Assembly (NCBI GenBank): GCA_033763315.1
Contig: JANRKS010000002.1
Location: forward strand, 192,001-256,000
Origin: Deltaproteobacteria bacterium
GTDB lineage: Bacteria > Myxococcota_A > Polyangia > Fen-1088
Direction of reading: 5' to 3'
Length of the DNA stretch: 64,000 nucleotides
Shown: positions 1 through 64,000 of the stretch, piece by piece
Position numbering within the stretch: position 1 is the stretch's first letter
Layout: every line of letters starts with the position of its first letter
Program-made: the position numbers and the translations under genes
Notes under the pieces: model-generated
The model's database searches: none
The model's input: the letters and a program-made list of their open reading frames with translations, nothing else
Told to the model about the DNA's origin: nothing

Positions 1-2586
1 ATGCGACGCTGGCGACGTGGATTGCGCTGTTCCGGCGTGCTGGGCGTACGCTGGCTGGCATTCGTGTGCGCCACCGCGCCCGTTCCTGTGATGGCACAGA
101 CGCTCACCAAGCCACCCCGCCTCGTCGAGTTCGTTGAGGCGGAACAACCAACGGAGCCGGGGCCGAGCGTGGTGGTCCTGGCCATCGACATCGGGACTGA
201 CGGAGCGGTCGTGGCGACAGAGGTCGTCGAGTCAGGTGGCCCAGCATTCGACGAGCAGGCCATCGCTGCCGCGCGCAGGTTTCGATTCGAACCCGGAGAG
301 GTCGATGGCGTTCCGGCGCCCGTGCGCATCCACTATCGGTACAGTTTCGCAGCCATACCGAACTCGACAGCGCCGAAGTCGTTCGCGCTGGCGGGTCGGG
401 TCATGGACGAGGCGGGACGCCCGGTGGCAGGGGCTCGGGTAAGCCTCGCGGGCCAAAACTCTTGGGTAAGCACCGCGAGCGACGGACGCTTCGAGCTCCG
501 GGAGTTGTCTACGGGACCTTACGAGGTCGCCGCCCGACACGCCGATTACGTTCCCGTGCGCAGCCAGGTTTTCGTGGGGCCAGAGCGCGAGAATGCGATC
601 GCGCTCGTGTTGCGGCGCAAGCGGCGGGACGTGGACGACGAACAGGTCATTCGAGCCTCCCTATACCTGACACAGCCCGCCGCCGTGATGGTCCAGATGC
701 AGGACGCGACCAAGATTCCGGGCACCCAGGGGGACACGCTCAAGGTCGTGCAGAACCTCCCCGGGGTCGCGAGCAGCGCGACCGGCTCGGATCGGCTGGT
801 GGTCTGGGGTGCGGCGCCCGAGGACACGCGGGTGGTGGTCGACGGTGTCGAGCTCCCGGCGCTCTATCACCTCGGTGGGATCCGCTCGACGATCAACCCG
901 GCTCTCGTGGAGTCCATCGAGCTCGTGCCGGGGGCCTTCGGGGCGCCCTTCGGACGCGGGCTGGGCGGCCTCGTCCGGGTGCAGACCGGCACGTTGCCTT
1001 CGTCGGGTTTGAAGGGGCACGTTGCGCTCGATCTGCTCGACGCTTCCGCCGCCGTCGCCGGCCAGGCGGGACCGCGCCTTCGGGTGTTCGCGGCCAGCCG
1101 CCTCGGACACCTTCACCGCGTATTTCCCGCCATGGCGTCGGGCGAGGCCAGAGAGCTTTTCCCCGTACCACGATATCGAGACGCGCAAGCCAAGGTCGAG
1201 GGTGAGCTGCGGCCCGGCGAGACGCTCGCGGTTACCCTTCTCCATGCGGACGACGAGTTGGAGCAGCGCTTCGATGGGCGTTCGGCACGCGCCGAAAGGG
1301 GATTCACTGCCCTCATCGCCTCCTATCGCCGCCAGGTCGGTCCGTCCCGGGTCGATGTGACCCCCAGCTTCGTGTCTTCGCGCCGTGCGGAGGAACTCCG
1401 TTTCGGCGAGACACCGGCGTCGATTCGCGTCGATGAGGCACGCCCGGGGCTGCGCGCGAACTTCCATCGCCGCGCGCTCGGGATGGATCTCGATGCGGGT
1501 CTGGACGCGCTCGTCGTTCTCGCGCAGGTGAGCCGGCGCGGTTCGCTCACGCGACCGTCACGCGAGGGCGACGTGCGAGTGTTCGGGCAACCCCCTGGTG
1601 ACGATGTAACAGCCGATGATTATCGCATCGCCGTCGCGGATGTCGGGCTCTACGCTCAGGTCGGCATCGAGATTGGGCGATTGCGCTTGACCCCGGGGGT
1701 GCGGGCGGACGTGCTGCTGCTGGATGGTGACAGGCTGAACGTGCCCTTCGGAGAAGCGCCCCGCATCGGTTTCACCCGGCAGACCACGACAATCGATCCG
1801 CGAATTCTGGCGCGTTTTCCCCTGGGTCGCTCTGCGTCGGTACACGCCGCAGCCGGTGTGCACCATCAACCGCCCCCACCGGAGACGTTGAGTGCCGCAT
1901 TCGGGAACCCCGGTCTCGGGCCCTCGCGCGCCCTGCATCTCGTGGCGGGAACACAACATGGCATTACCCGTACTCTGACGCTGGAGGCGACTGGTTTCCT
2001 CGAGAGCTTCTCGTCGCTCGTCGCCCGCAATCCGCTGCCCAACCCGGCGCTTGGCGAAGCCTTGACGGGCGAGGGGAAGGGGCGGAGCTTCGGCGTCCAG
2101 TTGCTCCTGCGACGCCAGTTCCAAGCGGGTCTGTCCGGATGGCTCAGCTACACGCTCGCGCGGAGCGATCGAACGGATGCGCCGGGCCTACCTCGTCGCC
2201 TGTTCGACTTCGACCAGACGCACGTGCTGACCATCAACGCCACGCGAACGCTCGGCGCGTGGACGTTCGGGGGCCGATTCCGGTATTCGTCGGGGTACCC
2301 GCGCACACCCGTCACTGGTGCCTTCCTCGATACGCGTAGCGGCCGCTATCAACCGCTGTTCGGGCGCCACAACAGCGAGCGCCTGCCTGACTTCGCCCAG
2401 CTCGATCTCAGGGTCGAACGGATGCTGCGGTTGCCTGTGGGCGATCTCGCGCTCTATCTCGACCTGCAGAACGTCGGCAATCGCGGCAACGTCTCCGAGG
2501 TGACCTATGACTTCGACTTCCGCCAGCGCCGCTTCATCCCGGCGTTGCCGATGTTGGCCATCGCGGGAGCCAGGTGGTCGTTCTGA
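1..2586 (+). CDS. TonB-dependent receptor with N-terminal TonB-C and carboxypeptidase-regulatory-like domains
   Basis: Signal peptide; TonB-C-like segment (FDEQAIAAARRFRFEP); plug motif (VVQNLPGV...VDGVELPALYH); beta-barrel C-terminus ending ARWSF. Confidence 0.85.
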   Translation: MRRWRRGLRCSGVLGVRWLAFVCATAPVPVMAQTLTKPPRLVEFVEAEQPTEPGPSVVVLAIDIGTDGAVVATEVVESGGPAFDEQAIAAARRFRFEPGEVDGVPAPVRIHYRYSFAAIPNSTAPKSFALAGRVMDEAGRPVAGARVSLAGQNSWVSTASDGRFELRELSTGPYEVAARHADYVPVRSQVFVGPERENAIALVLRRKRRDVDDEQVIRASLYLTQPAAVMVQMQDATKIPGTQGDTLKVVQNLPGVASSATGSDRLVVWGAAPEDTRVVVDGVELPALYHLGGIRSTINPALVESIELVPGAFGAPFGRGLGGLVRVQTGTLPSSGLKGHVALDLLDASAAVAGQAGPRLRVFAASRLGHLHRVFPAMASGEARELFPVPRYRDAQAKVEGELRPGETLAVTLLHADDELEQRFDGRSARAERGFTALIASYRRQVGPSRVDVTPSFVSSRRAEELRFGETPASIRVDEARPGLRANFHRRALGMDLDAGLDALVVLAQVSRRGSLTRPSREGDVRVFGQPPGDDVTADDYRIAVADVGLYAQVGIEIGRLRLTPGVRADVLLLDGDRLNVPFGEAPRIGFTRQTTTIDPRILARFPLGRSASVHAAAGVHHQPPPPETLSAAFGNPGLGPSRALHLVAGTQHGITRTLTLEATGFLESFSSLVARNPLPNPALGEALTGEGKGRSFGVQLLLRRQFQAGLSGWLSYTLARSDRTDAPGLPRRLFDFDQTHVLTINATRTLGAWTFGGRFRYSSGYPRTPVTGAFLDTRSGRYQPLFGRHNSERLPDFAQLDLRVERMLRLPVGDLALYLDLQNVGNRGNVSEVTYDFDFRQRRFIPALPMLAIAGARWSF

Positions 2587-3473
2587 TGATGGTGAAAAAA
2601 CGCTTCCCGATGTCGCGATTGCCGCTCCTGCTCGCTTTTGCAGCCACGGCTTGTGCGCCTGAGGTGGGCGAGCCCGCATGGCTAGTGGCCCGCCCACGCA
2701 TCCTCGCCGTCAAGAGCGTGCCGGCGGAGGTGCGCCCTGGAGATGCGGTGACTCTCGACCTCTTGCTGGCCGGAGCGCCTCCGCACGTTGCGGCCCAGTC
2801 CCAATGGAGCGTGTGCAAAACGGCCAAGCCGCCGATCGAGGACAATGTGGTCGCGCGCGCTTGCGTCGACGAGCCGGGCACACCGGCAGCAGTGGGGCCA
2901 TCTGTCTCGATTGCCATGCCCGCCGATGCGTGCCGGGTGTTCGGCCCCGATCCGCCCGGACCCGGTCTAAGGGCGCGTGATCCCGACGTCACCGGTGGTT
3001 ACTATCAGCCCGTGCGCGTGCAGGCGGCGGGGGAGGTTGCCTTTGCGATGGTGCGTGTGTTTTGCAATCTTCCCCAGGCCTCTCGCGCGGTGGCGCAAGC
3101 CTATCGCGAACAGTATCGATTGAACCAAGCCCCTGTGCTGGGGCCGCTCCTCATCGATGGTGCGGCGGCTCGGGCTGTACCCGGGGGGAGCCTTCATCGT
3201 TTGTCTGTCCCGGCGGCCGGGCGGGAGGGGTACGTTCGCTTCGACGCCCTGGCCGGGGCGCTGCAACCGGCGGTGGAAAGCCTGCGGGCCACCTGGTTCG
3301 TCACCGGCGGCTCGCTCGAGGACGATGACGATGACAATGACGCCAATCAGGGTCAAGCCGATGTGCGGTGGACGGCACCCGCCGGGGGCGCGCCGGTGGA
3401 AATATTCGTCGTGCTCCGTGACAGTCGCAGCGGCGTCGACTTCCGGACCGCGGTGGTGGACGTGCTCCCCTGA
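2574..3473 (+). CDS. Lipoprotein partner of the TonB-dependent receptor
   Basis: Lipobox-like ATAC; PRILAVKSVPAE motif; overlaps the receptor stop codon. Confidence 0.6.
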   Translation: MVVLMMVKKRFPMSRLPLLLAFAATACAPEVGEPAWLVARPRILAVKSVPAEVRPGDAVTLDLLLAGAPPHVAAQSQWSVCKTAKPPIEDNVVARACVDEPGTPAAVGPSVSIAMPADACRVFGPDPPGPGLRARDPDVTGGYYQPVRVQAAGEVAFAMVRVFCNLPQASRAVAQAYREQYRLNQAPVLGPLLIDGAAARAVPGGSLHRLSVPAAGREGYVRFDALAGALQPAVESLRATWFVTGGSLEDDDDDNDANQGQADVRWTAPAGGAPVEIFVVLRDSRSGVDFRTAVVDVLP

Positions 3474-3776
3474 CGGCGATCCTCACCGGAAGCGAAGCTC
3501 GCAGCACCCGAGGTCGATGCCGCGCCCCGCGCCGCGGATGCTGGCCCTGGTTGCAGGCGGAATATCGTAAATGATGCGTTGACCCTGGCGATGGGCTGCC
3601 ACGAGACCCATACCGCGCAGGATGGAGAGATGGCGTGATGCCAGCGATTGGGGAAGCTGTAACGTCCTGCACAAGTCGCTCACCGACAGAGCCGACTCGA
3701 GCAGCGCGCGCATGATGGCGAGCCGAGACGGATCGGCAAGCGCCTTGAGCAGAGTGGCGCAGCTCGGGCTGGCAAC

Positions 3777-5345
3777 TGGGTGTAGATCCGACCGTGACGG
3801 TGATTTCCGGGAAATCGAGAGCGGCGGGAATTTTGGCGAAACGAACGGAATTGCAGGGGTATGAACCACCTGCGCGTTCTCAAGGGTAACGAAGTCAATG
3901 GAGGTCGGCGGACGGAAGCGCCATCGATAGCCAAGCTGCGGGCGATCCTGGAAGATGAGGGGATGCGCCGCCGCAAAGACGGGGAAACTTTCGAAGACTT
4001 CGAGAAGCGACTGCATCAGCAGTTGCAGGAAGTCGAGCGCGAACTGCTGGCCGAAGATCTGTCGCGTGCCGATGTGGACGCTGCGGCGATCGTGGTTGAA
4101 GGCAGGACATACCGACGGGTGCTGCGTTCGGCGGAGACCTACATGACGGCCGCAGGTCCTGTGCGGGTGGACAGAACGCTCTACAAAGACCGGAGCGAGG
4201 AACTCGAGCGGGCGATCGTACCGATGGAGCTCACGACCGGCGTGGTGGGCGGCCTGTGGACGCCGCTGGCAGCGCAGCAGGCGGCGTGGGTGGTGTCGCA
4301 GATGACGCCGCAGACCGCCGAGGAGCTCTTCGAGCGGGTTGGGAACATGAAGCCGTCCAAGAGCAGCCTCGACCGCTTGCCGAAGATTCTCGCGGAACAC
4401 TGGAACGAGGACAAGCGGCGTTTCGAGGAGACGTTGCGCGAGGCGATGGACATTCCGGAAGAAGCGGTGTCCGTGATGGTCAGCCTTGATGGGGTCCTTG
4501 CGCCGATGAAGGACGGCGGTGCGGTTGCGACACGCGCTGAAACGGCAGCGCGCGGTCAGGTTGCCAAGGGGCCGGCAGGCTATCGGGAGATTGGCTGCGG
4601 GACGCTTTCGTTCTGCGACAGTGATGGGAAGTGTGTGGCGGCCGTGCGAATGGCGCGCATGCCCGAGCCCCACAAGGCTTCGTTGAAAGAGGCCTTGAAA
4701 GCGGAGCTCGCCGAGGCACTTCGCAAACGCCCGGACCTCAAGCTCGTAAAGGCCGCCGATGGGGCCAACGACAACTGGACGTTCCTGCACAAGGAGCTGC
4801 CGGTAGGCGATGAAGTCGTAGACTTCTTCCACGCAGCCGATCACCTGCACACTGCGATTGCCACCGCCTATGGCGATGGCACCGTCGAAAGCCGCCGGCG
4901 CTTCAACGACCTGCGATACGTGCTGCTCGAGGAAGAGGGCGGGGTCAAGAAGGTTATCCGCTCCCTCGAATACTTGCACCAGAAGCACCCCCGCCGGCAG
5001 GTCATTGCCAGCGAATTGGCGTATTTCCGCAAACGTCAGAAGCGGATGAAGTACGCAGAGCTGAAGGCTCAAGGTCTTCCCGTCGGTACAGGAGTTACCG
5101 AAGCGGCCTGCAAGACGCTGGTGGCCCAGCGCCTCAAACAGAGCGGCATGCGGTGGGGCAAGGAAGGGGGCCAAGCGATCTTGAACCTGCGCGGTTGGGC
5201 ACAAAGCGATCGCTTCGATCAGGCCTGGGCTCTCCTTGCCGCCACGTTCCGTGCCGAAATCACCCTCGTCAATGGCGTCGTTTCGATCGACTCCGCTCGC
5301 AAGTGAAAACCTCGTGAGATCACGCCAGTTCGGGAGCTACACCCA
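3777..5345 (+). mobile_element. Insertion sequence, ISKra4/ISLre2-like (Mutator-related DDE)
   Basis: Terminal IRs TGGGTGTAGATCCG / TGGGTGTAGCTCCCG; 6-bp duplication GGCAAC at 3771-3776 and 5346-5351. Confidence 0.85.
3861..5306 (+). CDS. DDE transposase (ISKra4-like)
   Basis: SLDG, ADGANDNW, DFFHAADHL and GTGVTEAACK...RLKQSGMRW motifs. Confidence 0.88.
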   Translation: MNHLRVLKGNEVNGGRRTEAPSIAKLRAILEDEGMRRRKDGETFEDFEKRLHQQLQEVERELLAEDLSRADVDAAAIVVEGRTYRRVLRSAETYMTAAGPVRVDRTLYKDRSEELERAIVPMELTTGVVGGLWTPLAAQQAAWVVSQMTPQTAEELFERVGNMKPSKSSLDRLPKILAEHWNEDKRRFEETLREAMDIPEEAVSVMVSLDGVLAPMKDGGAVATRAETAARGQVAKGPAGYREIGCGTLSFCDSDGKCVAAVRMARMPEPHKASLKEALKAELAEALRKRPDLKLVKAADGANDNWTFLHKELPVGDEVVDFFHAADHLHTAIATAYGDGTVESRRRFNDLRYVLLEEEGGVKKVIRSLEYLHQKHPRRQVIASELAYFRKRQKRMKYAELKAQGLPVGTGVTEAACKTLVAQRLKQSGMRWGKEGGQAILNLRGWAQSDRFDQAWALLAATFRAEITLVNGVVSIDSARK

Positions 5346-5411
5346 GGCAACTTCGGTGGCGTGGGGGCGAGCCATGTCCGTTGCAGGTGCGCTGGTCCTC
5401 GTTCCGGCCGC

Positions 5412-6050
5412 TCAGAGCTCGGCGCCCGGTGTAGGCTGCCGAGAACCGGGGCTGAACTGCATGTCGGTGCTCGAATAGGAGGACCCGTACGTCTTCACCA
5501 GATTCACAACCTGAACGATGCCGTTCGTCACCTCTGAATCGCTCAGCGTCGACAATGGATGCACGAAGACCGACCATAACTTGCCCTCCCAGAGGGCGTA
5601 TTTGGCGTCGAGTGCGGTGTCGAAGTCGGCCTCGAGCAGCACGCGCATCCGCTCGGGGTCAATTGGTTGCTCCGAAACGATGGCCATGGCGCGCATGCGG
5701 TCGGCGGCTTCGTCTGTAATGACCATGACGGGGACACCCGAGATGGCGACGAGCCAGCGGCCCGCATCACCGTCGAGGTCGCGGAAGTGTCTCCGCAGGA
5801 GCTCCTCGAGCCCTCTGTTGTCGAGCGACTGTGGCGCGCACGCCCTGCCTTGGGGACCGGTGTTCGGGGCTCTGCTTGCGCCACGCGAAGCTGCCACCTC
5901 GGGACACGGGCTTCCCACGTCATGACTCGTGGGCACGTGCCGGCAGCCATCGAGAGAGGCGATGAGCAGCAAACTCAGCACAGTCCTCGTGCTCGTGCCA
6001 AGCGCAAACATCGCACCCCGAGCAGGCGGCGCCTGAACACGCGCGTTCAT
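5412..6050 (-). CDS. Hypothetical lipoprotein, possible YbjN/T3SS-chaperone-like fold
   Basis: Hydrophobic stretch plus LDGC; RMRVLLEADFDTALDAKYALWEGKLWSVFVHPL segment. Confidence 0.5.
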   Translation of the reverse strand: MNARVQAPPARGAMFALGTSTRTVLSLLLIASLDGCRHVPTSHDVGSPCPEVAASRGASRAPNTGPQGRACAPQSLDNRGLEELLRRHFRDLDGDAGRWLVAISGVPVMVITDEAADRMRAMAIVSEQPIDPERMRVLLEADFDTALDAKYALWEGKLWSVFVHPLSTLSDSEVTNGIVQVVNLVKTYGSSYSSTDMQFSPGSRQPTPGAEL

Positions 6051-6173
6051 TCCACCATCATATAACAGAGCAGAGGGCGAATCGGAATGTTCCGCCATCC
6101 TGAAAAAAAACCGGCCCCTGCTGGGTTTCTTCGGCCGGAAGCGGCGGGCGGAGCCGGGCCGCAAGGAGTGATG

Positions 6174-8303
6174 TCATTTCTGCAGTGCCCGGTACACCCC
6201 CGACCAGCTCTCCGGGGCCGGTGGATTGGCGAGCAGTGTCTCGCAGCGGGCCGCGAGCGCGCTCGACGGTGCATCGGAGCCGAGCGCCGCGAATGCACGG
6301 CGAGCGGCCTCGAATCGGCCCTCGAGGTACGCGTCCAGCGCGGCCTCGTAACGAGCGACCTTCTGCATCGCTTCTTCGTCTACCTCGCCGACTCGTCCCA
6401 TGAGCTCGTACACCGTGACCCCCTTGCTCTTTCCCTTGACAGCGATGCGGTCGATGCGCCTCCACACAAACCCCTCACGGGCGGCGTCCCGGACCGTCTC
6501 GCTCACCAGCGTCGTCGTGCCATAGAGCTTGTTGGCACCTTCGAGGCGTGCAGCGAGATTGACCCCGTCACCCATCGCGGTGTAGCTGAATCTGTCCGGA
6601 GCGCCGAAGTGTCCTACCATCGCGGTGTCGCGGTGCAACCCGAACCGTGTCACCCAAGCTGGCAGACCCGCCCATGCTGACGAATCGAAGAGCGCCCGCT
6701 CCGCGACCTGTGCTCGCAGGACCGCCTCGCAGGCGGCCCGCGGGTGTTCCGCGAGCGTTCGCGGCACGTTCCAGAGGGCCATCACGCCGTCTCCCATGTA
6801 CTTGTCGACGAGGCCGCCCGTCGAGGCGATGGCAGTCGCCACGGTCGACAGATACAGTCCCAGCGCCTCAGCCAAGCGCTCCGGAGGCATCGCCTCGGCC
6901 GTGGTGGTGAAGTCCTGCACGTCCGTGAACATGATGGTGAGGTCGATGCGACGTGCGCCCAGGCGCGGGTCCCGGTTATCGGCGAACAACTCGCGGACGA
7001 GGTCCACCGGAACGTAGCGGCCCATCGCGCGCAGAGCGGTCTTCGCCCGCTCGAGCGCGTCGTGAGCACCTTGCACCTCACGGAAGTGGGCCGGGCGCGG
7101 GTCGGGCGAGAAGTCGAGCGTGCACATCTTGCTGGCGTCAGCCACGACGCGATCGAATCCCTTGCGGAATGCCCGGAAGGCGAGCCACGCGAGCGCGATC
7201 ATCAGGGCCAGCGCCAGTGAAACGACGGCCATCGCCCGACGTTGTCGCGCACGCACATCATCGAGGAAGGCGCTCTCCGGAAAGACCACGCCCACCATCC
7301 AGTCCTGGGTGAACCCGGCCGGCAACGCTGTCAGCGTCGTGAGATAGGCACCGCCTCCTGCGGCGATGCGGGTGGTACGGGACTCACCAGCCTTCACCTT
7401 TGTCTGCCGGGCCCGCGCCAACGCCGCCACGACCTCGCTCGGCACCTCGCGATCTGAGACGCGAACATCGCCATCTCGATCAGGGCGACCCGCCTCGTCC
7501 AAAAGCACGTGACGATCGTTGGGCCGCATGCGTGTGATGAGGCGTCCATGCCGGTCAGAAACGAAAATGTGTCCCGCCTTGACACGGTCGTCATGCCCGG
7601 CGCGCGCGATGACTTCATCGAGGGCCGCCGCATGTACACCGGCGCGGATCACAAGCACCCGGCCTCGGTGCCGAATCGCCTTCTGCACCGTCACGACGAC
7701 CTCGGGTTCGCCTGCTGGTCGCGGTTCAGCGAAAGCCAGATCGCTCCACAACAATTGGCCGAAGTGCTGAGGGGCACTGGGCGTCGAGAAGGTCGGATGC
7801 TGGGTGGGATCCGAGGCCCCTGCCTCCTCGTCGGCAGCGTTCGGCGCTCGTCTCGTGGTGATCCAGCCCTTGGCCGACTGTCGCGTGATCTGGACGAGGA
7901 CTGTCGTGGGCGAGCTCCGCCTTGCGCTCAACTGCCACGAGAGGTCGCCGCCGGTGGTGCTGGCGAAGGTCACCGTCATCTCGGTCAAGTCCTGGTGCTC
8001 GAGAAGGCCGCCAACCACCGCCGCCTCGAGCCGGGTCGGATCGGAAAGCTCGATCAGATCGGCCGTCAGCCGGCGCTCGAAGCCGGAGATGGCGTGAGGT
8101 GCAATGTCGAGATGAGCGGAGATTTGTCTCGCTCGCTCCTGTCCCGTGGCAAGCGCGACGGCCTGCGCCCCGGCCAGGACGGCTGCTTGGCTCGCCTCGG
8201 CAAGCACAATGAAGGCCCCAATCGTGAGGGCGGCGGCGCCGAGTAGCAGCGCGGCGACGAGCCGGCCAAGCGAGAGCGAGTGGGGGCGGCGTTTCGGCAT
8301 CAA
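6174..8303 (-). CDS. Membrane class III adenylate/guanylate cyclase with extracytoplasmic sensor domain
   Basis: Two TM helices; IMFTDVQDFT, VDKYMGDGVMALW and YTAMGDGVNLAARLE motifs. Confidence 0.9.
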   Translation of the reverse strand: MMPKRRPHSLSLGRLVAALLLGAAALTIGAFIVLAEASQAAVLAGAQAVALATGQERARQISAHLDIAPHAISGFERRLTADLIELSDPTRLEAAVVGGLLEHQDLTEMTVTFASTTGGDLSWQLSARRSSPTTVLVQITRQSAKGWITTRRAPNAADEEAGASDPTQHPTFSTPSAPQHFGQLLWSDLAFAEPRPAGEPEVVVTVQKAIRHRGRVLVIRAGVHAAALDEVIARAGHDDRVKAGHIFVSDRHGRLITRMRPNDRHVLLDEAGRPDRDGDVRVSDREVPSEVVAALARARQTKVKAGESRTTRIAAGGGAYLTTLTALPAGFTQDWMVGVVFPESAFLDDVRARQRRAMAVVSLALALMIALAWLAFRAFRKGFDRVVADASKMCTLDFSPDPRPAHFREVQGAHDALERAKTALRAMGRYVPVDLVRELFADNRDPRLGARRIDLTIMFTDVQDFTTTAEAMPPERLAEALGLYLSTVATAIASTGGLVDKYMGDGVMALWNVPRTLAEHPRAACEAVLRAQVAERALFDSSAWAGLPAWVTRFGLHRDTAMVGHFGAPDRFSYTAMGDGVNLAARLEGANKLYGTTTLVSETVRDAAREGFVWRRIDRIAVKGKSKGVTVYELMGRVGEVDEEAMQKVARYEAALDAYLEGRFEAARRAFAALGSDAPSSALAARCETLLANPPAPESWSGVYRALQK

Positions 8304-8367
8304 GGCACGGGCGCATCATGATTGATGCACGATCGCGGCGCCGTAGCCAAGTCTTGCGGCGCCCCGT

Positions 8368-8985
8368 TCACTCATTTCTCCGCCCCAGCCCGGCCAGCCC
8401 CGCCTCGAGCTCGGCGATTCGGGCCAAGAGGGGTGCCGTCATCGCACCCAGTTCCTCACGCGTATAGCGCTCTGTGATGTGTTGCGGGCAGTTCCAGTCG
8501 AAGGCCTCGACCGCGATCGCGATGCCCCTCTCCACCCGCGCCCGGTAGTCAGGCACCTCGAGACGCGACAGGATAGCCTTGTCTTCTAGCCCCACGACCC
8601 GGGCGCGGCCGAACAGCTTGAGACGGGTCTTGTTCGGGTAGTCCATGAAGAACAGCGACACCCGGTCGTTCGTCATCAGGTTGCCGATGCTGACATACTG
8701 CCGATTGCCACGGAAATCCGCGAAGCCGATCGTGCCCTCGTCGAGCACACGCACGAAACCGGTCGGTCCGCCACGATGCTGGATGTAGGGCCAGCCTGTC
8801 TCGCCGACGGTGGCCATGTAGAGGGAGTTCCGCGCCGTGATGAACTCGACTTCTGCCTGTTCGAGCCGGCGGTTCACGGAATGCGGTACGCCCTCGACCC
8901 GGGCGTAGGACGTGCGGCTTCCCAGCTCCTCCTGCACCTTCCTCACGGTCGGGGTAAAAGCGATCTCGGCGAAATGGTGGGGCAT
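8368..8985 (-). CDS. Pyridoxamine 5'-phosphate oxidase-like FMN-binding protein
   Basis: GWPYIQHRGGPTGF, FADFRGNRQY and DWNCPQHIT motifs. Confidence 0.85.
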   Translation of the reverse strand: MPHHFAEIAFTPTVRKVQEELGSRTSYARVEGVPHSVNRRLEQAEVEFITARNSLYMATVGETGWPYIQHRGGPTGFVRVLDEGTIGFADFRGNRQYVSIGNLMTNDRVSLFFMDYPNKTRLKLFGRARVVGLEDKAILSRLEVPDYRARVERGIAIAVEAFDWNCPQHITERYTREELGAMTAPLLARIAELEAGLAGLGRRNE

Positions 8986-9009
8986 GGTGCTCTCCTCTTC
9001 GCCTGCGCC

Positions 9010-9495
9010 TCAAAGACCGAGATCCGAGAGGCCGGGATGGTCGAGGGGGCGCGGCCCCTGTGGCCAACGGAATTTCCGATCGCTCTCCCGGATTACCTGG
9101 TCGTTGATGCTCGCGAAGCGCAGGCGCATGAGTCCGTGGTCATCGAACTGCCAGTTCTCATTGCCATGGCTGCGGAACCAGTTCCCGGCGTCGTCGCGCC
9201 ACTCGTAGGCGAAACGGACGGCGATACGGTCGTCTGTGAAGGCCCACAGCTCCTTGATGAGGCGGTAGTCCAGCTCACGCGCCCATTTCCGCTGCAAGAA
9301 CGAGAGGATCGCAGCACGACCGACCGGAAACTCGGCGCGGTTGCGCCAGCGGCTGTCTTCCGCGTAGGCGAGCGACACCCGCTCAGGGTCGCGCGTGTTC
9401 CATGCGTCCTCCGCCATTCGCACCTTCTGGAACGCGGTTTCCCGGGTGAACGGCGGCAGTGGTGGTCGGGAACTGACGTGTGCGTTCTGGCTCAT
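9010..9495 (-). CDS. DUF1348 / NTF2-like protein
   Basis: RPPLPPFT...[10 protein letters not shown]...YRLIKELW...GNENW...RFASIND. Confidence 0.9.
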
Positions 9496-9565
9496 CTCGT
9501 CTCCTTTGATGGTAGCTGGCGACGGTCGGCGCGGCCGAAGCCGCGCCGGCTCGCCTTGCGCCTGA

Positions 9566-10111
9566 TCAGGCGGCCTGCTTGAGCTCGACTCTGGGGAAAT
9601 CGATCTCTACCTGGGTTGCCTTGCCGAGCAGGTTGGTGAAGATGTTCATCGCGACGTGCGTGATGATCTCGACGATCTCGGCATCGGAATGACCAGCCGC
9701 GCGGACCGCGTCGAGCTCGGCGGCGGTCACCTGTCCTGCATGAGCGACGAGCGCACGTGCGAACGTGAGGGCGGCCTCCGCCTTGGCGTCGGACGACCGA
9801 CCGGCGCGGTTGGCGAGAATCTCCTGAGGGTCGAGGCCGGCCTTCCGGCCGATCGCCGTGTGCGCCGAGACGCAATATTGGCAGCCGTTCTGTTCGGCCA
9901 CCGCCAGCGCGATACGTTCGCGCGTTTTGGGTTCCAGCTCGCCGGCGCCGGCGATGCCGTGAATGCCGAGGAAGGCGCTCAGCGCTGCCGGCGAGTTCGC
10001 GAGCACACGAATGAAATTTGGAACCATGCCGAGTCCGGACTGGACGGCGTCCAGAAGCTGCTTGGCCTCGCCAGTGGCGGTTCGGGGGTCGATGACGGTA
10101 ACTCGAGCCAT
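9566..10111 (-). CDS. AhpD/carboxymuconolactone decarboxylase family peroxidase-related protein
   Basis: [20 protein letters not shown] motif. Confidence 0.88.
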
Positions 10112-10239
10112 GTGATTGATCCTTTGGTGTTTGGGGTGCGGCGCCAAACAGCGCCGCTTCCCTCTCAATCTGGCTCAACGCTGTCGCTGAAAGAATGCAT
10201 GATGTATGCAACTGTTTGTTCCCTTCAGAGGAATGAATC

Positions 10240-11184
10240 ATGGATCGACTGCACGAGATCGAGGTTTTCATCGCGGCGGCGGAGACGGGCAGCTTCGCGA
10301 AAGCAGGCGCGCGATTGCGGCTCTCCCCGCCGGCCGTCACACGGGCCATCTCGGCGCTCGAGGACCGCCTCGGTGGGCGGGTCTTCAACCGGACGACCCG
10401 CAGCCTGTCGATCACCGACGTGGGCCGGCGCTTCCTGGAAAGCGCGCGTCGCGTCCTCTCCGAGCTCGACACCGCCGAACGGGAGGCGGTCGGCGAAACC
10501 ACCGCACCGCAGGGCCACCTCACCATAACAGCCTCGGTGACCTTCGGGCGATGCGCCCTGACACCGGTGGTCGGCGCCTTTCTCGAGCAACACCCGCGTG
10601 TGTCGGCGGCCGTGCTCCTGCTCGATCGAGTCGTGAACCTCGTCGAAGAAGGGGTCGACGTGGCCGTGCGAATCGGGCCGCTGCCGGACTCGAGTCTGGT
10701 CGCGAAGCGAGTCGGCGCCGTCCACAGGGTGCTGGTGGCGAGTCCTGTCTATCTTGCCCAGCGCGGTGTTCCCGCACTTCCCTCCGATCTCCGCAGCCAC
10801 AAAATGATCGCCTTCACGGGCCTCATGCCAAGTCGCGAATGGCGGTTCCGGAGCGGTTCCAGGCAGGTGAGCGTGAGCCTGAGCCCCACTTTCGAGATCA
10901 ACGACGCAGCGGCGGCCATTCAGGCAGCCGAGCTCGGGCACGGGATCACCATCGCTCTGTCGTACATGGTGAACGAACAGATTCGCGGCGGAAGCTTGGT
11001 GTCGGTGCTCGACGCCAACATGTCGCCGCCCCAGCCGGTGCACCTCGTCTATCCTCATGCCCGGCTCGTGGCGCCCAAGGTTCGAGCCTTCGTCGATTTC
11101 GCGGCGCCGCGGTTGAAGGCCACCCTCGATCGGCTGGCATGGGGCAATCCGGGCAGTGAAGTGGCGGCAAGAGACGAGCCTTGA
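10240..11184 (+). CDS. LysR family regulator (CrgA-like), divergent from the AhpD operon
   Basis: N-terminal HTH (GSFAKAG...FNRTTRSLS); LDRVVNLVEEGVDVAVRIG. Confidence 0.92.
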   Translation: MDRLHEIEVFIAAAETGSFAKAGARLRLSPPAVTRAISALEDRLGGRVFNRTTRSLSITDVGRRFLESARRVLSELDTAEREAVGETTAPQGHLTITASVTFGRCALTPVVGAFLEQHPRVSAAVLLLDRVVNLVEEGVDVAVRIGPLPDSSLVAKRVGAVHRVLVASPVYLAQRGVPALPSDLRSHKMIAFTGLMPSREWRFRSGSRQVSVSLSPTFEINDAAAAIQAAELGHGITIALSYMVNEQIRGGSLVSVLDANMSPPQPVHLVYPHARLVAPKVRAFVDFAAPRLKATLDRLAWGNPGSEVAARDEP

Positions 11185-11244
11185 TGCTTGCGGCAGGCAG
11201 AGACATCTCGCCAGGAGGCCAAGCGGGGGGCCGTCGCGATGGAG

Positions 11245-13806
11245 TCAGTCAAGCGTGCCTTCGGTTGAAGCACCACAGCCCCGACGGAACCATCGCCGCC
11301 CACCCATCAGGTAGGCTGGTAAGGCGAGAAGGCAGGCGGTCGCGTTGCAGATGAGCCCGACGAGCGCGATGCGTCCGATTGAAGAGAGGCCGCTGTGGTT
11401 GGCCAAAGCAAGGCTGCCGAAGCCGATCGCCGAGGTGGCGAGCGCCGCGACGATCGCCCGCGATGCGTCGCTCAGCGCCACGGTGCTGCCGCCCGAGCGC
11501 ACGAACGTGGTGACAAGGTGTACCCCGCCATCGACCCCAATGCCGAACAGTAGTGGGATGACGATGATGTTGACGGTGTTGATGCGCCACCCGACGAGAG
11601 TCAGAGTGCCGAGCGCCGTCACGATGGTGAGCAGGGCCGGTACCAGTGCCACGATCGCCGCCCGGAATCCTCCGACCAGCACCCACAGCGTGGCCGATAC
11701 GAGGACCACCGTGAACGTCGAGAGGAGTGGGATCTCGTCGGCCACCAGGCTGAATACGTCCGCCATGATAAGGGGCTCGCCCGCCGCTGAGATCCTGTCA
11801 CCATTGGCGAGATCGAGGCCGCGCACCTCTTTGGCGACGTTCACCACCTTCCGCCCATCGGCAAGGTCGACTGCTGCGAACAGCAAGACGAAGCGTTCGT
11901 TGGCGTTGCGCGAGGAGAACTGGCGCGTCACCTCGATGGGCAGGTCGGATTCCGTGAACGGTTCGGCGCGGACTGCCGCGGTCAGCCACTCGACCCGTCC
12001 TGCCTCGCCATCATGGAGGTCCCGGACGTCTAATGGCGCAAGGAGTGTTGATATTCGCGCCAAGACTGCGCGTTTTTCAGCCTGCTCTGTCGGCACGAAG
12101 TCGGAGCGGGCCATGACGAGATCAATCGTGGATTCCGCACGACGCAAGCGCTGTCGCCGGCGGAACGCCTCGGCTGCGCGACGCTCATCTTCCGCGTCCC
12201 GCGCGAGGTAGACAAGTGGGGTCATCTGGTATCCGCGCAGTCGATCGAAAACCGGATCGAGACGGAACGAAGCCAAGTCACTCTCGGCGAGCGAGCGCGT
12301 ATCATAGTCGAACCGACTACAGGTCGCCGCGAACGCCAACGTGACGGAGGCTAGCGCCGCGGCCAGCAGGACGCCGCGGCGGTGACGGCCGATGCGGTCC
12401 ATGAGCCAGGTTGAACCCACCGAAGCCGGGGGCGTGATCCGCCTGGGCGATACAAGGGCGAGCAGCGCCGGAAGGACGGTTGAATAGGACAACAAGATGA
12501 ACGTCGTCCCCGCCATCGCGAGGATCCCGAACTCATGGAAAGCGCGAAAGCGCGACAGGGCGAGGGCCCCGAAGGCAATCGCGGTGGTCGTCGCGGCCAG
12601 CCAAACCGCTCTTCCCGTAGTGCCGAAGGTGCGCGCGAGTGCGACATTCAGATCAGCACGCGCGAGCTCGGTCTGCATACGACCGAGTAGGTGAATCCCA
12701 TGGTCGATGCCGAGCCCCAGCAGCACGGCGCCGATGAACGCGGTGAGGACGTTCAGCGAACCCATCGTCAGAGCGGCGAACCCATAGGTAGCCATGAGAC
12801 CCACCGCTAAGGGGAAGAACAGGAAGAAGACCGCGGCGATGCTGCGGAAGTGGAGATAGAGGCAAACGAGGATGGCCAGCGCGGCGACGAAGGTGATGCG
12901 GCCAAGGTCGCGCGTGATGAGGTCCTGCTGGTCGATGCGCTTGACGAACGGTCCCCCATATTCGATGGAAAGTCCGGAGCCATAACGGCGGAGATCCATG
13001 GCGTCGATCACCCCCCTGACCGACTCGACGAGCCGCGCGGCAGAGCGCAGGTCAGAGCCGATGTTGCCTGGCTTCACGAACAAGGCAATCTCACGCCTCT
13101 GCTCGTCGAGGAAATGGAGGCTCGTGCGGCCGGCCTGCGAGAGCTGCGGGAGGCGGTCTAGCGCCGCACCCGCCAGGTCGATGGGTGGCGGTGGGGTACC
13201 GGCCAAGTCCACGAAGAGAGGGTTCCGGCGGCGTTTTTCCCACCCGATCCGGTCGGCAATTCGTTGTTCCAGCGCCTCGAGAGCGGATAGGTCCAAAAAA
13301 TACAGGGCATGCCGCTCGAAGAAGTCTCGCGGCCGCCGCCACTCTACGAAGCGGACTCCCTCGAGGCGCTCCAATCGGTTGGCTGCCTCGGCGGCGAATG
13401 CCTGCAGGCGATCGGGCGCGATGCCGCGGGCGAGCACTGCGATCGTCCCGAAGCCGCCGAAGGACTGTTGGATGCGACGCAGATCCCTGACGCTCTCGAA
13501 ATCGTCCGGAAGGAGCTCCGAAAGGTCCGCGCTCATCGACAGCCGGCGGGTCGCCCAGACTGAGCCGAGCGCGATCGCCAGCGCGACCGGGAGCACCACC
13601 GCCACACCGCCATGGCACGCCAGGGCGGTGCGAGAAAGCAGACGCTCGAGCCTGGCCGCCACGGCGGGGCGTTTCGCGGAGGGATGACGCACGCTCAGGT
13701 TCTGTCTCGGCGCGTGCGTGTCCGTTACGCCGAAGCAGGCGGATGATCGTAACCGGCAGACCGTCCCGGCATCTGAGGCGCTCACCTGTTTTACCAACCT
13801 CGACAA
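11245..13806 (-). CDS. MMPL/RND family transporter (true start probably downstream of 13806)
   Basis: Two TM bundles with GLGIDHGIH and GIGVDGGVH motifs. Confidence 0.85.
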   Translation of the reverse strand: MSRLVKQVSASDAGTVCRLRSSACFGVTDTHAPRQNLSVRHPSAKRPAVAARLERLLSRTALACHGGVAVVLPVALAIALGSVWATRRLSMSADLSELLPDDFESVRDLRRIQQSFGGFGTIAVLARGIAPDRLQAFAAEAANRLERLEGVRFVEWRRPRDFFERHALYFLDLSALEALEQRIADRIGWEKRRRNPLFVDLAGTPPPPIDLAGAALDRLPQLSQAGRTSLHFLDEQRREIALFVKPGNIGSDLRSAARLVESVRGVIDAMDLRRYGSGLSIEYGGPFVKRIDQQDLITRDLGRITFVAALAILVCLYLHFRSIAAVFFLFFPLAVGLMATYGFAALTMGSLNVLTAFIGAVLLGLGIDHGIHLLGRMQTELARADLNVALARTFGTTGRAVWLAATTTAIAFGALALSRFRAFHEFGILAMAGTTFILLSYSTVLPALLALVSPRRITPPASVGSTWLMDRIGRHRRGVLLAAALASVTLAFAATCSRFDYDTRSLAESDLASFRLDPVFDRLRGYQMTPLVYLARDAEDERRAAEAFRRRQRLRRAESTIDLVMARSDFVPTEQAEKRAVLARISTLLAPLDVRDLHDGEAGRVEWLTAAVRAEPFTESDLPIEVTRQFSSRNANERFVLLFAAVDLADGRKVVNVAKEVRGLDLANGDRISAAGEPLIMADVFSLVADEIPLLSTFTVVLVSATLWVLVGGFRAAIVALVPALLTIVTALGTLTLVGWRINTVNIIVIPLLFGIGVDGGVHLVTTFVRSGGSTVALSDASRAIVAALATSAIGFGSLALANHSGLSSIGRIALVGLICNATACLLALPAYLMGGRRWFRRGCGASTEGTLD

Positions 13807-13816
13807 GGAGCCCTAC

Positions 13817-14311
13817 ATGCAACACTCAACTCTTCGAACGATTTGCCCGGACCGTGCAATGGTCCCGATCTTCTGGTTCGTCATCGGCGTCTTCGCGAGC
13901 TGTAGCACCTCCGGTGGATCTCGCGCTGGTGAACCTCATGCCAGCGAACAACGGCAGACTCGCGGCGACAAGCGTTGGGACGACATGAGCCACGAGGAGC
14001 GCATGGAGGTCATGAAGGCCGAGGTCATGCCGCGCGCCAAGGAGCTCTTTGCCGCGCTCGATCCCGCTGAATACGCTGACGCAGACTGCACCCTTTGCCA
14101 CGGCGCTGGCGCCAAGGAGGGAAAGTTCGCGATGCCCTCGTCGGAGCCGCCGAGCTTCAAGATGACGATGTTCGAGGACAAGCCGGAGATCTCGGCTTTC
14201 ATGAAAGACAAGCTCGTGCCCTTGCTCGCCCACGCCACCGGCAAGCAGCCCTTCGACCCCGCGACCGGTGAGGGCGATGTCAAGTGTGTGAGCTGCCATC
14301 CCATGGAGTGA
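13817..14311 (+). CDS. Small diheme c-type cytochrome lipoprotein
   Basis: RBS AAGGAG; lipobox FASC; two CxxCH motifs (CTLCH, CVSCH). Confidence 0.7.
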   Translation: MQHSTLRTICPDRAMVPIFWFVIGVFASCSTSGGSRAGEPHASEQRQTRGDKRWDDMSHEERMEVMKAEVMPRAKELFAALDPAEYADADCTLCHGAGAKEGKFAMPSSEPPSFKMTMFEDKPEISAFMKDKLVPLLAHATGKQPFDPATGEGDVKCVSCHPME

Positions 14312-14360
14312 CCGGAACGGCACGCGCGGGGCGGCCCCGGTACTCGGGCCGCCTCGCGTT

Positions 14361-15215
14361 TCAGTCTCCGTTCAGCGACCAGTCGTAGTCGAGGTGCTTC
14401 AGGCGTGTCTTGCTTGGCGTGATGCCGGCGGCCTGGTCGGGCGGGAGGTAACGCTTGACGAACGCGGTCACCGACCCCGCTGACTTTTCGAAGTCGGTCT
14501 GGAACCAATCGAAGATGGCCGAGACGAAGAGAGTATCGCTGGTCCCGTCGTAGCGATTCTTGCCGGTGTCCGCGAGAAATCGGCGGGCCGCGTCGTCGAG
14601 TTGCGCGTGCAGTCGCCTGGCGACGTAAGCCTCCGGGCGTAGCTCCGGACAGCTCGTCGAGGCACACACGATGGCGAAGTGGATGCGGGGATCGCGGAAC
14701 TTCTTGCGCAGAACTTCGTGCTCGATGTGGTTGAGAGAGATCTCGCCGTCAGCCAGCGCCGGGAGCGTGATGAAGTCTTCGCGAAACGCCGCACCCGGGA
14801 GCAGCCCGATGGACTTGATGCTCTTGAGCGGATAGTGATCGAGCACGAGCTTGACGGTGGCGGCGTTGTAGGCATTGATGAGGAACGCCATGCGCTGCTC
14901 GTTCGACCAGCTCATGTACTCAGGACGCCCTACCGCCGCGAGCGCGTGTAGGTAGGCGTCCAACTCGCTGCGCGCCGCCTGTTTGAGTCGGCCGTAGGCC
15001 ACCCGGCCGCGCTTCACATAGGTGTTGAGTAGCGCGTCCCAGGCTTTGTGGTCGTGATCGAACGGGGAGGCCGCGTTCGCGGGCTTGCCACCGCCTCGGC
15101 TGCACGCGGCGAAGAGGCCCGTCAGGATAAGGCGCAGCGCCCGGCGACGCCTCATGAACGAGGGGGACGCAGGCTCGGCGGGATCCGGGAGGTCGGTGGG
15201 TTGATTGCGCGTCAT
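14361..15215 (-). CDS. DUF547 domain lipoprotein
   Basis: AFLINAYNA, IEHEVLR, DPRIHFAIVCASTSCPEL and IFDWF...DF motifs. Confidence 0.88.
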   Translation of the reverse strand: MTRNQPTDLPDPAEPASPSFMRRRRALRLILTGLFAACSRGGGKPANAASPFDHDHKAWDALLNTYVKRGRVAYGRLKQAARSELDAYLHALAAVGRPEYMSWSNEQRMAFLINAYNAATVKLVLDHYPLKSIKSIGLLPGAAFREDFITLPALADGEISLNHIEHEVLRKKFRDPRIHFAIVCASTSCPELRPEAYVARRLHAQLDDAARRFLADTGKNRYDGTSDTLFVSAIFDWFQTDFEKSAGSVTAFVKRYLPPDQAAGITPSKTRLKHLDYDWSLNGD

Positions 15216-15362
15216 CGACCTCTTAGTTCGCCTCGCCGGCAAAACGTTACAAGCGGCGCTCACGCGACGCTGGACACGCATTACGCGTAACGAAACGTGG
15301 TGTGGATAGACCAAGGCGGCAGGCGGGGACAAGAGCAGATGGCCCGCAGTGGAGGACACGGA

Positions 15363-16067
15363 ATGGCATTACCTCGACCCAGCACCCCCTTCCTGTCCTT
15401 GCGCTTCGATGCCCCGCCTTGGCCGCGGGTGTATCTGGGGTGGCTCGCGTTGCTGGCGTTGTCGCTCGGCTCTTGTGGGAGCGCTGTGGACGCACCGATT
15501 CAGCAGACCACGGATGCCGGCGGGGTGGGGGACGCGCCGCCGCTCGCGGCGGGCGCCTGTGAGACGGGACCTGCGCCGGTCGATTGGTCGTACCCTGCGG
15601 GGCCCTACAGTCAAGATGGACGCATCGGGGAGATCTTCGAAGACTTCACGCTGGAAGACTGTGACGGTCGGTCCGTGCGTTTCGGCGACATCCTCGCGGG
15701 CGCCCAGCTGGTCCTCTTCAATGTCGGCGCCGGGTGGTGTCAACCGTGCATCGAGGAGACAGAGGAGATCGAGGCCAAGGTCAACCAGCCACTTTGCCCC
15801 GCGGGGTTGAGGGTCGTGCAAGTCCTGTTTCAGGACGAGGAGTCCCTGCCTGCCACGAAGTTCTTCTGTCGCCAGTGGCGAGAAAAGTTTGGCCTCACCT
15901 TTCCCGTGCTCGTCGACCCGCTGTTCAAGATGGAGCGCTATTTCGAAGCGGCCCAGACGCCCCTCAACCTTGGGATTGACCGCCTAGGGGTGATTCGGCT
16001 GCGAACGGTCGGGTTCCCGCCCAAAGACCTGCCTGAACAACTCGGCGCGCTCTTGACGCGGCCATGA
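15363..16067 (+). CDS. TlpA/redoxin-like thioredoxin-fold lipoprotein
   Basis: Lipobox LGSC; AGWCQPC active site; FGLTFPVLVD; cis-Pro loop QTP. Confidence 0.82.
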   Translation: MALPRPSTPFLSLRFDAPPWPRVYLGWLALLALSLGSCGSAVDAPIQQTTDAGGVGDAPPLAAGACETGPAPVDWSYPAGPYSQDGRIGEIFEDFTLEDCDGRSVRFGDILAGAQLVLFNVGAGWCQPCIEETEEIEAKVNQPLCPAGLRVVQVLFQDEESLPATKFFCRQWREKFGLTFPVLVDPLFKMERYFEAAQTPLNLGIDRLGVIRLRTVGFPPKDLPEQLGALLTRP

Positions 16068-18007
16068 GCCCCATCACGGTTTACGTCTTCTTCGCGACCT
16101 GGTGCGTGCCGTGTCGCCAGGAGATGCCGCACGTGGCGGACCTGGCGCGCGAGTATCGGGACCGCGGGGTGCGGTTCGTGCTGGTGTCCGAGGACGCTCC
16201 TTCGACGGCGCCGCAGCTCCCCGCTTTTCTCGCCCGCTTCGGAGTCGAGGGCGAGCTGGTGTTGGACGAGGATTCGAGTTTGCTCGAGAAGTACAACCCG
16301 GCGGCGAATATCCCCTTCACGGCCATCGTGAACAGCCGGGGGCAGGTCCTCTACTCTCGGGCCGGCTACGAGCCGGGCGACGAGAACCGTCTTCGCGAAT
16401 TCTTGAACGAACAGCTCGCGGCCCGACCGCCTCCCGCAGCGGACTCGGTCCTCCCGCGCCCCCCGAACGAGGCGGCCAAGACTCTCCCAGCCAGATCCGC
16501 GCTGCGACTGGCAGAACCAGCGATGCCACCGGCGCCGGGGGCAGTGGCCTCGATCTACAGCACGACCATGGGTGTGCGGCGAAACACGAGCTTTCGCGAC
16601 ACCGAATCGAGCCCCAGCGAGGCCAACGTGCTCACCGAGCGCATCGAAGGGGCCGTCACTGCGGGGCGGTTCGCCCTGGCGGCGCGGGTCGATGCGGCCG
16701 TGCTCGAAAGGACCCTGGCCGCAGACCGCGACGCGCGTCTCGAGAAACTTCGCGCGGCGATGTCGTGGTGGCGCCTTCGTCTGTCGGCGGGTGACGAGTA
16801 TGCGAAGTTCGGCAACGGTCTCGTGCTGTCGGTTCGGCGCATCGATCTCCTGGGCCAGGACACGACGGTGCGCGGCGGTCGACTCGAGTATGTCGGCGAC
16901 CGTCTGGACGCCACGGCGCTCGCCGGGGTATTCAATCCTCAGAACGTCGATACCATCGACTTCAAGCAGGTGGATGATGCCGGGGATCTGGTGGCCGCGG
17001 CCCAGCTTCGCGAGCGCGCCGGTGGCCTGCTCCTTGGTCAGACGTTGGTCGGGTCACGCATCACGGGCGGCAGCGTGACCGGGGCCGACGTGGACCTCAT
17101 GATGGTGGGGCTGTCGGCTGAGGGAAAGTCGGCGCAGACCTGGGGCATGGTCGACGCCGCGCTCGAGATCGTCGGCCTCACGCGCCGCGGTTTCGCGGCG
17201 GCCGGCGCGCGCGAGAATGGGCACGGTGCTTACGGGCGGATCTCGGTGGCCGGGCACACGACCGTGATGTTGCTCGAGGGTAAGTTGTATCGCCGCATGT
17301 CGTTCCCGGGGTCGCGCGCCAACCTCTTGTACCACGAACCTCCTACGCTGGAGCGAGACGATCAAGAGCTGTCGGGTAACGCAGATTCCGCGGGTTTCCG
17401 CCTGCGTCTCGATCACCGCGTTCACCCGCGCGCGACCATCTTCTGGAACGGCGTCGCGTATCGGACGACGCTCGACGGAACAGACCCCTTGCAGGGTGGC
17501 GTGGGCGGCGCCGCCCTCGACCGGGGACTGCTGTGGCACACCTACGTGGGCGCTGACACCTGGCATCCGTCCGGGTTCTCGGGCGCGCTGTCTGCTGGGG
17601 CGCGCCGTGAGAACGATGCTTCGGGCGCTCGTCGGCGGAGCAACTTTCAACTCAACGCCGATGCCGCCCAGAAGCTCGGTTCGTTCGCGCTGGTCGCCAA
17701 GTGGGATCATCGCTTCGACACGAAGGAGCTGGTGCTCGGGCCGAAGAGCTTCGTCCGCGGCACCGCTGTGCTGGGGTTGACCTGGCGCTCGTTCGTCACC
17801 CTGTCGGGCCTTTACGGCTATTCTACCGAGGCGGCGCGAAATCCCACCCACTATCCCGGCGCCGAGGTCCGCGTCATCTTCGCGCCGCACGTCGACTTGC
17901 GGTTGTTCGCCGGTCGTCTCGTCGGAGGGCGAGTGTGTGTAAGCGGCGCTTGCCGGGACGTGCTGCCCTTCGAGGGCGCGCGTCTCGACCTGCAGATGAG
18001 GTACTGA
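16064..18007 (+). CDS. TlpA-like thioredoxin domain fused to a DUF6029-like outer-membrane beta-barrel
   Basis: FFATWCVPC...NIPFT domain; Pro-rich linker; GDEYAKFGNGLVL motif; C-terminal GGRVCVSGACR...FEGARL. Confidence 0.65.
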   Translation: MSPITVYVFFATWCVPCRQEMPHVADLAREYRDRGVRFVLVSEDAPSTAPQLPAFLARFGVEGELVLDEDSSLLEKYNPAANIPFTAIVNSRGQVLYSRAGYEPGDENRLREFLNEQLAARPPPAADSVLPRPPNEAAKTLPARSALRLAEPAMPPAPGAVASIYSTTMGVRRNTSFRDTESSPSEANVLTERIEGAVTAGRFALAARVDAAVLERTLAADRDARLEKLRAAMSWWRLRLSAGDEYAKFGNGLVLSVRRIDLLGQDTTVRGGRLEYVGDRLDATALAGVFNPQNVDTIDFKQVDDAGDLVAAAQLRERAGGLLLGQTLVGSRITGGSVTGADVDLMMVGLSAEGKSAQTWGMVDAALEIVGLTRRGFAAAGARENGHGAYGRISVAGHTTVMLLEGKLYRRMSFPGSRANLLYHEPPTLERDDQELSGNADSAGFRLRLDHRVHPRATIFWNGVAYRTTLDGTDPLQGGVGGAALDRGLLWHTYVGADTWHPSGFSGALSAGARRENDASGARRRSNFQLNADAAQKLGSFALVAKWDHRFDTKELVLGPKSFVRGTAVLGLTWRSFVTLSGLYGYSTEAARNPTHYPGAEVRVIFAPHVDLRLFAGRLVGGRVCVSGACRDVLPFEGARLDLQMRY

Positions 18008-18058
18008 CATCGCCCTCTAGGCGTAACGATGTCGGCTCTTCCGCGACTACAGAGGACA

Positions 18059-18415
18059 ATGAGACGACGAGTTTTCATGATGGGGGCCCTGGTGCCACTC
18101 GCCGGGTCCGGCTGTGACTACGAGGAGGACGAAGACGAGGCGCCACCGTCCGATGACCCGGGTGCCGCCCGGTGTGCCGATTCGCCTCCCCGGGCTTCGA
18201 TTGGCACCAACCACGGTCACCGTTTGCAGATTCCGCGCGAGGATGTGGAGACCGCCCAGCCCAAGAGCTACGACATCCGCGGCTCGAGCGGGCACCCACA
18301 CACCGTGAACGTATCCGCCGCGGATTTCTCGGCTCTCTCCGGCGGGGGATCGATCTCGCTCACGTCCACCAACGACGCCGGGCACACGCACACGGTGACG
18401 TTGTCATGCGCCTGA
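18059..18415 (+). CDS. Small His-rich (metal-binding) lipoprotein
   Basis: RBS AGAGGA; MRRR...GSGC; NHGH, GHPH and GHTH motifs. Confidence 0.65.
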   Translation: MRRRVFMMGALVPLAGSGCDYEEDEDEAPPSDDPGAARCADSPPRASIGTNHGHRLQIPREDVETAQPKSYDIRGSSGHPHTVNVSAADFSALSGGGSISLTSTNDAGHTHTVTLSCA

Positions 18416-18466
18416 TGCACGGCCCGCATCCCGACGTCGCGAGGCTGACGCGCGGGGGGCTCTGAG

Positions 18467-18952
18467 ATGAATCTTCCCGACGACTTCAAGACTTTCTACG
18501 AGAGCTTCCCGACTCACCAGGCCTGCCGGCAGATCGAGGCCGATCAGGTCGTCGCCTTGGTCCAGTCCGGCAAGCGGGTCGTCTTCGTCGACGCTCGATC
18601 GCGAGACGAGCAAGCCGTGAGCGTCGTGCCAGGGGCCGTATGTGTGTCGCTCGAAAAGGACGCTTTCGAGGTGACCCAGGAAGACTGCGCACGCGCCCTG
18701 GCGCACGAAGCGATCAGAGAGGACCTGGAGGTGCTCGGCGCCGAGCACGTCGTCGTGTGTTATTGTACCGCCGGACTGCGAGGCGCCCTGTGCGCGATGG
18801 CTCTGGAAAACGTGAGCTCGGCGCAGGTTTTCAACCTCGCAGGGGGCATCATCGCGTGGCGAAATCAAGGGCTCCCCCTCGAGCGGGCGGGGCGCCCGGT
18901 GCGCGACGTGCATCCCTGCGTACCTAGTCTGGCGAAGTACCTGTCCGCCTGA
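18467..18952 (+). CDS. Rhodanese-like sulfurtransferase
   Basis: FVDARSRDE; CYCTAGLRG; NLAGGIIAW. Confidence 0.85.
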   Translation: MNLPDDFKTFYESFPTHQACRQIEADQVVALVQSGKRVVFVDARSRDEQAVSVVPGAVCVSLEKDAFEVTQEDCARALAHEAIREDLEVLGAEHVVVCYCTAGLRGALCAMALENVSSAQVFNLAGGIIAWRNQGLPLERAGRPVRDVHPCVPSLAKYLSA

Positions 18953-18973
18953 GTCATCTTCTCGTGCGATTTC

Positions 18974-20986
18974 ATGCGTAACGAAACGGGCACTAGCGGG
19001 ACGTCCAAGAACGGTATGCTCTCCGCGAACCACCTCCGGGTGACCTCGACCGCCTTCATTTGCGGGCTGGTGCTCGCTTGTTCGGAGCGGGCGCCTGCCG
19101 ACCCGGGTAGGGCCGCGGGAACCGCCCCGCCCGTGCAGACCGGCGGTTCCGGTGGAGGAGGTGTCGACGACCCTCATGCGGGTAACGGCGGTTCGCCCGT
19201 CGGCCCAGTGCCCCCTCCCGCGGCGTCGGTTGCGGCGCTCTGCGACGACCAGTCCACCTGCCTTGCATGCGTCGGCGGCCATGACTGTGCCGTTGGGGTT
19301 TCGCACATCGAGGGAACCTGCTGCGGGCAGGGGGATCCCTTGGTGCAGATTGGCCGCGGCATGGCCGCTGAAGCGGTGGACATCACCGTCAGGGATGGCG
19401 TCGCGGTTCTTTGCGGTGGCTTCGGCGCAAACGTCTCGGACGTGAGCAAGCCGTCCGTGCCTCGCTTCATCGGGGTCGCGGGCGAACGGTGCCAGCACGG
19501 TGCCTTCGGCCCCCGCACCGAGAGGGGACAGATTCTCTACCTGACTCACCACGGTGACTCCTGGGTGAGCACCCCCTCGCTTTCGACCTGGCTGGTCACG
19601 GCAAACGCGATCGAAGTCCTCGACACCATCGAAGACCCGAACCGGCTCTGGGAAGGGCCCGCTTGGCAGGCGGGCTTCTTGTATGTCGCGGCCCACCAAG
19701 GTGGCCTGTTGACGTACCGCACGTCTGGCGACGGGCTTCCCAGGTTGGTGCATACGCTGGGAGGTTTCAAGAACGCATGGAAAGTGGAGGTCGCAGGTCC
19801 GGTCGCCTACGTGGTGGACAACGACGACGGCGTATACGTGATCGATCTTCGCAACCCCGAGGCGCCAGCGGTAAGCCAGTTGGTCGAGACCACGGGCAAG
19901 CCGCGTGATCTGGCGATCGGGGACGGGCGCGTTTACGTGGCGTTGGGGGGAAGCGGCGTCGATGTGTTCGACATCGCCGCCGATGGGCTCGATTTGGGGA
20001 AGGTCAACAACATCGACACGCTCGGTTCGGCCCAGTCGGTCTCTGTCGCCGAAGGCGTGCTGGCCGTTGCGGCTTGGACGCATGTTGCGACCTATGACGC
20101 GCGCACGCTCATGTTGCTCGCCACCGAGACCACCCGTGGTTTTCCCGAGTTCGAACAGAACCTCGGCGTGTCATCGGTGGGCAAGCACGTCTTTGTCGCT
20201 GAGTGGGAGTTCCTGTTCACCCTCGAGCACCGGCCGGGCCTGGTTGCTCCCGACATGTGGGTGGATGCCCAGCAATATCAGTTCCCACGAGACGAGGCCC
20301 GCGCCAGGGCCATCATCGTCAGGAATGTCGGGCGGCTTCCCGTCGAGATCGACGCGATCTCGGCGGGAGACGCCGCCTTCGCCCTCGACAAGACCAAGCT
20401 TTCGATCCCGCCGCGAGAGGCCGCCGCGGTCGAGCTCACCTACAGCCCCACTGCTGGAAAAGAACAGTCGCTTCTCGAGATTTCGAGCAACGATCCCGAC
20501 CCTGAGCAAGCGAGCTGGCAAGGGGGCCTGCTGGTATCGTCGGATGCTGGGCTCGATGTGGGAGATCGGCTCGACGACGCTTTCGCGTTCCTCGACCCGA
20601 ACGGACAGAACCAAGTGGCGGGCCTTCAGGGCAAGGTGATAGTTCTTTCGTACTTTGCGTTGTTCTGACCGATCTGCGGTCTGGAGTTGCCAGACGTGGA
20701 ATCTCAGATATGGCGAAAGTACCGCGACCGCGGGGTCTTGGTGTTCGGCATCCACAGCGGAGAGGACCCGAAACTGTTGGCTGATTTCATCCAGCAGACC
20801 GGCGTTACATTTCCCGTGACCGAGGACGTGGGCGACACGCTGTTTCGGCTCCGCTTCCCTCGCGGCGTGGGGTATCCGTATCCGCGAGACGTGGTGATTG
20901 GAAAGGATGGCACGATTCGACTCATCGCCAACGCCTTCGACGTTGCCGAGATGGATGCGCTGCTGCAGAGATTGATCAACGAATGA
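18974..20986 (+). CDS. Predicted selenoprotein: lipoprotein with LVIVD-like beta-propeller, Ig-like domain and C-terminal TlpA/redoxin domain with a UxxC site (Sec at 20666-20668)
   Basis: ORFs 18974..20668 and 20687..20986 are in frame across one TGA, giving LQGKVIVLSYFALF-U-PICGLELPDVE...GVLVFGIH...FPV...YPYP; hairpin downstream; sel genes nearby. Confidence 0.85.
20679..20695 (+). promoter_or_regulatory. Putative bacterial SECIS element
   Basis: GTCTGG-AGTTG-CCAGAC stem-loop; loop begins 16 nt after the UGA and has G at its second position. Confidence 0.7.
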
Positions 20987-23577
20987 ACGGTCGACAACCC
21001 GTGAGGAGAGGTGCGAGAGCGTCTTGGGCGGCGGCGGGTGTGGCCTGCGCGCTGGCGTACCTTGCATCTCCGAGGGCGACCGCGGGACCAGGGGGGACGG
21101 CCGGTCCGATCCTGACCTACGATGCCCGTGTCTCGGCGAGACTCTCCTCGCTCGATGTTAGTGTCGCAATTCCCCCGGGGCTCTCCGATCGGCTCGTTGG
21201 TGACCATGATGCCGCGGCGTTCGTGTCACATGTCGAGTTGGTCACGCAGAAAGGTCGGGTCCCCGCGCGGCGGCTGAAGGAGGGGGACTGGGACCTCGGA
21301 GAATGTCGACTCAGGGGGTGCGCGGTCCGATACGCATTTTCCCTGGCCGATGCCGCGCGGCCGTCTGCGGGGGTCGACGACGTGTATCGGATCGGAGGCG
21401 TGATTCACGCTCCGACGACCGCCTGGCTGTTGCGTCCCGCGGGGGCGTCCGCCGGTCTGCCCTACAGGCTGCGGGTGCGATCACCACCCGGGGTGTCGTT
21501 CGCGACGGGCGTACCGTCAGCAGGGGACGGCCCCGGCGACCACATTTCAGTGCTGCCGCCGCCCTTCGCGGGATCGTCGACGCTCTTCGGCGCGTTTCGC
21601 AGCCAGCGACTTTCGGTCGCGGGTTCGACCCTGCACGTGGTGTTCACGTCGAGAGACCGACGCGCCGACGAATGGGTGTTGCGCTGGCTCAAGCGCTCCG
21701 CCGAAGCTGTCGCGTCCTATTTCGGAGGTTTCCCGGTCAAGGAGGTGCTGGTCTTCGTCCGGCCGCACGCGCATCACGGACAGCAGTTCGGGGGCGACGG
21801 CGCCGCCATCGTCGTGGGTTCCCCACCGGGCCGCGATCCAGGGCAAGGCGAGGATGCGTGGATAGCCGTACATGAGATGGTGCACCTTGGGTTTCCCGAG
21901 GTCGAGCCGCACCAGAGATGGGCGAGCGAGGGACTTGCCACATATCTCGAGCCGGTCATTCGGGCGCGTGCGGGGTGGATTCCTGCCGAGGACGTGTGGC
22001 ACGAGTTTCGTCGCCGGATGCCCGAGGGGCTGCCAGGGCCCGCGGATGAAGGCCTCGATCGGACGACGGCCTGGGGACGAATCTACTGGGGGGGCGCGAT
22101 CTTCTGGCTTCTGGCCGACGTCGAGCTGCGAGCGCGCTCGCACGGCCTCGTGTCGCTGCAGGCCGTGCTGCAGGGCTTGCTTCGGGCGGGAGGAGACACC
22201 ACGGCCGCTTGGAGCATGGACGAGGTATCCCGAATCCTCGACGAGGCAGCGGGCATGTCGGTGGTGGGGCCTCTCTATCGCGAACATGGGGCGCGCCCGG
22301 TGTCAACGAACCTCGCCGATTCGTGGCGGCGCCTGGGCGTGGCCGCGGATGGCGCGAGGGATGGAGCGCCTGAGTCATGGATTCGGCGCGCGATCGCCGA
22401 AGTCCCGGGCGGCGAGGAGGCGCTCTGTCTTGCAGATGGGCGCATCGTCGATCCCGAGAGAGGGCTCACGAGCAGACCCATGAATCTCACGATCCGGGCG
22501 GGCGTGATTGCTCGCATCGGACCTGACGAAGACGTGAGCTGCCGGGGACGCCGTATCGAACTCGACGGAGCGTATTTGGTCCCCGGGTTCGTCGATGCCC
22601 ACACGCACACGTTTCGCAACCCGTCGCCAACAGGCCGCGGCGCCGAGCACCTCGGGCGAGTGGCTTTCACGAGAAGGATTGTTCGGGCTGGGGTCATGGC
22701 CGTCGCTGACCTAGGCGACGAGATGTCGACACTGTTCCCCGCGCGCGACCGACTGCGCGGTGAGAGCGAGCACGCGGTCTTGCTTGCGGCGGCGCCCATC
22801 ACTGTGCCGGCCCTGCCCGACAACCGTGAACGCGCGGCGGTGGACGTCGGCGACGCCATGGGGGTTCGACCCGCGGTCATCAAGCTATTCTACCGTGGCG
22901 GAGACATCGAGTCGTACGTCAGGGCGGCGCGCGGCCATGGCTTCAAGACAGTGGTCCACATCGAGCGATTCGTAGACGCCATGGCGGCGGCAGCGGCGGG
23001 GGCGGACGCGATCACGCACCTCGAGGACGAACGGGTGATCCCCGACGACCTCGTCGCCATGATGAGGCGGCAGGGTACGATCAGCATTCCCACGATGGCG
23101 GTGCAGTGCGATCTGGCCCGCATCGCGTCCTCGCCCGACATGCTCGACGATCGGCTGCTGCGGTCTCTGGTCTCGCCCGCGTTGCTTGCCGAATACCGGG
23201 CCGTGCACGCGTACTCGGCGGATGCCGTTCGTTGGATGCGCTGGCAACGTCAGGGTTGTGATGACAACGACATCCGCTCGATCGGCAAGCTGAGCAGGAT
23301 GCGTGTGCCCATCCTCGCGGGGTCGGATGGGGATAACCTGGGCGTCTTCCAGGGCTATTCGTTGCACCGTGAGATGGAGCTGCTGGTCGAGGGCGGATTG
23401 TCGAGCGGGGAAGCGCTGGCCGCCGCCACCACCAGGGCGGCAGGGTTCTACGGGCTGCCGTGGGGGATCGACGTGGGGCGGCCGGCCAATCTGGTCGCCC
23501 TCGACGGCTCCCCGCTCGACGACATTCGCAACACGCGGCGGATTCGGCTGGTCATCTATCGCGGCAGGGTACGGTGA
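20983..23577 (+). CDS. Fusion of a gluzincin (M61-like) metallopeptidase and an amidohydrolase
   Basis: HEMVH...WASEGLATY; then PGFVDAHTH, VVH, ITH, AGSD and PANLVALDGSPLDDI; ATGA overlap with the upstream gene. Confidence 0.75.
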   Translation: MNGRQPVRRGARASWAAAGVACALAYLASPRATAGPGGTAGPILTYDARVSARLSSLDVSVAIPPGLSDRLVGDHDAAAFVSHVELVTQKGRVPARRLKEGDWDLGECRLRGCAVRYAFSLADAARPSAGVDDVYRIGGVIHAPTTAWLLRPAGASAGLPYRLRVRSPPGVSFATGVPSAGDGPGDHISVLPPPFAGSSTLFGAFRSQRLSVAGSTLHVVFTSRDRRADEWVLRWLKRSAEAVASYFGGFPVKEVLVFVRPHAHHGQQFGGDGAAIVVGSPPGRDPGQGEDAWIAVHEMVHLGFPEVEPHQRWASEGLATYLEPVIRARAGWIPAEDVWHEFRRRMPEGLPGPADEGLDRTTAWGRIYWGGAIFWLLADVELRARSHGLVSLQAVLQGLLRAGGDTTAAWSMDEVSRILDEAAGMSVVGPLYREHGARPVSTNLADSWRRLGVAADGARDGAPESWIRRAIAEVPGGEEALCLADGRIVDPERGLTSRPMNLTIRAGVIARIGPDEDVSCRGRRIELDGAYLVPGFVDAHTHTFRNPSPTGRGAEHLGRVAFTRRIVRAGVMAVADLGDEMSTLFPARDRLRGESEHAVLLAAAPITVPALPDNRERAAVDVGDAMGVRPAVIKLFYRGGDIESYVRAARGHGFKTVVHIERFVDAMAAAAAGADAITHLEDERVIPDDLVAMMRRQGTISIPTMAVQCDLARIASSPDMLDDRLLRSLVSPALLAEYRAVHAYSADAVRWMRWQRQGCDDNDIRSIGKLSRMRVPILAGSDGDNLGVFQGYSLHREMELLVEGGLSSGEALAAATTRAAGFYGLPWGIDVGRPANLVALDGSPLDDIRNTRRIRLVIYRGRVR

Positions 23578-23604
23578 TCTCGGCGCTGCGGCGAGGTTCT
23601 GCGC

Positions 23605-24777
23605 TCACGGGCAGACTGCAGCCGGGGCCGACGACGCTGGTTCGCATCGCGCGGTGATGATAGTCCCAGCGCCTCCGCGGAGCGCGGTGGTCGCGGCCCG
23701 AAGCGTTCCGTCGATCTGGATTCGTGCGCCCTCCGCGATCATCAACGTTCCCGCCAGGTGAAGATCGCCCGCTACGAAGGCAGGGACATCGATGAGCAGC
23801 TGGGCGCCTGACTCAACGATGAGATCCTTGGCGACGAAAGCTGGACCGCCGGTCAGGGTGACCCGCGCTGGCGCGCTGACCCTCACATGGTTGAGGAACG
23901 CCGCTTCATCCGAAGGGGGAGCGAGGCAGGCCGCGTCCTCGCACGAGAGCACCACTCGTTGAGGCTCCCGGCCATCGAGAACGAGACTGTGCCCCTCGGA
24001 CGGCCTGTAGGCGCCCCGCTCGACCGAAAAATCACCGCCGACCGTGAGCGTGCCGTTCGTCAGGACGCCGCGGACGGCGCCCCCCGCGAGGCTGACCGAG
24101 CCGCGGACGTTCACGACGCCTCCCGCGTCCTTCATCAGGAGGCGCGCGGTGCCGTTCGAGCGCAGGCCGCCCGATACGAACATCCGGTGCGCCCCCACCT
24201 CGAGAAGGTTGCGGCCTTCGATGGCCACGTCGCCATCGACGCCCACGTCACCGTCCAGCCGGACCACGCCCTGGACGGTGAGCCCGGGGACCATCCCCCT
24301 GATCTGCGTGCGAAGACCGTCCACCAAGACCATGCCCGGTCCCAGCACGACGGCATCGAGATACTCGAAGATGTGCAGCGTGTGGCCATCCGACGAGATC
24401 GGGTGAGAGGCCGGTGCGCACAGGCTCGCCACGCTCGTGAACGCGACCAGCCTTGGAGCTCCGGGGGCCGCCACGCTGATCGCCACCGACTCGTCTGATC
24501 GTGGGGGGTGCGGCGGATACCAGGCGGTCCCGTCGTTCCAGGGTGAAGACGCGCCAATCCACCTGCGTTCCACGGGTCGCGGACCGCCACACGGGGCCAA
24601 CCCATTGGGGGCGTCCGCTTCGTGAGCGTCGGCGGATGCGAAAGAGCGCGCGTCCCCATCCGCCGCGGTCATGATTTTTGGATCGGCCATGCACGCGAAC
24701 GGAGCCAGCAGCAACACGATCGCAAGGCGAGTGCTGATCTTCGGCGGAGGATCAGGCAACATGCGCGCGCTCGCCAT
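23605..24777 (-). CDS. Hypothetical exported beta-strand-rich protein
   Basis: Signal peptide/lipobox-like PFAC; W..G..W motif; Gly/Val-rich beta repeats. Confidence 0.5.
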   Translation of the reverse strand: MASARMLPDPPPKISTRLAIVLLLAPFACMADPKIMTAADGDARSFASADAHEADAPNGLAPCGGPRPVERRWIGASSPWNDGTAWYPPHPPRSDESVAISVAAPGAPRLVAFTSVASLCAPASHPISSDGHTLHIFEYLDAVVLGPGMVLVDGLRTQIRGMVPGLTVQGVVRLDGDVGVDGDVAIEGRNLLEVGAHRMFVSGGLRSNGTARLLMKDAGGVVNVRGSVSLAGGAVRGVLTNGTLTVGGDFSVERGAYRPSEGHSLVLDGREPQRVVLSCEDAACLAPPSDEAAFLNHVRVSAPARVTLTGGPAFVAKDLIVESGAQLLIDVPAFVAGDLHLAGTLMIAEGARIQIDGTLRAATTALRGGAGTIITARCEPASSAPAAVCP

Positions 24778-27076
24778 CTAGGCTCAAACGGATGGACGGA
24801 CCCGCGTCGTCCTTCACCACGTCGCCGATCACGGTGGCCTCGGAATACCCGGCCGCCCGACACGCGGACACGAACGCGTGGGCGCGATCGGAGCCGACCC
24901 CCACGAGGAGGCCCCCTGAGGTCTGCGGGTCGTGAATGAGCTCGCGCAGCGGCTTTGCCCACGTGGGTAGAGGAGCACCCCCAGGGACGACGGCGAGGGG
25001 GACTGTGCCCCCACGGTTTTGTTCGTGGTAGGTGCTGGCGATGCCCTGTGACAGCAGAGCGAGCGCACCTGGCAAGGCCGGCACCCTCGCGAGGTGCAGC
25101 GTCGCTGCGAGCCGCGCGTCGCGCAGCATCTCGCCGAGGTGCCCGACGAGGCCGAAGCCGGTGACGTCAGTCGCAGCGTGAACGCCTTCACTTCGTGCGA
25201 GCTGTCCCGCCGCGAGATTGGATTGTCTCGCGAAGTGGGTTGCGGCCCGGTACCAGCTGCCTCGCGCGCGGCCCAGCATGTGGGCCCGAAAGATCACGCC
25301 GGTGCCAAGCGGCTTGGTCAAGATCAGCGCGTCTCCCGCGCGCATCCCCCGCCGGGGAAGCGGCGCCTGGCCGGGTTCGAGGTAACCGGAGATCGTGAGG
25401 CCGACGTGAAGCGACTTCTCGTCCACGAGGCCGATGCTGGTGTGGCCTCCGATGAGCTGCACGTGCATGTCGGTCAGCGCCTGCTTCATCCCTGCCATCA
25501 CCTGCTCGAGCAGGGACCTCTGCTCATGTCCGGGGCGATCGGGGATGGTCAACATGGCCAGTGCGTGATGCGGTAGCGCGCCCTTCGCGGCCAGGTCAGA
25601 GGCAGCGTGCACGGCCGCGACGAATCCGACCAGCCAGGGATCATCCGTGAATGGCCGGAAGCCGTCGGTGCTGGTGAGCAGCAAGCGTCCGTCCGCCTGG
25701 CGCACCGCCGCGACGTCCTCACGGTCGGGCATGCCGAGCACGACGGACCCCTCGCGTTCCGCCGCCGGCGGGAGCGGCGCCGCGCCCACGTCTCCATGGA
25801 TCGTCTCGAGGTTGGCCAAGCCGACCTTCGCCGCGCATCCTCCGCAAGAGGCCGCGGGCATTGTCTCGGACACCTCGGTGAGGTTGTTCATGGGACTACC
25901 CCACTCATCGATGAGCTGGAAGCGCGACATGAACCGACGGTCGATTCGATCCTTGAGCCACGAGACCGCCCTGCCGTGAACCGCGAACCCCCATTTCGCG
26001 CCGATGGCAGTGCCGTCCGCCACGTTGAGGAGGCGCAAGAAGTCACGTTGAGGACGATACCTCTCGAGCGGGCGGCCCCCCACGATCCGGCGCAGGTTGG
26101 CGAGCAAGATGGGCCCGGCCCTCACCGCATAGACACCGGCGCGCGGACGATCGGGCTGCGACGTGATGGTGGCGCAATCGCCGACCGCGAAGAGGTTCGG
26201 CTGTCCCTCGACCAGCAGCCGATCGTCCGTCAGGACGAAGCCGCCCTCATCGTGCGGCAGATCTGAATCACGTATCACGGCGGGTGGTGCCGCCCCGGTC
26301 GCCCAGATGGTCAGGTCGGACGGCACGACCTCACCGGATTCGGTGGTCAGAGATGAAGTGTCGACCGAGCGCACTCGGGTGCTGCCCCGGAACGCGATGT
26401 GATGCCGTGTGAGCGCATCGAAGACCAGCGTGGTGGAACGCCTGCCGGCCCCTGGTAGCGGCGTCGGGGAGTCCCCGAGCAGTGTGAGGACGTGGGGACG
26501 CCCTCCCCCAGGAGCGGAGCGGAGTCGCCTGGCGATCGCGAACGCAAGCTCGAGCCCCGCCGCGCCCGCGCCCACGATGACGACGCGCAGGGGACGACGC
26601 GAGTTGGTTGGCTCGAGCTTCGCCTCGAGCCTCGCGATCAGCTCTGCGATGGGACGTGTGGCGACCGCATGCGCGGGAACCCCGGTTCCGTCCTTGCCTT
26701 TGGTGACCGAACCCACGTTCAGGCTGGCGTAGTCGTATCGGAGCGCGGTTCGCCCTGCGAGCTCGACGCGGCTGCCGCGTGCATCGATCCGGGTCGCCTT
26801 CGCGATCACGAGCCGCGCCCCGGCCCTTGCGGCGAGCGGGGCGATGTCGATCGTGGCTTGTTCGCGCGTGTATTGACCCGCGACGACCCCTGGGACCATC
26901 CCCGAGTAGAGCACCTCCGGTTGGTCCACCACCACGGTCAGCCGTGCCCCGGGGACCGGTTTCATCATCCACCCTCGCAGGATTTGCACGTGCGCGTGGC
27001 CCCCTCCGACCAAGATGATGTCGGCTCGATGCTCGCGAACGACTTTCGTCGCGTCAGTGCTCACGCTGGCCACCAC
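24752..27076 (-). CDS. selD: Selenide, water dikinase fused to an N-terminal FAD-dependent oxidoreductase
   Basis: GGGHAH, YSGMVPG, GAGAAG and FAVGDCA (flavoprotein); then SCGGCAAKVG, GGHT, LTKPLGTG, TDVTGFGLVGH and DPQTSGGLL (SelD). Confidence 0.93.
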   Translation of the reverse strand: MVASVSTDATKVVREHRADIILVGGGHAHVQILRGWMMKPVPGARLTVVVDQPEVLYSGMVPGVVAGQYTREQATIDIAPLAARAGARLVIAKATRIDARGSRVELAGRTALRYDYASLNVGSVTKGKDGTGVPAHAVATRPIAELIARLEAKLEPTNSRRPLRVVIVGAGAAGLELAFAIARRLRSAPGGGRPHVLTLLGDSPTPLPGAGRRSTTLVFDALTRHHIAFRGSTRVRSVDTSSLTTESGEVVPSDLTIWATGAAPPAVIRDSDLPHDEGGFVLTDDRLLVEGQPNLFAVGDCATITSQPDRPRAGVYAVRAGPILLANLRRIVGGRPLERYRPQRDFLRLLNVADGTAIGAKWGFAVHGRAVSWLKDRIDRRFMSRFQLIDEWGSPMNNLTEVSETMPAASCGGCAAKVGLANLETIHGDVGAAPLPPAAEREGSVVLGMPDREDVAAVRQADGRLLLTSTDGFRPFTDDPWLVGFVAAVHAASDLAAKGALPHHALAMLTIPDRPGHEQRSLLEQVMAGMKQALTDMHVQLIGGHTSIGLVDEKSLHVGLTISGYLEPGQAPLPRRGMRAGDALILTKPLGTGVIFRAHMLGRARGSWYRAATHFARQSNLAAGQLARSEGVHAATDVTGFGLVGHLGEMLRDARLAATLHLARVPALPGALALLSQGIASTYHEQNRGGTVPLAVVPGGAPLPTWAKPLRELIHDPQTSGGLLVGVGSDRAHAFVSACRAAGYSEATVIGDVVKDDAGPSIRLSLDGERAHVA

Positions 27077-27149
27077 CGGTACTGGATGTCCCGCCGCCGT
27101 CGCGAACTTGGCTCTTGAAAGGATGCGCGGATGTACCTACCCTCTGGCT

Positions 27150-27246
27150 GGAGGCGCCACTGGCACTGGTGGCTGGCTCGGTCTTCAAAACCGATGGGAC
27201 GCACCCTGGCGGCGCGTTCGGCGGGTTCGATTCCCGTGCGCTTCCG
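27150..27246 (+). tRNA. selC: tRNA-Sec (anticodon UCA)
   Basis: 8-bp acceptor stem GGAGGCGC/GCGCTTCC; anticodon stem TCGGT/ACCGA with loop CTTCAAA (TCA at 27185-27187); long variable arm; GGTTCGATTCC T-arm; G discriminator; CCA not encoded. Confidence 0.93.
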
Positions 27247-27277
27247 CAACTCACCTCTTCCAGATCGGGACTCGACA

Positions 27278-29353
27278 TCAGTTTGTGCCAGGTTTGGTCG
27301 GGAAACGCGACGCCCCTCCATGACCCTGCGCAGGGGTGCTGGCGCGTTTTCCCCAGGGCCGTCGTAGGTCGCCCACGCGAATCGTCACGCGTCGGGCGTC
27401 GAAGTGCTCCGCAAGCGGAATGCGGTACTTGCGGCTGACCCCCGAAACTGTCTTCCATTGCTGCGGCGTGATCGCGCCGTGTTCGTCGAGGAACGCGCGT
27501 AGCTTACCCTCAAGTAGTGAGATGACGGCGGTATCGAAATGAAGCCCCATGGCCACGCGGGTGAGTTGCCCCTGCCGGACGAGCGTCCCGATGGCCTGCG
27601 CCAGCTCGGAACCTGGCTCCGCCAGTAGGACCTCGAGCTCTCGCTGCAGCGGAGGCTGAAGGCCCGCGCGGGCATACTCGGCGTGGACACGTTCGAGCAA
27701 CTGCCGCTGGCGCTCCTCGGCCGCTGGTTTGAAATCCGTCGTTCGCACAAGGCCCTGGTGCTCGACGATCTGGCCGGCGCCTTGGAGCCGTTTGAGCGAC
27801 ACGTCGAAGACCGGCTCGGAAAGCGGCCGCCCAGCCGCGCCCAAGCTGGCGCGGAGGCTCTCCCGTCCCATGCCGGATTCGAGCGGCGACGACTGTTGCC
27901 GGCGCCGGACGATCGTCAGCAGGCGCGTGGCCAGCCGGTCGAGCGTGGCGTTGCTGATCATGCGTTCCGGGGGCGTGCCGATGAGCGCCACCTGCCCGCC
28001 GTTCACCAGTGGTGCAGCTCGCTCTAGCAGACGAGCGGGGGAGCAGGCGAGACGGGCCGCCAACTCGTCGACCGAACGGCCTGTGAGCGGCGCGTCCTCG
28101 AGGAGCATCAACGCCTTCTGCCCGACCTCCGCCTGACGGAAACGTTGAATCCAGACCGCACGCGACACCGCGGCGCCGCGGGGCTTTCGTGCGTCGACGT
28201 TCACGACCTCCCCGCCGCCCGTGGTCGTGCCATGGTCGGCTAACTTGCGATAGCCACGCAGAACGAAGCGATCGCCAGGCAGGAGCGGGAGCAGCGAATC
28301 GAGCTCGACCACCGCGGCCCCCGTCTGTCCAGGGGCCAGTTCGTCCTGCCCGAGCAGGCGGACCGTCGCATTCACTTGCGCCGTGAGCGCATGGAACAGG
28401 CCGCGCGTGAGCCGTGGCATGGCCACGCGATTGGCTGGCAGGTGGGTGACCAGGACCTCCACGAACCGCGACGGCGGGACCTGGCCAGGTCGCACGAGGG
28501 TGTCGCCTCGCTCGAGCAACTCGGGCGCGAGCGCGGGCAAGTTGACGGCGGTCCGGTCGCCCGCCACGGCCAGGGTCGCGGACTGTCCTCTGACGTGGAT
28601 GCCGCGGACACGGCCTGTCTTGCCGGCGAACGTGGTCTCTAGTTCGTCCCCGACCCGGAGATGTCCCGACACCAGCGTGCCGGTTGCGATGGTTCCGAAC
28701 CCCTTGAAGGAGAACACGCGGTCCACGGGCAATCGCAAGGGGGCGTCCTCGGGCCGCGGTCTCACGTGCGTGACGAGCTCGCAGAGCGCCCGGCGAAGCG
28801 CATCGATGCCCCGGCCCGTGTGCGCCGAGCAAGCGATCATCGGCCAGGTGCGGGCCGGATGGCCCGATAGCTCGGCGCGGATTCGATAGCGAGTTTTCTC
28901 GAGTTCCTCCGTCTCGACAGCATCGGACTTGGTGAGGACGACGATGCCCCTGTCGATGCCCAGCAGGTCACAGATGGACAAGTGTTCGCGCGTCTGCGGC
29001 TTCATGCCCTCGTTCGCCGCCACCGCGAGCAGAATGGCGTCGACGCCTTGCGCCCCGGCGACCATGGTTCGAATGAAGCGTTCGTGGCCGGGGACATCGA
29101 TGAACGAGACTGGGACGTCGCCCTCGACTCGTACGCCATCGGGGGCCAAGCGGTTTCGGGTGGTGTGCACGAAGCCGAGATCAATCGTGATGCCGCGCCT
29201 CACCTCCTCGGGCAGCCGGTCGGTCTCGACGCCGGTGAGCGCGCGGATGAGGGCTGTCTTACCGTGATCGATGTGGCCGGCCGTGCCAATCACGAATCCG
29301 CGCGGACCGCGTGTGCCGGAGACGATGTTTTCCGTCAGGGGCTCTGGCACCAT
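27278..29353 (-). CDS. selB: Selenocysteine-specific elongation factor
   Basis: GTAGHIDHGKT, RGITIDLGF and DVPGHERF; C-terminal winged helix SRKYRIPLAEHFD. Confidence 0.96.
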   Translation of the reverse strand: MVPEPLTENIVSGTRGPRGFVIGTAGHIDHGKTALIRALTGVETDRLPEEVRRGITIDLGFVHTTRNRLAPDGVRVEGDVPVSFIDVPGHERFIRTMVAGAQGVDAILLAVAANEGMKPQTREHLSICDLLGIDRGIVVLTKSDAVETEELEKTRYRIRAELSGHPARTWPMIACSAHTGRGIDALRRALCELVTHVRPRPEDAPLRLPVDRVFSFKGFGTIATGTLVSGHLRVGDELETTFAGKTGRVRGIHVRGQSATLAVAGDRTAVNLPALAPELLERGDTLVRPGQVPPSRFVEVLVTHLPANRVAMPRLTRGLFHALTAQVNATVRLLGQDELAPGQTGAAVVELDSLLPLLPGDRFVLRGYRKLADHGTTTGGGEVVNVDARKPRGAAVSRAVWIQRFRQAEVGQKALMLLEDAPLTGRSVDELAARLACSPARLLERAAPLVNGGQVALIGTPPERMISNATLDRLATRLLTIVRRRQQSSPLESGMGRESLRASLGAAGRPLSEPVFDVSLKRLQGAGQIVEHQGLVRTTDFKPAAEERQRQLLERVHAEYARAGLQPPLQRELEVLLAEPGSELAQAIGTLVRQGQLTRVAMGLHFDTAVISLLEGKLRAFLDEHGAITPQQWKTVSGVSRKYRIPLAEHFDARRVTIRVGDLRRPWGKRASTPAQGHGGASRFPTKPGTN

Positions 29354-29379
29354 GGCTCTCTTTCGTTTATCACGGTCGG

Positions 29380-30774
29380 GTGGCGCACGAATCCGACAGC
29401 AGACTTCGCTGCTTGCCCTCGGTGTCGCGGGTGCTGTCCGCGCCCGAGGTACAGCGATATGTGGTCTCGCTCGGGCACCCTGCCGTTACACGCGTGGTGA
29501 GAGAAACGATCGGGCGTTATCGAGACAGCGCTCTGGCTGCTCCCCTGGGTGATGGGCGTCGCGTGCTGTCCGCCGTTGTCGAAGAAGTGGTTCGAGCCTT
29601 GGCGGGCCAAGGAAAAGTCAGCCTCTCCACGGTGGTGAATGGAACAGGCGTTCTGCTTCACACAAACTTGGGGCGGGCGCCTCTTTCCAGGGCGGCGCTG
29701 TCGCAGTTGGTCGAGATCGCGTCGGGGTACTGCACGCTCGAGCTCGACCGGGCCACGCGCAAACGGGGCAGTCGTCACCAACACGTCGAGCCGCTGCTGG
29801 CGGAGCTGTGCGGCGCCGAGGGTTCCCTCGCGGTCAACAACAACGCGGCGGCGGTTTGGCTGGTGCTGCGAGCGCTTGCGGCGGGGCGCAAGGTCGTCGT
29901 CTCGCGGGGTGAATTGGTGGAGATCGGCGGCGGGTTCAGGATTCCCGACATTCTGCGCGACGCCGGGGTCGAGCTCGTTGAAGTCGGGACGACAAACCGA
30001 ACCCGCATCGAGGACTATGCGGCCGCATGTTCGGCGGACGCGCTGATGATTCTACGGGTCCACCGATCGAACTTCGAAATGGTCGGCTTTACGGAGATGC
30101 CGAGCCTCGCGGCGCTGGCGAACTTGGCCCGTGAGCGCGGCCTGCAACTCGTCGTCGATCAGGGCTCGGGAGCGCTGGTCGACTTGCCGGCGGCGGGCAT
30201 CCAGGGGGAGCAGACCGTGAAGGGGGCGATCGCGGCGAAGGCCGACCTGGTGTGTTTCTCGGGGGACAAGCTGCTTGGGGGCCCGCAGGCGGGCCTCATC
30301 GTGGGCAAAGCGGACTTGATCGCGCGGATCGCGCAGCACCCTATGATGCGCGCGCTGCGCCCCGGGAAGCTCGAGCTCGCGGCCCTCGAGGCGACCCTGC
30401 GTGCGCACCGCTCGGGGGCAGCCGGCGACGAGATTCCGTTCCACATGATGTTGCACGAACCGCTGTCCGAGGTGCGGGCCCGGGCCGACCGGCTCGCGGC
30501 GGGCATCGTGGGTCTCGGCGCGGGATGGTCGGCTGACGTACGTCCGACCCAGAACCGCATCGGTGGCGGCGCGGCGCCGACCGCCTTGATCGAAGGTTAC
30601 GGTGTGTTCCTTTCACGCCTGGAATGGTCTGCCGATGACCTCGCCCAGGCGTTTGCTGGCCTCCATCCCTCCGTGATTGGCCGTATCGAGGATGACCGGC
30701 TCGTTGTCGAGGCCCGGACGCTGCTGGTCGGTGATGTCGAGGTGACCTTGCAGGCCATGCGCGCCATCGCGTAG
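29380..30774 (+). CDS. selA: L-seryl-tRNA(Sec) selenium transferase
   Basis: NGTGVLLHTNLGRAP, VNNNAAA, SRGELVEIGGGFRIPD, EVGTTNRT and FSGDKLLGGPQAG; probable GTG start at 29380. Confidence 0.96.
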   Translation: MAHESDSRLRCLPSVSRVLSAPEVQRYVVSLGHPAVTRVVRETIGRYRDSALAAPLGDGRRVLSAVVEEVVRALAGQGKVSLSTVVNGTGVLLHTNLGRAPLSRAALSQLVEIASGYCTLELDRATRKRGSRHQHVEPLLAELCGAEGSLAVNNNAAAVWLVLRALAAGRKVVVSRGELVEIGGGFRIPDILRDAGVELVEVGTTNRTRIEDYAAACSADALMILRVHRSNFEMVGFTEMPSLAALANLARERGLQLVVDQGSGALVDLPAAGIQGEQTVKGAIAAKADLVCFSGDKLLGGPQAGLIVGKADLIARIAQHPMMRALRPGKLELAALEATLRAHRSGAAGDEIPFHMMLHEPLSEVRARADRLAAGIVGLGAGWSADVRPTQNRIGGGAAPTALIEGYGVFLSRLEWSADDLAQAFAGLHPSVIGRIEDDRLVVEARTLLVGDVEVTLQAMRAIA

Positions 30775-30794
30775 CTGGGCGGTGTTCTCGTTCT

Positions 30795-31313
30795 TCAAGG
30801 CAGGTGGCGCAGGTGGGGGGCGAGCAGGTGCTGCCACGAGGCCGAAAACCCATGCACCTTGGCGGGCGCGCCGCGCGGCGCTTGGAGGGGGCGGCCTTCG
30901 TTTGCCCATTTGAAGATGCCTCCCGACAGGTTGCGCGCGTGTCTGAAGCCAAGGGCCGCCAGATGACGCGCGTACTCCGCGGACCGGTAGCCGACGGAGC
31001 AATACACGACCACGGGATCGGTGCGCGGATCGAGACCTGCTAGAGCATCCGCTGCCCCGATCCAGCGCGCGCCCGGGAGGTGACTCACCTCGAACTCCTC
31101 GCCGGCTCGCGCATCAATGATACGCGGCCTGGTGGCCGCCTCGATCGCGGCCGCGAGACTGCCGGTCGTGATTTCATGAACGTCGGGATGTCGGGTTCTC
31201 ACGTCCTGCATCACCGTGTGGAGCGAGGGCCTGGGGCCCGAGCACGTCACCGAGGCCAGGAGGGCCGCGAGCGCAAACAGGCAGGTCTGGCCCGGTAGGT
31301 ACCCGGGCCTCAT
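30795..31313 (-). CDS. Exported rhodanese-like protein
   Basis: IDARAGEEFEVSHLPGA; VYCSVGYRS; NLSGGIFKW. Confidence 0.85.
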   Translation of the reverse strand: MRPGYLPGQTCLFALAALLASVTCSGPRPSLHTVMQDVRTRHPDVHEITTGSLAAAIEAATRPRIIDARAGEEFEVSHLPGARWIGAADALAGLDPRTDPVVVYCSVGYRSAEYARHLAALGFRHARNLSGGIFKWANEGRPLQAPRGAPAKVHGFSASWQHLLAPHLRHLP

Positions 31314-31699
31314 GTCATGACGTGCCGGTCCCCCGCGATGTAGCGGAAGACATCCACAACATCAATCATCAAGCTCATCCCGTTCAGAATGATGATCGTG
31401 ATAATCCAGGTGTGCATGCCACCAGCGACATCGTCGAGTCGACCCAGAAGGAAGATATTGAGAGGCAGCCAGCCCACGATGTGCCCGAGGCCCAGCAAGC
31501 GAACGAAGCCGAGCCGCGCGAACACCCCCCACATCACCAACGCGCCCACCATGGTGGCCGCCAGCGCCGCCTTGCCTTCTGGTTGGGAGATGAAGATCAG
31601 GCCCCCTGCCACGTTGGCCAGGAGCAACACGCCCACCCAGGCGTTCCAGGGGAAGCGCATCCGAAAGATGCGCTTCATCATCTCGAACATCGATCCCAC
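31310..31699 (-). CDS. Small 4-TM membrane protein
   Basis: Hydrophobic segments; GFVRLLGLGH motif. Confidence 0.6.
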   Translation of the reverse strand: MGSMFEMMKRIFRMRFPWNAWVGVLLLANVAGGLIFISQPEGKAALAATMVGALVMWGVFARLGFVRLLGLGHIVGWLPLNIFLLGRLDDVAGGMHTWIITIIILNGMSLMIDVVDVFRYIAGDRHVMT

Positions 31700-31702
31700 C
31701 GC

Positions 31703-32092
31703 TCACCCGTATTTCTTGGCCACCTTTTCGAGCTCACCCTTGAAGATGGGGCCCATCATGTCCGCGGCTGCATCTGGCTTGATGTCGGTGATCCAGCGCA
31801 GGGACGACTTGCCGTTGCCCTGATCGAGGACCTGCATCGACGCCGCGTGAAACTGAAGGCCAAAGGGCGACTCGGTGATGGTATAGGCCACGCGTCGATT
31901 CTGGTGGTCGATGCCCAGGATGGTCTCCTTCAGCTTGCCGCCGTCGGCGGTGACGCAGGTGCGGGTGTCGCCCTCGCACGAGCTCTCCATGATGATGTCG
32001 AGGAGGTTGGAGATGCCGCCCACGTCGGCGACCTTCTGCCAGAGTTGGTCGGCGGGGAGGTTGACGGAGGTCTCGAGGTAGATGGTTGCCAC
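31703..32092 (-). CDS. SRPBCC/polyketide cyclase-like protein
   Basis: LWQKVADVGG...RTCVTADGGKLKETI...YTI. Confidence 0.8.
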   Translation of the reverse strand: MATIYLETSVNLPADQLWQKVADVGGISNLLDIIMESSCEGDTRTCVTADGGKLKETILGIDHQNRRVAYTITESPFGLQFHAASMQVLDQGNGKSSLRWITDIKPDAAADMMGPIFKGELEKVAKKYG

Positions 32093-32155
32093 GGGAAGGT
32101 CCTTTCGAATCTGGAGCTTGGGTTTCCCGTGGCAGTCTCGCGAGCGGCGCGAGCG

Positions 32156-32851
32156 TTACACGCCCGGCTGCCGCTGGCCCGCGATGGAGCAGGAGGCCAC
32201 GGGCCAGCCGTTCCAGACCGACGCACCCACCAGCGCCACGACGCCCGCGTAGGTCAGAGTCGTGCTGTCCCAGGCGAACTTTCCGACCATGACAACAAGT
32301 GCAGCGGCGAGCCCCAGCGCGAAAGGGCCGATGCCCCGGCGTGCGCGGGCCTGGAATGCGAGCGCGATCAGGGTCACGCCGAGCGCCCCAGCGGTCAGGG
32401 GAAGCAGCCAGGTCACATCCATGAGGAACCCCAGGCCGAGGGCCGCGAGCAGGCCCCCGTATGCTGGCCAACACGCCGGGCAGGCCGCGTGGGGGAGGAC
32501 CGCCGTGACGATGCCGGGCAGCAGCGGAATGGCGCTTCGCCAACGGCCAAACGGGGTCGAGGAGCGCGTGAGCGCTCGCAAGAGGAGCGCGACGCTGGGG
32601 GCACCGGCTCCGGCCCCGTAGAGGCGGCAACACGCGGCGCTCGACGGCCGTTCGCCCGCGACGTCGCGCCCGTCGACGAGTACGGAGGGCGACCCGCGCC
32701 CGCGCGTTCGCACCGGTGCCGCGGGATCGCCGATGCGATGCTCGTTCCAGGAAGCGGGCAATCTGGCGAGCGCCAGCGCACGGGCGAGGTTCTCGCGGGT
32801 CGCGGAGACGTTGGGGCACGACTCGTCGTAGATCAGGTCAACGATTGGCAT
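32156..32851 (-). CDS. Thioredoxin-like metal-binding domain fused to a MerC-like mercury transporter
   Basis: SCPN...GSPSVLVDGRD...CCRLY; then ACPACWPAY...LGLGFL and TM helices. Confidence 0.7.
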   Translation of the reverse strand: MPIVDLIYDESCPNVSATRENLARALALARLPASWNEHRIGDPAAPVRTRGRGSPSVLVDGRDVAGERPSSAACCRLYGAGAGAPSVALLLRALTRSSTPFGRWRSAIPLLPGIVTAVLPHAACPACWPAYGGLLAALGLGFLMDVTWLLPLTAGALGVTLIALAFQARARRGIGPFALGLAAALVVMVGKFAWDSTTLTYAGVVALVGASVWNGWPVASCSIAGQRQPGV

Positions 32852-33269
32852 CGATTGTCTTCTCCGCTATGGCATCGAGCAGTGGACAGTCCGCCGACGG
32901 ACCTCGCCCTTGGCACGATTTCACGAGGGTTTCGAGCGCCCCTTTTATCTGGGCGAGCTCCGCCAGCTTGGCCTCGACCGCAGCAATCTTGGCCCGCGCG
33001 AGGGTGCGTACGTCCGCACACGTGCGACCTGGCGTGACCCGCAGCTCGAGCAGCTCGGCAATCTCACTGAGAGTGAAGCCGAGATCCTTGGCGCTGCGGA
33101 TGAAACGAACGCGCGCAACGGCGTCTTCGGGGTACAGTCGGTAGCCAGAACGGCGCCGCGGCGGAACCGCCAAGAGTCGCCGGCGCTCGTAGAAGCGGAC
33201 GGTCTCGACGCCGACCCCGGCAGCCCTCGCAAGCTCCCCGATGGTTAGTTTGATCGCGGCGCGGTCCAT
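32838..33269 (-). CDS. merR: MerR family heavy-metal regulator (Hg-type Cys pattern)
   Basis: TIGELARAAGVGVETVRFYERR; GFTLSEI; Cys in TCAD and SCQG...DCPL. Confidence 0.8.
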   Translation of the reverse strand: MDRAAIKLTIGELARAAGVGVETVRFYERRRLLAVPPRRRSGYRLYPEDAVARVRFIRSAKDLGFTLSEIAELLELRVTPGRTCADVRTLARAKIAAVEAKLAELAQIKGALETLVKSCQGRGPSADCPLLDAIAEKTIDANR

Positions 33270-33276
33270 GACGGGA

Positions 33277-33308
33277 AGTCTGCACCCCGTACCACGGTAC
33301 GGTGTCAA
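33277..33308 (-). promoter_or_regulatory. MerR-type promoter/operator
   Basis: TTGACA, 20-bp spacer, CAGACT; spacer holds the dyad CCGTACC-N2-GGTACGG (33287-33302). Confidence 0.8.
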
Positions 33309-33454
33309 GGGCTTTCGCGGCGAGTCGCCGGTGCACTTTGTCGCGAAGGGAACAGGTCATGGCAGGGGGGCGGTCATGAAAACGCGCGCGTCCACATCTT
33401 CGATGGAACCATTGCCGTCCCGGCTCCGTCGTTCACGGTAAGCCCTTGCTGTCC

Positions 33455-33631
33455 ATGAACCGGGACGAGTTTTCCACCCTGGCGCTGTCCTACATCGAGG
33501 ACGTCACCGCCTACGCGCGGCGGCTGTGCCGCAGCGGCTGGGACGCGGACGACCTCGTGCAGGGCGCCTTCGAGCAGGCCTTTCGCGCCTGGCGCGACCT
33601 CGCGGAGCCAGCCCGCTGCCGGGCCTGGTTG
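33455..33631 (+). pseudogene. Truncated ECF sigma factor (region 2 only)
   Basis: AYARRLCRSGWDADDLVQGAFEQAFRAW...RAWL, after which sigma similarity ends abruptly. Confidence 0.7.
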
Positions 33632-33880
33632 AACGATCATCGCCAGCCGCAGCGGCACCGTTGCAGGGGTCGCGATGGCCAACACGGCAACGGCGAACAT
33701 GGCCAGCCCTAACCCAAGCGGCCGGAGCAGCGGGGCCGTGTCTGGCCCGATGCGCCCCGCGATCTTCTCTGGCGTGGCGATGAGAGACAGCGCTGCAAGG
33801 GCCGAGAAGTCGGCGTTTGTTCGCATCTCTGCGCGCAGCCGGTACGTTCCGTTGAGATCATCGAAAAGCATGATGCGCAT
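33632..33880 (-). pseudogene. Truncated membrane protein fragment
   Basis: Hydrophobic segments NADFSALAALSLI and LGLGLAMFAVAVLAIA run head-on into the sigma fragment. Confidence 0.4.
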
Positions 33881-33937
33881 GGTTTGACAGACGCAGGCGG
33901 GTGGCGATTGCCTGCGAGGTAAGGGAGCTCCTCGAAG

Positions 33938-34900
33938 GTGAGCGCCGACCCGGGGGTGGTGCTTGCAGTAGACTTGCGTCCGATGCGAATCGTCCCGTTG
34001 AGATCGCTTTCAGTGGCTGTCCTCGTCGCGGCATGTGCGAGTGATCGCGCTCGGCCACCCGCGGACGGCTCCTCACCGCTGGAGATTGCCGACGCGGGCG
34101 CGGCCGGTTCTGCGGACGGGGCGACCGAGCGCGGCCTGGCCTGTGGTGACGTCGATCTTCCCGGCGCGGGGGTATCGTTCATCGGTTTACGGGTCGACGA
34201 GATCGGGTCGCGCCGAGCGGTGGTGCGCTTCGAGACGAGCGAACCCACCACGTGCGAGGTCGAGTGGGGGCTGGCGCCTGATGCGCTCGACAGGGCGGCG
34301 TCGGACCCCGACATGGATCCAGACAATCCGTACGCTGTCGGGCACGAAGTACCGCTCGAGGACTTGCCCCCCGGCACGACCATTCACTTCAGGGCCCGCG
34401 CGACCACCCCCGGCGGGATGACCTGGTTCTCCGATGGCTGCGCCTTCCCCACGGCACCCTCGTCACCCAACGAGCCGGCCTGGGTCAACGTGGCGCCGAT
34501 GGGCATGATCGCCGGCCGCAGCTCGAACTTCGGCGGCGCGGCTGACCAAGAGACTTGGGGTGCCGCGGCCGCCATCGACGGCATGATGGCGACCGAGTGG
34601 TCGAGCAACGGTGACGGCGATGGAGCGTGGTTGACGGTCGACCTCGGGCGACCCTATACGCTGGTGGGATCCGGCTTCTGCAGTCGCAAGATGACCGACG
34701 GCACCTCCATCGTCCGGTCCATCGAGCTCACGTTCGACGGTGCCGACGGGCGCGGGCCCTACCAGACGCCCAACCCCGATCACGCCTACAAGTTCGGGTT
34801 CACTCGGCCGGTGGTGGCGCGCCAGGTGCGTCTCGACGCCCTCACCACGAGCGGAGGCAACACCGGGGTCAAGGAGCTCGAGCTCTTCGTCCTACCGTGA
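33938..34900 (+). CDS. Lipoprotein with FN3-like and discoidin (F5/8C) domains
   Basis: Lipobox VAAC; VRFETSEPT..EVEWG; AIDGMMATEWSS...WLTVDLG...VKELEL. Confidence 0.7.
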   Translation: MSADPGVVLAVDLRPMRIVPLRSLSVAVLVAACASDRARPPADGSSPLEIADAGAAGSADGATERGLACGDVDLPGAGVSFIGLRVDEIGSRRAVVRFETSEPTTCEVEWGLAPDALDRAASDPDMDPDNPYAVGHEVPLEDLPPGTTIHFRARATTPGGMTWFSDGCAFPTAPSSPNEPAWVNVAPMGMIAGRSSNFGGAADQETWGAAAAIDGMMATEWSSNGDGDGAWLTVDLGRPYTLVGSGFCSRKMTDGTSIVRSIELTFDGADGRGPYQTPNPDHAYKFGFTRPVVARQVRLDALTTSGGNTGVKELELFVLP

Positions 34901-34928
34901 CCGACGGTGTGCGCCCCGTGCAGGGACC

Positions 34929-35825
34929 TCAGAGGAGCTGGTCGACTCCCGCTTCGATGAGATTCGCCACGGCGCGCACCCGCGCGAGGCGCAAGCGACC
35001 CGGCGGCGAGACCAAGTAGACGGGGAAGTCACCGAAACCCCAGTGCGGCAATACGTGCACCAGGGCTCCCTTGGAAGCGGCCTCTTGCACCTCGCGCCGA
35101 GGCCGCAGGCCGATGCCCAGCCCGGCCTGGATTGCGGCATGCAAGGTGGCGGTGTCGTCGCTCGAGAAACGCCCCGCGACCGGCGCGACGTAGCTCTTGC
35201 CCGAGTGATGGCGCAGGCGCCACGTCGTCTCCGGCTGCGGACGCAGCACACGCAGGCATTCGTGTTTCACCAGATCGCGCGGATGGCGGGGGAGCGGGCG
35301 GCCAGACATGTACGTCGGAGACGCCGCGAGCGCCCAGTCGAGGGTGGCGAGCTTGCGGGCGACCACGGACTGCAGCCGCACCGGACCGGGCCAGACCACG
35401 AGATCGAAGCCCTCGGCGATCGGATCAGCGGGCGCGTTGCGGGCCATGACCTGGAGGGTGAGACCGGGTTCCTCCGCCATCAGCTCGGCGAAGCGCGAGA
35501 GCGTTGCGGGCGTCGAGAGCTGCGGATGGAGCGCCACGCGAACCACGCCAGTCATGCGCTCGGCGGTGGGGCGCAGTTCGTCCTCGACCTCTTCGACCTC
35601 TCGGAGGATACGCCGAGATCGCGCGAGCAATCGTTGGCCTTCGTCGGTCAACGTGAGACGGCGGGTCGTACGGAGCGCGAGGCGCGTGCCAAGTCGGCTC
35701 TCTAGCTGCGCGAGGCGGCGGCTGATGGCGTTCACGGACACCGCCAATCTTCGGGCCACCACCGACAAGCTGCCCTCCTCGGCAACGGCCACGAAGGTGC
35801 GCAGTTCGTCCAGGCTCTCGAGCAT
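34929..35825 (-). CDS. LysR family regulator
   Basis: FVAVAEEGSLS...LRTTRRLTLTDEG. Confidence 0.9.
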   Translation of the reverse strand: MLESLDELRTFVAVAEEGSLSVVARRLAVSVNAISRRLAQLESRLGTRLALRTTRRLTLTDEGQRLLARSRRILREVEEVEDELRPTAERMTGVVRVALHPQLSTPATLSRFAELMAEEPGLTLQVMARNAPADPIAEGFDLVVWPGPVRLQSVVARKLATLDWALAASPTYMSGRPLPRHPRDLVKHECLRVLRPQPETTWRLRHHSGKSYVAPVAGRFSSDDTATLHAAIQAGLGIGLRPRREVQEAASKGALVHVLPHWGFGDFPVYLVSPPGRLRLARVRAVANLIEAGVDQLL

Positions 35826-35930
35826 CGTGAGTCTCCAATTATAACCCAACGAGTGACAATGTTTGTCAGACAATCACCCTAGAAGCCCGTGTCCCGATCC
35901 GGCACCTTGTGATGCGAAGGAGGTGCCGAC

Positions 35931-36377
35931 ATGGGCACGGAAGCGAGCACGAACAAGACGTTGCGATTCAGCCAGGTCATCGACGCGCCGGTCGAGAGAG
36001 CCTGGGAGGTGGTGGCCGCGGTCTCAGGCGTGGACAAGTGGATCCCGTTTATAACGAGTTGCCGGGTGGAAGGTCAGGGCGCGGGGGCGCGGCGCTACTG
36101 CGAGACGGCGGACGGGAACGCGCTGACCGAGCGCGTGCTGGCCATCGTGCCGGAGACGCGCACGTTCTGGTATGCGATCGAGGCGGGTTTGCCGGTCTCG
36201 CGGTACGAGGGCCTCATGCAGTTCGTGCCCGACGGCGAGCTTCGATGCCGAATGGTGTGGACGGTGACGTTTGCGGGGGCGGAGGCGGCCAGCGCCGGGG
36301 TGGCCTCGATGTTGGAGCAGGCAGCGCCGGCGGTGTTCATCGGCCTCGCGGCGCATCTGGGCCACGCACGAGCGTAA
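35931..36377 (+). CDS. SRPBCC family protein
   Basis: IDAPVERAWEVV...WIPFITSC...ARRYC. Confidence 0.8.
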   Translation: MGTEASTNKTLRFSQVIDAPVERAWEVVAAVSGVDKWIPFITSCRVEGQGAGARRYCETADGNALTERVLAIVPETRTFWYAIEAGLPVSRYEGLMQFVPDGELRCRMVWTVTFAGAEAASAGVASMLEQAAPAVFIGLAAHLGHARA

Positions 36378-36443
36378 AGTTGCGCGCAGCTGGCGCGCTC
36401 CAGAGGCGACGATCGTGGTCAAAGAGTCAGTCGCTGCCTCCCT

Positions 36444-37328
36444 TCAGGACAGCCAGGCTTGTCGAGCGGGGGGCGGTGCATCGACGACGGGCGTCTCAAG
36501 CCCGTCGTCGTCGAACCCCCACAACAACCCATGGGGGTTGCTGACGTAGGCGACCGCGTCGGCGCGGAACGCGACCCGCTCGCCGTCCTCGTCGTCGAAA
36601 GAGACGACGGGGCCCGCCAATGGCGCGTGCTCCAGATCGTCGAGGGCCGCGTGAAGCTGCCCTTGATAGGTTGCTGGATCGTCCGGATCCTCTGGCTCGT
36701 CCCCATCGGCGCCGAAGGTCAGGGACTCTCGATCACCCGCGAGGAGCACTTCGATGGCCTCCGCCTCCTGTTCGTCATCCTCCTCATCATCGCCGATGGG
36801 GACGTGTGCCCCCTCGAACAGCGCGTGAACGTGCGCCACCTCGGCGAGGTTGACGGCGACGGAGTGGTCGTCGCAGTGCCACAGGATGAAAGTCGGCCGG
36901 CTGTCTTCGCCATCGTCCTCGAACGCCGCCCAGAAGCGGTCGAGATCGGGCGAGGCGATGGGGAAGACGCTTTCCCCTCCGCCTCTGAATCGAATTTTCA
37001 AGAACCACGCCGCAGGGTGGATGTCGATGCCATGCTCGCCCAGTTCTCGCCGAAAGGATCTATCGTTCCAAGCCGCGTCGTTCAGCGCGCGATCGTCTGA
37101 ATACGCGCGCAAGCGGCGGAATGCCTCTGGGAAAAGATCGTCGGGCGCGACGTCGACGGCGCGTGCGATGGCAAGAGCCTCATCGCAACGGGTCAGCGCG
37201 CCTCGCTCGATTCGTCGAATGGTGGCGCTGGGAAGGCCGGCCGCTTCCGCGAGTTGCTCCCTCGTGATCTGTCGTTGTGCACGCGCCCTTCGAATCCGAT
37301 CTCCGGGTCGGTCGAGTGTCTCGCCCAT
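36444..37328 (-). CDS. XRE-family HTH protein with acidic C-terminal domain
   Basis: RIRRARAQRQITREQLAEAAGLPSATIRRIERG. Confidence 0.75.
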   Translation of the reverse strand: MGETLDRPGDRIRRARAQRQITREQLAEAAGLPSATIRRIERGALTRCDEALAIARAVDVAPDDLFPEAFRRLRAYSDDRALNDAAWNDRSFRRELGEHGIDIHPAAWFLKIRFRGGGESVFPIASPDLDRFWAAFEDDGEDSRPTFILWHCDDHSVAVNLAEVAHVHALFEGAHVPIGDDEEDDEQEAEAIEVLLAGDRESLTFGADGDEPEDPDDPATYQGQLHAALDDLEHAPLAGPVVSFDDEDGERVAFRADAVAYVSNPHGLLWGFDDDGLETPVVDAPPPARQAWLS

Positions 37329-37378
37329 GATTTCTCCGCGTCTCTGGTGGCCGGCCCGGCCGGCGGCGTGTCGGTGAC

Positions 37379-38329
37379 GTGACCATGTTGCCAAAGAAAG
37401 CCTGGGCTGTGAACTCAGACGACCCCACGATCGTGGTCCAACGCCGAACGCCGCGCGAAGCCGGACGAGCCGGCCGGCCAGAGTTTCCGAGTTGGCAGCC
37501 CCGAGCGCCTGTGCCAGACTATTCTTCGCGCGCGTGCGCATTGGTTCTTGGCTGTCGTCGGGCAACTGCTCGTACTGGGTTCTGCGCCTTGCTTGATCAG
37601 AGTCGCACTCGCGTACTGCTCCTAGCGGTCTCGTCGTTGGTCGGCTGCGCCAGCTCGCCGTCTGGACCAGGGCCGGTTCGCGATGTGCTCGAGATGACCA
37701 CTCACGTAGAGCGCGTCGCCGAACATCCGACGCGCGTGCGCAGAAACTTTCACATAGCCCGTGCAGTCGAGTGGAGGCACGGGACGAGGAGGGTGGGCGC
37801 CTTCAATGTCGAGGGGCACCTCGACGAGGTTTACCGCCAGCGGGATCGGTTCGTCACTGACGAGATCGTCGACGACAGCCGCAACGAGATCAGGCTTTCG
37901 ATCAACTCGCCTGGGCTGCCTGGCCTCGAGTTGGGTGGCGCGCTGGTGTACACGGTCCTCCTCTCCGGCACCCTCGAGGAGGAACTCCCCACGGCCACGC
38001 GCGTGATGGAGGCCAGCGCGAGGCTGGTGGCAACAGAGGAGTCGAATCCGGTGCACGAGGTCCGGTTGCGCGTCCACCGCATCGCGGTGAACCCTGTCGC
38101 CAGCGAGGCGAGCGAGATGCCCTCGGTCGAGTTTCACTGGCATTCACATGGAACAATCATCGCGACGCCCAAGGGGGCCGCCCCGATCTGGTTCCGCGAG
38201 AGGCCGGGACGCACACCGTCGCAGAGCTTGATCGAGGTCGATTTCCCAGACCAAACGTCCTCCGCCCATCAAACCTATCTCGTACGAGCCTTCATCATCG
38301 CCCACACCCTCTTCGGACTGCGCCCCTGA
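37379..38329 (+). CDS. Hypothetical lipoprotein (start uncertain)
   Basis: VLLLAVSSLVGC lipobox. Confidence 0.5.
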   Translation: MTMLPKKAWAVNSDDPTIVVQRRTPREAGRAGRPEFPSWQPRAPVPDYSSRACALVLGCRRATARTGFCALLDQSRTRVLLLAVSSLVGCASSPSGPGPVRDVLEMTTHVERVAEHPTRVRRNFHIARAVEWRHGTRRVGAFNVEGHLDEVYRQRDRFVTDEIVDDSRNEIRLSINSPGLPGLELGGALVYTVLLSGTLEEELPTATRVMEASARLVATEESNPVHEVRLRVHRIAVNPVASEASEMPSVEFHWHSHGTIIATPKGAAPIWFRERPGRTPSQSLIEVDFPDQTSSAHQTYLVRAFIIAHTLFGLRP

Positions 38330-39051
38330 TGCGGATGCCAACCGGAGACAATCGACATGAGTCGGGGCCGGGGCGGGTGGCGCGCCGCCGCGTCGTCCTC
38401 GCGGTGATCCCGTTGCTCCTGATGCCGCTGTCCTGCGCCACCAGCCCCTGCGACCCCGTGCCTGTGAGGTTCCGGGATTACGCCCAAACGCTCTCGTTGA
38501 CCATCAATGCCACGGAGGCTCCCAACACGAGGGCGAAGAGCGCGCGGGTCGCGCTCATCGGCCCTTATGGCAGGGTGGCGGTGTCGATCGAACGCTCCCC
38601 CGTGACGCGGGGAACTCTGCTCATCGGCGAGGGGTTGTTCAGGCACGGCCTTCGCGCCGAGCTGAGCGGCACGTTGCAGATGCCAGGGGGCGAACCGCGG
38701 CCGATCAGCGGCTCCTTCGTGGTGGAGCGCATCGCCGGGGCGGACTGGCAATTTCACCCTGAGCGTCACTGGAGCGATGTCGAGTGGACTCTCTCGGTTG
38801 GCACAACGGCCGGTGATTCGGTCGTCATCGAGGGGACGCAGCGGGTGTTCACGGTGCGCGGGCTCGAGGACTGTCGCCGACGGTCTCCGTGGGTACCACT
38901 TCCGCCGGGATCACCGGTGTCCAGGGACCCACCCGTTGGCACGTAAACGGATCCCCGCCTTGCCCGGCCGCGCCGTCGAAGCGCGGGGGATCGTCACCGG
39001 CAGTTGGCGACGGGCGGGGCTACGGGTTCCTGCTCGGCCAGGCTGATGGAA

Positions 39052-39810
39052 TCAGGCTCTGTTCGGTCGGTACCCCTTTCCATCGAGGACGAAAGTCTCG
39101 GAACGTTCTGTCAGCCGCTCGGCGATCACCTGGGCGTTCAGCGAGTCAGGGAAAACCTTGGTCCAGTCCTTGAATGGTCGGTTCGTGGTGATCATGGTTG
39201 AGCGACGGTAGTCGTAGCGCTCGGCGATGACCTGGAATGCGAGTTTGGCTTGCGCCGGGTCCATCGCGAGCACGGCGAAGTCGTCGATTGCCAAGAGGTC
39301 AGCGCGAACGTAGCGGCGAAGGGCTCGTTCGAGCGAGCCGTGAATTTCAGCGCCGTGCAGGTCCGTGAGCATCCGAGGGGCTGACGTGAACACCACCTTC
39401 TTTTGTGCCTGGCAAGCGCGGTAGGCGAGCGCCCGCGCGAGGAACGTTTTGCCCGTCCCCGGAACGCCGATGAACAGTGGATTCGCTCCCCTTGTTAGAA
39501 ACGCAAGATCGTGGAGTGCCAGATAGCGAGCGCGAAGCTTCTTGCGAGCGGGATCGAAGTCGAAGTCGAAGGCATCCACCGTGTTGATCTCCGGGAATCG
39601 TGCATCCTTGATGCGTCGGTCGACGGAGCTCCGGATGCGGCTGTGCTTCTCGGCATCGCAAAGCCGACCGACGACTGCGCCGACGGTAAGGTTCTCGGTG
39701 GCGGCGCGGTGTAGGACATCTTTCAAGGCAGATGCCATCCCTGGCAGGCGAAGCCAGCGAAGCTTCTCGGCAAGAACCTCGACACTGCTTTCGTCATCCT
39801 TGTTCTTCAC
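39052..39810 (-). CDS. istB: IS21 helper ATPase IstB
   Basis: GVPGTGKT, LLAIDDF and ITTNRPF motifs. Confidence 0.92.
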   Translation of the reverse strand: MKNKDDESSVEVLAEKLRWLRLPGMASALKDVLHRAATENLTVGAVVGRLCDAEKHSRIRSSVDRRIKDARFPEINTVDAFDFDFDPARKKLRARYLALHDLAFLTRGANPLFIGVPGTGKTFLARALAYRACQAQKKVVFTSAPRMLTDLHGAEIHGSLERALRRYVRADLLAIDDFAVLAMDPAQAKLAFQVIAERYDYRRSTMITTNRPFKDWTKVFPDSLNAQVIAERLTERSETFVLDGKGYRPNRA

Positions 39811-41353
39811 GAACGGTCTCCTTCATGGGTGACGCCGGTGGCTCACCCGGGTCGCGCGTCATCGACGGAGCGACGAGCTGGTCATACAGGCTTAGGTCAG
39901 GCTCCCGGAGTGAGATGCTGTCGAAGGCAGGGTTTCCCAAGCTCAACGGCTCCGGCGCCGGGGTCAGACCGCGCTTATGGCGCAAGACGTACTCGACATA
40001 TTCAGCGCCGACGTGCCCGCTCCTCAAGACCTCGTCCACGGCAGAGGCCGTGGCAGGTTCGCCAAAGAGTTCCTTCAGAAAGGTGAGGCGAACGATCTCA
40101 CGTCTGATCGATCGGCTACCGGCCGCCAGTATCTTGAAATACTGCACACCCGGGGCGCCGAGCCCGACGAGAGGCTGCGGTAGTTCGCCGGCCTGCGCGC
40201 GCGGTTTCTTCGCCAGCACGGCCACCCGGTGGGTCGGGTCCTCGATGTCTTTGTTCGTGTCCCAGCAACGCGGATGGGTCGCCACCATCTTCGGGCCGAG
40301 GAATACCGAGACTGCATGGTCGTTGGCGCGCACGAGAACGGTTTGGTCCACAAGGTGAGGGGGCACCGAGTAGAGGTTGCGATCGAACCGGACCCGGAAC
40401 GTCTTGCTGACCATCGCCGTTGCGATGTCGTCGGTGTTGAAGGGGACTGCGGGGACCGCGCGCAGCGCCTTGCGCTCCTCGTGCTCGAACACCAGCGCAG
40501 GCACCTTCCCGGTCACCTCGTGCACTCGGTTGTTCGCGAAAGTGTCTCGCCAGGCTGCGGCCTTGACGTTTAGGTCCATCAAGTCCGATGGCCGACACCC
40601 GGGCCAGAATCGCTCGCGCACAAAACCCACGGGGCGCTCGACGATGCCCTTCTCGTTTCCTCGGCCGACATTGCAGGCGATGGCGCCGAACTGGCGGATG
40701 CGCGCGTACTCCAGAAAACGGCCGTTGAACGCGGTAACGGTGGGCGTGTGTGAACGCACCACGGTCTTCATGTTGTCGAAGATGTCGACCTTGGTGCTTC
40801 CGCCAAAGAAGCGCAGGGCCCGATCCATGCAGCGCAGGAATGCACCCATTGCCTGGCTGAGGGTGAACTCCAGATAGATGTACCGCGAGTAGCACAGCAC
40901 CATCACGAAGGCGCTCACGCGGCGGGGACAGCCCGGCAATGCAAAGCCGAAGTCTGCCCAATCCACCTGCGCCGCCTGGGCCACCGGGAACTCGAGCGTC
41001 AAGAACGGTTCGCGCTCAGCGTGTGGTCGCAATCTGCGCAGATGCTCTCGAAGGATGGTGATTCCACCTCGATATCCCAGCGGGCGCAGCCGCTCTAGGA
41101 TCGCTGGGGCACGCAACTCTGACGCCTCACCCAGCATTTGTCGGATCGCACCTTCGTACGGGCCCAACAGCTTGGCCCTAGCCACGCGTGGCTTGTCTTG
41201 CTTGGCGGCGCGATCTCCATCAAGCACCTTGCGCACGGTTTTACGTGCCATCTTGAGCCGACGGCTGATCGCGCGGATCCCCAGGCCATCGGCATACGCG
41301 AGTCGCAGAACCTCGGCGCGGCGATGAGATGTCACATCGTCGTCAACGAGCAT
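39794..41353 (-). CDS. istA: IS21 transposase IstA
   Basis: N-terminal HTH; AQVDW, FDNMKT, KGIVER and NLYSVP motifs. Confidence 0.92.
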   Translation of the reverse strand: MLVDDDVTSHRRAEVLRLAYADGLGIRAISRRLKMARKTVRKVLDGDRAAKQDKPRVARAKLLGPYEGAIRQMLGEASELRAPAILERLRPLGYRGGITILREHLRRLRPHAEREPFLTLEFPVAQAAQVDWADFGFALPGCPRRVSAFVMVLCYSRYIYLEFTLSQAMGAFLRCMDRALRFFGGSTKVDIFDNMKTVVRSHTPTVTAFNGRFLEYARIRQFGAIACNVGRGNEKGIVERPVGFVRERFWPGCRPSDLMDLNVKAAAWRDTFANNRVHEVTGKVPALVFEHEERKALRAVPAVPFNTDDIATAMVSKTFRVRFDRNLYSVPPHLVDQTVLVRANDHAVSVFLGPKMVATHPRCWDTNKDIEDPTHRVAVLAKKPRAQAGELPQPLVGLGAPGVQYFKILAAGSRSIRREIVRLTFLKELFGEPATASAVDEVLRSGHVGAEYVEYVLRHKRGLTPAPEPLSLGNPAFDSISLREPDLSLYDQLVAPSMTRDPGEPPASPMKETVREEQG

Positions 41354-41874
41354 GGCCGACCTGAATCACTCCGGGAAAGCCCCGAACCTTCAGATGGATC
41401 TCCGCGTGGTGCGCCGGCACCATGCACATGGCGTCGTCCCAGCGTTGCGCCCAGCAGATATCCTCGTCGGTCCCTGCCACATACAACACAACGCGAACCG
41501 GGCAGCTCTGCCATGACGTCAAGATCGCCAGCAGCTGCTGAACGTCCTGCGCTGATGGTGCGGTCGCCACCGAGCTGCTCAGCTTGATCTCCGTGAACGC
41601 CCCCTCCTGATGGGGGCGCAGCTCCAGGGTCATGGGCGCGGGGTGCATGGGCCGATGCTGGTTGTGCATCGCCCGTCAAATTCCTGGAACCATGATCCCC
41701 CACGCGTTCTGACCGACGGCGAGCCCTCGCGGCCTGCTGTTGATCCCGATGGTCTTGCCGTCCCTCATCGCTCGCCCGGTGCTTACGCCGCGCTCTCCGG
41801 GCTGTGCGCCGACGTCCTTCACGTCGACAACCATCTCCGCAGTACAAGTGGCCACGGTCGCACCGCCGGTGCAC
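41332..41874 (-). CDS. IS-borne Cys-rich basic accessory protein (start uncertain)
   Basis: The frame extends upstream to give CGHC...RRCDRGHLYCGDGC, followed by an Arg-rich helix. Confidence 0.45.
   Translation of the reverse strand: MHRRCDRGHLYCGDGCRREGRRRTARRARRKHRASDEGRQDHRDQQQAARARRRSERVGDHGSRNLTGDAQPASAHAPRAHDPGAAPPSGGGVHGDQAEQLGGDRTISAGRSAAAGDLDVMAELPGSRCVVCGRDRRGYLLGATLGRRHVHGAGAPRGDPSEGSGLSRSDSGRPCSLTTM
41343..41669 (-). CDS. IS-borne hypothetical protein upstream of istA
   Basis: 108-aa ORF overlapping the istA start. Confidence 0.4.
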   Translation of the reverse strand: MHNQHRPMHPAPMTLELRPHQEGAFTEIKLSSSVATAPSAQDVQQLLAILTSWQSCPVRVVLYVAGTDEDICWAQRWDDAMCMVPAHHAEIHLKVRGFPGVIQVGHAR

Positions 41875-42153
41875 CCAGAACTCGTTTCCGCAGTGGCCGC
41901 AACGCCGTGCTCGGATCTCCAGTCGACCTCAACGAGGTCGAAGAACTGGACGCCGCCACCAATCCGTCGCATCATCCTGGCACTACGTCAGGAGTGCGGC
42001 GCACCCGCGCTGCCCCCGAAAGGCTCGGAGCGCCAACTCCGGGCCTTTCGCCTTTTCGGCCTACGTCGCTTTCAACCTCGATGATCACCCCAAATCCGGC
42101 CAAAGATGATCACTTCAAAACCGGCCAAAGGACGGGGTCGGGACTGGCCATAT

Positions 42154-42918
42154 CTAGCCCCTGAGTTCGGCCTCCGGCAAGTTCTCTTGGCCGACCCGTG
42201 TCCGCCAGCTGCGAGGACCGCATTTGAGGACGTGGCCGTGGTGGAGGAGGCGATCGAGCATCGCGGCGACGGCGGCGGCGTCGCCGAGTACCTTGCCCCA
42301 GTCCTCCACCGGGCGGTTCGAGGTGAAGAGCGTGCTGGCGCGCTCGTACCGCCGCATGACGAGCTCGAGCAGGTCCTCAGCGGCAGTGGGCGGAAGCTTG
42401 CGCATCCCCAGATCGTCGATGATCAGCAACGGGACGGCGGCCAGCTCGGTGATGGTCTCCTTGCGGGTGCCGTCGAGTGTGGCGTCCGCGAGTTCTTCGA
42501 TCAGCGCGTGCGCCTCCCGGTATAGGACGCGGTGCCCCTGCTGAATCGCACAATGGCCGATCGCTTGCGCGAGGTGGCTCTTCCCCGTGCCTGGCGGTCC
42601 GAGCATGAGGACATCCTCATGCTTAGCGATGAAGTGGCCCGCCGCGAGCTCGTAGACGAGCCGGCGGTTCATCTTCTTGTTGAAGTCGAAATCGAAGGTG
42701 TCGAGCGTGCGGTCGGCGTCTCGGAAGTGCGCGTGCTTGGTTCGCCGTTCCAGCAACCGGTCGGCGCGGCGGCTTAGCTCGTCCGAGACCAGAATCGAGA
42801 TCAGGTCTATGGGGGCCATGCGCTCCGATTGCGCCTGCATCAGGCGGCTCTCCAACACGTTGGCCATGCCGCCCAGGCGCAGTTGCCTGAGCGCGCGATC
42901 GAGTTCGACGAGATTCAT
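42154..42918 (-). CDS. istB: IS21 helper ATPase IstB
   Basis: GPPGTGKSH, LLIIDDLG, TSNRP and LDRLLHH motifs. Confidence 0.93.
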   Translation of the reverse strand: MNLVELDRALRQLRLGGMANVLESRLMQAQSERMAPIDLISILVSDELSRRADRLLERRTKHAHFRDADRTLDTFDFDFNKKMNRRLVYELAAGHFIAKHEDVLMLGPPGTGKSHLAQAIGHCAIQQGHRVLYREAHALIEELADATLDGTRKETITELAAVPLLIIDDLGMRKLPPTAAEDLLELVMRRYERASTLFTSNRPVEDWGKVLGDAAAVAAMLDRLLHHGHVLKCGPRSWRTRVGQENLPEAELRG

Positions 42919-44507
42919 CTGGTCTCCTTGGTGATGTGGTTGATGTGGTCGCGGTACAGGGTCAGTTCTCGGATCAGCGGATCGATCTGGCGCAACGCTA
43001 TTTGCGGTTGCGGCTTGCGCTCGAGGTAGCGGCGCACGAAGCGGTATTCGGGCACGCCCATCTCCAGGGCTGCTGCACACGCGTCGTCGACAGCGCTAGC
43101 ACCGTACTTCTTGATCAGCGAGCGCACTCCCAGGATGCGCTTGACGCCGACTTCGCCCATATCGCGATGGATGGCCGCGCAGAGCGCGCCCACGTGCTTG
43201 CCGGCGTGCGCGGCCATGGATAGCAGCTGCAGTGTGGTTGCGGGGGTACGGCGCGGCCTGTACTCGGGCGCCGTTCGATAACGGCCTCGTTCCTGGCGTC
43301 GGTACTCGCGCATCAGCTGTTTCGTGTGCGGGTCCATCAACCGGACGATCTGGCCGTCCCACTGCACCGGCAGCTTCTGCCCGATGTACCCGGGCGGGGC
43401 GGCGTAGTAGGCACCGTCGATTTCAACGTGGCCGTCGAGGTGCACCGCGCGCTCGCCGTACTGATAGTAGCGGAAGGGTTCGACCGGCAATGGCAACAGA
43501 GTCGGCTTCTCCTCCGCGTACATCGCCGAAACCTGGCGCTTCGTCCGACCGTGGATGCGCTTGTCAGCCCACTGCTCGTCCCACCGATCGAGGTAAGCCT
43601 GAGCTTCTTCGATGGTCTCGAATCGCTGTCCTTTGAGCGGCGTGCGCTGCGTGTGCCCGATGGCAGACTCGACCTTGCCCTTGCGATCCGGATCGCCCAC
43701 GCGGCAGGGCAGCGCCACGGCACCGTAGTGCTTCAGCACGTCGGCGAACAGCGGATTGATCGTCGGGTCGTAGACGTCTGGCCGAAGCACGCCCTCGCGA
43801 AGATTGTCGAGCACGATCACACGTGGCACGCCTCCAAGGCGCCGGAAAGCTTGCTCGTGCAGCTCCGCCCAGGCGCGCGAGCTCGAGCGCCACACAAGCA
43901 GGCGCACGGCCTTGCGACTATGCGCCAACGTGAGCACGAACAGCCGTGTCCGCCGGTACTTGCCCGTCTCGGTGCTGCGGACCATCGGACCCTCGCCGTA
44001 ATCGACTTGGCCCTCTTGCCCGGGTTCGGTCTCGATCGGGACGTGCGCTTCGTGGGGCTGCCCGGGTCCGCGCAGCTTTCGCACGAACCGCATCACGCTG
44101 GGGTAGCGGCCCCGAAACCCGTAGTCGCTCACCAGGTCCTGGTAGATGGCCATCGCGTTGCGGCCGCGCTCGACAGCCAACTCGATGACGTCACGGTGGA
44201 TTTCACAAGCGCTCGTGCTTGGCGATCGACTGGGTGGCCGCGGTTCGGAGCCGGTGATCACCTCTATGGCCGGTTTTGCCTCAGGGCCGGTGATCACCTC
44301 TATGGCCGGTTTTGCCGGTGCGTGTCCCCAACGGCCCGGCCCCCGGACGGCTATACCGGCCGCCTTCAGGTAGGCGCTGGCCGTTTCGCGCCGTACGCCG
44401 GTGGCCTCCTCGATTCGCCGGAGGCTCCATCCCAGTCGCCCCAGCGCCTGGACCTGCTGCTGCTTATCTGTGCTCAAGACGTTGCCCATTCCGGGCGGGC
44501 GGACCAC
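42915..44507 (-). CDS. istA: IS21 transposase IstA
   Basis: ETEPGQEGQVDYG, LDNLRE and RKGKVES motifs. Confidence 0.93.
   Translation of the reverse strand: MVRPPGMGNVLSTDKQQQVQALGRLGWSLRRIEEATGVRRETASAYLKAAGIAVRGPGRWGHAPAKPAIEVITGPEAKPAIEVITGSEPRPPSRSPSTSACEIHRDVIELAVERGRNAMAIYQDLVSDYGFRGRYPSVMRFVRKLRGPGQPHEAHVPIETEPGQEGQVDYGEGPMVRSTETGKYRRTRLFVLTLAHSRKAVRLLVWRSSSRAWAELHEQAFRRLGGVPRVIVLDNLREGVLRPDVYDPTINPLFADVLKHYGAVALPCRVGDPDRKGKVESAIGHTQRTPLKGQRFETIEEAQAYLDRWDEQWADKRIHGRTKRQVSAMYAEEKPTLLPLPVEPFRYYQYGERAVHLDGHVEIDGAYYAAPPGYIGQKLPVQWDGQIVRLMDPHTKQLMREYRRQERGRYRTAPEYRPRRTPATTLQLLSMAAHAGKHVGALCAAIHRDMGEVGVKRILGVRSLIKKYGASAVDDACAAALEMGVPEYRFVRRYLERKPQPQIALRQIDPLIRELTLYRDHINHITKETR
44250..44316 (+). 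repeat. 31-bp direct repeat (period 36) inside istA, resembling the IS end motif
   Basis: GCCGGTGATCACCTCTATGGCCGGTTTTGCC at 44250-44280 and 44286-44316. Confidence 0.85.
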
Positions 44508-44902
44508 GGTCCACCCACCCTCGTCAACGTCCCGAACCCCGCTACTCCCTTTGGCCGGTTTTCAGGTGATCATCTATGGCCGCTTTTGGGTGATCACCGA
44601 GGCTTTCAAGCCTCAGCCCGGACCGCAAATAGCGCCAGTTTTACGCCAGGGCCCCGGGCACCGGTGATCTCGCCGGAAGTGGTACCCAAGCAAGCCGTTG
44701 GCGACAGAGGACGTGCGCTTCTTGAAGACCTCGCGCGGTCTGCGCTTCTACTTGTACACAAAGGATGGGGCGGCGGGCTACATCGCGCCCGCATGCCGAA
44801 ATGGCCCCGATGCGGCGCTGGAATACTCCGTCGCGATCGCCCCCGCCTCATCGGTGGACGACGCGGAGGTTGGGGCCTACCTCGCGCTCATTCGCGCCTT
44901 GC

Positions 44903-46024
44903 TCATCGTGCAACCGCGCGAAGATTAGCGAGCGCGTCATAATCGCTCTTGAGGGCGCCGGTCGCTGGATCCCAACACATGACCGTCCGATCGCGCCGGA
45001 TCGCGCACGCGTGGTCTCGACCGACCGTCAGTTCCTCGAAGGGCCCCTTATCGGCGAGCACAACCGCCCTGCCCAGGACCACACACGCAATTTGGCCGAC
45101 CATGGTCAATGCGCACACTGTGTCGGAGTCGCTGGCGCCGACCACATCGATGTACGTCGGGTTCCTCGGGAAAGCATCACCAATGCCCGAGATTGCGCCC
45201 CAGCATTGGATCTTCCCTTCAGCCGTCGCGCCGCAGGCATTGTTCTTCGATGCACCGATCGAGACGAACTGGCCATTGGGCGCTTCCCCGGGCGCCTTGC
45301 CCCAGCAGACAGGGCGTCCGCCCGCTTCAAGGACGCACACAAACTCCCTACCGGCGGCGATGCTCCGGAAGCCCGTGCCATCAGGTACATCGCCCAAGAT
45401 TGGTGAGCTCGCGGGCAAGCTATCGCCCCAGCAGGCGAGGCGACCCTGCGTGGACACAGCACACGCGTAGCTCGGGGTGGTCGAATCGCCACCTATCGTG
45501 ACCCGCGAGAAGGACATCGGCGGGATCGCGCGGTTCAGGTCGTCCAACACCCCAGCGGTGCTAGCGGTGCAACGGAGCGCACCACCCCTCGCTAGGCCGC
45601 AGATCTGTCGATGGCCCGCATATATCTGCGAGGCATTCATGAGCGCGTCGCTGGAGGCCGTGCCTCCGAATCGTGGCCCGACACATGAAACACTTGCGTC
45701 TTCGGTGACAACACAGACGAAGCCGTCGCCAGCCGCGATTCGCGCGCCGGCGGCCATTGGTATCGGGGTGGTGCCACCTGCTCCCGCGACGCCCCCTCCA
45801 GAGTCACCTTGATTTGGGCCACCATCCGTCCCGCTTCCACCACTGCCGCCAGCGCCAGCTGTCCCTCCGGCGGGCGCCACCCCACCCAACATCGCGTCGG
45901 GCGATTGCGTGTTCGTGTCCCCGGACTCGCACGAGGCTGAGACCACGACGAGACAGACCGTCAACGAAAGCGCGCCTTCGGCTAGCGTTGAAGAAATGCG
46001 TTCCCTGCTTCGCTCTATGATCAT
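44903..46024 (-). CDS. RCC1/BLIP-II-like beta-propeller lipoprotein
   Basis: Repeats such as IAAGREFVCVL...PVCWG and VGRDHACAIR; Gly-rich linker; SASC lipobox. Confidence 0.75.
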   Translation of the reverse strand: MIIERSRERISSTLAEGALSLTVCLVVVSASCESGDTNTQSPDAMLGGVAPAGGTAGAGGSGGSGTDGGPNQGDSGGGVAGAGGTTPIPMAAGARIAAGDGFVCVVTEDASVSCVGPRFGGTASSDALMNASQIYAGHRQICGLARGGALRCTASTAGVLDDLNRAIPPMSFSRVTIGGDSTTPSYACAVSTQGRLACWGDSLPASSPILGDVPDGTGFRSIAAGREFVCVLEAGGRPVCWGKAPGEAPNGQFVSIGASKNNACGATAEGKIQCWGAISGIGDAFPRNPTYIDVVGASDSDTVCALTMVGQIACVVLGRAVVLADKGPFEELTVGRDHACAIRRDRTVMCWDPATGALKSDYDALANLRAVAR

Positions 46025-46869
46025 GGATGAGCCAAAATGTTGCGGGCCATCAATCGCAGATCTTCCGAGGCATCGTAGCTTGCCACGGACTGGAGCGAAT
46101 CGCGAAGCACGCCAGGTTTCTCTAACCACCACGTCCCTACCACCTGCACGGCGCGCGCGCGCACTGATTGCTCCGGTTCCGTGGTTATCAGAATGCCAAG
46201 CGCAGCCTCCAAGACCTGCGATGGGGCCCGCTCCAGCATCGCCTCGACCGCCCCGCGTCGCACGGCCGGCGAGGTGTCGCCCAGCGCCCGCGCCAGCAGT
46301 CGGTCGCCATCATCCCCCTCAACTCGCCGGATCGCGTTCGCAGCCGCCGCTCTGACGTTCGGGGACGGATCGCCAAGGCTGCGTTCGAGATGGGGCAGTG
46401 AATCCGGGTGGCCGGCATTCCCCAGGGCGACCAAGGCACGTTCGCGAATACGTTCCTCCTGGCTGGTCGTCAAGGTATTCAACAGCTCATTGAGCCCGCG
46501 GCCAGCGAGAGCCGGATCGTCCTTTCTAAGGCGATAGACGTTCGATCCGACGCCGTAGGTCGCCTGTACTCCCATCTGGGGATCGTCGCGCAGCGCTACC
46601 AGCGCGTCCAGCGTCTTCTCCGTGGGATGCGAAACATGACTCAGTCCTCGCGCGGCTTGCGCCCTCGTGCCTCGAGAGAGGTTGACATCAGCCGCCAAGG
46701 CAGCGAGCGCCGCCTCCAGCGCCCGCGCGCGGCGCCGAAGCCGGCGAACCGCCGGCACCTCCTCGACGGAAACGTCCACATGGAACTCGACCGGTCGGCC
46801 GTCCAGGGTGCGTACCATCTGCCGGTAGGCACCTTTGCCCGGGTCGTTTCGTTCGCTTTTCTTCGTCAT
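46021..46869 (-). CDS. HEAT-repeat protein
   Basis: ALVALGNAG, DPSPNVRAAAA and DTSPAVRRGAV repeats. Confidence 0.75.
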   Translation of the reverse strand: MTKKSERNDPGKGAYRQMVRTLDGRPVEFHVDVSVEEVPAVRRLRRRARALEAALAALAADVNLSRGTRAQAARGLSHVSHPTEKTLDALVALRDDPQMGVQATYGVGSNVYRLRKDDPALAGRGLNELLNTLTTSQEERIRERALVALGNAGHPDSLPHLERSLGDPSPNVRAAAANAIRRVEGDDGDRLLARALGDTSPAVRRGAVEAMLERAPSQVLEAALGILITTEPEQSVRARAVQVVGTWWLEKPGVLRDSLQSVASYDASEDLRLMARNILAHP

Positions 46870-46922
46870 GAGTTCGGGAACCCGAACCTATGATACCGAT
46901 CCCGCGGGTAGGGTCAACGGCA

Positions 46923-47288
46923 ATGTCTCGCCCCGCCGGACGCAAGCCGGCGCCCCGCCACCGCAAGAAGCCCGACCCACTGGCGCAAGCCGTGGGCAGC
47001 CGCGTTTCCGCCCTGCGAAAGCAGGCCGGGTTCAACTTCGATGCGTTCGTCGAGGAGACCGGCCTTGGTCGTGGCTACATCTCGGAGCTCGAGCGGGGCC
47101 TGGTCGTGCCTGGGTTACATGCCCTCGCCAAGCTGGCCGGCGCGCTGAACGTGTCCATGTCCGATCTGGTCGCCGGGGACTCACCCCGGGATGAGCTCTA
47201 CGAGCTGACGAGGGGCCTTCCTGACGCCGAGGTGAAGCGCCTCATCGAACACATCCGCAAGGTTCGGGACGGGGGGCGTCCCCGCTGA
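46923..47288 (+). CDS. XRE-family HTH regulator
   Basis: GLGRGYISELERG...LAKLAGAL. Confidence 0.8.
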   Translation: MSRPAGRKPAPRHRKKPDPLAQAVGSRVSALRKQAGFNFDAFVEETGLGRGYISELERGLVVPGLHALAKLAGALNVSMSDLVAGDSPRDELYELTRGLPDAEVKRLIEHIRKVRDGGRPR

Positions 47289-47393
47289 GCTGGACCCAAA
47301 GATGCGGGGGCTCGGACCCAATAGGGGATGCCGAAATCGGCAGGCGGAACACGGCGTAACTCTACGGCGATAAGGTTGGTGAGCTCGAGAGAG

Positions 47394-47792
47394 TCACCCT
47401 TGTCGATTTGCCCGCCGCCTTGGCCCTGGCCCCAGTTTGAGCCGCTGCACCAGCCCCGACACGAGCTGTAGGTCGGCTTCGTCGAGGTCCTTCGCGTCCT
47501 GGGCGATCTGCCGAACGAGCTGAGCGGGCGTTGGCGGTGTCGGGGACTCCGCCGATGCCTTGTCCTCGGCAAGGAGCTGCCACGGCGCCACCTCCAGCGC
47601 CTGGGCGAGGCGGGCCAGCACAGTCAGCGAGCACTGGCGGGAGCCGACCTCCAGGTGCGCCAGGAACGCCGCCGAAACGCTGGCCACCTCGGCCAGACCC
47701 TCCTGCGAGTACCCGAGGTTCTTGCGAAGCTGACTAATGCGGCGCCCCATAGCGCGTAGCAGGGGGCCGTGCGCGGGCTCGGCCTTTGGCAC
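47394..47792 (-). CDS. XRE-family HTH regulator
   Basis: ISQLRKNLGYSQEGLAE...LEVG...LARLAQAL. Confidence 0.8.
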   Translation of the reverse strand: MPKAEPAHGPLLRAMGRRISQLRKNLGYSQEGLAEVASVSAAFLAHLEVGSRQCSLTVLARLAQALEVAPWQLLAEDKASAESPTPPTPAQLVRQIAQDAKDLDEADLQLVSGLVQRLKLGPGPRRRANRQG

Positions 47793-47835
47793 GCCTTCGG
47801 ACTAACAGCGCCCTGTCTGTCCGGCCATGGTGCTA

Positions 47836-47851
47836 TTGACAGTTAACTGTC
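47836..47851. promoter_or_regulatory. Perfect 14-bp palindrome overlapping a TTGACA box (candidate XRE operator)
   Basis: GACAGTTAACTGTC at 47838-47851; TTGACA at 47836-47841; lies between divergent genes. Confidence 0.55.
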
Positions 47852-47922
47852 TGCAGAGCCAACATGCGGCCGAAGCCCACGGGTAGGGCCAGGGCTCTGG
47901 AACACAGGAGGCAAGAAAATCC

Positions 47923-48417
47923 ATGGACACGAAGTCTTTGTTGGCGGGCCTGTCACTGCTGACCGCCGGGTGCGCGACGATCTTCTCGGGCACCTCGCAG
48001 AACGTCACCGTCCAGTCCACGCCGGCCGGCGCGCGCGCTCGGGTCATGATCGACGGGGCGGTGGCGAACGAGATCGCCACGCCGGCTGTGGTCAAGCTGG
48101 CCAAGGGTCAGAAGGTCACAATTGAGGTGAGCGCCGAGGGCTACATGCCCGCGCGCATCGACCTCGAGAAGAGCATCAACGGCTGGTACTGGGTTGACGT
48201 CTTCACGCTCAACCTCGTGGGGATTGCCGTCGACCTCGGGACAGGGGCGTGGGCGAACTACGACGATCAGGTCTTCGTCACCTTGACGAAGGTGCCAGTC
48301 GGCAACGAGGAAGGGCGGTCGCCGGCGGTCTACGTGGCCGTCGATCTGAAGAACGCGAATACCGGGAGATGGGAGCGCGGGCTCTTGCCGCTACAGCCGG
48401 CGCAAGCCGGGCCGTGA
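47923..48417 (+). CDS. PEGA-domain lipoprotein
   Basis: TAGCATIFSGTSQNVTVQSTPAGA...TP...GY; GIAVDLGTGA. Confidence 0.75.
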   Translation: MDTKSLLAGLSLLTAGCATIFSGTSQNVTVQSTPAGARARVMIDGAVANEIATPAVVKLAKGQKVTIEVSAEGYMPARIDLEKSINGWYWVDVFTLNLVGIAVDLGTGAWANYDDQVFVTLTKVPVGNEEGRSPAVYVAVDLKNANTGRWERGLLPLQPAQAGP

Positions 48418-48804
48418 CCGATCTGGGCTGTACACGTCGTTCCCCGGCGCGCGCGCGCCTTGCACGCGTTTTCCACTGGACGGCCCTACTCGAGCGCGCA
48501 TCATAATTTCGCCGCCGTCGCCGCCATGTTGCAGATCGAAACCGCCGAGAGCGCCAAGCTCGAGTCCACGCCGTGGGCAGTGTTGGTCCGAGCGCTCTTC
48601 AATTGGCGTCTCGTGGCGGAAGCCCAGGCCGAGTTGGCGTCCTGCGGGGATCGGCCGTTGGATGCCACCGAGATCTCGGCACTGGTCAATCGGCATGGGC
48701 TTTCGCTCGATCCGGCCGCCAGCGCCGAGCCTGTTGTCGTGCTGGAACCGCCCCTCGAGTGAGGGGCGCGCTCTCCGGCGAGCGCGGCCGGCTTCGCCCC
48801 GACC

Positions 48805-50127
48805 TCAGCCATCGGAGGCGCGGCCGCAGATCGTGCATGCCGAGCTGCCAGCTAGCCGATTGCGCCGAACGGTTCCGTCGCTGAATGAAAACGCAAGGCG
48901 CTGTGGGGGCGGGGCCGACGCTGCGAAGCCAGTCACGATCCGCAAGAACTCGATGACAGCGGCACTGGCGACGGCCGCGTTGAACGCGATGACGCTGGGC
49001 TGCGCGACGCCCGCTCCCTCGATGTAGCCCGCCCTGACTTCCTCTTCCCGTTCTGCCTGTGAGAGTGCCTCGACCCTGATGCGTTCCGGGTCGAGGTGGC
49101 CCCAGCACGCGAGACAGGGCTTGCCCGGGCCAACGACAACCACCCTGCCGGAATCACCGATGAGAGCCCCGGAGTCGTCGACCCGGAACGCCGTCCCCAT
49201 ATCAATCACGGGCACGAGCGCATCGTAGGCCAGTCGGTTCAGCAACGCGCGCGGCGAATGTGTGTCGACGCATGAGAAGACGACGTCGCACCCGCGGAGC
49301 AGCGCCAGCTCCGCCTCTCCCGCCAGCGCACGCGGCACGGCCTGGTGTTTGACGGAAAGCCCGAGCTCGTCGATATATCGGGTCGCGACATCGACCTTCC
49401 TCGCGTGGCCGGCATCCTTCAGGCGGGCGCCCACGATCCGTGGCACGTTGCTGTCCTCGACGACGTCGGCGTCGAGCAACACCAGCTCTCCCACCCCGAG
49501 GTGGGCGAGCTGGGCGGCTACCAGCGAGCCCGTTCCGCCCAGGCCTACGATCCCGACTCGCGACAGGCGTAGTGCCGCCTGGCCCTGCTCGCCAAGGGCC
49601 AAAGCTTGGCGATGAAACCAAGCGTTGGCCTTAGTGGGAAGTCCCGTCCCCAGGGTGCGAATCGTCGCCCCCACGGTGCGCAAGCCAACGGCAGATGGGC
49701 TCCCGCTATGATCGAAGCATCTGGCGGCCGCCATCGCTGGGGCAGCCAGTACGACGGACCCGTGGTCAACCCCGGGGATTCGCGCAGCGAATGCCGGCAT
49801 GAGGCGCGCGTCCCCTTGGTCGTCGGCCCATGAGAACTGGGCCGATCCTGCGCCCGGGTGGGTATGGACAGTGAAGACGCTCCAGCCGTGGTCCCGCGCG
49901 GGCCTCGTCAACCTGTTGAGCGCCACGGGATCGATCCGAATCTGGTCGTGGGCGCGGATGACGTAGGCGGGTTCAGGGACAACGAACGCACGCTCAACGA
50001 CCAACACGTCTCGCTCCATGGCTGCCAGCTTGCGGGCAAACAGGAGCCCCGCAGTTTCGACATCGAGGCGGGCGAGCATGTCGGATATGAATGAGCTCCA
50101 CGCGTCTTCTCCGATCTTTAGGATCAT
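48805..50127 (-). CDS. JAB/MPN+ peptidase fused to a ThiF/E1-like adenylating enzyme
   Basis: JAB: VETAG...VHTHPG...FSWADD; E1: RQ, GLGGTGS, DADVVEDSNVPR, SCVD, DMG; Zn pairs CLAC and CTIC; ATG at 50127. Confidence 0.88.
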   Translation of the reverse strand: MILKIGEDAWSSFISDMLARLDVETAGLLFARKLAAMERDVLVVERAFVVPEPAYVIRAHDQIRIDPVALNRLTRPARDHGWSVFTVHTHPGAGSAQFSWADDQGDARLMPAFAARIPGVDHGSVVLAAPAMAAARCFDHSGSPSAVGLRTVGATIRTLGTGLPTKANAWFHRQALALGEQGQAALRLSRVGIVGLGGTGSLVAAQLAHLGVGELVLLDADVVEDSNVPRIVGARLKDAGHARKVDVATRYIDELGLSVKHQAVPRALAGEAELALLRGCDVVFSCVDTHSPRALLNRLAYDALVPVIDMGTAFRVDDSGALIGDSGRVVVVGPGKPCLACWGHLDPERIRVEALSQAEREEEVRAGYIEGAGVAQPSVIAFNAAVASAAVIEFLRIVTGFAASAPPPQRLAFSFSDGTVRRNRLAGSSACTICGRASDG

Positions 50128-50135
50128 GGTTGCAC

Positions 50136-50951
50136 CTAATCCTTCTGTTCGAAGCGTGCACGGACGCAGCGCAAGAAGTCGTCCAGTGTGCTGATGCCCG
50201 GCCGCCAGGCGCCGGGGCTGAGGTGCCACGAGAACCGCTGCCATGAGCCGCCGAGCACTGACTCCGTCGACGTCCCCTTCGGGCTGGACCCGTTCATCAG
50301 CTTGACGGCCGGTGACACCCAGAACATGTCTGGCTGCGCGTCCGGGAACCCTGGTGGGAGTTTCACGAGCAGGCGCACGGGTTGCGGTTGGTACGCCGGT
50401 GGGATGGGCCACTCCTTGAACACCACGAATGTCCACCCGTCTGGCTGCCTGTGGATCTCAACCTTGTCCTGCCATCGCACATCGAGGCCGATCTCGGCGG
50501 ATCCATAGTCGGCCGGCGGTGACGAGTGGAGCCTAGAACCATCCCGCAGCAGGATGGTGTCGTCGTTGGCGATGACGAGATCGTCGCCGGGTTGTTCGAG
50601 GAACAACACGTCGGTGAGCGCGATCCCGCCGAGCTCCTTGAGGGCCCTCCCAGTCTGCGTCGGGCTGTCCAGCACGTACTTCACCCGGTTGATGAAGACC
50701 ACCGTGCGCTCCAGGCCCGGCGCGCCCGTTCCGTAATCCGCCGGGGGAGAGCTGTAGAGCTGCGCGCCGTTGTCGAGCGTGACCTCCTGATCGTTACCGA
50801 CCACGAGATCGTCACACCCCGGCCGGTCGAGGAACAACACATCGACGAGCGGGATGTTCGCGAGCTCCTTCAGGGCCCGCCCTGTGACCGTGGAGGCCTC
50901 GAGTTCGTACCGCTTCCGGTTGATGAGAATGATGACGCGATCCTTCTTCAT
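50136..50951 (-). CDS. Two multi-ubiquitin-like domains fused to a prokaryotic E2-like (Prok-E2 family E type) domain
   Basis: Two beta-grasp-like repeats (INR...TGRALKEL...DVLFL...DDLV...SSPPADYG); E2 motifs LPPGFPDAQPDMFWVSP and WQRFSWH...WRP. Confidence 0.82.
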   Translation of the reverse strand: MKKDRVIILINRKRYELEASTVTGRALKELANIPLVDVLFLDRPGCDDLVVGNDQEVTLDNGAQLYSSPPADYGTGAPGLERTVVFINRVKYVLDSPTQTGRALKELGGIALTDVLFLEQPGDDLVIANDDTILLRDGSRLHSSPPADYGSAEIGLDVRWQDKVEIHRQPDGWTFVVFKEWPIPPAYQPQPVRLLVKLPPGFPDAQPDMFWVSPAVKLMNGSSPKGTSTESVLGGSWQRFSWHLSPGAWRPGISTLDDFLRCVRARFEQKD

Positions 50952-51072
50952 GACTGGTCCCTTCGTTGAATCCGGCGTGATTGCCGGGTACGAGACCAGG
51001 TTGAAGGATCCGGGGCTGTGCTGTCCGTAGTGCTACCGTGGCGTTTGGGTTGGCGCGAACACTACGGTCGGG

Positions 51073-53325
51073 CTACGGTCGGTCAACTACGAAGGACTTC
51101 ACGACAACCCGCCAGGAGCCCTTCGAGCTGGCAAAGATCTCGAGATTTGGCTTGGCAGGGGCGTTCTCGGCTGCTGCAAAGCTGGTCCTGATGGCATTCA
51201 TCGCGTCCTTCTTGGCGTGGCGAACCATCGCATCGTCGCTTCGTGTGCGCGACAGCTTCGTCTTGAGCAGTCCCTTGTCGACGGAGTTTCCGCGGCCCTT
51301 AGCGACGGTGTCGATGAACCGATACGCCATCGTGTCCGATCGAAGCTTGGTCAGCTCGATACCGTACAACCAGACCGTTTCTCGACGTGAATCGACGACC
51401 AACTCTGCGTCCCGCGGCGCGAAGAAGATCGCGGGAACCTCGTCCGCGAGCTGCAGGCTGCCCACGATCTCCGAGAACAGATCTCGATAGGAGCTGGACA
51501 CCAGGCGAATGGGCACCTGGATGTGGCCAGACCTTGCATCGCACCCCGGGGGGACCAGCACAGCGATGCGTGCTCCCTGCTGTGCCTGAGCGCGAATGCG
51601 GACCGCCGTCACATCTGCAGCCACGTTGGGCTTGCGTGTGACGAAGAACACGGCTACGCAGACCTGGTCGAGTTGGCGCCTGCCAAGATAGAACAGAGCC
51701 CGTTCACCCAGATCACCTACGCCGCCCTCGAGCCCCAGATCCGCGGCGATCTTCTTCGCGAAGGATTCCATGTCCAGTTCGTACCCCTCCACGTCGCTGT
51801 CGGTGAGCGTGCGTGACGGGACACCGTCATCTGATGACAAACCGTACAGCTCGCCATCGGGCATGCGAACGGCGTCGAGCAGCCGGATGTCGGCGGTGTG
51901 AGCCGGGTGAGCGGCGGACGTGAGCGAACGTGGCCGGAGGCGGCGGTCGGCGATCCATTCCTCGATCGCATGGCCGAACGCATCCCGCCACGTGGCGGTT
52001 GGGTGGTGCCACGGATACAAACTCCAAAGATCCAGATGGGGGGCAGGGGGCGCCGCGCCACGGATGCCCACCGCATCGAGGAATCGCATGACGGGCCCGT
52101 CTGCGATGCCGCGGCGATATCGTGCAACGCTCGGAACCTTTATCGTGACTGGCACCCGTCGCGGGCGCTTGCCGACGAGGTGCAAGTCGATCTTTGCTTC
52201 GATCGGCCTGCCCTCAGTGAGTCTCAAGCCGCGGCGCTCGAGGGCCCTGAAGCAGTCGGGCGCAGTCAGTCGGAACTTCTCGTCGCCAGTAACCCAAAGC
52301 ACCTCGCGCAAGCAGGCCTTCGAGATGGCGACGACGTGGGCAGGTGGTTCAAGGGCTTCTCGGCCGTTTTTCAAAGGCTCCAGCGTGTAGACGGCGTTGT
52401 CCGAGAAGAACTCTGGATCGTCGAACAGGACGCGGCCCAGCGCCTCGCGATAGACGGTCGCCATCCTCGCCGTGCGAACGGAGACGAGGAGGCGGCCGGT
52501 GTCACCGTAGTAGCGGATGGTGTCGCAGTGGGCAGGGCGGTATTTCAGCGCCTTTCGACCCGTTCCGACTACGGCCACTGGGGCTTGTATCCGCGATCCG
52601 TGCAGGACCTGGATGGTGAAAAAGTTGTCGTCGGTCGCCACGCGGACGTCGGCGTAGTCTCCCATGGCGTTCGAGGTACACCAGTCGCGAATGATCTGCT
52701 TGAGTGCGGATCTCAGGTGCGCGAGGCTTGCAGGTTCTCGCGTGTCTTTGGCCACGTATTCGCGATAGGTGTTGGACGGTCGCGCCTCCTGGACGCGCAT
52801 CTGGGCGCGGGTGACGATCTCCTCGGCCGCCGCGTTCTGTCGTTGGGCGATCAGCACACGGACGGCGAGATCGCGCGGGCTTTCATCGTCTGGCCAGGCG
52901 CCTGTGTCGAATTGTCTGGCAATCGCGACCTCGAACAGTGCGTTTCGCCCCTCTTCGGAACCGAGGTCGTAGATGGCCTGAAGGGCCTCGAGCTGAGCCT
53001 CCGAGGCGCCTTGCTCGAACGCCGACATGATCGAGTCGTGGGAGATGTTTCGGGCAGAGAGACCTGGCGGGTAGCCGATCTCGCCAAACAACGCCTGCCA
53101 CGCAGGAATGGAGACCTCCTCGATGAAAACGGCGTCGAGGAATGGCATCGGCGTGTCCTCTTTCCGATCGGCCGCTTTCCCGGACGCCCCAGCCATCGCG
53201 GCCGGTTTTGCATCCATGTGTGCTGCTCCGTGGCTCGACTGGGAGGAAGGCACTCTCGGGATGGTCTGGCCTCGGGGGTGAGATCTTTTTGAACTGGCGG
53301 GTTTCTTGTCGGGCGAGCGGGCCAT
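51073..53325 (-). CDS. Large hypothetical protein with possible C-terminal winged-helix domain
   Basis: 750-aa ORF with coding-like composition; C-terminal helix-rich basic region. Confidence 0.6.
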   Translation of the reverse strand: MARSPDKKPASSKRSHPRGQTIPRVPSSQSSHGAAHMDAKPAAMAGASGKAADRKEDTPMPFLDAVFIEEVSIPAWQALFGEIGYPPGLSARNISHDSIMSAFEQGASEAQLEALQAIYDLGSEEGRNALFEVAIARQFDTGAWPDDESPRDLAVRVLIAQRQNAAAEEIVTRAQMRVQEARPSNTYREYVAKDTREPASLAHLRSALKQIIRDWCTSNAMGDYADVRVATDDNFFTIQVLHGSRIQAPVAVVGTGRKALKYRPAHCDTIRYYGDTGRLLVSVRTARMATVYREALGRVLFDDPEFFSDNAVYTLEPLKNGREALEPPAHVVAISKACLREVLWVTGDEKFRLTAPDCFRALERRGLRLTEGRPIEAKIDLHLVGKRPRRVPVTIKVPSVARYRRGIADGPVMRFLDAVGIRGAAPPAPHLDLWSLYPWHHPTATWRDAFGHAIEEWIADRRLRPRSLTSAAHPAHTADIRLLDAVRMPDGELYGLSSDDGVPSRTLTDSDVEGYELDMESFAKKIAADLGLEGGVGDLGERALFYLGRRQLDQVCVAVFFVTRKPNVAADVTAVRIRAQAQQGARIAVLVPPGCDARSGHIQVPIRLVSSSYRDLFSEIVGSLQLADEVPAIFFAPRDAELVVDSRRETVWLYGIELTKLRSDTMAYRFIDTVAKGRGNSVDKGLLKTKLSRTRSDDAMVRHAKKDAMNAIRTSFAAAENAPAKPNLEIFASSKGSWRVVVKSFVVDRP

Positions 53326-53685
53326 GGTTCCCCTGGATCTCCTTGAGTGTCGGCCAATGGTGTCACGGAACGAGCTGGTTGGGCACGTGCAGCCGCTCGC
53401 GCGTCAACGTCCCGTGTCCGGCTTTGTCCGGGCGGAACTCCCGCCACGTCGGTTGACTTGTGAACATCGAATCGAATCCTGGCAGTGCCACGCAAAGGTC
53501 TCGCTTTCACTAGAGGCATTCCTATAAGTGTCTGCAATCGCAGTGGAACTTGACTCTGATATGGATAGTGATGAGCCGTTGTTGCATGCCCCGGCCCTTA
53601 GCGCGGCGCCGATGACTTGATGCGCTAATGACGTCAACGTGCCCACCCTCCGGCGCCGTCATATCCTCCGAGCACTGATCCCCTG

Positions 53686-54597
53686 GTGAATCCCGTGCCC
53701 CTCGAGCAACTGACCTTGGCAGACCTGCAGTCCCGCCTGCAGGCGATCCCCAACATGCCGCCCGATGCGGCTCAGGTGCTCGCAGCCGCCGTCTACTATT
53801 ATCTGCCGTTCCCGCCCGAGCTGCGCGCGGCCTGGCACGCGGCCCGCCGGCACCTTGTCGCGCTCGCTGAACTTGTCGCGGAGCTGCAGACCGGGCCCGA
53901 GGGCGAGAGTCCAGACTACGGCCCGTGGGCGCGACAGTTGCTGGCAGCGCTGGAAGCCGTGGCGGACGCCCCGCCCGGCTTCGACGACGAACGAAATGGC
54001 CTGTTTGTTCACACCGATGGGGCCGGCAACGCATCCGCGTTCATGGGCGGCGAGTGGTCGTCAGCACCGCCACGGCAGCGCGACCGCTTCCTGTTGCTGG
54101 GCGTCGCAGTGCTCGAGTCGCACGGGCTTGTCCGTTCGTCCGCGCTCGAAGTCATGCGCGACGTCCTGGCTGTCATCGAAGGGAAGCGCGTAGATGTCAG
54201 TTCGGTCAAGCGCGCCCATAACCGTGCCCACTCCGCCTACGCGGGATCATTCCCCTTCAAGAGTATCAACCTCGATCGACTCGAGGCCATCATGTCCCAG
54301 CCTGATGGTCGCTACGTTTTGATCCCGTGTCCCCCGTCCAAGGAGGGCCAGGAGCAGTCGAAGGCGGCCCCGCCCAGCAACCAACCTCGGGGGCACTCGA
54401 TTTCTACCGCGGACAGCCCCGGCGCCGACAAGTCGCTGCCCGCGGCCATGTCCTCGCCTGAGGGCCCTTTCGCGAACTGGGCCCGCACCGGCCGCGTTCC
54501 CCGGCTCGACCAGCTCCCGATCAATCTCTCCCTCGAGGGCCTGCAAACCCTCGCCGAGATCCTCGGCATCCCCTTCGAGCCGCCCGGGACAAAGTGA
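53686..54597 (+). CDS. Hypothetical protein of the integrative element
   Basis: 303-aa ORF co-oriented with the xis-like gene and integrase. Confidence 0.5.
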   Translation: MNPVPLEQLTLADLQSRLQAIPNMPPDAAQVLAAAVYYYLPFPPELRAAWHAARRHLVALAELVAELQTGPEGESPDYGPWARQLLAALEAVADAPPGFDDERNGLFVHTDGAGNASAFMGGEWSSAPPRQRDRFLLLGVAVLESHGLVRSSALEVMRDVLAVIEGKRVDVSSVKRAHNRAHSAYAGSFPFKSINLDRLEAIMSQPDGRYVLIPCPPSKEGQEQSKAAPPSNQPRGHSISTADSPGADKSLPAAMSSPEGPFANWARTGRVPRLDQLPINLSLEGLQTLAEILGIPFEPPGTK

Positions 54598-54606
54598 TGC
54601 CACGTA

Positions 54607-55311
54607 ATGTCCCACCCGCTTCTCGCTACTGTGGGCCACACTGCCCGAGTGGGTCACGATCCAGGCACACTCGACGCGCTCTTCCGCCACCTCGTCCGTG
54701 AGGAGATCGACGCGGCCCTGCGTCGCGAGCTGCCTCGCTGGCTCGCCACCGCCTCGCCGTTGGCCGCCGGCACCCCGGACACGCTGCCCACCCCCGAGGC
54801 CACCCGCTACGTCGGCTACAAGACCTCGTCCGCGCTCCGAAAAGCCCACGCCCAGGGGCTGATCTCCCCTGTGGGCCGGCGCACGGGCAGGGGCGTGCAC
54901 ATGTGGGCCGTGGCCGATCTCCAGCGACTCCGCAACGGCCGGCCCCCTCGCGGTGGTACCATCGAGGACGGACGCTCCGTTGCGCCTCCTGACCCACCTG
55001 GAGGCCAACGAAATGGAAACGACATGGACGACACGATGGCGATTCGAGATCGCGCCCAGGCCCGTGAAACCCGGGGTTTGGCGCCTGAAAGGAGGTGGTC
55101 ACCTCATCCGGGGCAAGGCCAAAGATCACCGGACGGGGAAGACCAAAACAATATTGCGCGCACTCAGGCAGGCAAGCGCAGCCGAGGCCTACCGCACGCT
55201 GCAGGAAGAACTCGATCGGGTACGGCAGGGGATGGTCAGACAGGAGGCGGCGAGGACCCGCTTCAGCGAATTCGCCGCATCGCTTTTCGAAAGGAAAGTG
55301 GCCAAGGGTGA
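54607..55311 (+). CDS. Excisionase-like HTH protein (its C-terminal tail overlaps the integrase)
   Basis: LPTPEATRYVGYKTSSALRKA...GRR...MWAVADL directly upstream of the integrase. Confidence 0.5.
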   Translation: MSHPLLATVGHTARVGHDPGTLDALFRHLVREEIDAALRRELPRWLATASPLAAGTPDTLPTPEATRYVGYKTSSALRKAHAQGLISPVGRRTGRGVHMWAVADLQRLRNGRPPRGGTIEDGRSVAPPDPPGGQRNGNDMDDTMAIRDRAQARETRGLAPERRWSPHPGQGQRSPDGEDQNNIARTQAGKRSRGLPHAAGRTRSGTAGDGQTGGGEDPLQRIRRIAFRKESGQG

Positions 55312-56311
55312 GATCCGCTCGGCACAGACGCGCGAGAACTGGGAGTTCAACTTGAGGTTGCACCTGCTTCCCCGCTTCGGCGACTTCTACCTCGACGCCA
55401 TCGACAAGGCGGACGTCGAGGCGTGGTTGGCGGAGCAGGCCACGCGCGTGCAACAGCGGCGGCTGTCGCCACACACCGTGAACAACTGGTTGCGCCTGCT
55501 GCGCGAGATCATGAACGAGGCCGTCGACGAGCTGGACCTGCCCAAGAACGCGCTCGCCAAGGTGCGCCCGCTCGACACCAGCATGCACGTGACCTTCACC
55601 GAGGAGCAGCCGAACGCGCTCACCCCCGAGGAGATCCCGCATTTCCTCGCGGCCATGCGCGAGCGGCATCCGCAACACCTCGCCATGACGGCGTTGGGGT
55701 TCGCGACGGGGTGGCGCCCGTCCATGATGCGACCCCTGCGGCGCAGGGGCGAGACCGCGGACGTGTTGTGGGACAGGGGTGTGATCCTTGCGCGGCGATC
55801 GCAGACGCGCCGGGACGAGGTGATGGAGGGCACGAAGAACCTCTCGCGGTTCCGGCTGGCGGTGCCCGACGAGCTGCTGCGGATCCTGCGGTGGCACGCC
55901 GACCACCTGCCCGCCGGGCCGATGCGCGAATCGGACCTCCTGTTCCCGTCCACCACGGGCGGCTTCCGGAGCCCGACCGCGCTCGGCAAGCCCTTCGAGG
56001 ATCTGTGCGCGCACCTGAAATTGAAGAAGCGGATCACACCCAAGGGGATGCGCCGCACGTTCCAGGATCTCGCCCGCCGCGCGCAGGTCGAAGGCCTGGT
56101 GCAGCGGAGCATCTGCGGTCACCTGACCGAAGAGATGACCGAGCTTTACAGCTCCGTCGGGCAGGACGAGGTGAGGGCGGCGATCGGCAAGGTGGTGGCG
56201 CTGGCGGGGTACCGCGATCTGCTGCGCGAGGGGTGTGAAACGGGGTGTGAAAGCCCCAAAAACGAAACCGGGGCGCCCGAAGCGCCCCGCCAAGCAGTGG
56301 GAATCAAATGA
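55013..56311 (+). CDS. Tyrosine recombinase / integrase
   Basis: RBS GGAGG; SAM-like domain (LLPRFG...SPHTVNNWLRLL); TGWRPS, KGMRRTF and GHLTEEMTELY; abuts the tRNA 3' end. Confidence 0.9.
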   Translation: METTWTTRWRFEIAPRPVKPGVWRLKGGGHLIRGKAKDHRTGKTKTILRALRQASAAEAYRTLQEELDRVRQGMVRQEAARTRFSEFAASLFERKVAKGEIRSAQTRENWEFNLRLHLLPRFGDFYLDAIDKADVEAWLAEQATRVQQRRLSPHTVNNWLRLLREIMNEAVDELDLPKNALAKVRPLDTSMHVTFTEEQPNALTPEEIPHFLAAMRERHPQHLAMTALGFATGWRPSMMRPLRRRGETADVLWDRGVILARRSQTRRDEVMEGTKNLSRFRLAVPDELLRILRWHADHLPAGPMRESDLLFPSTTGGFRSPTALGKPFEDLCAHLKLKKRITPKGMRRTFQDLARRAQVEGLVQRSICGHLTEEMTELYSSVGQDEVRAAIGKVVALAGYRDLLREGCETGCESPKNETGAPEAPRQAVGIK

Positions 56312-56320
56312 GTATTTCTG

Positions 56321-56393
<73 letters not shown>

Positions 56394-56471
56394 ACAGACG
56401 CAAACTCTTTAACTGAAAATGCCGACCTTGTCTACGGGGGGGGGGCTGTTGGGCCCGCGCCTATTGTCGAC

Positions 56472-56651
56472 CTAAGCGACGATGGAGATCGTGGAGTCCG
56501 GATGTTTGATCCGCCGCTGCTCTTGCTGCGCAGCACCTGACTCTTCGATGAGTTTTACGGCGGCCTCGCCTTCAACCTTTTGCTGTTGCTTGGCCTTCAC
56601 CAGCACTTCAGCATCATAACTCGTGGGTCCTGAAACGGCGTCGATGGGCAT
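56472..56651 (-). CDS. Small 59-aa protein, YjfB/motility-protein-like (not in ORF track)
   Basis: MPIDAVSGPTSYDAEVLVKAKQQQKVEGEAAVKLIEESG...TISIVA*. Confidence 0.45.
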   Translation of the reverse strand: MPIDAVSGPTSYDAEVLVKAKQQQKVEGEAAVKLIEESGAAQQEQRRIKHPDSTISIVA

Positions 56652-56715
56652 AACTTACCCATCGGTGGGGCGAAGCTGCCGCTTGAGAGCAAAATTTGTA
56701 TAGTAAGCCACGCTA

Positions 56716-58503
56716 CTAAACGCGCGGCAGGCGGCTCGGTGGGGCGCTCAACGGCACCCTGATGGTGAAGGTGGTTCCGCGGCCCGGCGTGCTCGTGACC
56801 TCGACCGTTCCGTCGTGATCTTCAACGGCCCGTGCCACCGTCGCCAGCCCCAGCCCCGTGCCCGCCTTCTTACCTTTGGTAAAAAACGGTTCGAAGATGT
56901 GCTCTTGATCCGCATGCGTGATGCCCACGCCTGTATCCATCACGCTCAACGTGGCTTCACGTCCGCCGCTCGTAAGTTCCTCTGCGCCCAGCACCACGGT
57001 GATCTTTCCGCCTGACTCCATGGCTTCGTCCGCGTTGCGCAGCAGGTTCCACAACACTTGGCGCAATTGCCCCGCAGATCCCTTCACGTAGATGTCGGGG
57101 TCAATGGCCAGTTGCAGCTCAAGCGCCTTGTTTTTCGTGCCTGAGCGGAAGGCCTTGCACACTTCCTCCACCAATTCGCTTAAAGCAATCGTGCTGCGTT
57201 CGTTGCTTGGCGGGCGCGCGTAATCAAGCATGGCGGTGATCAGCTCGTTAAGTCGATCCACTTCTCTCACCGTGATGTCGATGAGCTTCTTGGTGTCGTC
57301 GTCCGCTTCAGGCAACGTACGCAGGATTTCAACTGAACCTGAAATGCTGGCCAGAGGATTGCGGATCTCGTGTGCCACGCCGGCCGCCAATCGGCCGATG
57401 CTGGCCAAGCGCTCGGACCGTTGCACAGCGACTTCCATGCGACGCAGCTCTGTTAGATCCTGAAAGTGGATCACGCGGCCGATCACACGACCTGTGTGAT
57501 CCGAAAGCGGCATGGCCGACACACCCAGGCGTCGCACAGCGCCATCGGGCCGCATGGCGTCCACTTCTTGTCGCCGCACGTTGCCCACCAAGCCCACCTC
57601 ATCAAGCAACGCCGACAAACCGGGCACGTGAAAGGCCAAGGCTTGCCCCAGACCAGCTTTGCGAGAAACGCCTAGGATCTCGCACGCCGCCTCATTGATT
57701 GAAGTAATTACGCCTTCTCTATCGACCGTCACCAGGCCTGAAGATAAGCAACGAATCGTGTTCTCATGCAACGACGCCAAGTCGCCAGCGTATTGCTCGT
57801 GCTTTTGCAACCGTTCGCCCGCCTCACGTGACTGTGCTGACAACGACAAGCCCAAGGCACCAACTGCAAACACGCCCGCCAGGTTCAACACCAAGCGAAA
57901 TAACAGTTCACGCCGTGACACATCCCAAGGCGCCAAGCTTTGCCCCGGCACTTCCGGCAGCCACTGCAAATACCCAGCAAGCGAGACTGCCAAAAGCGCC
58001 GCCGCCGCCGTGGCCGCCACCCACAAGGCGCCCCGCCGCGCCGGCAGCAAGGCCACCGCCACAATGTCTATGAGATAGAGGAAGTGAAAGCCGCTCTGAA
58101 CGCCACCCGTGCCATGCACCAGCACCGAAACGAACAGCAAGTCGATGCCGATTTGCACATAAGCAAACCGCAGCAGGTTCTTGATCCACGGCAGCACCAG
58201 GCCATAGCCCAGGCTCACGCTGTACGTGGCTACCAACAGGGTCAGGGCAAAACGCCCGCCAGGCCCCGTGAGCGTCTCACTCGTGCCGTTGACCAGTGCC
58301 ACCGCCACCAACGCGCCCAGCAGCAAAGTTGCCAGGCCCACGCGGAACAACATCAAATAGATGACGGTGCGCCGGGCTTCGAGCCGTCGCGTATCCACGA
58401 CAGCGTCGTCCACGGTGGAGACGCTGTCACCGGTTGCTGACAGCGGGCTCATGGCGCGCGGCCGTTGTGGCTCACGCGCCTCATGCTCCTTGGGTACCGC
58501 CAC
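56716..58503 (-). CDS. pilS: PilS-type sensor histidine kinase
   Basis: TM region, PAS domain, AHEIRNPL, HATPase (NLLRNA, DTGVGI, GTGLGL); follows pilC. Confidence 0.85.
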   Translation of the reverse strand: MAVPKEHEAREPQRPRAMSPLSATGDSVSTVDDAVVDTRRLEARRTVIYLMLFRVGLATLLLGALVAVALVNGTSETLTGPGGRFALTLLVATYSVSLGYGLVLPWIKNLLRFAYVQIGIDLLFVSVLVHGTGGVQSGFHFLYLIDIVAVALLPARRGALWVAATAAAALLAVSLAGYLQWLPEVPGQSLAPWDVSRRELLFRLVLNLAGVFAVGALGLSLSAQSREAGERLQKHEQYAGDLASLHENTIRCLSSGLVTVDREGVITSINEAACEILGVSRKAGLGQALAFHVPGLSALLDEVGLVGNVRRQEVDAMRPDGAVRRLGVSAMPLSDHTGRVIGRVIHFQDLTELRRMEVAVQRSERLASIGRLAAGVAHEIRNPLASISGSVEILRTLPEADDDTKKLIDITVREVDRLNELITAMLDYARPPSNERSTIALSELVEEVCKAFRSGTKNKALELQLAIDPDIYVKGSAGQLRQVLWNLLRNADEAMESGGKITVVLGAEELTSGGREATLSVMDTGVGITHADQEHIFEPFFTKGKKAGTGLGLATVARAVEDHDGTVEVTSTPGRGTTFTIRVPLSAPPSRLPRV

Positions 58504-58512
58504 GGCGGCAGC

Positions 58513-59727
58513 TTACCCAGCTTTGATGTTGCCGGCCATCTCGAACACCGGCATGTACATGGCCAAAACCAGGCCACCGATCACGGTTCCCAGCACCACC
58601 ATGATCATCGGTTCGAGCAAGCTGGTCATCGACCCCACCGCCACGTCCACCTCTTCCTCGTAAAAATCGGCGATCTTGTTCAACATGTTGTCGAGCGCGC
58701 CCGTTTGCTCACCAACCGAGATCATTTGCACGACCATCGGCGGCATCAAGCCCGTTTCCATGAGCGGCGTCGCCATGTCCTTACCCTCAGAGATCTTGGT
58801 GCGCGTGAACATCAGGCCTTCTTGCACGATCACGTTCCCCGCGGTCTTGCCCACGATTTCCATCGCTTCGAGAATCGGCACGCCTGAGGCCAGCAAGGTG
58901 CCCATCGTGCGGGTAAAACGCGCCACAACCACTTTGCGAATCACGCCGCCGATCACCGGCAGCTTCAGAACGATTTGATCGAAGGTGCGTCGCCCTCTGG
59001 GCGTGCTCAAGGCGTACCTCCAACCGATGAAGGCCGCGATGCCGCCCACAATCAGGTAGGGCAAGTTCGTGATCATCGCGTGTGAAATATCGATGACGAA
59101 CTGAGTGGGTGCGGGCAGCTTCCCACCACCAAACTCTTTAAACATCTTCTCGAAAACGGGAATGACCTGCGTAAGAAGAACCACAACAACGATGGCCGAA
59201 ATACCCAAAACAGCTATCGGGTAAGTCATGGCGCCTTTGACCCGGCGCTTGAGCTTGGTGGCTTTCTCCATGTACTGGGACAAGCGCTGCAAGATCGTAT
59301 CTAAGATACCGCCCACCTCACCCGCGGCGACCAGGTTGATGAACAATTGGTCGAAGATCTTGGGGTGCTTCTTGAGGGAATCGGACAGCGTCAAACCACC
59401 TTCCACGCCACCTTTGACTTGTGTCAGCACTTTGCCGAAAGCCTTGTTTTCGGCTTGGCTAGATAAAATGTCGAGGCACTGCACGATCGGCAAGCCAGCG
59501 TCGATCATGGTGGCGAACAAGCGCGTGAAAATGACGATGTCGGCCGTCTTCACCCCGGAGCCAAAGGAAAACGAAAACTGTTTCGCCTGCTTTTTGATGC
59601 TCACGGGCGTCAGCATTTGAAGCTTCAGCTTCTCTTGCACCGCCTCTTCGCTCTCGGCCTCGATGAGGCCCTTTTTGATCTCGCCGCTGCGTGCCCTGGC
59701 CTCGTATAAATATGCCGCGTTTGCCAT
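58513..59727 (-). CDS. pilC: Type IV pilus platform protein PilC
   Basis: FTRLFATMIDAGLP, AGEVGGILD and GEQTGALD...SLLEP. Confidence 0.95.
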   Translation of the reverse strand: MANAAYLYEARARSGEIKKGLIEAESEEAVQEKLKLQMLTPVSIKKQAKQFSFSFGSGVKTADIVIFTRLFATMIDAGLPIVQCLDILSSQAENKAFGKVLTQVKGGVEGGLTLSDSLKKHPKIFDQLFINLVAAGEVGGILDTILQRLSQYMEKATKLKRRVKGAMTYPIAVLGISAIVVVVLLTQVIPVFEKMFKEFGGGKLPAPTQFVIDISHAMITNLPYLIVGGIAAFIGWRYALSTPRGRRTFDQIVLKLPVIGGVIRKVVVARFTRTMGTLLASGVPILEAMEIVGKTAGNVIVQEGLMFTRTKISEGKDMATPLMETGLMPPMVVQMISVGEQTGALDNMLNKIADFYEEEVDVAVGSMTSLLEPMIMVVLGTVIGGLVLAMYMPVFEMAGNIKAG

Positions 59728-59733
59728 GATGCT

Positions 59734-60867
59734 TTACAGCCTCCCCATGGGTCTGCCGGACCCCGCTCCCGGCTGAATGCCGCCGTTGGCAATGATCTGT
59801 TCCAGCTCGCCCGGATCGGAGCTGTGGGTCACCGCCTCTTCGAGGGTGACCCTGCGCGTGAGATACAAGGTCGCCAGCGCTTGATTCAACGTCTGCATGC
59901 CCGTCTTGCCCTGGCCGATTTGCATTTGCGAGTAGAGCTGATGAATCTTGTCCTCGCGGATCAGATTTCGTATGGCCGCGTTCGGGATCATCACCTCCAC
60001 GGCCGGCACACGGCCGCGTCCCGTGGCGTGCGGCAGCAGCGATTGGCTGATCACACCTTCAAGCACGAACGAAAGCTGCGTGCGGATCTGCGATTGTTGG
60101 TTCGACGGAAACACGTCGATGATGCGGTTGATGGTTTGGATCGCACTGTTGGTATGCAACGTGGCGAACACCAAGTGTCCCGTTTCGGCCGTGGTCAGGG
60201 CCGCTTCAATCGTCTCAAGATCGCGCAACTCACCCACCAGCACCACGTCTGGGTCTTGACGCAGAATATATTTCAAAGCGGCTTTGAAACTACGTGTGTC
60301 GCCGCCGATCTCGCGCTGATTCACGAGGCAACTTTTGTGTGAGTGCAGATACTCAATCGGATCTTCGATCGTCATGATGTGCTCATGGCGCTCGGTGTTG
60401 ATCTTATCGATCATGGCTGCCAGCGTAGTTGACTTCCCGGAACCCGTGGGGCCCGTCACCAGCACCATGCCTCGTGGTTTCTGGCACAACTCTTCCACCA
60501 CGCTCGGCAAGCCAAGCTCGGCGCACGTCATAATCTTGAACGGAATTGTGCGGAAGGCCGCGCCCACCGCCCCACGCTGCATGAACAAGTTGGCGCGAAA
60601 GCGAGCCACGTTGCGCACGCCAAACGAGAAATCCAATTCCTGTTCTTCTTCAAAACGCAGCTTCTGGGCGTCTGTGAGCACCGAATACGCGAGCTGCTTG
60701 CTTTCAACGGGGCCAAGCGGTGGCAAGCGTAAGGGAACCAGCGCTCCATCGATGCGCAGCTGCGGCGGCGTCCCGGTGGAAAGGTGCAAATCCGATGCAC
60801 CTTGTTCCACCATGGCTTTGAGCAGCTGTTGGAGGTTGACTTGTAGGGGAGGGGCGTTGGCTGCCAT
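59734..60867 (-). CDS. pilT: Type IV pilus retraction ATPase PilT
   Basis: ASDLH, GPTGSGKSTT, LRQDPD, AETGHLVFATLHT and AIRNLIRE. Confidence 0.96.
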   Translation of the reverse strand: MAANAPPLQVNLQQLLKAMVEQGASDLHLSTGTPPQLRIDGALVPLRLPPLGPVESKQLAYSVLTDAQKLRFEEEQELDFSFGVRNVARFRANLFMQRGAVGAAFRTIPFKIMTCAELGLPSVVEELCQKPRGMVLVTGPTGSGKSTTLAAMIDKINTERHEHIMTIEDPIEYLHSHKSCLVNQREIGGDTRSFKAALKYILRQDPDVVLVGELRDLETIEAALTTAETGHLVFATLHTNSAIQTINRIIDVFPSNQQSQIRTQLSFVLEGVISQSLLPHATGRGRVPAVEVMIPNAAIRNLIREDKIHQLYSQMQIGQGKTGMQTLNQALATLYLTRRVTLEEAVTHSSDPGELEQIIANGGIQPGAGSGRPMGRL

Positions 60868-60878
60868 CGGTTGGATTC

Positions 60879-62588
60879 CTAATCGCCTGCGGTGACGCGA
60901 ACCACTTCGTCCAAGGTCGTGAGACCCTTCGCGACTTTTAACAGCGCAGACATGCGCAACGTCTTCATGCCAAGGCGCACCGCTTCCGCCTTGAGTTCAG
61001 CCGCGGAAGAGCCTTGAAGCACCAGCTCTTTGATGGGCTCTTTGACCGATAGAATCTCATACACAGCCAAACGGCCTTTGTAGCCCGAGCCACCGCACAC
61101 TTTGCAGCCTTGGCCTTTGCCGGCGAAACACGTGGCGGTGTCGATCAATTCATCCCAGCCGCCGAGGGCTTTGAAACGATCTTTGGGCGTGGGTACGGGC
61201 TCTTTGCAGTCCGCACAAGCTTTGCGAACCAAGCGTTGCGCCTCCACCAAGTTCAAAGACGCCGTTACCAAGAACGGCTCGATGCCCATGTTCAAAAGAC
61301 GCGTGACAGTCGAAGTGGCGTCGTTGGTGTGCAAAGTGGAAAGCACGCGGTGACCGGTCAGCGCCGCCTTCACCGCGATTTCAGCGGTCTCGAAATCACG
61401 AATTTCGCCGATCATGATCGTGTCTGGATCCTGGCGCAAAAACGAGCGCAGGGCGGCGGCGAAGTTGAGGCCGATCGATTCTTGCATCTGCACTTGGTTG
61501 ATGCCGGGCAAGTTGAACTCAACCGGGTCTTCAGCCGTGCTGATGTTCTCGTCGGGGCTGTTCAACTCTTGTAGCGCAGAATAAAGCGTGGTGGTTTTAC
61601 CGGAGCCCGTGGGGCCCGTAACCAGCATCATGCCGTACGGCAGTTTGATCGCGTCTTTGAACTCTTTTAGCTGGTCTGTTTCGAAACCAAGCTTCGTCAT
61701 GTCCAGCTGCAAGTTGCCCTTGTCGAGCAAACGCATAACGATTTTCTCGCCGAACAGCGTGGGCAGCACGGACACACGAAAATCCATCTCTTTGCCGCCC
61801 GCGATCTTAAGCTTGATACGGCCGTCCTGGGGCAGACGGCGCTCGGCGATGTCGAGGCGTGACATGATCTTCACACGTGACGACAAGGCGGCTTTCAAGC
61901 CCAGCGGGATCTGCATCACCTCACGCAACACGCCGTCTGTACGCAACCTGACGCGGTAGCTTTTCTCGTACGGCTCGATGTGAATGTCGGACGACTTGAG
62001 CTCAATCGCTTGCATCAAGATGTGGTTCGTCAACCGGATGACCGGCGCGTCCTCCGACATCTTTTCAAGGTCCACCGCCTTGATGTCGTCTTCCTTGTCG
62101 CTTTCGACTTGGATCGAAGCTTCGATCTCCGACATCAACGATTCGATTTCGACGCTGTACTGCTTCTTTTGCTCGTAGTACTTCGTGATCGCTTCGTCGA
62201 TGGCCACGTCCGAGGCCACAACAACTTCGATGTTGTAGCCCGTGAGGAACTTGAGGTCGTCGATCGCCAGAATGTTGGCAGGGTCGGCCATCGCCACGAT
62301 AAGCGCTTGGCCCGAACGGTTCACGGGAATCACGCGGTGCCGGGTGACCACGTCCTTCGGAATAAGGGCAATGATCGACGGCTCAACATCGAACTCCGTC
62401 AGGTTGATCGCCGGCACCCCGTACTGACGGGATAGAAAATGCGTTAGATCCTCTTCTTGGATCGCGCCCAGCTTCACCAAGCTGTGCCCGATGCGCTCGC
62501 CAGATTTGCGGCTTTCTTCCTGTGCCAGTTCCAACTGCTCGGCCGAGATCAGTTGGTCACGCAACAATAATTCACCTAATCGGCTCAT
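60879..62588 (-). CDS. pilB: Type IV pilus assembly ATPase PilB
   Basis: RLGELL MshEN-like N-terminus; SDIHIEP, RLPQDGR, GPTGSGKTTT; tetra-Cys motif; GYKGR. Confidence 0.96.
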   Translation of the reverse strand: MSRLGELLLRDQLISAEQLELAQEESRKSGERIGHSLVKLGAIQEEDLTHFLSRQYGVPAINLTEFDVEPSIIALIPKDVVTRHRVIPVNRSGQALIVAMADPANILAIDDLKFLTGYNIEVVVASDVAIDEAITKYYEQKKQYSVEIESLMSEIEASIQVESDKEDDIKAVDLEKMSEDAPVIRLTNHILMQAIELKSSDIHIEPYEKSYRVRLRTDGVLREVMQIPLGLKAALSSRVKIMSRLDIAERRLPQDGRIKLKIAGGKEMDFRVSVLPTLFGEKIVMRLLDKGNLQLDMTKLGFETDQLKEFKDAIKLPYGMMLVTGPTGSGKTTTLYSALQELNSPDENISTAEDPVEFNLPGINQVQMQESIGLNFAAALRSFLRQDPDTIMIGEIRDFETAEIAVKAALTGHRVLSTLHTNDATSTVTRLLNMGIEPFLVTASLNLVEAQRLVRKACADCKEPVPTPKDRFKALGGWDELIDTATCFAGKGQGCKVCGGSGYKGRLAVYEILSVKEPIKELVLQGSSAAELKAEAVRLGMKTLRMSALLKVAKGLTTLDEVVRVTAGD

Positions 62589-62744
62589 GAACCCCCCAAA
62601 GCCGGTCGTCAGAAGTACGACGACCCTTTAGCCCTGTGCTGTTCGAGGGTTAGGGCAGCCGCCCTGCCGAAAGGGCAGCCACAGCCACGTCGAGCGGGCG
62701 TGGCTACGGCGCGGTGCGCGTGAGTTCGGAAGCGGGCGGGGGGA

Positions 62745-63125
62745 TCAAGAGCTGAGCCAGGCCCCGAACGCCACGGAGGCCAGCACCAACGACACGAGTT
62801 GCCACGTCGTTACCGTTCGCCTCCGGTTCGCGTGCGCGCGGAGTTGAGGCCACAAATGCGGGGGGAACAGCGGCTTTTTGTGCGCCGCCGCCAACGCCGC
62901 CATGCCCGTGGGGGCGGCCACCACCAACGCGTGCGGAGCGGGCGACCCGCGGGTGGGCAAATCCATCGTGGTGCTTTCCAAGATTTGCGCGTCGGCGGTT
63001 GGGTTTGTGCGGTCCTCGGGCGGACCCACCAACTTTTGATCGTCTTGATCGTCGAAGGGAACTGAGGCAATCACGGTCCGGTCTTCGGTGTCCATCACAG
63101 CGGCGCCCATATTAGCCCTAACCAT
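62745..63125 (-). CDS. Hypothetical protein with C-terminal TM helix (start uncertain)
   Basis: Acidic N-terminal half and WQLVSLVLASVAFGAWL C-terminus. Confidence 0.35.
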   Translation of the reverse strand: MVRANMGAAVMDTEDRTVIASVPFDDQDDQKLVGPPEDRTNPTADAQILESTTMDLPTRGSPAPHALVVAAPTGMAALAAAHKKPLFPPHLWPQLRAHANRRRTVTTWQLVSLVLASVAFGAWLSS

Positions 63126-63252
63126 CTCGCTTTCTCCACGCGTTTTTACCAGGTGTTTGACAGGGACCACGTGGCTCCCTATATCGTGAAGCCCCGTGAA
63201 ACGCCCCCCACCCGGTCCTCCGCAGCAACGCTTCCCCGCCGTTCGACGCCCC

Positions 63253-64000
63253 ATGCGCGACGGGGCGCCTCCCCAAGCCCGCGCCCGCGGTGTGAAAGTG
63301 CGTGAAGGCCAATACCGTCTGAACGATGACGTGGCCCGACGGGTCGAACTGGGCCACCCATGGATCTTCCGTGAGGCGGTGGGCCGGCCTGTGACCGAGC
63401 CGACGGGGGCGGTGGTGGAGGTCATCGCTGGAAACCGCGAATTCTTAGGCCGCGGTTTCGTCGATCAAGACCATCCCGTTGCGATCCGCATGTTGAGTCG
63501 ATCGCCCGGCGAAGCTGTGCAGCCTGGCGCCGGTACGATCGCGAGACGGTTCAAAGACGCCGTACAGGCGCGCTGGATGCTGTTCGGGGCCAACAAGCCC
63601 CAAGCGATGCGCCTGTTCACAGGTGACAGCGAAGGTTTGCCGGGCGTCACAGTGGATCGTTATGGCGATTTTGTTCTGGTGCAGTGGCTATCGGCCGGTG
63701 TGCTGCCCTGGCGCGATGAACTGCTCGACGCCATCGAAAGCAGCGTCAGGCCGCGCGGCATTTATGAGCAACGCCGGTTGCGGCCGCTTGGCGGTCAAGC
63801 GGCGCCTGAAGCCGCCGTCCGTGCGCGCGGCGAAGAAGCCCCGCTTGAGATCGTGATTGAAGAATCAGGTGCCAAGATCGCCGTGGATGTGACCGCACCG
63901 TTGGGCGTGGGAATGTTCCCCGACCTGCGTTTGGGGCGAGACGCCGTGGCCGCACGCGCGCAAGGCCGCCGCGTGGCGAACTTGTTTTCCTACACGGGCG
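63253..64000 (+). CDS. RlmI-like class I SAM-dependent rRNA methyltransferase (runs off the window)
   Basis: GHPWIFRE PUA-like motif; RLFTGDSEGLPGVTVDRYG; GMFPDLR; RRVANLFSYTG. Confidence 0.85.
   Translation, partial: MRDGAPPQARARGVKVREGQYRLNDDVARRVELGHPWIFREAVGRPVTEPTGAVVEVIAGNREFLGRGFVDQDHPVAIRMLSRSPGEAVQPGAGTIARRFKDAVQARWMLFGANKPQAMRLFTGDSEGLPGVTVDRYGDFVLVQWLSAGVLPWRDELLDAIESSVRPRGIYEQRRLRPLGGQAAPEAAVRARGEEAPLEIVIEESGAKIAVDVTAPLGVGMFPDLRLGRDAVAARAQGRRVANLFSYTG

Follow-up and report, generated by a model that had tools for sequence, protein, structure and literature searches.

The window analyzed here, a 64,000-nucleotide stretch of contig JANRKS010000002.1 from a Deltaproteobacteria bacterium, carries on its forward strand two adjacent open reading frames (ORFs) that, judging from sequence, are almost certainly one gene in which a UGA codon is read as selenocysteine (Sec). 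The upstream ORF (564 amino acids, 18974 to 20668) terminates GKVIVLSYFALF at a TGA located at 20666 to 20668. Past this TGA, the same frame continues with the codons CCG ATC TGC (P-I-C) into a 99-amino-acid ORF (20687 to 20986), and the frame stop is reached at 20984 to 20986. With the TGA read as Sec, the gene (18974 to 20986) yields a product of 670 amino acids counted from the first ATG, in which U565 is followed by the residues P-I-C-G-L-E-L-P-D. The likely start is Met15 at 19016, which places a lipobox-like cysteine 22 residues in. A first-pass annotation, made from the letters alone, had proposed this same 670-residue frame with Sec565, and the codons that follow the TGA are as it described. 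Two Pfam domains span the TGA when the read-through protein is searched: AhpC-TSA (residues 546 to 650, E value of 7e-11, 42.5 bits against a cut-off of 26) and Redoxin (residues 541 to 649, 33.2 bits against a cut-off of 26.6). With a domain above the Pfam cut-off and a UxxC motif, the protein belongs with the UxxC redoxins (PF00578/PF08534).

Two further redoxin genes with cysteine at the active site lie upstream on the same strand. These are the paralogues that the first-pass annotation had described as carrying WCQPC and WCVPC, and both motifs are present as claimed. The first gene (15297 to 16067; WCQPC) encodes a Cys-type redoxin lipoprotein with a relative at 24 of the 120 other loci (median locus length, 6.6 kb). 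This is the only recurrent specific neighbor, and neighbors other than redoxins are not conserved across loci. In the second (16064 to 18007; WCVPC), the redoxin is joined to a DUF6029-like barrel that is predicted to lie in the outer membrane, and a barrel relative at 30% identity or more was found at 4 of the 120 loci. This redoxin-barrel protein begins at its first strand, without the signal peptide that is seen in its homologues at loci L028 and L067, and at loci L060, L064, and L046 the redoxin and the barrel are separate genes. A small His/Cys-rich protein and two rhodanese-like genes (18029 to 18952 and 30795 to 31313) flank the read-through gene and the Sec-decoding cluster. None of these were found at other loci, and it is possible that they serve as selenium or sulfur carriers. 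The final TGA of the read-through gene overlaps a downstream ATG at 20983 (ATGA), an overlap that the first-pass annotation took to fit translational coupling, and the corresponding downstream gene is a neighbor at none of the 120 other loci.

The complete Sec-decoding machinery (selA, selB, selC, and selD) is present in this genome and is located 4 to 10 kb downstream of the read-through gene. It comprises an oxidoreductase (TIGR03169)-SelD fusion of the Cys type (CAAK) at 24752 to 27076 on the reverse strand, which is the only SelD in the assembly; tRNA-Sec (selC) with the anticodon UCA at 27150 to 27247 on the forward strand; selB at 27278 to 29353 on the reverse strand (TIGR00475, 302 bits, cut-off of 242); and selA at 29311 to 30774 on the forward strand (TIGR00474, 502 bits, cut-off of 268). 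Because the fusion also scores 484 bits on TIGR04369 (“fusion_not_SelD,” cut-off of 700), we only infer its SelD activity.

A scan of genome contigs with the single protein gave no homologue; an alignment-based scan found them. Among 56 non-self database matches, 52 end exactly at the Sec position, which bears out the earlier expectation that standard annotation would split the gene, and the other four are one shorter fragment and three proteins with LVIVD repeats only. In the DNA of 73 loci, we located 68 active-site codons from 66 loci (this gene included), and every one of them is TGA. Beyond the TGA, 65 of these sites continue as a redoxin of 98 to 116 amino acids, and the other three drift out of frame after conserved first residues. 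In total, the active-site codon was seen directly at 108 TGA sites, and neither TAA nor TAG ever occurs there.

The first-pass annotation had also pointed to a SECIS-like hairpin, which is present at 20679 to 20695 on the forward strand (GUCUGG-AGUUG-CCAGAC). Its stem is formed by GTCTGG (20679 to 20684) and CCAGAC (20690 to 20695), and its loop, AGTTG (20685 to 20689), begins 16 nt past the UGA. Published constraints for bacterial SECIS elements are a loop of 3 to 9 nt, a stem of 4 to 16 bp, a G in the first two loop positions, a spacing of 16 to 37 nt, and an energy no higher than −7.5 (PMC13188914, Fig. 2 legend). The hairpin agrees with this consensus in its 5-nt AGUUG loop, 6 bp, 16-nt spacing, and −7.7 to −9.3 kcal/mol. 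The 23-nt hairpin stretch folds at −9.3 kcal/mol (z score of −2.72; 3 of 200 shuffled sequences are as good). However, folding energy alone is weak evidence because a 55-nt segment prefers a different minimum-energy structure (z score of −1.0), with the hairpin appearing only in the centroid.

When codons +4 to +9 of 60 distinct site sequences were compared with background, GGT was used in 53 of 56 cases (background, 0.10), CTG in 60 of 60 (0.49), TTG in 37 of 48 (0.07), and CCA in 37 of 52 (0.06). The 12 codons upstream of the UGA follow background usage, and thus the rare synonymous codons are confined to the hairpin. Across 85 distinct rows, the six stem pairs are formed in 91.8% of cases compared to 17 to 48% in slid controls, and the loop G at 20686 is invariant (85 of 85). 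Ten rows, all from one clade (L117, L118, L130 to L136, and L139; peptide PSEVSD), carry a hairpin that is one base out of register (GUCCGA-GGUC-UCGGAC) and that keeps the distance between the loop G and the UGA. Because this clade accounts for 10 of the 24 two-sided stem changes, and the remainder mostly affect the outer pair (G-C to A-U in eight cases and to C-G in two), true covariation mainly concerns one pair. The hairpin is absent at all eight TGC sites seen in DNA, six of which come from one genus, and in one genome a Sec paralogue has the hairpin whereas a Cys paralogue lacks it. Taken as sequence patterns, these observations indicate that the SECIS hairpin is under selection.

Homologues with Cys aligned to the TGA had been suggested as a check on the selenoprotein claim. 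An all-Sec family was suggested by the first homologue search and by the top 150 representatives, which lacked a full-length Cys form. This notion was discarded when a query from a distant subfamily recovered full-length Cys forms, which belong to that subfamily and are encoded by single genes. The family therefore includes Cys/Sec pairs, with TGC at eight sites together with the full-length Cys-type records. A FastTree phylogeny of 104 rows (89 Sec and 15 Cys, seven of the latter being database proteins whose codon was not seen) groups every Cys form into a single subclade that also contains Sec forms, such that six changes are needed, at least four of which are forced by strongly supported branches. 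With a midpoint root, the tree reads as repeated change from Sec to Cys. Such changes are reported to be rare (PMC1794560).

These data also bear on the possibility that the TGA is a real stop, whether because two separate genes are present, because the gene is a pseudogene, through an error of sequencing, or under a different genetic code. A TTG start codon does lie seven codons downstream, and nearly all database gene calls end at this point. Against this, TAA and TAG are never found at the 108 sites, a split would cut the CxxC motif, and the Cys homologues are single genes. A code in which TGA specifies Trp does not apply because TGA terminates other genes here, the read-through gene included. 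The first-pass annotation had named two circumstances that would count against its reading, namely that homologues are always two genes with neither Cys nor Sec at this position, or that the TGA is a sequencing error or a recent nonsense mutation. Neither holds: Cys forms are single genes, and the same TGA codon is retained among homologues that are only 27 to 57% identical. The conservation of TGA and the loss of the hairpin at TGC sites refute the real-stop reading, which we consider to have next to no chance of being correct. With the frame also kept beyond the TGA, the selenoprotein claim stands, and we hold Sec decoding of this UGA to be very close to certain.

In a same-phylum sample, the family is present in at least 58 of 401 genomes, or approximately one in seven and often in several copies, with at least 90 matches; these counts are lower bounds because three candidates were scored per genome. 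TGA is held by 87 of the 90 matches, and three have no stop, among them L121 and L122, whose active-site codon was not located by the script. Named loci are mostly from Myxococcota, including the cultured species Plesiocystis pacifica SIR-1 (L038), and some have other labels as deposited. At L004 (G039:C650), a divergent member adjoins a smaller UGA redoxin (SEW-U-PPC), giving tandem candidate selenoproteins, and tandem copies of the family also occur at L071 and L127.

The gene for SelA scores above its cut-off in all 33 genomes from which the GTDB loci come, each genome contributing a single locus. In the same-phylum sample, selA is found in 58 of 58 carrier genomes compared to 248 of 401 (62%) overall, although these are not 58 independent tests because the carriers are kin and selA is common in the phylum. 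The five Cys-form genomes tested all keep selA. At an independent locus, L064, selB, selA, tRNA-Sec, both redoxin neighbors, the family gene, and SelD occur together. In the 90.85% complete assembly of this genome, no other selenoprotein was found by three script scans, which can miss short or terminal cases, and six family searches. The script scans were added because a PF00578 family search of this genome did not return the read-through gene, which shows that such searches can miss TGA-split genes. There is no Sec formate dehydrogenase and no SelU, and the one SelD is of the Cys type. PMC1794560 states that Sec-decoding organisms without FdhA have Sec-SelD.

Both the read-through gene and the whole sel cluster reside on a 98-kb island at tRNA-Gly(CCC), which is delimited by a 43-bp repeat of the tRNA 3′ end (40 of 43 positions identical) and carries an integrase at the tRNA. 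The right end of the island lies at 54953 to 56393 (integrase at 54953 to 56311 on the forward strand; tRNA-Gly at 56320 to 56393 on the reverse strand), and the left att repeat is approximately 42 kb before the window (G000:C2:150186-150228). GC content is 0.64 to 0.68 within the island versus 0.58 to 0.63 outside, and two IS21-type elements are present (approximately 39052 to 43080). At 48805 to 50436, the island also encodes a JAB-domain plus ThiF (E1-like) fusion of the kind found in bacterial ubiquitin-like systems. The left half (G000:C2, approximately 161 to 181 kb; L150:14932-19872, L151:1863-3607, and L151:13137-16575) holds a redox/metalloid cassette with an EgtD-EgtB fusion, a Cys-form ArsS, TIGR04282/TIGR04283 glycosyltransferases, an ArsM-like methyltransferase, a MerA-like flavoprotein, and a pst transporter, part of which is common to the congener G001. 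ArsS was considered as a second selenoprotein and was ruled out by its Cys form.

Neither of the two congeners searched carries the read-through gene or selA. However, G001 has part of the island cargo at the same tRNA (66 to 78% DNA identity), which makes it less likely that this genome alone acquired the entire island recently. Because G001 shares cargo without the gene or selA, the read-through gene and its machinery were gained or lost together. The shared cargo includes the oxidoreductase of the SelD fusion, which stands alone in G001 and ends just where SelD would start.

The order of domains that had been proposed (a Cys-rich N terminus, an LVIVD-like propeller, an Ig-like domain, and a redoxin) is backed by Pfam, the ESM Atlas, and a structure model. 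By sequence pattern, a predicted lipoprotein signal peptide (19016 to 19081) ends in LVLA-C36; by regular-expression match only, this lipobox-like Cys after a hydrophobic stretch is shared with 125 of 185 database relatives. A Gly/Pro-rich linker and a small Cys-rich cap follow (19082 to 19333; sequence and model). It is at this linker and cap that relatives insert long Cys-rich repeats, with up to 111 Cys per protein. Six loci (L025, L026, L028, L029, L035, and L052) have such N-terminal repeats, with 46 to 111 Cys per protein and lengths up to approximately 1,340 amino acids, and the repeats correspond to PF00526 in database relatives. Next come an LVIVD-type β-propeller of 28 strands forming seven blades (19340 to 20230; Atlas, alignment, and model), an ASH/HYDIN-type Ig-like domain (20255 to 20539; Pfam, Atlas, and model), and a TlpA/ResA-type thioredoxin-fold domain with U565-P-I-C568 (20546 to 20983; Pfam, NCBIfam, PDB, alignment, and model). 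The Pfam matches to LVIVD (residues 267 to 305) and to the ASH/Cep192 Ig-like domain (residues 441 to 507) are below cut-off, but both are supported by the model and by the Atlas, which assigned the LVIVD and HYDIN/ASH Ig-like families. In the Atlas, LVIVD-plus-Ig proteins of approximately 465 amino acids from Fidelibacterota resemble the UGA-terminated form.

The model of residues 86 to 670, built with a 31-sequence alignment, has a pLDDT of 93.1 and a pTM of 0.92. Its layout is a Cys-rich cap, a propeller (123 to 419), an Ig-like sandwich (428 to 522), and a thioredoxin fold (approximately 525 to 669). Foldseek returned generic propellers only (best query TM-score of 0.43), and therefore no solved structure with this arrangement is among those returned.

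We consider it probable that one Sec-decoded gene here encodes a predicted lipoprotein whose seven-bladed propeller and Ig-like domain support a U-P-I-C domain of the TlpA/ResA type, likely functioning as an envelope disulfide reductase. SelB would, we are nearly sure, bind the hairpin 16 nt past the UGA and deliver Sec-tRNA made by the adjacent SelA and SelD, whose use here is presumed. The protein would in all likelihood be exported and lipid anchored at the predicted Cys36. Judging from the fold and motif, Sec565 would attack a disulfide or an oxidized Cys of a target and Cys568 would resolve the product, as in CxxC proteins of the TlpA/ResA type. Re-reduction may proceed from the cytoplasm via DsbD/CcdA-type carriers, possibly through the neighboring Cys redoxins; two DsbD_TM genes occur elsewhere in the genome, and no cytochrome c maturation genes lie beside the read-through gene. 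In the weakest step of this scheme, the propeller, which is rigidly docked in the model, might select the target, for which disulfide-rich surface proteins are the likeliest candidates.

The redox domain itself could be read differently. AhpC-TSA is its top Pfam match, it has weak matches to peroxiredoxins in the PDB, Sec is strongly preferred over Cys (87 of 90 matches), and the island carries other redox and metalloid genes, all of which would suit a selenoprotein with a peroxidatic Sec that scavenges peroxides or oxidants in the envelope rather than reducing protein disulfides. Yet the peroxiredoxin motif PxxxTxx[CU] is absent (the sequence is SYFALF-U-PIC), and F-U-P-I-C is of the thioredoxin type, not the PxxxTxxU type (PMC13188914). 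By sequence, the closest PDB entries are 2ls5, ResA (4nmu/3c71), and DipZ, and the best matches are ResA/TlpA-like. The domain has the thioredoxin fold, N-terminal extension, [CU]xxC motif, and Pro before the last strands that characterize TlpA/ResA proteins, with P635-x-P637 conserved and P637 present in 103 of 104 sequences. Moreover, a small substrate would need no large propeller. We thus judge a peroxidatic function to be unlikely.

Conserved residues of the propeller (C147, C173, E227, H241, N267, W368, and W411) raise another alternative, modeled on SOQ1, in which the Sec-thioredoxin passes electrons internally to C147 and C173 and this second Cys pair performs the actual chemistry, for example to repair oxidized Met or Cys. 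C147 is conserved in 86 of 95 sequences and C173 in 88 of 96, accompanied by the polar residues E227, H241, and N267. Furthermore, SOQ1 and NHLRC2 are reported to have a thioredoxin-like domain joined to a propeller, and SOQ1 ranked fifth in the fold search. However, SOQ1 has a different domain order and another type of propeller (whole-chain TM-score to SOQ1 of 0.28), no Cys is conserved in the present Ig-like domain, and C147 and C173 may simply form a structural disulfide. We view such a relay as improbable, somewhat more so than a peroxidatic function.

In bacteria, termination competes with Sec insertion. The main product could be an adhesin-like propeller-Ig protein to which the redoxin is added only upon Sec insertion, making the gene a selenium-dependent switch. 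The propeller-plus-Ig proteins of approximately 465 amino acids that form Atlas clusters in another phylum might fit this scenario. A stop at the UGA, though, leaves the first strands of the thioredoxin fold unpaired, and Cys forms yield the full-length protein constitutively, and we therefore regard a switch as very improbable.

A broader proposal can be made only tentatively, and we put its chances at somewhat less than even. The family may rank among the most common bacterial selenoproteins that are still uncatalogued, and it would descend from an envelope redox enzyme that contained Sec and used the propeller as a substrate platform. Sec would have given way to Cys on several occasions, counter to the usual direction of change, and the family alone would suffice to keep a whole Sec-decoding system, and to move it on an integrative island, in a genome with a Cys-type SelD and without Sec formate dehydrogenase. 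Because databases hold the family cut at the UGA, hundreds of “LVIVD hypothetical proteins” are misannotated. The Sec/Cys pairs, the matched presence and loss of SECIS elements, and the one-base re-registered SECIS with its invariant loop G also constitute a test set for SelB recognition.

The first-pass annotation had stated that the architecture was unrecognized. This is so for the 119 entries of the 2026 catalogue (PMC13188914, Table 1), none of which names a propeller or LVIVD fusion (the word “propeller” occurs zero times), and for NCBIfam, in which no model reaches its cut-off with the read-through protein (the best is ResA at 43.5 to 47.6 bits versus 170). Searches of the literature for selenoproteins with TlpA, LVIVD, Myxococcota, myxobacterial genera, or Plesiocystis found nothing on this family, and its terms had no match in PMC13326102 or PMC12013277. 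The statement does not extend to sequence records, given that Cys forms exist under the automatic names “redoxin domain-containing” or “choice-of-anchor D domain-containing.” WP_012831330.1 (Haliangium ochraceum) and WP_437799273.1 (Sorangium) have the same lipoprotein-propeller-Ig-redoxin arrangement over 94 to 99% of a related query, but they carry Cys at the site, relax the SECIS-encoded GLELPD to ANHLPD, and belong to the distant subfamily; no study of these records was found in the literature. P. pacifica and H. ochraceum are among the species that BSepDB covers according to its supplement, and single members may be recorded in that database under a general redoxin name. Likewise, the work of Haft and Tolstoy (2025), whose families are represented here through the catalogue table, may contain members of the family.

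Among known systems, the SOQ1 proteins of plants and NHLRC2 of animals also combine a thioredoxin-like domain, a β-propeller, and a further β domain, but in the reverse order, with an NHL rather than an LVIVD propeller, and without Sec. The likeness is an analogy, and the present proteins are not members of that family. In structure, the redox domain is most closely related to the TlpA/ResA/CcmG reductases, which are exported and membrane anchored, as is predicted for the present protein; this family, however, has Sec in place of Cys and 440 extra residues of propeller and Ig-like domain. Also close are the catalogued UxxC selenoproteins, namely a Prx-like thiol:disulfide oxidoreductase (PF00578), the Redoxin family (PF08534), and a thiol-disulfide isomerase-like family (cd02966) (PMC13188914, Table 1), which share the fold class, a UxxC motif with Sec as the attacking residue, and a 3′-adjacent SECIS. 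These are listed by their redoxin domain alone, and to them is added a multidomain, probably exported selenoprotein family. Although UxxC redoxin selenoproteins are known, the propeller-Ig-redoxin fusion is new to the 119-family catalogue and to NCBIfam.

Follow-up and report, generated by a model that had tools for sequence, protein, structure and literature searches.

A BubE-less branch of Bub-type ubiquitin-like conjugation operons with a conserved, probably DNA-binding partner protein

INTRODUCTION

Among the described bacterial conjugation systems, the closest to the locus examined here are the Type I Bub operons (formerly 6E.1 or DUF6527 operons), represented by BubAB, BubCD and BubE of Citrobacter sp. 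RHBSTW-00271 (Ye, Gong, Chambers and Corbett, bioRxiv 2024, PMC11601596). Structures from the Citrobacter system are available (PDB 9ea4, 9ea8, 9eae and 9eav), BubCD cleaves BubAB immediately after the junction glycine, and conjugation was seen in cells, with Y370 and S333/H335 being required (PMC11601596). Fusion of the ubiquitin-like protein (Ubl) to the E2 is a stated rule for Type I Bub, in which the E2 employs a serine and the E1 a tyrosine, and BubE is stated to be encoded in all Bub operons (PMC11601596).

Related arrangements were described as operon type 6e, 'polyUbl', by Iyer, Burroughs and Aravind (2006, Genome Biol 7:R60, PMC1779556), whose authors remarked on their likeness to eukaryotic polyubiquitin. 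These operons share with the present locus tandem Ubl repeats, fused in some species to a cysteine-less E2-like domain, as well as a JAB-E1 fusion, but they include a small metal-binding protein, 'Y', and the E2 was called inactive; the 6e section of that article, in its available text, mentions neither a large DNA-binding partner nor internal tails (PMC1779556). Bil systems (BilABCD), which sit in defence islands, likewise comprise a Ubl, an E2, a JAB peptidase and an E1, and their Ubl often has two beta-grasp domains (PMC11601596). In contrast to the locus described here, which has no catalytic cysteines and fused genes, Bil systems use catalytic cysteines and separate proteins, and their E1 features tandem adenylation domains (PMC11601596). 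According to the available accounts, phage protection has been demonstrated for no Bub operon (PMC11601596; PMC13373217).

Here, we describe a Bub-like locus from a deltaproteobacterium (GTDB class Polyangia, Myxococcota_A). The window analysed is a 64,000-nt stretch of contig JANRKS010000002.1 (positions 192,001 to 256,000; assembly GCA_033763315.1), and all coordinates below refer to it.

RESULTS

A Ubl-E2 pre-protein and a JAB-E1 protein form a Bub-type cassette

All cassette genes lie on the minus strand. The gene at 50136..50951 encodes a 271-aa BubAB-like pre-protein consisting of Ubl repeat 1 (residues 1-74; 50730..50951), Ubl repeat 2 (residues 75-150; 50502..50729) and a BubB-like E2 domain (residues 151-271 plus the stop codon; 50136..50501). 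Only 8 bases separate its TAG stop from the ATG of a gene (48805-50127) for a 440-aa BubCD-like protein, in which a JAB/JAMM peptidase domain (residues 1 to ~165; 49633..50127) is fused to an E1 adenylation domain (residues ~166-440 plus the stop codon; 48805..49632). This composition of two beta-grasp repeats with an in-frame E2, followed at 8 bp by a JAB-E1 fusion, had been proposed in an annotation made without database searches (the sequence-only reading), and every domain that it anticipated was matched by Pfam: Multi_ubiq on two stretches of the 271-aa protein (E 2e-10, 41.2 bits against a cut-off of 24.5), Prok-E2_E on its residues 171-268 (E 1.5e-21), and Prok-JAB and ThiF on residues 9-115 (30.6 bits against a cut-off of 25) and 172-425 (E 1.5e-36) of the 440-aa protein, respectively. 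These matches, and the PDB matches given below, clear their thresholds by a wide margin.

An AlphaFold2 model of the pre-protein (mean pLDDT 89.4) features two beta-grasp modules and an E2 fold, which is mirrored by matches to solved structures. The modelled repeats resemble bacterial multi-ubiquitin proteins with Z scores of 11-12, and ubiquitin and ISG15 with Z ~8, while the E2 part (residues 151-271) superimposes on Citrobacter BubB (9eae_C) with Z 16.0 and an rmsd of 2.2 Å over 117 residues. In sequence, the Citrobacter proteins are distant: the pre-protein matches the PDB sequence of BubB at E 5e-5, which places DMF on DMF and SWH on SRH, and the Ubl went undetected at E <0.01. The 440-aa protein aligns with Citrobacter BubCD (9ea4) over residues 42-401 (E 9e-38), with RGYItG on AGYIEG.

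The E2 catalytic residues D208, S241 (codon 50229-50231) and H243 are invariant in all 27 sequences compared. S241 is the serine of the FSWH motif that had correctly been picked out as replacing the active-site cysteine, and the sole cysteine of the E2 domain is C262. Residues E24, H88, H90, S99 and D102 of the JAB domain are invariant in 31/31 sequences, as are R230, D288 and Y368 (codon 49024-49026) of the E1, which also features a G195-x-G-G-x-G motif, a zinc site (C338/C341/C431/C434) and Y368 in the crossover loop, as part of GY 367-368. The sequence-only reading had identified this GY, but its claim that the E1 protein shows no obvious catalytic cysteine beyond the two CxxC pairs passed over three cysteines (C137, C280 and C286). 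Of the 31 relatives, 30 keep C280 and all keep C286, and both residues lie within the Rossmann core and outside the crossover loop; across residues 342-399, a cysteine occurs in just one of the 31 sequences, at position 358.

The Ubl-E2 and JAB-E1 fusions, the E2 serine, the E1 crossover tyrosine and the glycine at the Ubl/E2 junction bear out the proposed assignment to a Bub-type cassette. Citrobacter Type I Bub shares all of these features, along with the E2 His and Asp, a cysteine-free E1 crossover loop and a location on a mobile island at a tRNA gene. The sequence-only reading is largely right about the chemistry, but the Ser-E2/Tyr-E1 arrangement is that of published Type I Bub/6E.1 and is not new. 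Fusion to the E2, which had been counted, together with the tails, as the unusual part, is the rule in Type I Bub and was present in 120/120 homologues examined. The BubAB-like protein matched nothing in PADLOC, NCBIfam or PHROGs, and PADLOC-DB 2.0.0, a 2023 library that predates the naming of Bub, matched the E1 with CBASS-type 'E1-E2' models alone, and there only within the adenylation core (best E 2e-12), so the proposed check against a defence-system library did not recover the cassette.

A complete Ubl tail follows each of the two repeats

Eukaryotic polyubiquitin precursors consist of head-to-tail repeats, each with a mature C-terminal tail, that are freed by a peptidase. The present precursor differs in having just two diverged repeats and in ending in an E2 enzyme. 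As noted from the sequence alone, both repeats end in an identical SSPPADYG, at residues 67-74 (codons 50730-50753) and 143-150 (codons 50502-50525); the polyubiquitin-like interpretation that was built on this had been voiced as early as 2006 for polyUbl operons (PMC1779556). G150 is the predicted site of both JAB cleavage and adenylation, and cleavage there would follow by homology to the cut after the equivalent glycine in Citrobacter.

Conservation of both tails in homologues had been suggested as a check. The terminal Ubl domain ends in H-S-x-P-P-A-[ND]-Y-G in 120/120 homologues examined, and an A-x-Y-G tail is kept by 23 internal domains in 22 of the 120. The tail was lost from five internal domains in four homologues, so internal cleavage would be dispensable in some members. 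Within the present gene, six of the eight tail codons differ between the repeats, all synonymously, which rules out gene conversion or a very recent duplication as the source of the identical tails. Together with an identity of just 53% between the remaining parts of the repeats, these synonymous differences point to an old duplication and to purifying selection on the tail. A tree of the individual domains points in two directions: in several clades (P0019/24, P0025/26/28 and P0004/15) the internal and the terminal domains each make up an orthologous group of their own, with the tail kept in both, but recent duplications recur, so part of the internal-tail signal comes from young duplicates.

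In the AlphaFold2 model, pLDDT values below 50 are confined to residues 73-76 and 148-152, and both tails are accordingly predicted to be flexible and to lie outside the fold. As judged from sequence and pLDDT, a mature tail thus ends every repeat and the linker is accessible, as in a polyubiquitin-like precursor. On this comparison, the internal tail of the pre-protein looks to be under selection, and cleavage after G74 to release two single-domain Ubls per E2 is a plausible outcome that we place just short of probable.

The pre-protein may instead yield an uncut di-Ubl, comparable to ISG15 or the multi-domain Bub Ubls, with G150 as its sole processing site and with an internal tail that serves as a docking site for the JAB, the E1 or the partner protein X described below, or that was left by a recent duplication. 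We hold this alternative to be about as likely as the internal cut. The only precursor tested, Citrobacter BubAB, has three beta-grasp domains and was converted to two fragments, i.e. by one cut (PMC11601596), with the last domain alone being processed. Its internal domain appears to have no tail (from a weak alignment, E 0.13), so this experiment is not informative for the present clade, in which each of the two domains carries a full tail. Two-domain Bub Ubls were monomeric on purification and were handled as single modifiers (PMC11601603), and both the recurring recent duplications and the four homologues with lost tails are in keeping with a di-Ubl. The signs of an old duplication under purifying selection argue against it, as does the resemblance of the flexible internal tail to the true junction.

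A conserved third gene encodes a probable DNA-binding protein

The sequence-only reading had described a minimal, two-gene system. This description did not hold, given that the upstream gene at 51073..53148 (minus strand), here termed X, is a conserved partner of the Ubl cassette. X comprises 691 aa when started at M60 of a 750-aa ORF (upper end 53325), which is where its relatives begin. Across 37 loci retrieved with the E2 motifs of the present clade, a tblastn search placed an X relative next to BubAB/BubCD on the same strand in 35, a proportion that holds for this clade and not for all Bub because the loci were found by the clade's own E2 motifs. X precedes BubAB in 19 loci and follows BubCD in 16, is adjacent and co-directional in 35/35 bacterial loci, and the complete set of X, BubAB and BubCD was found in 35 loci from many phyla. 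When 401 genomes from the same phylum were sampled, each of the four full-length X genes (including the present one) immediately preceded a cassette of Ubl, E2-like, JAB and E1 parts. Two of the four are split forms, and one is of another kind, in which the Ubl ends in GG and a Metal_CEHH protein is encoded. With a threshold of E 1e-10, the X family comprises 1188 representative clusters.

Searches with X gave no match in Pfam, PADLOC, NCBIfam or PHROGs, and no relatives in phage and plasmid collections at E up to 1e-5. A protein atlas returned unnamed clusters only, apart from a hint of Trans_reg_C that fell below the threshold (score 0.78). When 25 X-family members were compared with Pfam, no winged-helix match was obtained for any of the 25, and the one match of any kind, a marginal EAD2 hit (1/25, E 5.6e-4), was not relied on.

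In an AlphaFold2 model of X (mean pLDDT 84.7), a helical N-terminus is predicted to be followed by a module like RdgC/CENP-N/CENP-L (residues ~50-365), an alpha/beta region (~370-565) and, at the C-terminus, an OmpR/PhoB-type winged helix (~570-690). Residues ~50-365 resemble RdgC (2owl_A) with Z 11.7 over 216 aligned residues at an rmsd of 5.0 Å, and the model also resembles CENP-N (6eqt_A) with Z 11.4; at Z 10-12 and ~5 Å, the likeness may extend no further than a common arrangement. The modelled fold of this module resembles those of RdgC, CENP-N, CENP-L and Iml3, but X has no family match at the sequence level, and none of the solved proteins shares its architecture with an additional middle domain of 200 residues. 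The C-terminal part gave a closer match to VanR (7lza; Z 11.3, 87 aligned residues, rmsd 1.7 Å), with dozens of response regulators ranking below it and Z scores of 9.6-11.3 across the DNA-binding domains of VanR, BaeR and PhoB. A PDB profile search also linked X to response-regulator DNA-binding domains, weakly (E 0.097). From these models, X probably binds DNA.

Two enzymatic roles for X were considered. A protease taking the place of BubE was rejected because the alignment contains no conserved Ser, His or Cys. A PD-(D/E)xK nuclease found no support: residues 459-567, which weakly resemble the C-terminal domains of Can2 and VC1899 (Z 6.1-6.3), have no conserved acidic or lysine motif. Predictions of a complex between X and full-length BubAB (alignments A2 and A1) scored 0.00, which is informative neither way.

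X might merely be the transcription regulator of the operon, a repressor or activator with a role like that of CapW/BrxR, in which case the conjugation machinery would be truly two-gene after all. The winged helix and the weak profile match fit such a role, and Bub operons are frequently tied to regulators (PMC11601596; PMC13373217). A regulator would nonetheless have to account for a protein of ~690 aa with 560 further residues of conserved domains, for its strict adjacency and shared direction in bacterial loci, where in 16 cases it is the 3'-terminal gene of the operon and not an upstream one, and for its retention beside three different cassette forms; in addition, some loci encode a separate HTH+M78 or WYL regulator. 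We therefore consider a purely regulatory X to be improbable.

No BubE was found in the source genome or at related loci

Of the features that characterise Type I Bub, the Ubl-E2 and JAB-E1 fusions, the E2 Ser/His/Asp residues and the E1 tyrosine were all found, whereas BubE (DUF6527) was not. With PF20137, no protein of the source genome scored above the cut-off (best E 0.5, on another contig). The same was true of five other genomes with the system (0/5), while a control genome was matched, and none of the 224 ORFs neighbouring the 37 loci was matched (0/224); these DUF6527 scans covered ORFs of at least 70 aa. Since the published Bub catalogue was assembled from DUF6527 operons, it would miss a BubE-less branch. 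A search of the available Bub/DUF6527 papers found no description of such a branch, which could be listed elsewhere. In place of BubE, the present branch has the conserved ~690-aa partner, which belongs to an unnamed family.

That the locus is instead a decayed or incomplete Type I Bub operon, non-functional or partly functional, which lost bubE in this strain and has X as a chance neighbour, is highly implausible: the published claim that all Bub operons encode BubE would favour it, as would the mobile island and an IS21-type transposase 4 kb away, but that claim derives from the DUF6527-based catalogue, all three genes are intact with every catalytic residue retained, the same three-gene set recurs across many phyla, and DUF6527 is missing genome-wide in 6/6 genomes tested.

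The operon lies near an integrase and a tRNA gene

The integrase that had been reported close to the cassette was confirmed 3.6 kb away, next to a tRNA-Gly gene. The ORF at 54953..56311 (plus strand) encodes a tyrosine recombinase of the phage integrase family (Pfam Phage_integrase, E 8.4e-6, 26.1 bits, slightly below the 27.1-bit cut-off), and ARAGORN places the adjoining tRNA-Gly(CCC) at 56320..56393 (minus strand). This tRNA gene is the likely insertion site of the island. A search of 20000-56400 gave no direct repeat of its end, which leaves the second border of the island undefined. The recombinase and tRNA genes are genomic context and do not belong to the conjugation system. Neighbours of the related operons include type I R-M, GmrSD, Mrr, BrxL, WYL and HTH+M78 regulators, integrases and conjugative-element genes. 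Together with the integrase/tRNA setting, these neighbours point to a possible function in conflicts with mobile DNA or in stress responses.

DISCUSSION

We consider it probable that this locus is a three-gene, cysteine-free conjugation operon of the Bub lineage (X, BubAB-like and BubCD-like), from a BubE-less branch with a ~690-aa, probably DNA-binding protein, and that it works along the following lines. The JAB domain of BubCD, using E24, H88, H90 and D102, would cut BubAB after G150 to give a free E2 and a C-terminal ...PPADYG, by homology to Citrobacter, and could also cut the tail after repeat 1. The E1 would then adenylate the Ubl glycine through R230 and D288 and take up the Ubl on Y368 as an oxyester, from which it would be transferred to S241 of the E2, with the assistance of H243 and D208, and finally to a lysine of the target. 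X is predicted to bind DNA through both the RdgC/CENP-N-like module and the OmpR-type winged helix, and its fold and gene association are consistent with a sensor, a target-recruiting factor or a substrate.

In comparison with published Bub systems, the new features are a branch without BubE, a large partner that is present at nearly all loci and a full tail after each of two repeats. A stronger version of this proposal is that the operon represents a distinct new type of bacterial Ubl system, in which a polyubiquitin-style precursor supplies two Ubls and an E2 at a fixed 2:1 ratio and X is a dedicated DNA-binding partner that replaces BubE, either as the substrate or by bringing the E2 to proteins on foreign or damaged DNA. 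We regard this combination as rather unlikely. Should neither the role of X nor the internal cut prove true, the locus would be a further example of a known family.

In this widespread branch, a conserved and probably DNA-binding protein stands in the place of a deconjugating protease. It is a tangible candidate for the target or sensor that is missing from the picture of Bub and, if this reading of X is true, would provide a first handle on the aim of Bub-type conjugation. If the internal tail is cut, the pre-protein would represent a bacterial counterpart of polyubiquitin processing, with a built-in setting of the Ubl:E2 ratio.

A three-gene locus beside an integrase and tRNA-Gly

The ubiquitin-like genes of the window belong to a set of three co-directional minus-strand genes located between a block of XRE-regulator and lipoprotein genes and an integrase adjoining a tRNA-Gly. 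The most upstream gene, X (51073-53148, 691 aa), lies within a parent ORF of 750 aa (51073-53325) and was assigned its shorter form because its relatives all start at M60 of that ORF. It is followed after a 121-base gap by the gene for a 271-aa Ubl-Ubl-E2 pre-protein (BubAB-like, 50136-50951) and, 8 bases past the stop codon of the latter, by the gene for a 440-aa JAB-E1 protein (BubCD-like, 48805-50127). The integrase, a tyrosine recombinase (54953-56311), abuts tRNA-Gly(CCC), predicted by ARAGORN at 56320-56393; a second att-like repeat that could mark the other island border was sought within 20000-56400, and none was found. To the right of the tRNA (56000-62600), G+C falls from ~0.65-0.67 to 0.57-0.60 across genes for a type IV pilus (a PilS-like kinase, a T2SSF protein and two T2SSE ATPases), which makes the presumed core genes poorer in G+C than the island.

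Between X and the integrase, two plus-strand ORFs (53686-54597 and 54607-55311) have no Pfam match; inspection by eye of the second revealed a short helix-turn-helix-like stretch, and it could be a candidate excisionase. Two XRE-type HTH genes are found ~1 kb downstream of the three-gene set and, farther downstream, an IS21-type transposase ORF (42915-44507, minus strand), in which an in-frame 36-base tandem duplication (44245-44316, 94% identical) doubles a 12-residue stretch. ARAGORN also predicted a tRNA-Sec (anticodon TCA) at 27150-27247.

Relatives of the system are neighboured by type I restriction-modification, GmrSD, Mrr and BrxL genes, WYL and HTH+M78 regulators, HNH nucleases, deaminases, integrases and conjugative-element genes. 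Together with the integrase/tRNA setting, these neighbours fit a mobile or defence island. The accessible text of two reports on Bub (bacterial ubiquitination-like) operons describes none with a demonstrated phenotype (PMC11601596, PMC13373217).

Domain architecture and relation to Bub operons

Pfam analysis identified Multi_ubiq in two stretches of the 271-aa protein and Prok-E2_E at residues 171-268 (E 1.5e-21), while the 440-aa protein features Prok-JAB at 9-115 and ThiF at 172-425 (E 1.5e-36), exactly the Ubl-Ubl-E2 plus JAB-E1 pair that the sequence-only reading had anticipated. An AlphaFold2 model of the BubAB-like protein, built from 27 homologues (mean pLDDT 89.4), consists of two beta-grasp modules and an E2 fold. 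In structural alignments of this model, the E2 part matched Citrobacter BubB (9eae_C; Z 16.0, rmsd 2.2 Å, 117 residues), and the Ubl repeats matched solved bacterial multi-ubiquitin proteins (9d59, 9d5b and 8u38; Z 11-12), Citrobacter BubA 155-229 (Z 9.2) and ubiquitin, linear di-ubiquitin and ISG15 (Z about 8). The model and the multi-ubiquitin matches support the beta-grasp fold proposed for the repeats.

Bub operons, formerly 6E or DUF6527 operons, are described in two preprints from the Corbett laboratory (PMC11601596, PMC11601603). As far as the accessible text of the first of these goes, Citrobacter BubAB, from the studied Type I operon, is cut by BubCD directly after the junction glycine G229, the E1 lacks a crossover-loop cysteine and requires Y370, and the E2 requires S333 and H335, with D299 beside them (PMC11601596). 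When aligned with the crystal-structure sequences of the Citrobacter proteins, the E2 domain places DMF on DMF and FSWH on WSRH, and the BubCD-like protein (E 9e-38) places HTHPG on HSHPG, FSWADD on FSDTDD and AGYIEG on RGYItG. D208, S241 and H243 of the E2 are invariant in 27/27 homologues, as are E24, H88, H90, S99, D102, R230, D288 and Y368 of the BubCD-like protein in all 31 relatives, only one of which has a Cys in residues 342-399. The cysteine-free chemistry suggested earlier (an E2 Ser and an E1 Tyr) thus appears to be correct, yet already published, since the alignments and conserved catalytic positions match the described Bub system.

The E2 fusion, which had been singled out as the unusual feature, is instead a rule of the family: it is present in 120/120 homologues examined, which carry one, two or three Ubl domains. 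Operons termed 'polyUbl' had already been catalogued by Iyer et al. 2006, who, in the part of that paper available to us, also remarked on their likeness to polyubiquitin (PMC1779556).

The tail of the internal Ubl domain

The two Ubl repeats end in SSPPADYG (residues 67-74 and 143-150) and are 53% identical outside this tail. The eight identical tail residues are encoded with synonymous codon differences at six of eight positions, which rules out recent duplication or gene conversion as the cause and argues that the identity is kept by selection on the protein. In the AlphaFold2 model, the tail lies outside the fold, past the last strand, and pLDDT drops below 50 only at 73-76 and 148-152, so that the two junctions look alike.

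Conservation of both tails among homologues had been proposed as a check, and it held without exception for the terminal one, as the last Ubl domain ends H-S-x-P-P-A-[ND]-Y-G in 120/120 homologues. Twenty-two of the 120 keep an internal tail as well, on 23 internal domains altogether, and it is lost or absent in others: five internal domains in four proteins have lost it (counting those with a score of 70 bits or more against the terminal-Ubl profile), and ~54 proteins feature a diverged N-terminal domain without it. In a domain tree, the unit of Ubl and tail was seen to have duplicated independently many times, and in some clades internal and terminal domains form separate orthologous groups, with the tail kept in both.

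In the accessible account, the sole tested pre-protein, that of Citrobacter, yielded two fragments (PMC11601596). The internal Ubl domain of this protein seems to end differently (a weak alignment, E 0.13), so the two-fragment experiment may not bear on the clade of the window. Judging from sequence, we put the chance that the JAB protease would cut after G74, the last residue of the first tail, at slightly below even. Of the original observation, it is the internal tail that keeps its interest.

A predicted DNA-binding protein as the third gene of the operon

A set of 37 loci encoding BubAB relatives was drawn from one-genome-per-species contigs; this sample describes the clade of the window, because the search motifs derived from the E2 of that clade. 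Searches using tblastn with X identified a relative in 35 of these loci, invariably as a direct neighbour in the same orientation, either upstream of BubAB (19 loci) or downstream of BubCD (16 loci), and the description of a two-gene system therefore has to be abandoned. The two loci without X are both archaeal. BubCD is present in 36/37 loci and missing from one (L021), whose X is moreover interrupted by a stop codon; at another (L030), an IS (DDE_Tnp_1) is inserted between BubCD and X.

Several loci have further features. In L030, a nearby Prok_Ub (PF14454) gene and the DDE_Tnp_1 IS occupy about 5476-5712 and 8071-9030. In a Nitrosarchaeum MAG (L037) and a Thermoplasmatota MAG (L038), BubAB-like and BubCD-like genes without X are flanked by a Peptidase_S8 subtilase and a TIR-domain gene at one locus and by a TCAD9-domain gene at the other. 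Three loci (L007, L013 and L015) form a divergent subgroup of the system: their X is shorter, at 640-665 aa, the gene immediately upstream encodes an HNH endonuclease, and immediately downstream, on the opposite strand, lies a gene in which HTH_3 is fused to Peptidase_M78 (ImmA/IrrE-like); in L015, only the HTH part of this fusion matched.

X has no match in Pfam, NCBIfam, PADLOC or PHROGs, and a search with its profile recovers 1188 representative clusters at an E threshold of 1e-10 and 341 at the stricter threshold of 1e-30. In its AlphaFold2 model (mean pLDDT 84.7), structural matches for residues about 50-365 include E. coli RdgC (Z 11.7, rmsd 5.0 Å, 216 residues) and, among kinetochore proteins, CENP-N, CENP-L and Iml3 (Z 9.4-11.4), and a middle part (residues 370-565) separates this module from an OmpR/PhoB-type winged helix at residues 570-690, which matches VanR (Z 11.3, rmsd 1.7 Å, 87 residues) and, at lower scores, dozens of response regulators. 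These matches compare the folds of a predicted model and do not place X in any of the families, and the combination of an RdgC/CENP-N-like module with a winged helix points to X being a DNA-binding protein.

Among 401 genomes sampled from the phylum of the window, 33 have X profile matches at E up to 1e-10; only four of these are full-length, that of the window genome included, and all four genes are directly upstream of a Ubl cassette. Two loci (L071, G125:C7, and L072, G370:C65) carry split cassettes in which X is followed by a Multi_ubiq gene, whose product has a C-terminal residue other than Gly, then by a small Prok-E2_E gene and JAB-ThiF. At L070 (G290:C41:117500-127500, about 2800-7870, minus strand), X precedes a 91-aa Ubl ending GGGA, Metal_CEHH (PF14455) and separate Prok-JAB and ThiF genes, which indicates that X is shared between unlike ubiquitin-like operons. 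The remaining matches cover the N-terminal module alone (profile positions about 50-375), in proteins of ~400 aa from many genomes of the phylum; 3/9 scanned loci of this kind (L047, L050, L055 and others) adjoin a large serine recombinase.

Absence of BubE

No match over cut-off to PF20137 (DUF6527), the family of the BubE protease of published Bub operons, was found in the 7.6-Mb assembly of the window (91% complete; best E 0.5, on another contig), in five other genomes with the three-gene set, or among 224 neighbouring ORFs, each 70 aa or longer and no more than 2.5 kb from the system, at the 37 loci; one control genome did match. Nor is X a hidden BubE-like protease, as no Ser, His or Cys is conserved across its alignment.

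The published claim that BubE is encoded in every Bub operon derives, according to the accessible methods, from a catalogue for which operons containing DUF6527 were collected (PMC11601603), and the figure of 544 operons is unchanged in the available part of a paper that the Corbett laboratory published in 2026 (PMC13373217). Such a collection would have overlooked a branch that lacks BubE. Within the accessible literature (the two 2024 preprints, the 2006 paper and the 2026 paper), a BubE-less branch linked to X was not found. The locus resembles Type I Bub operons in its E2-fused Ubl, its cysteine-less E1 crossover loop with Tyr and its E2 Ser/His/Asp, but differs in that BubE was sought and not found, and for this reason it is not classed simply as Type I. 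Overall, the system of the window is predicted to work like a Type I Bub operon, and belongs to a branch that lacks BubE and has a conserved, predicted DNA-binding partner, X.
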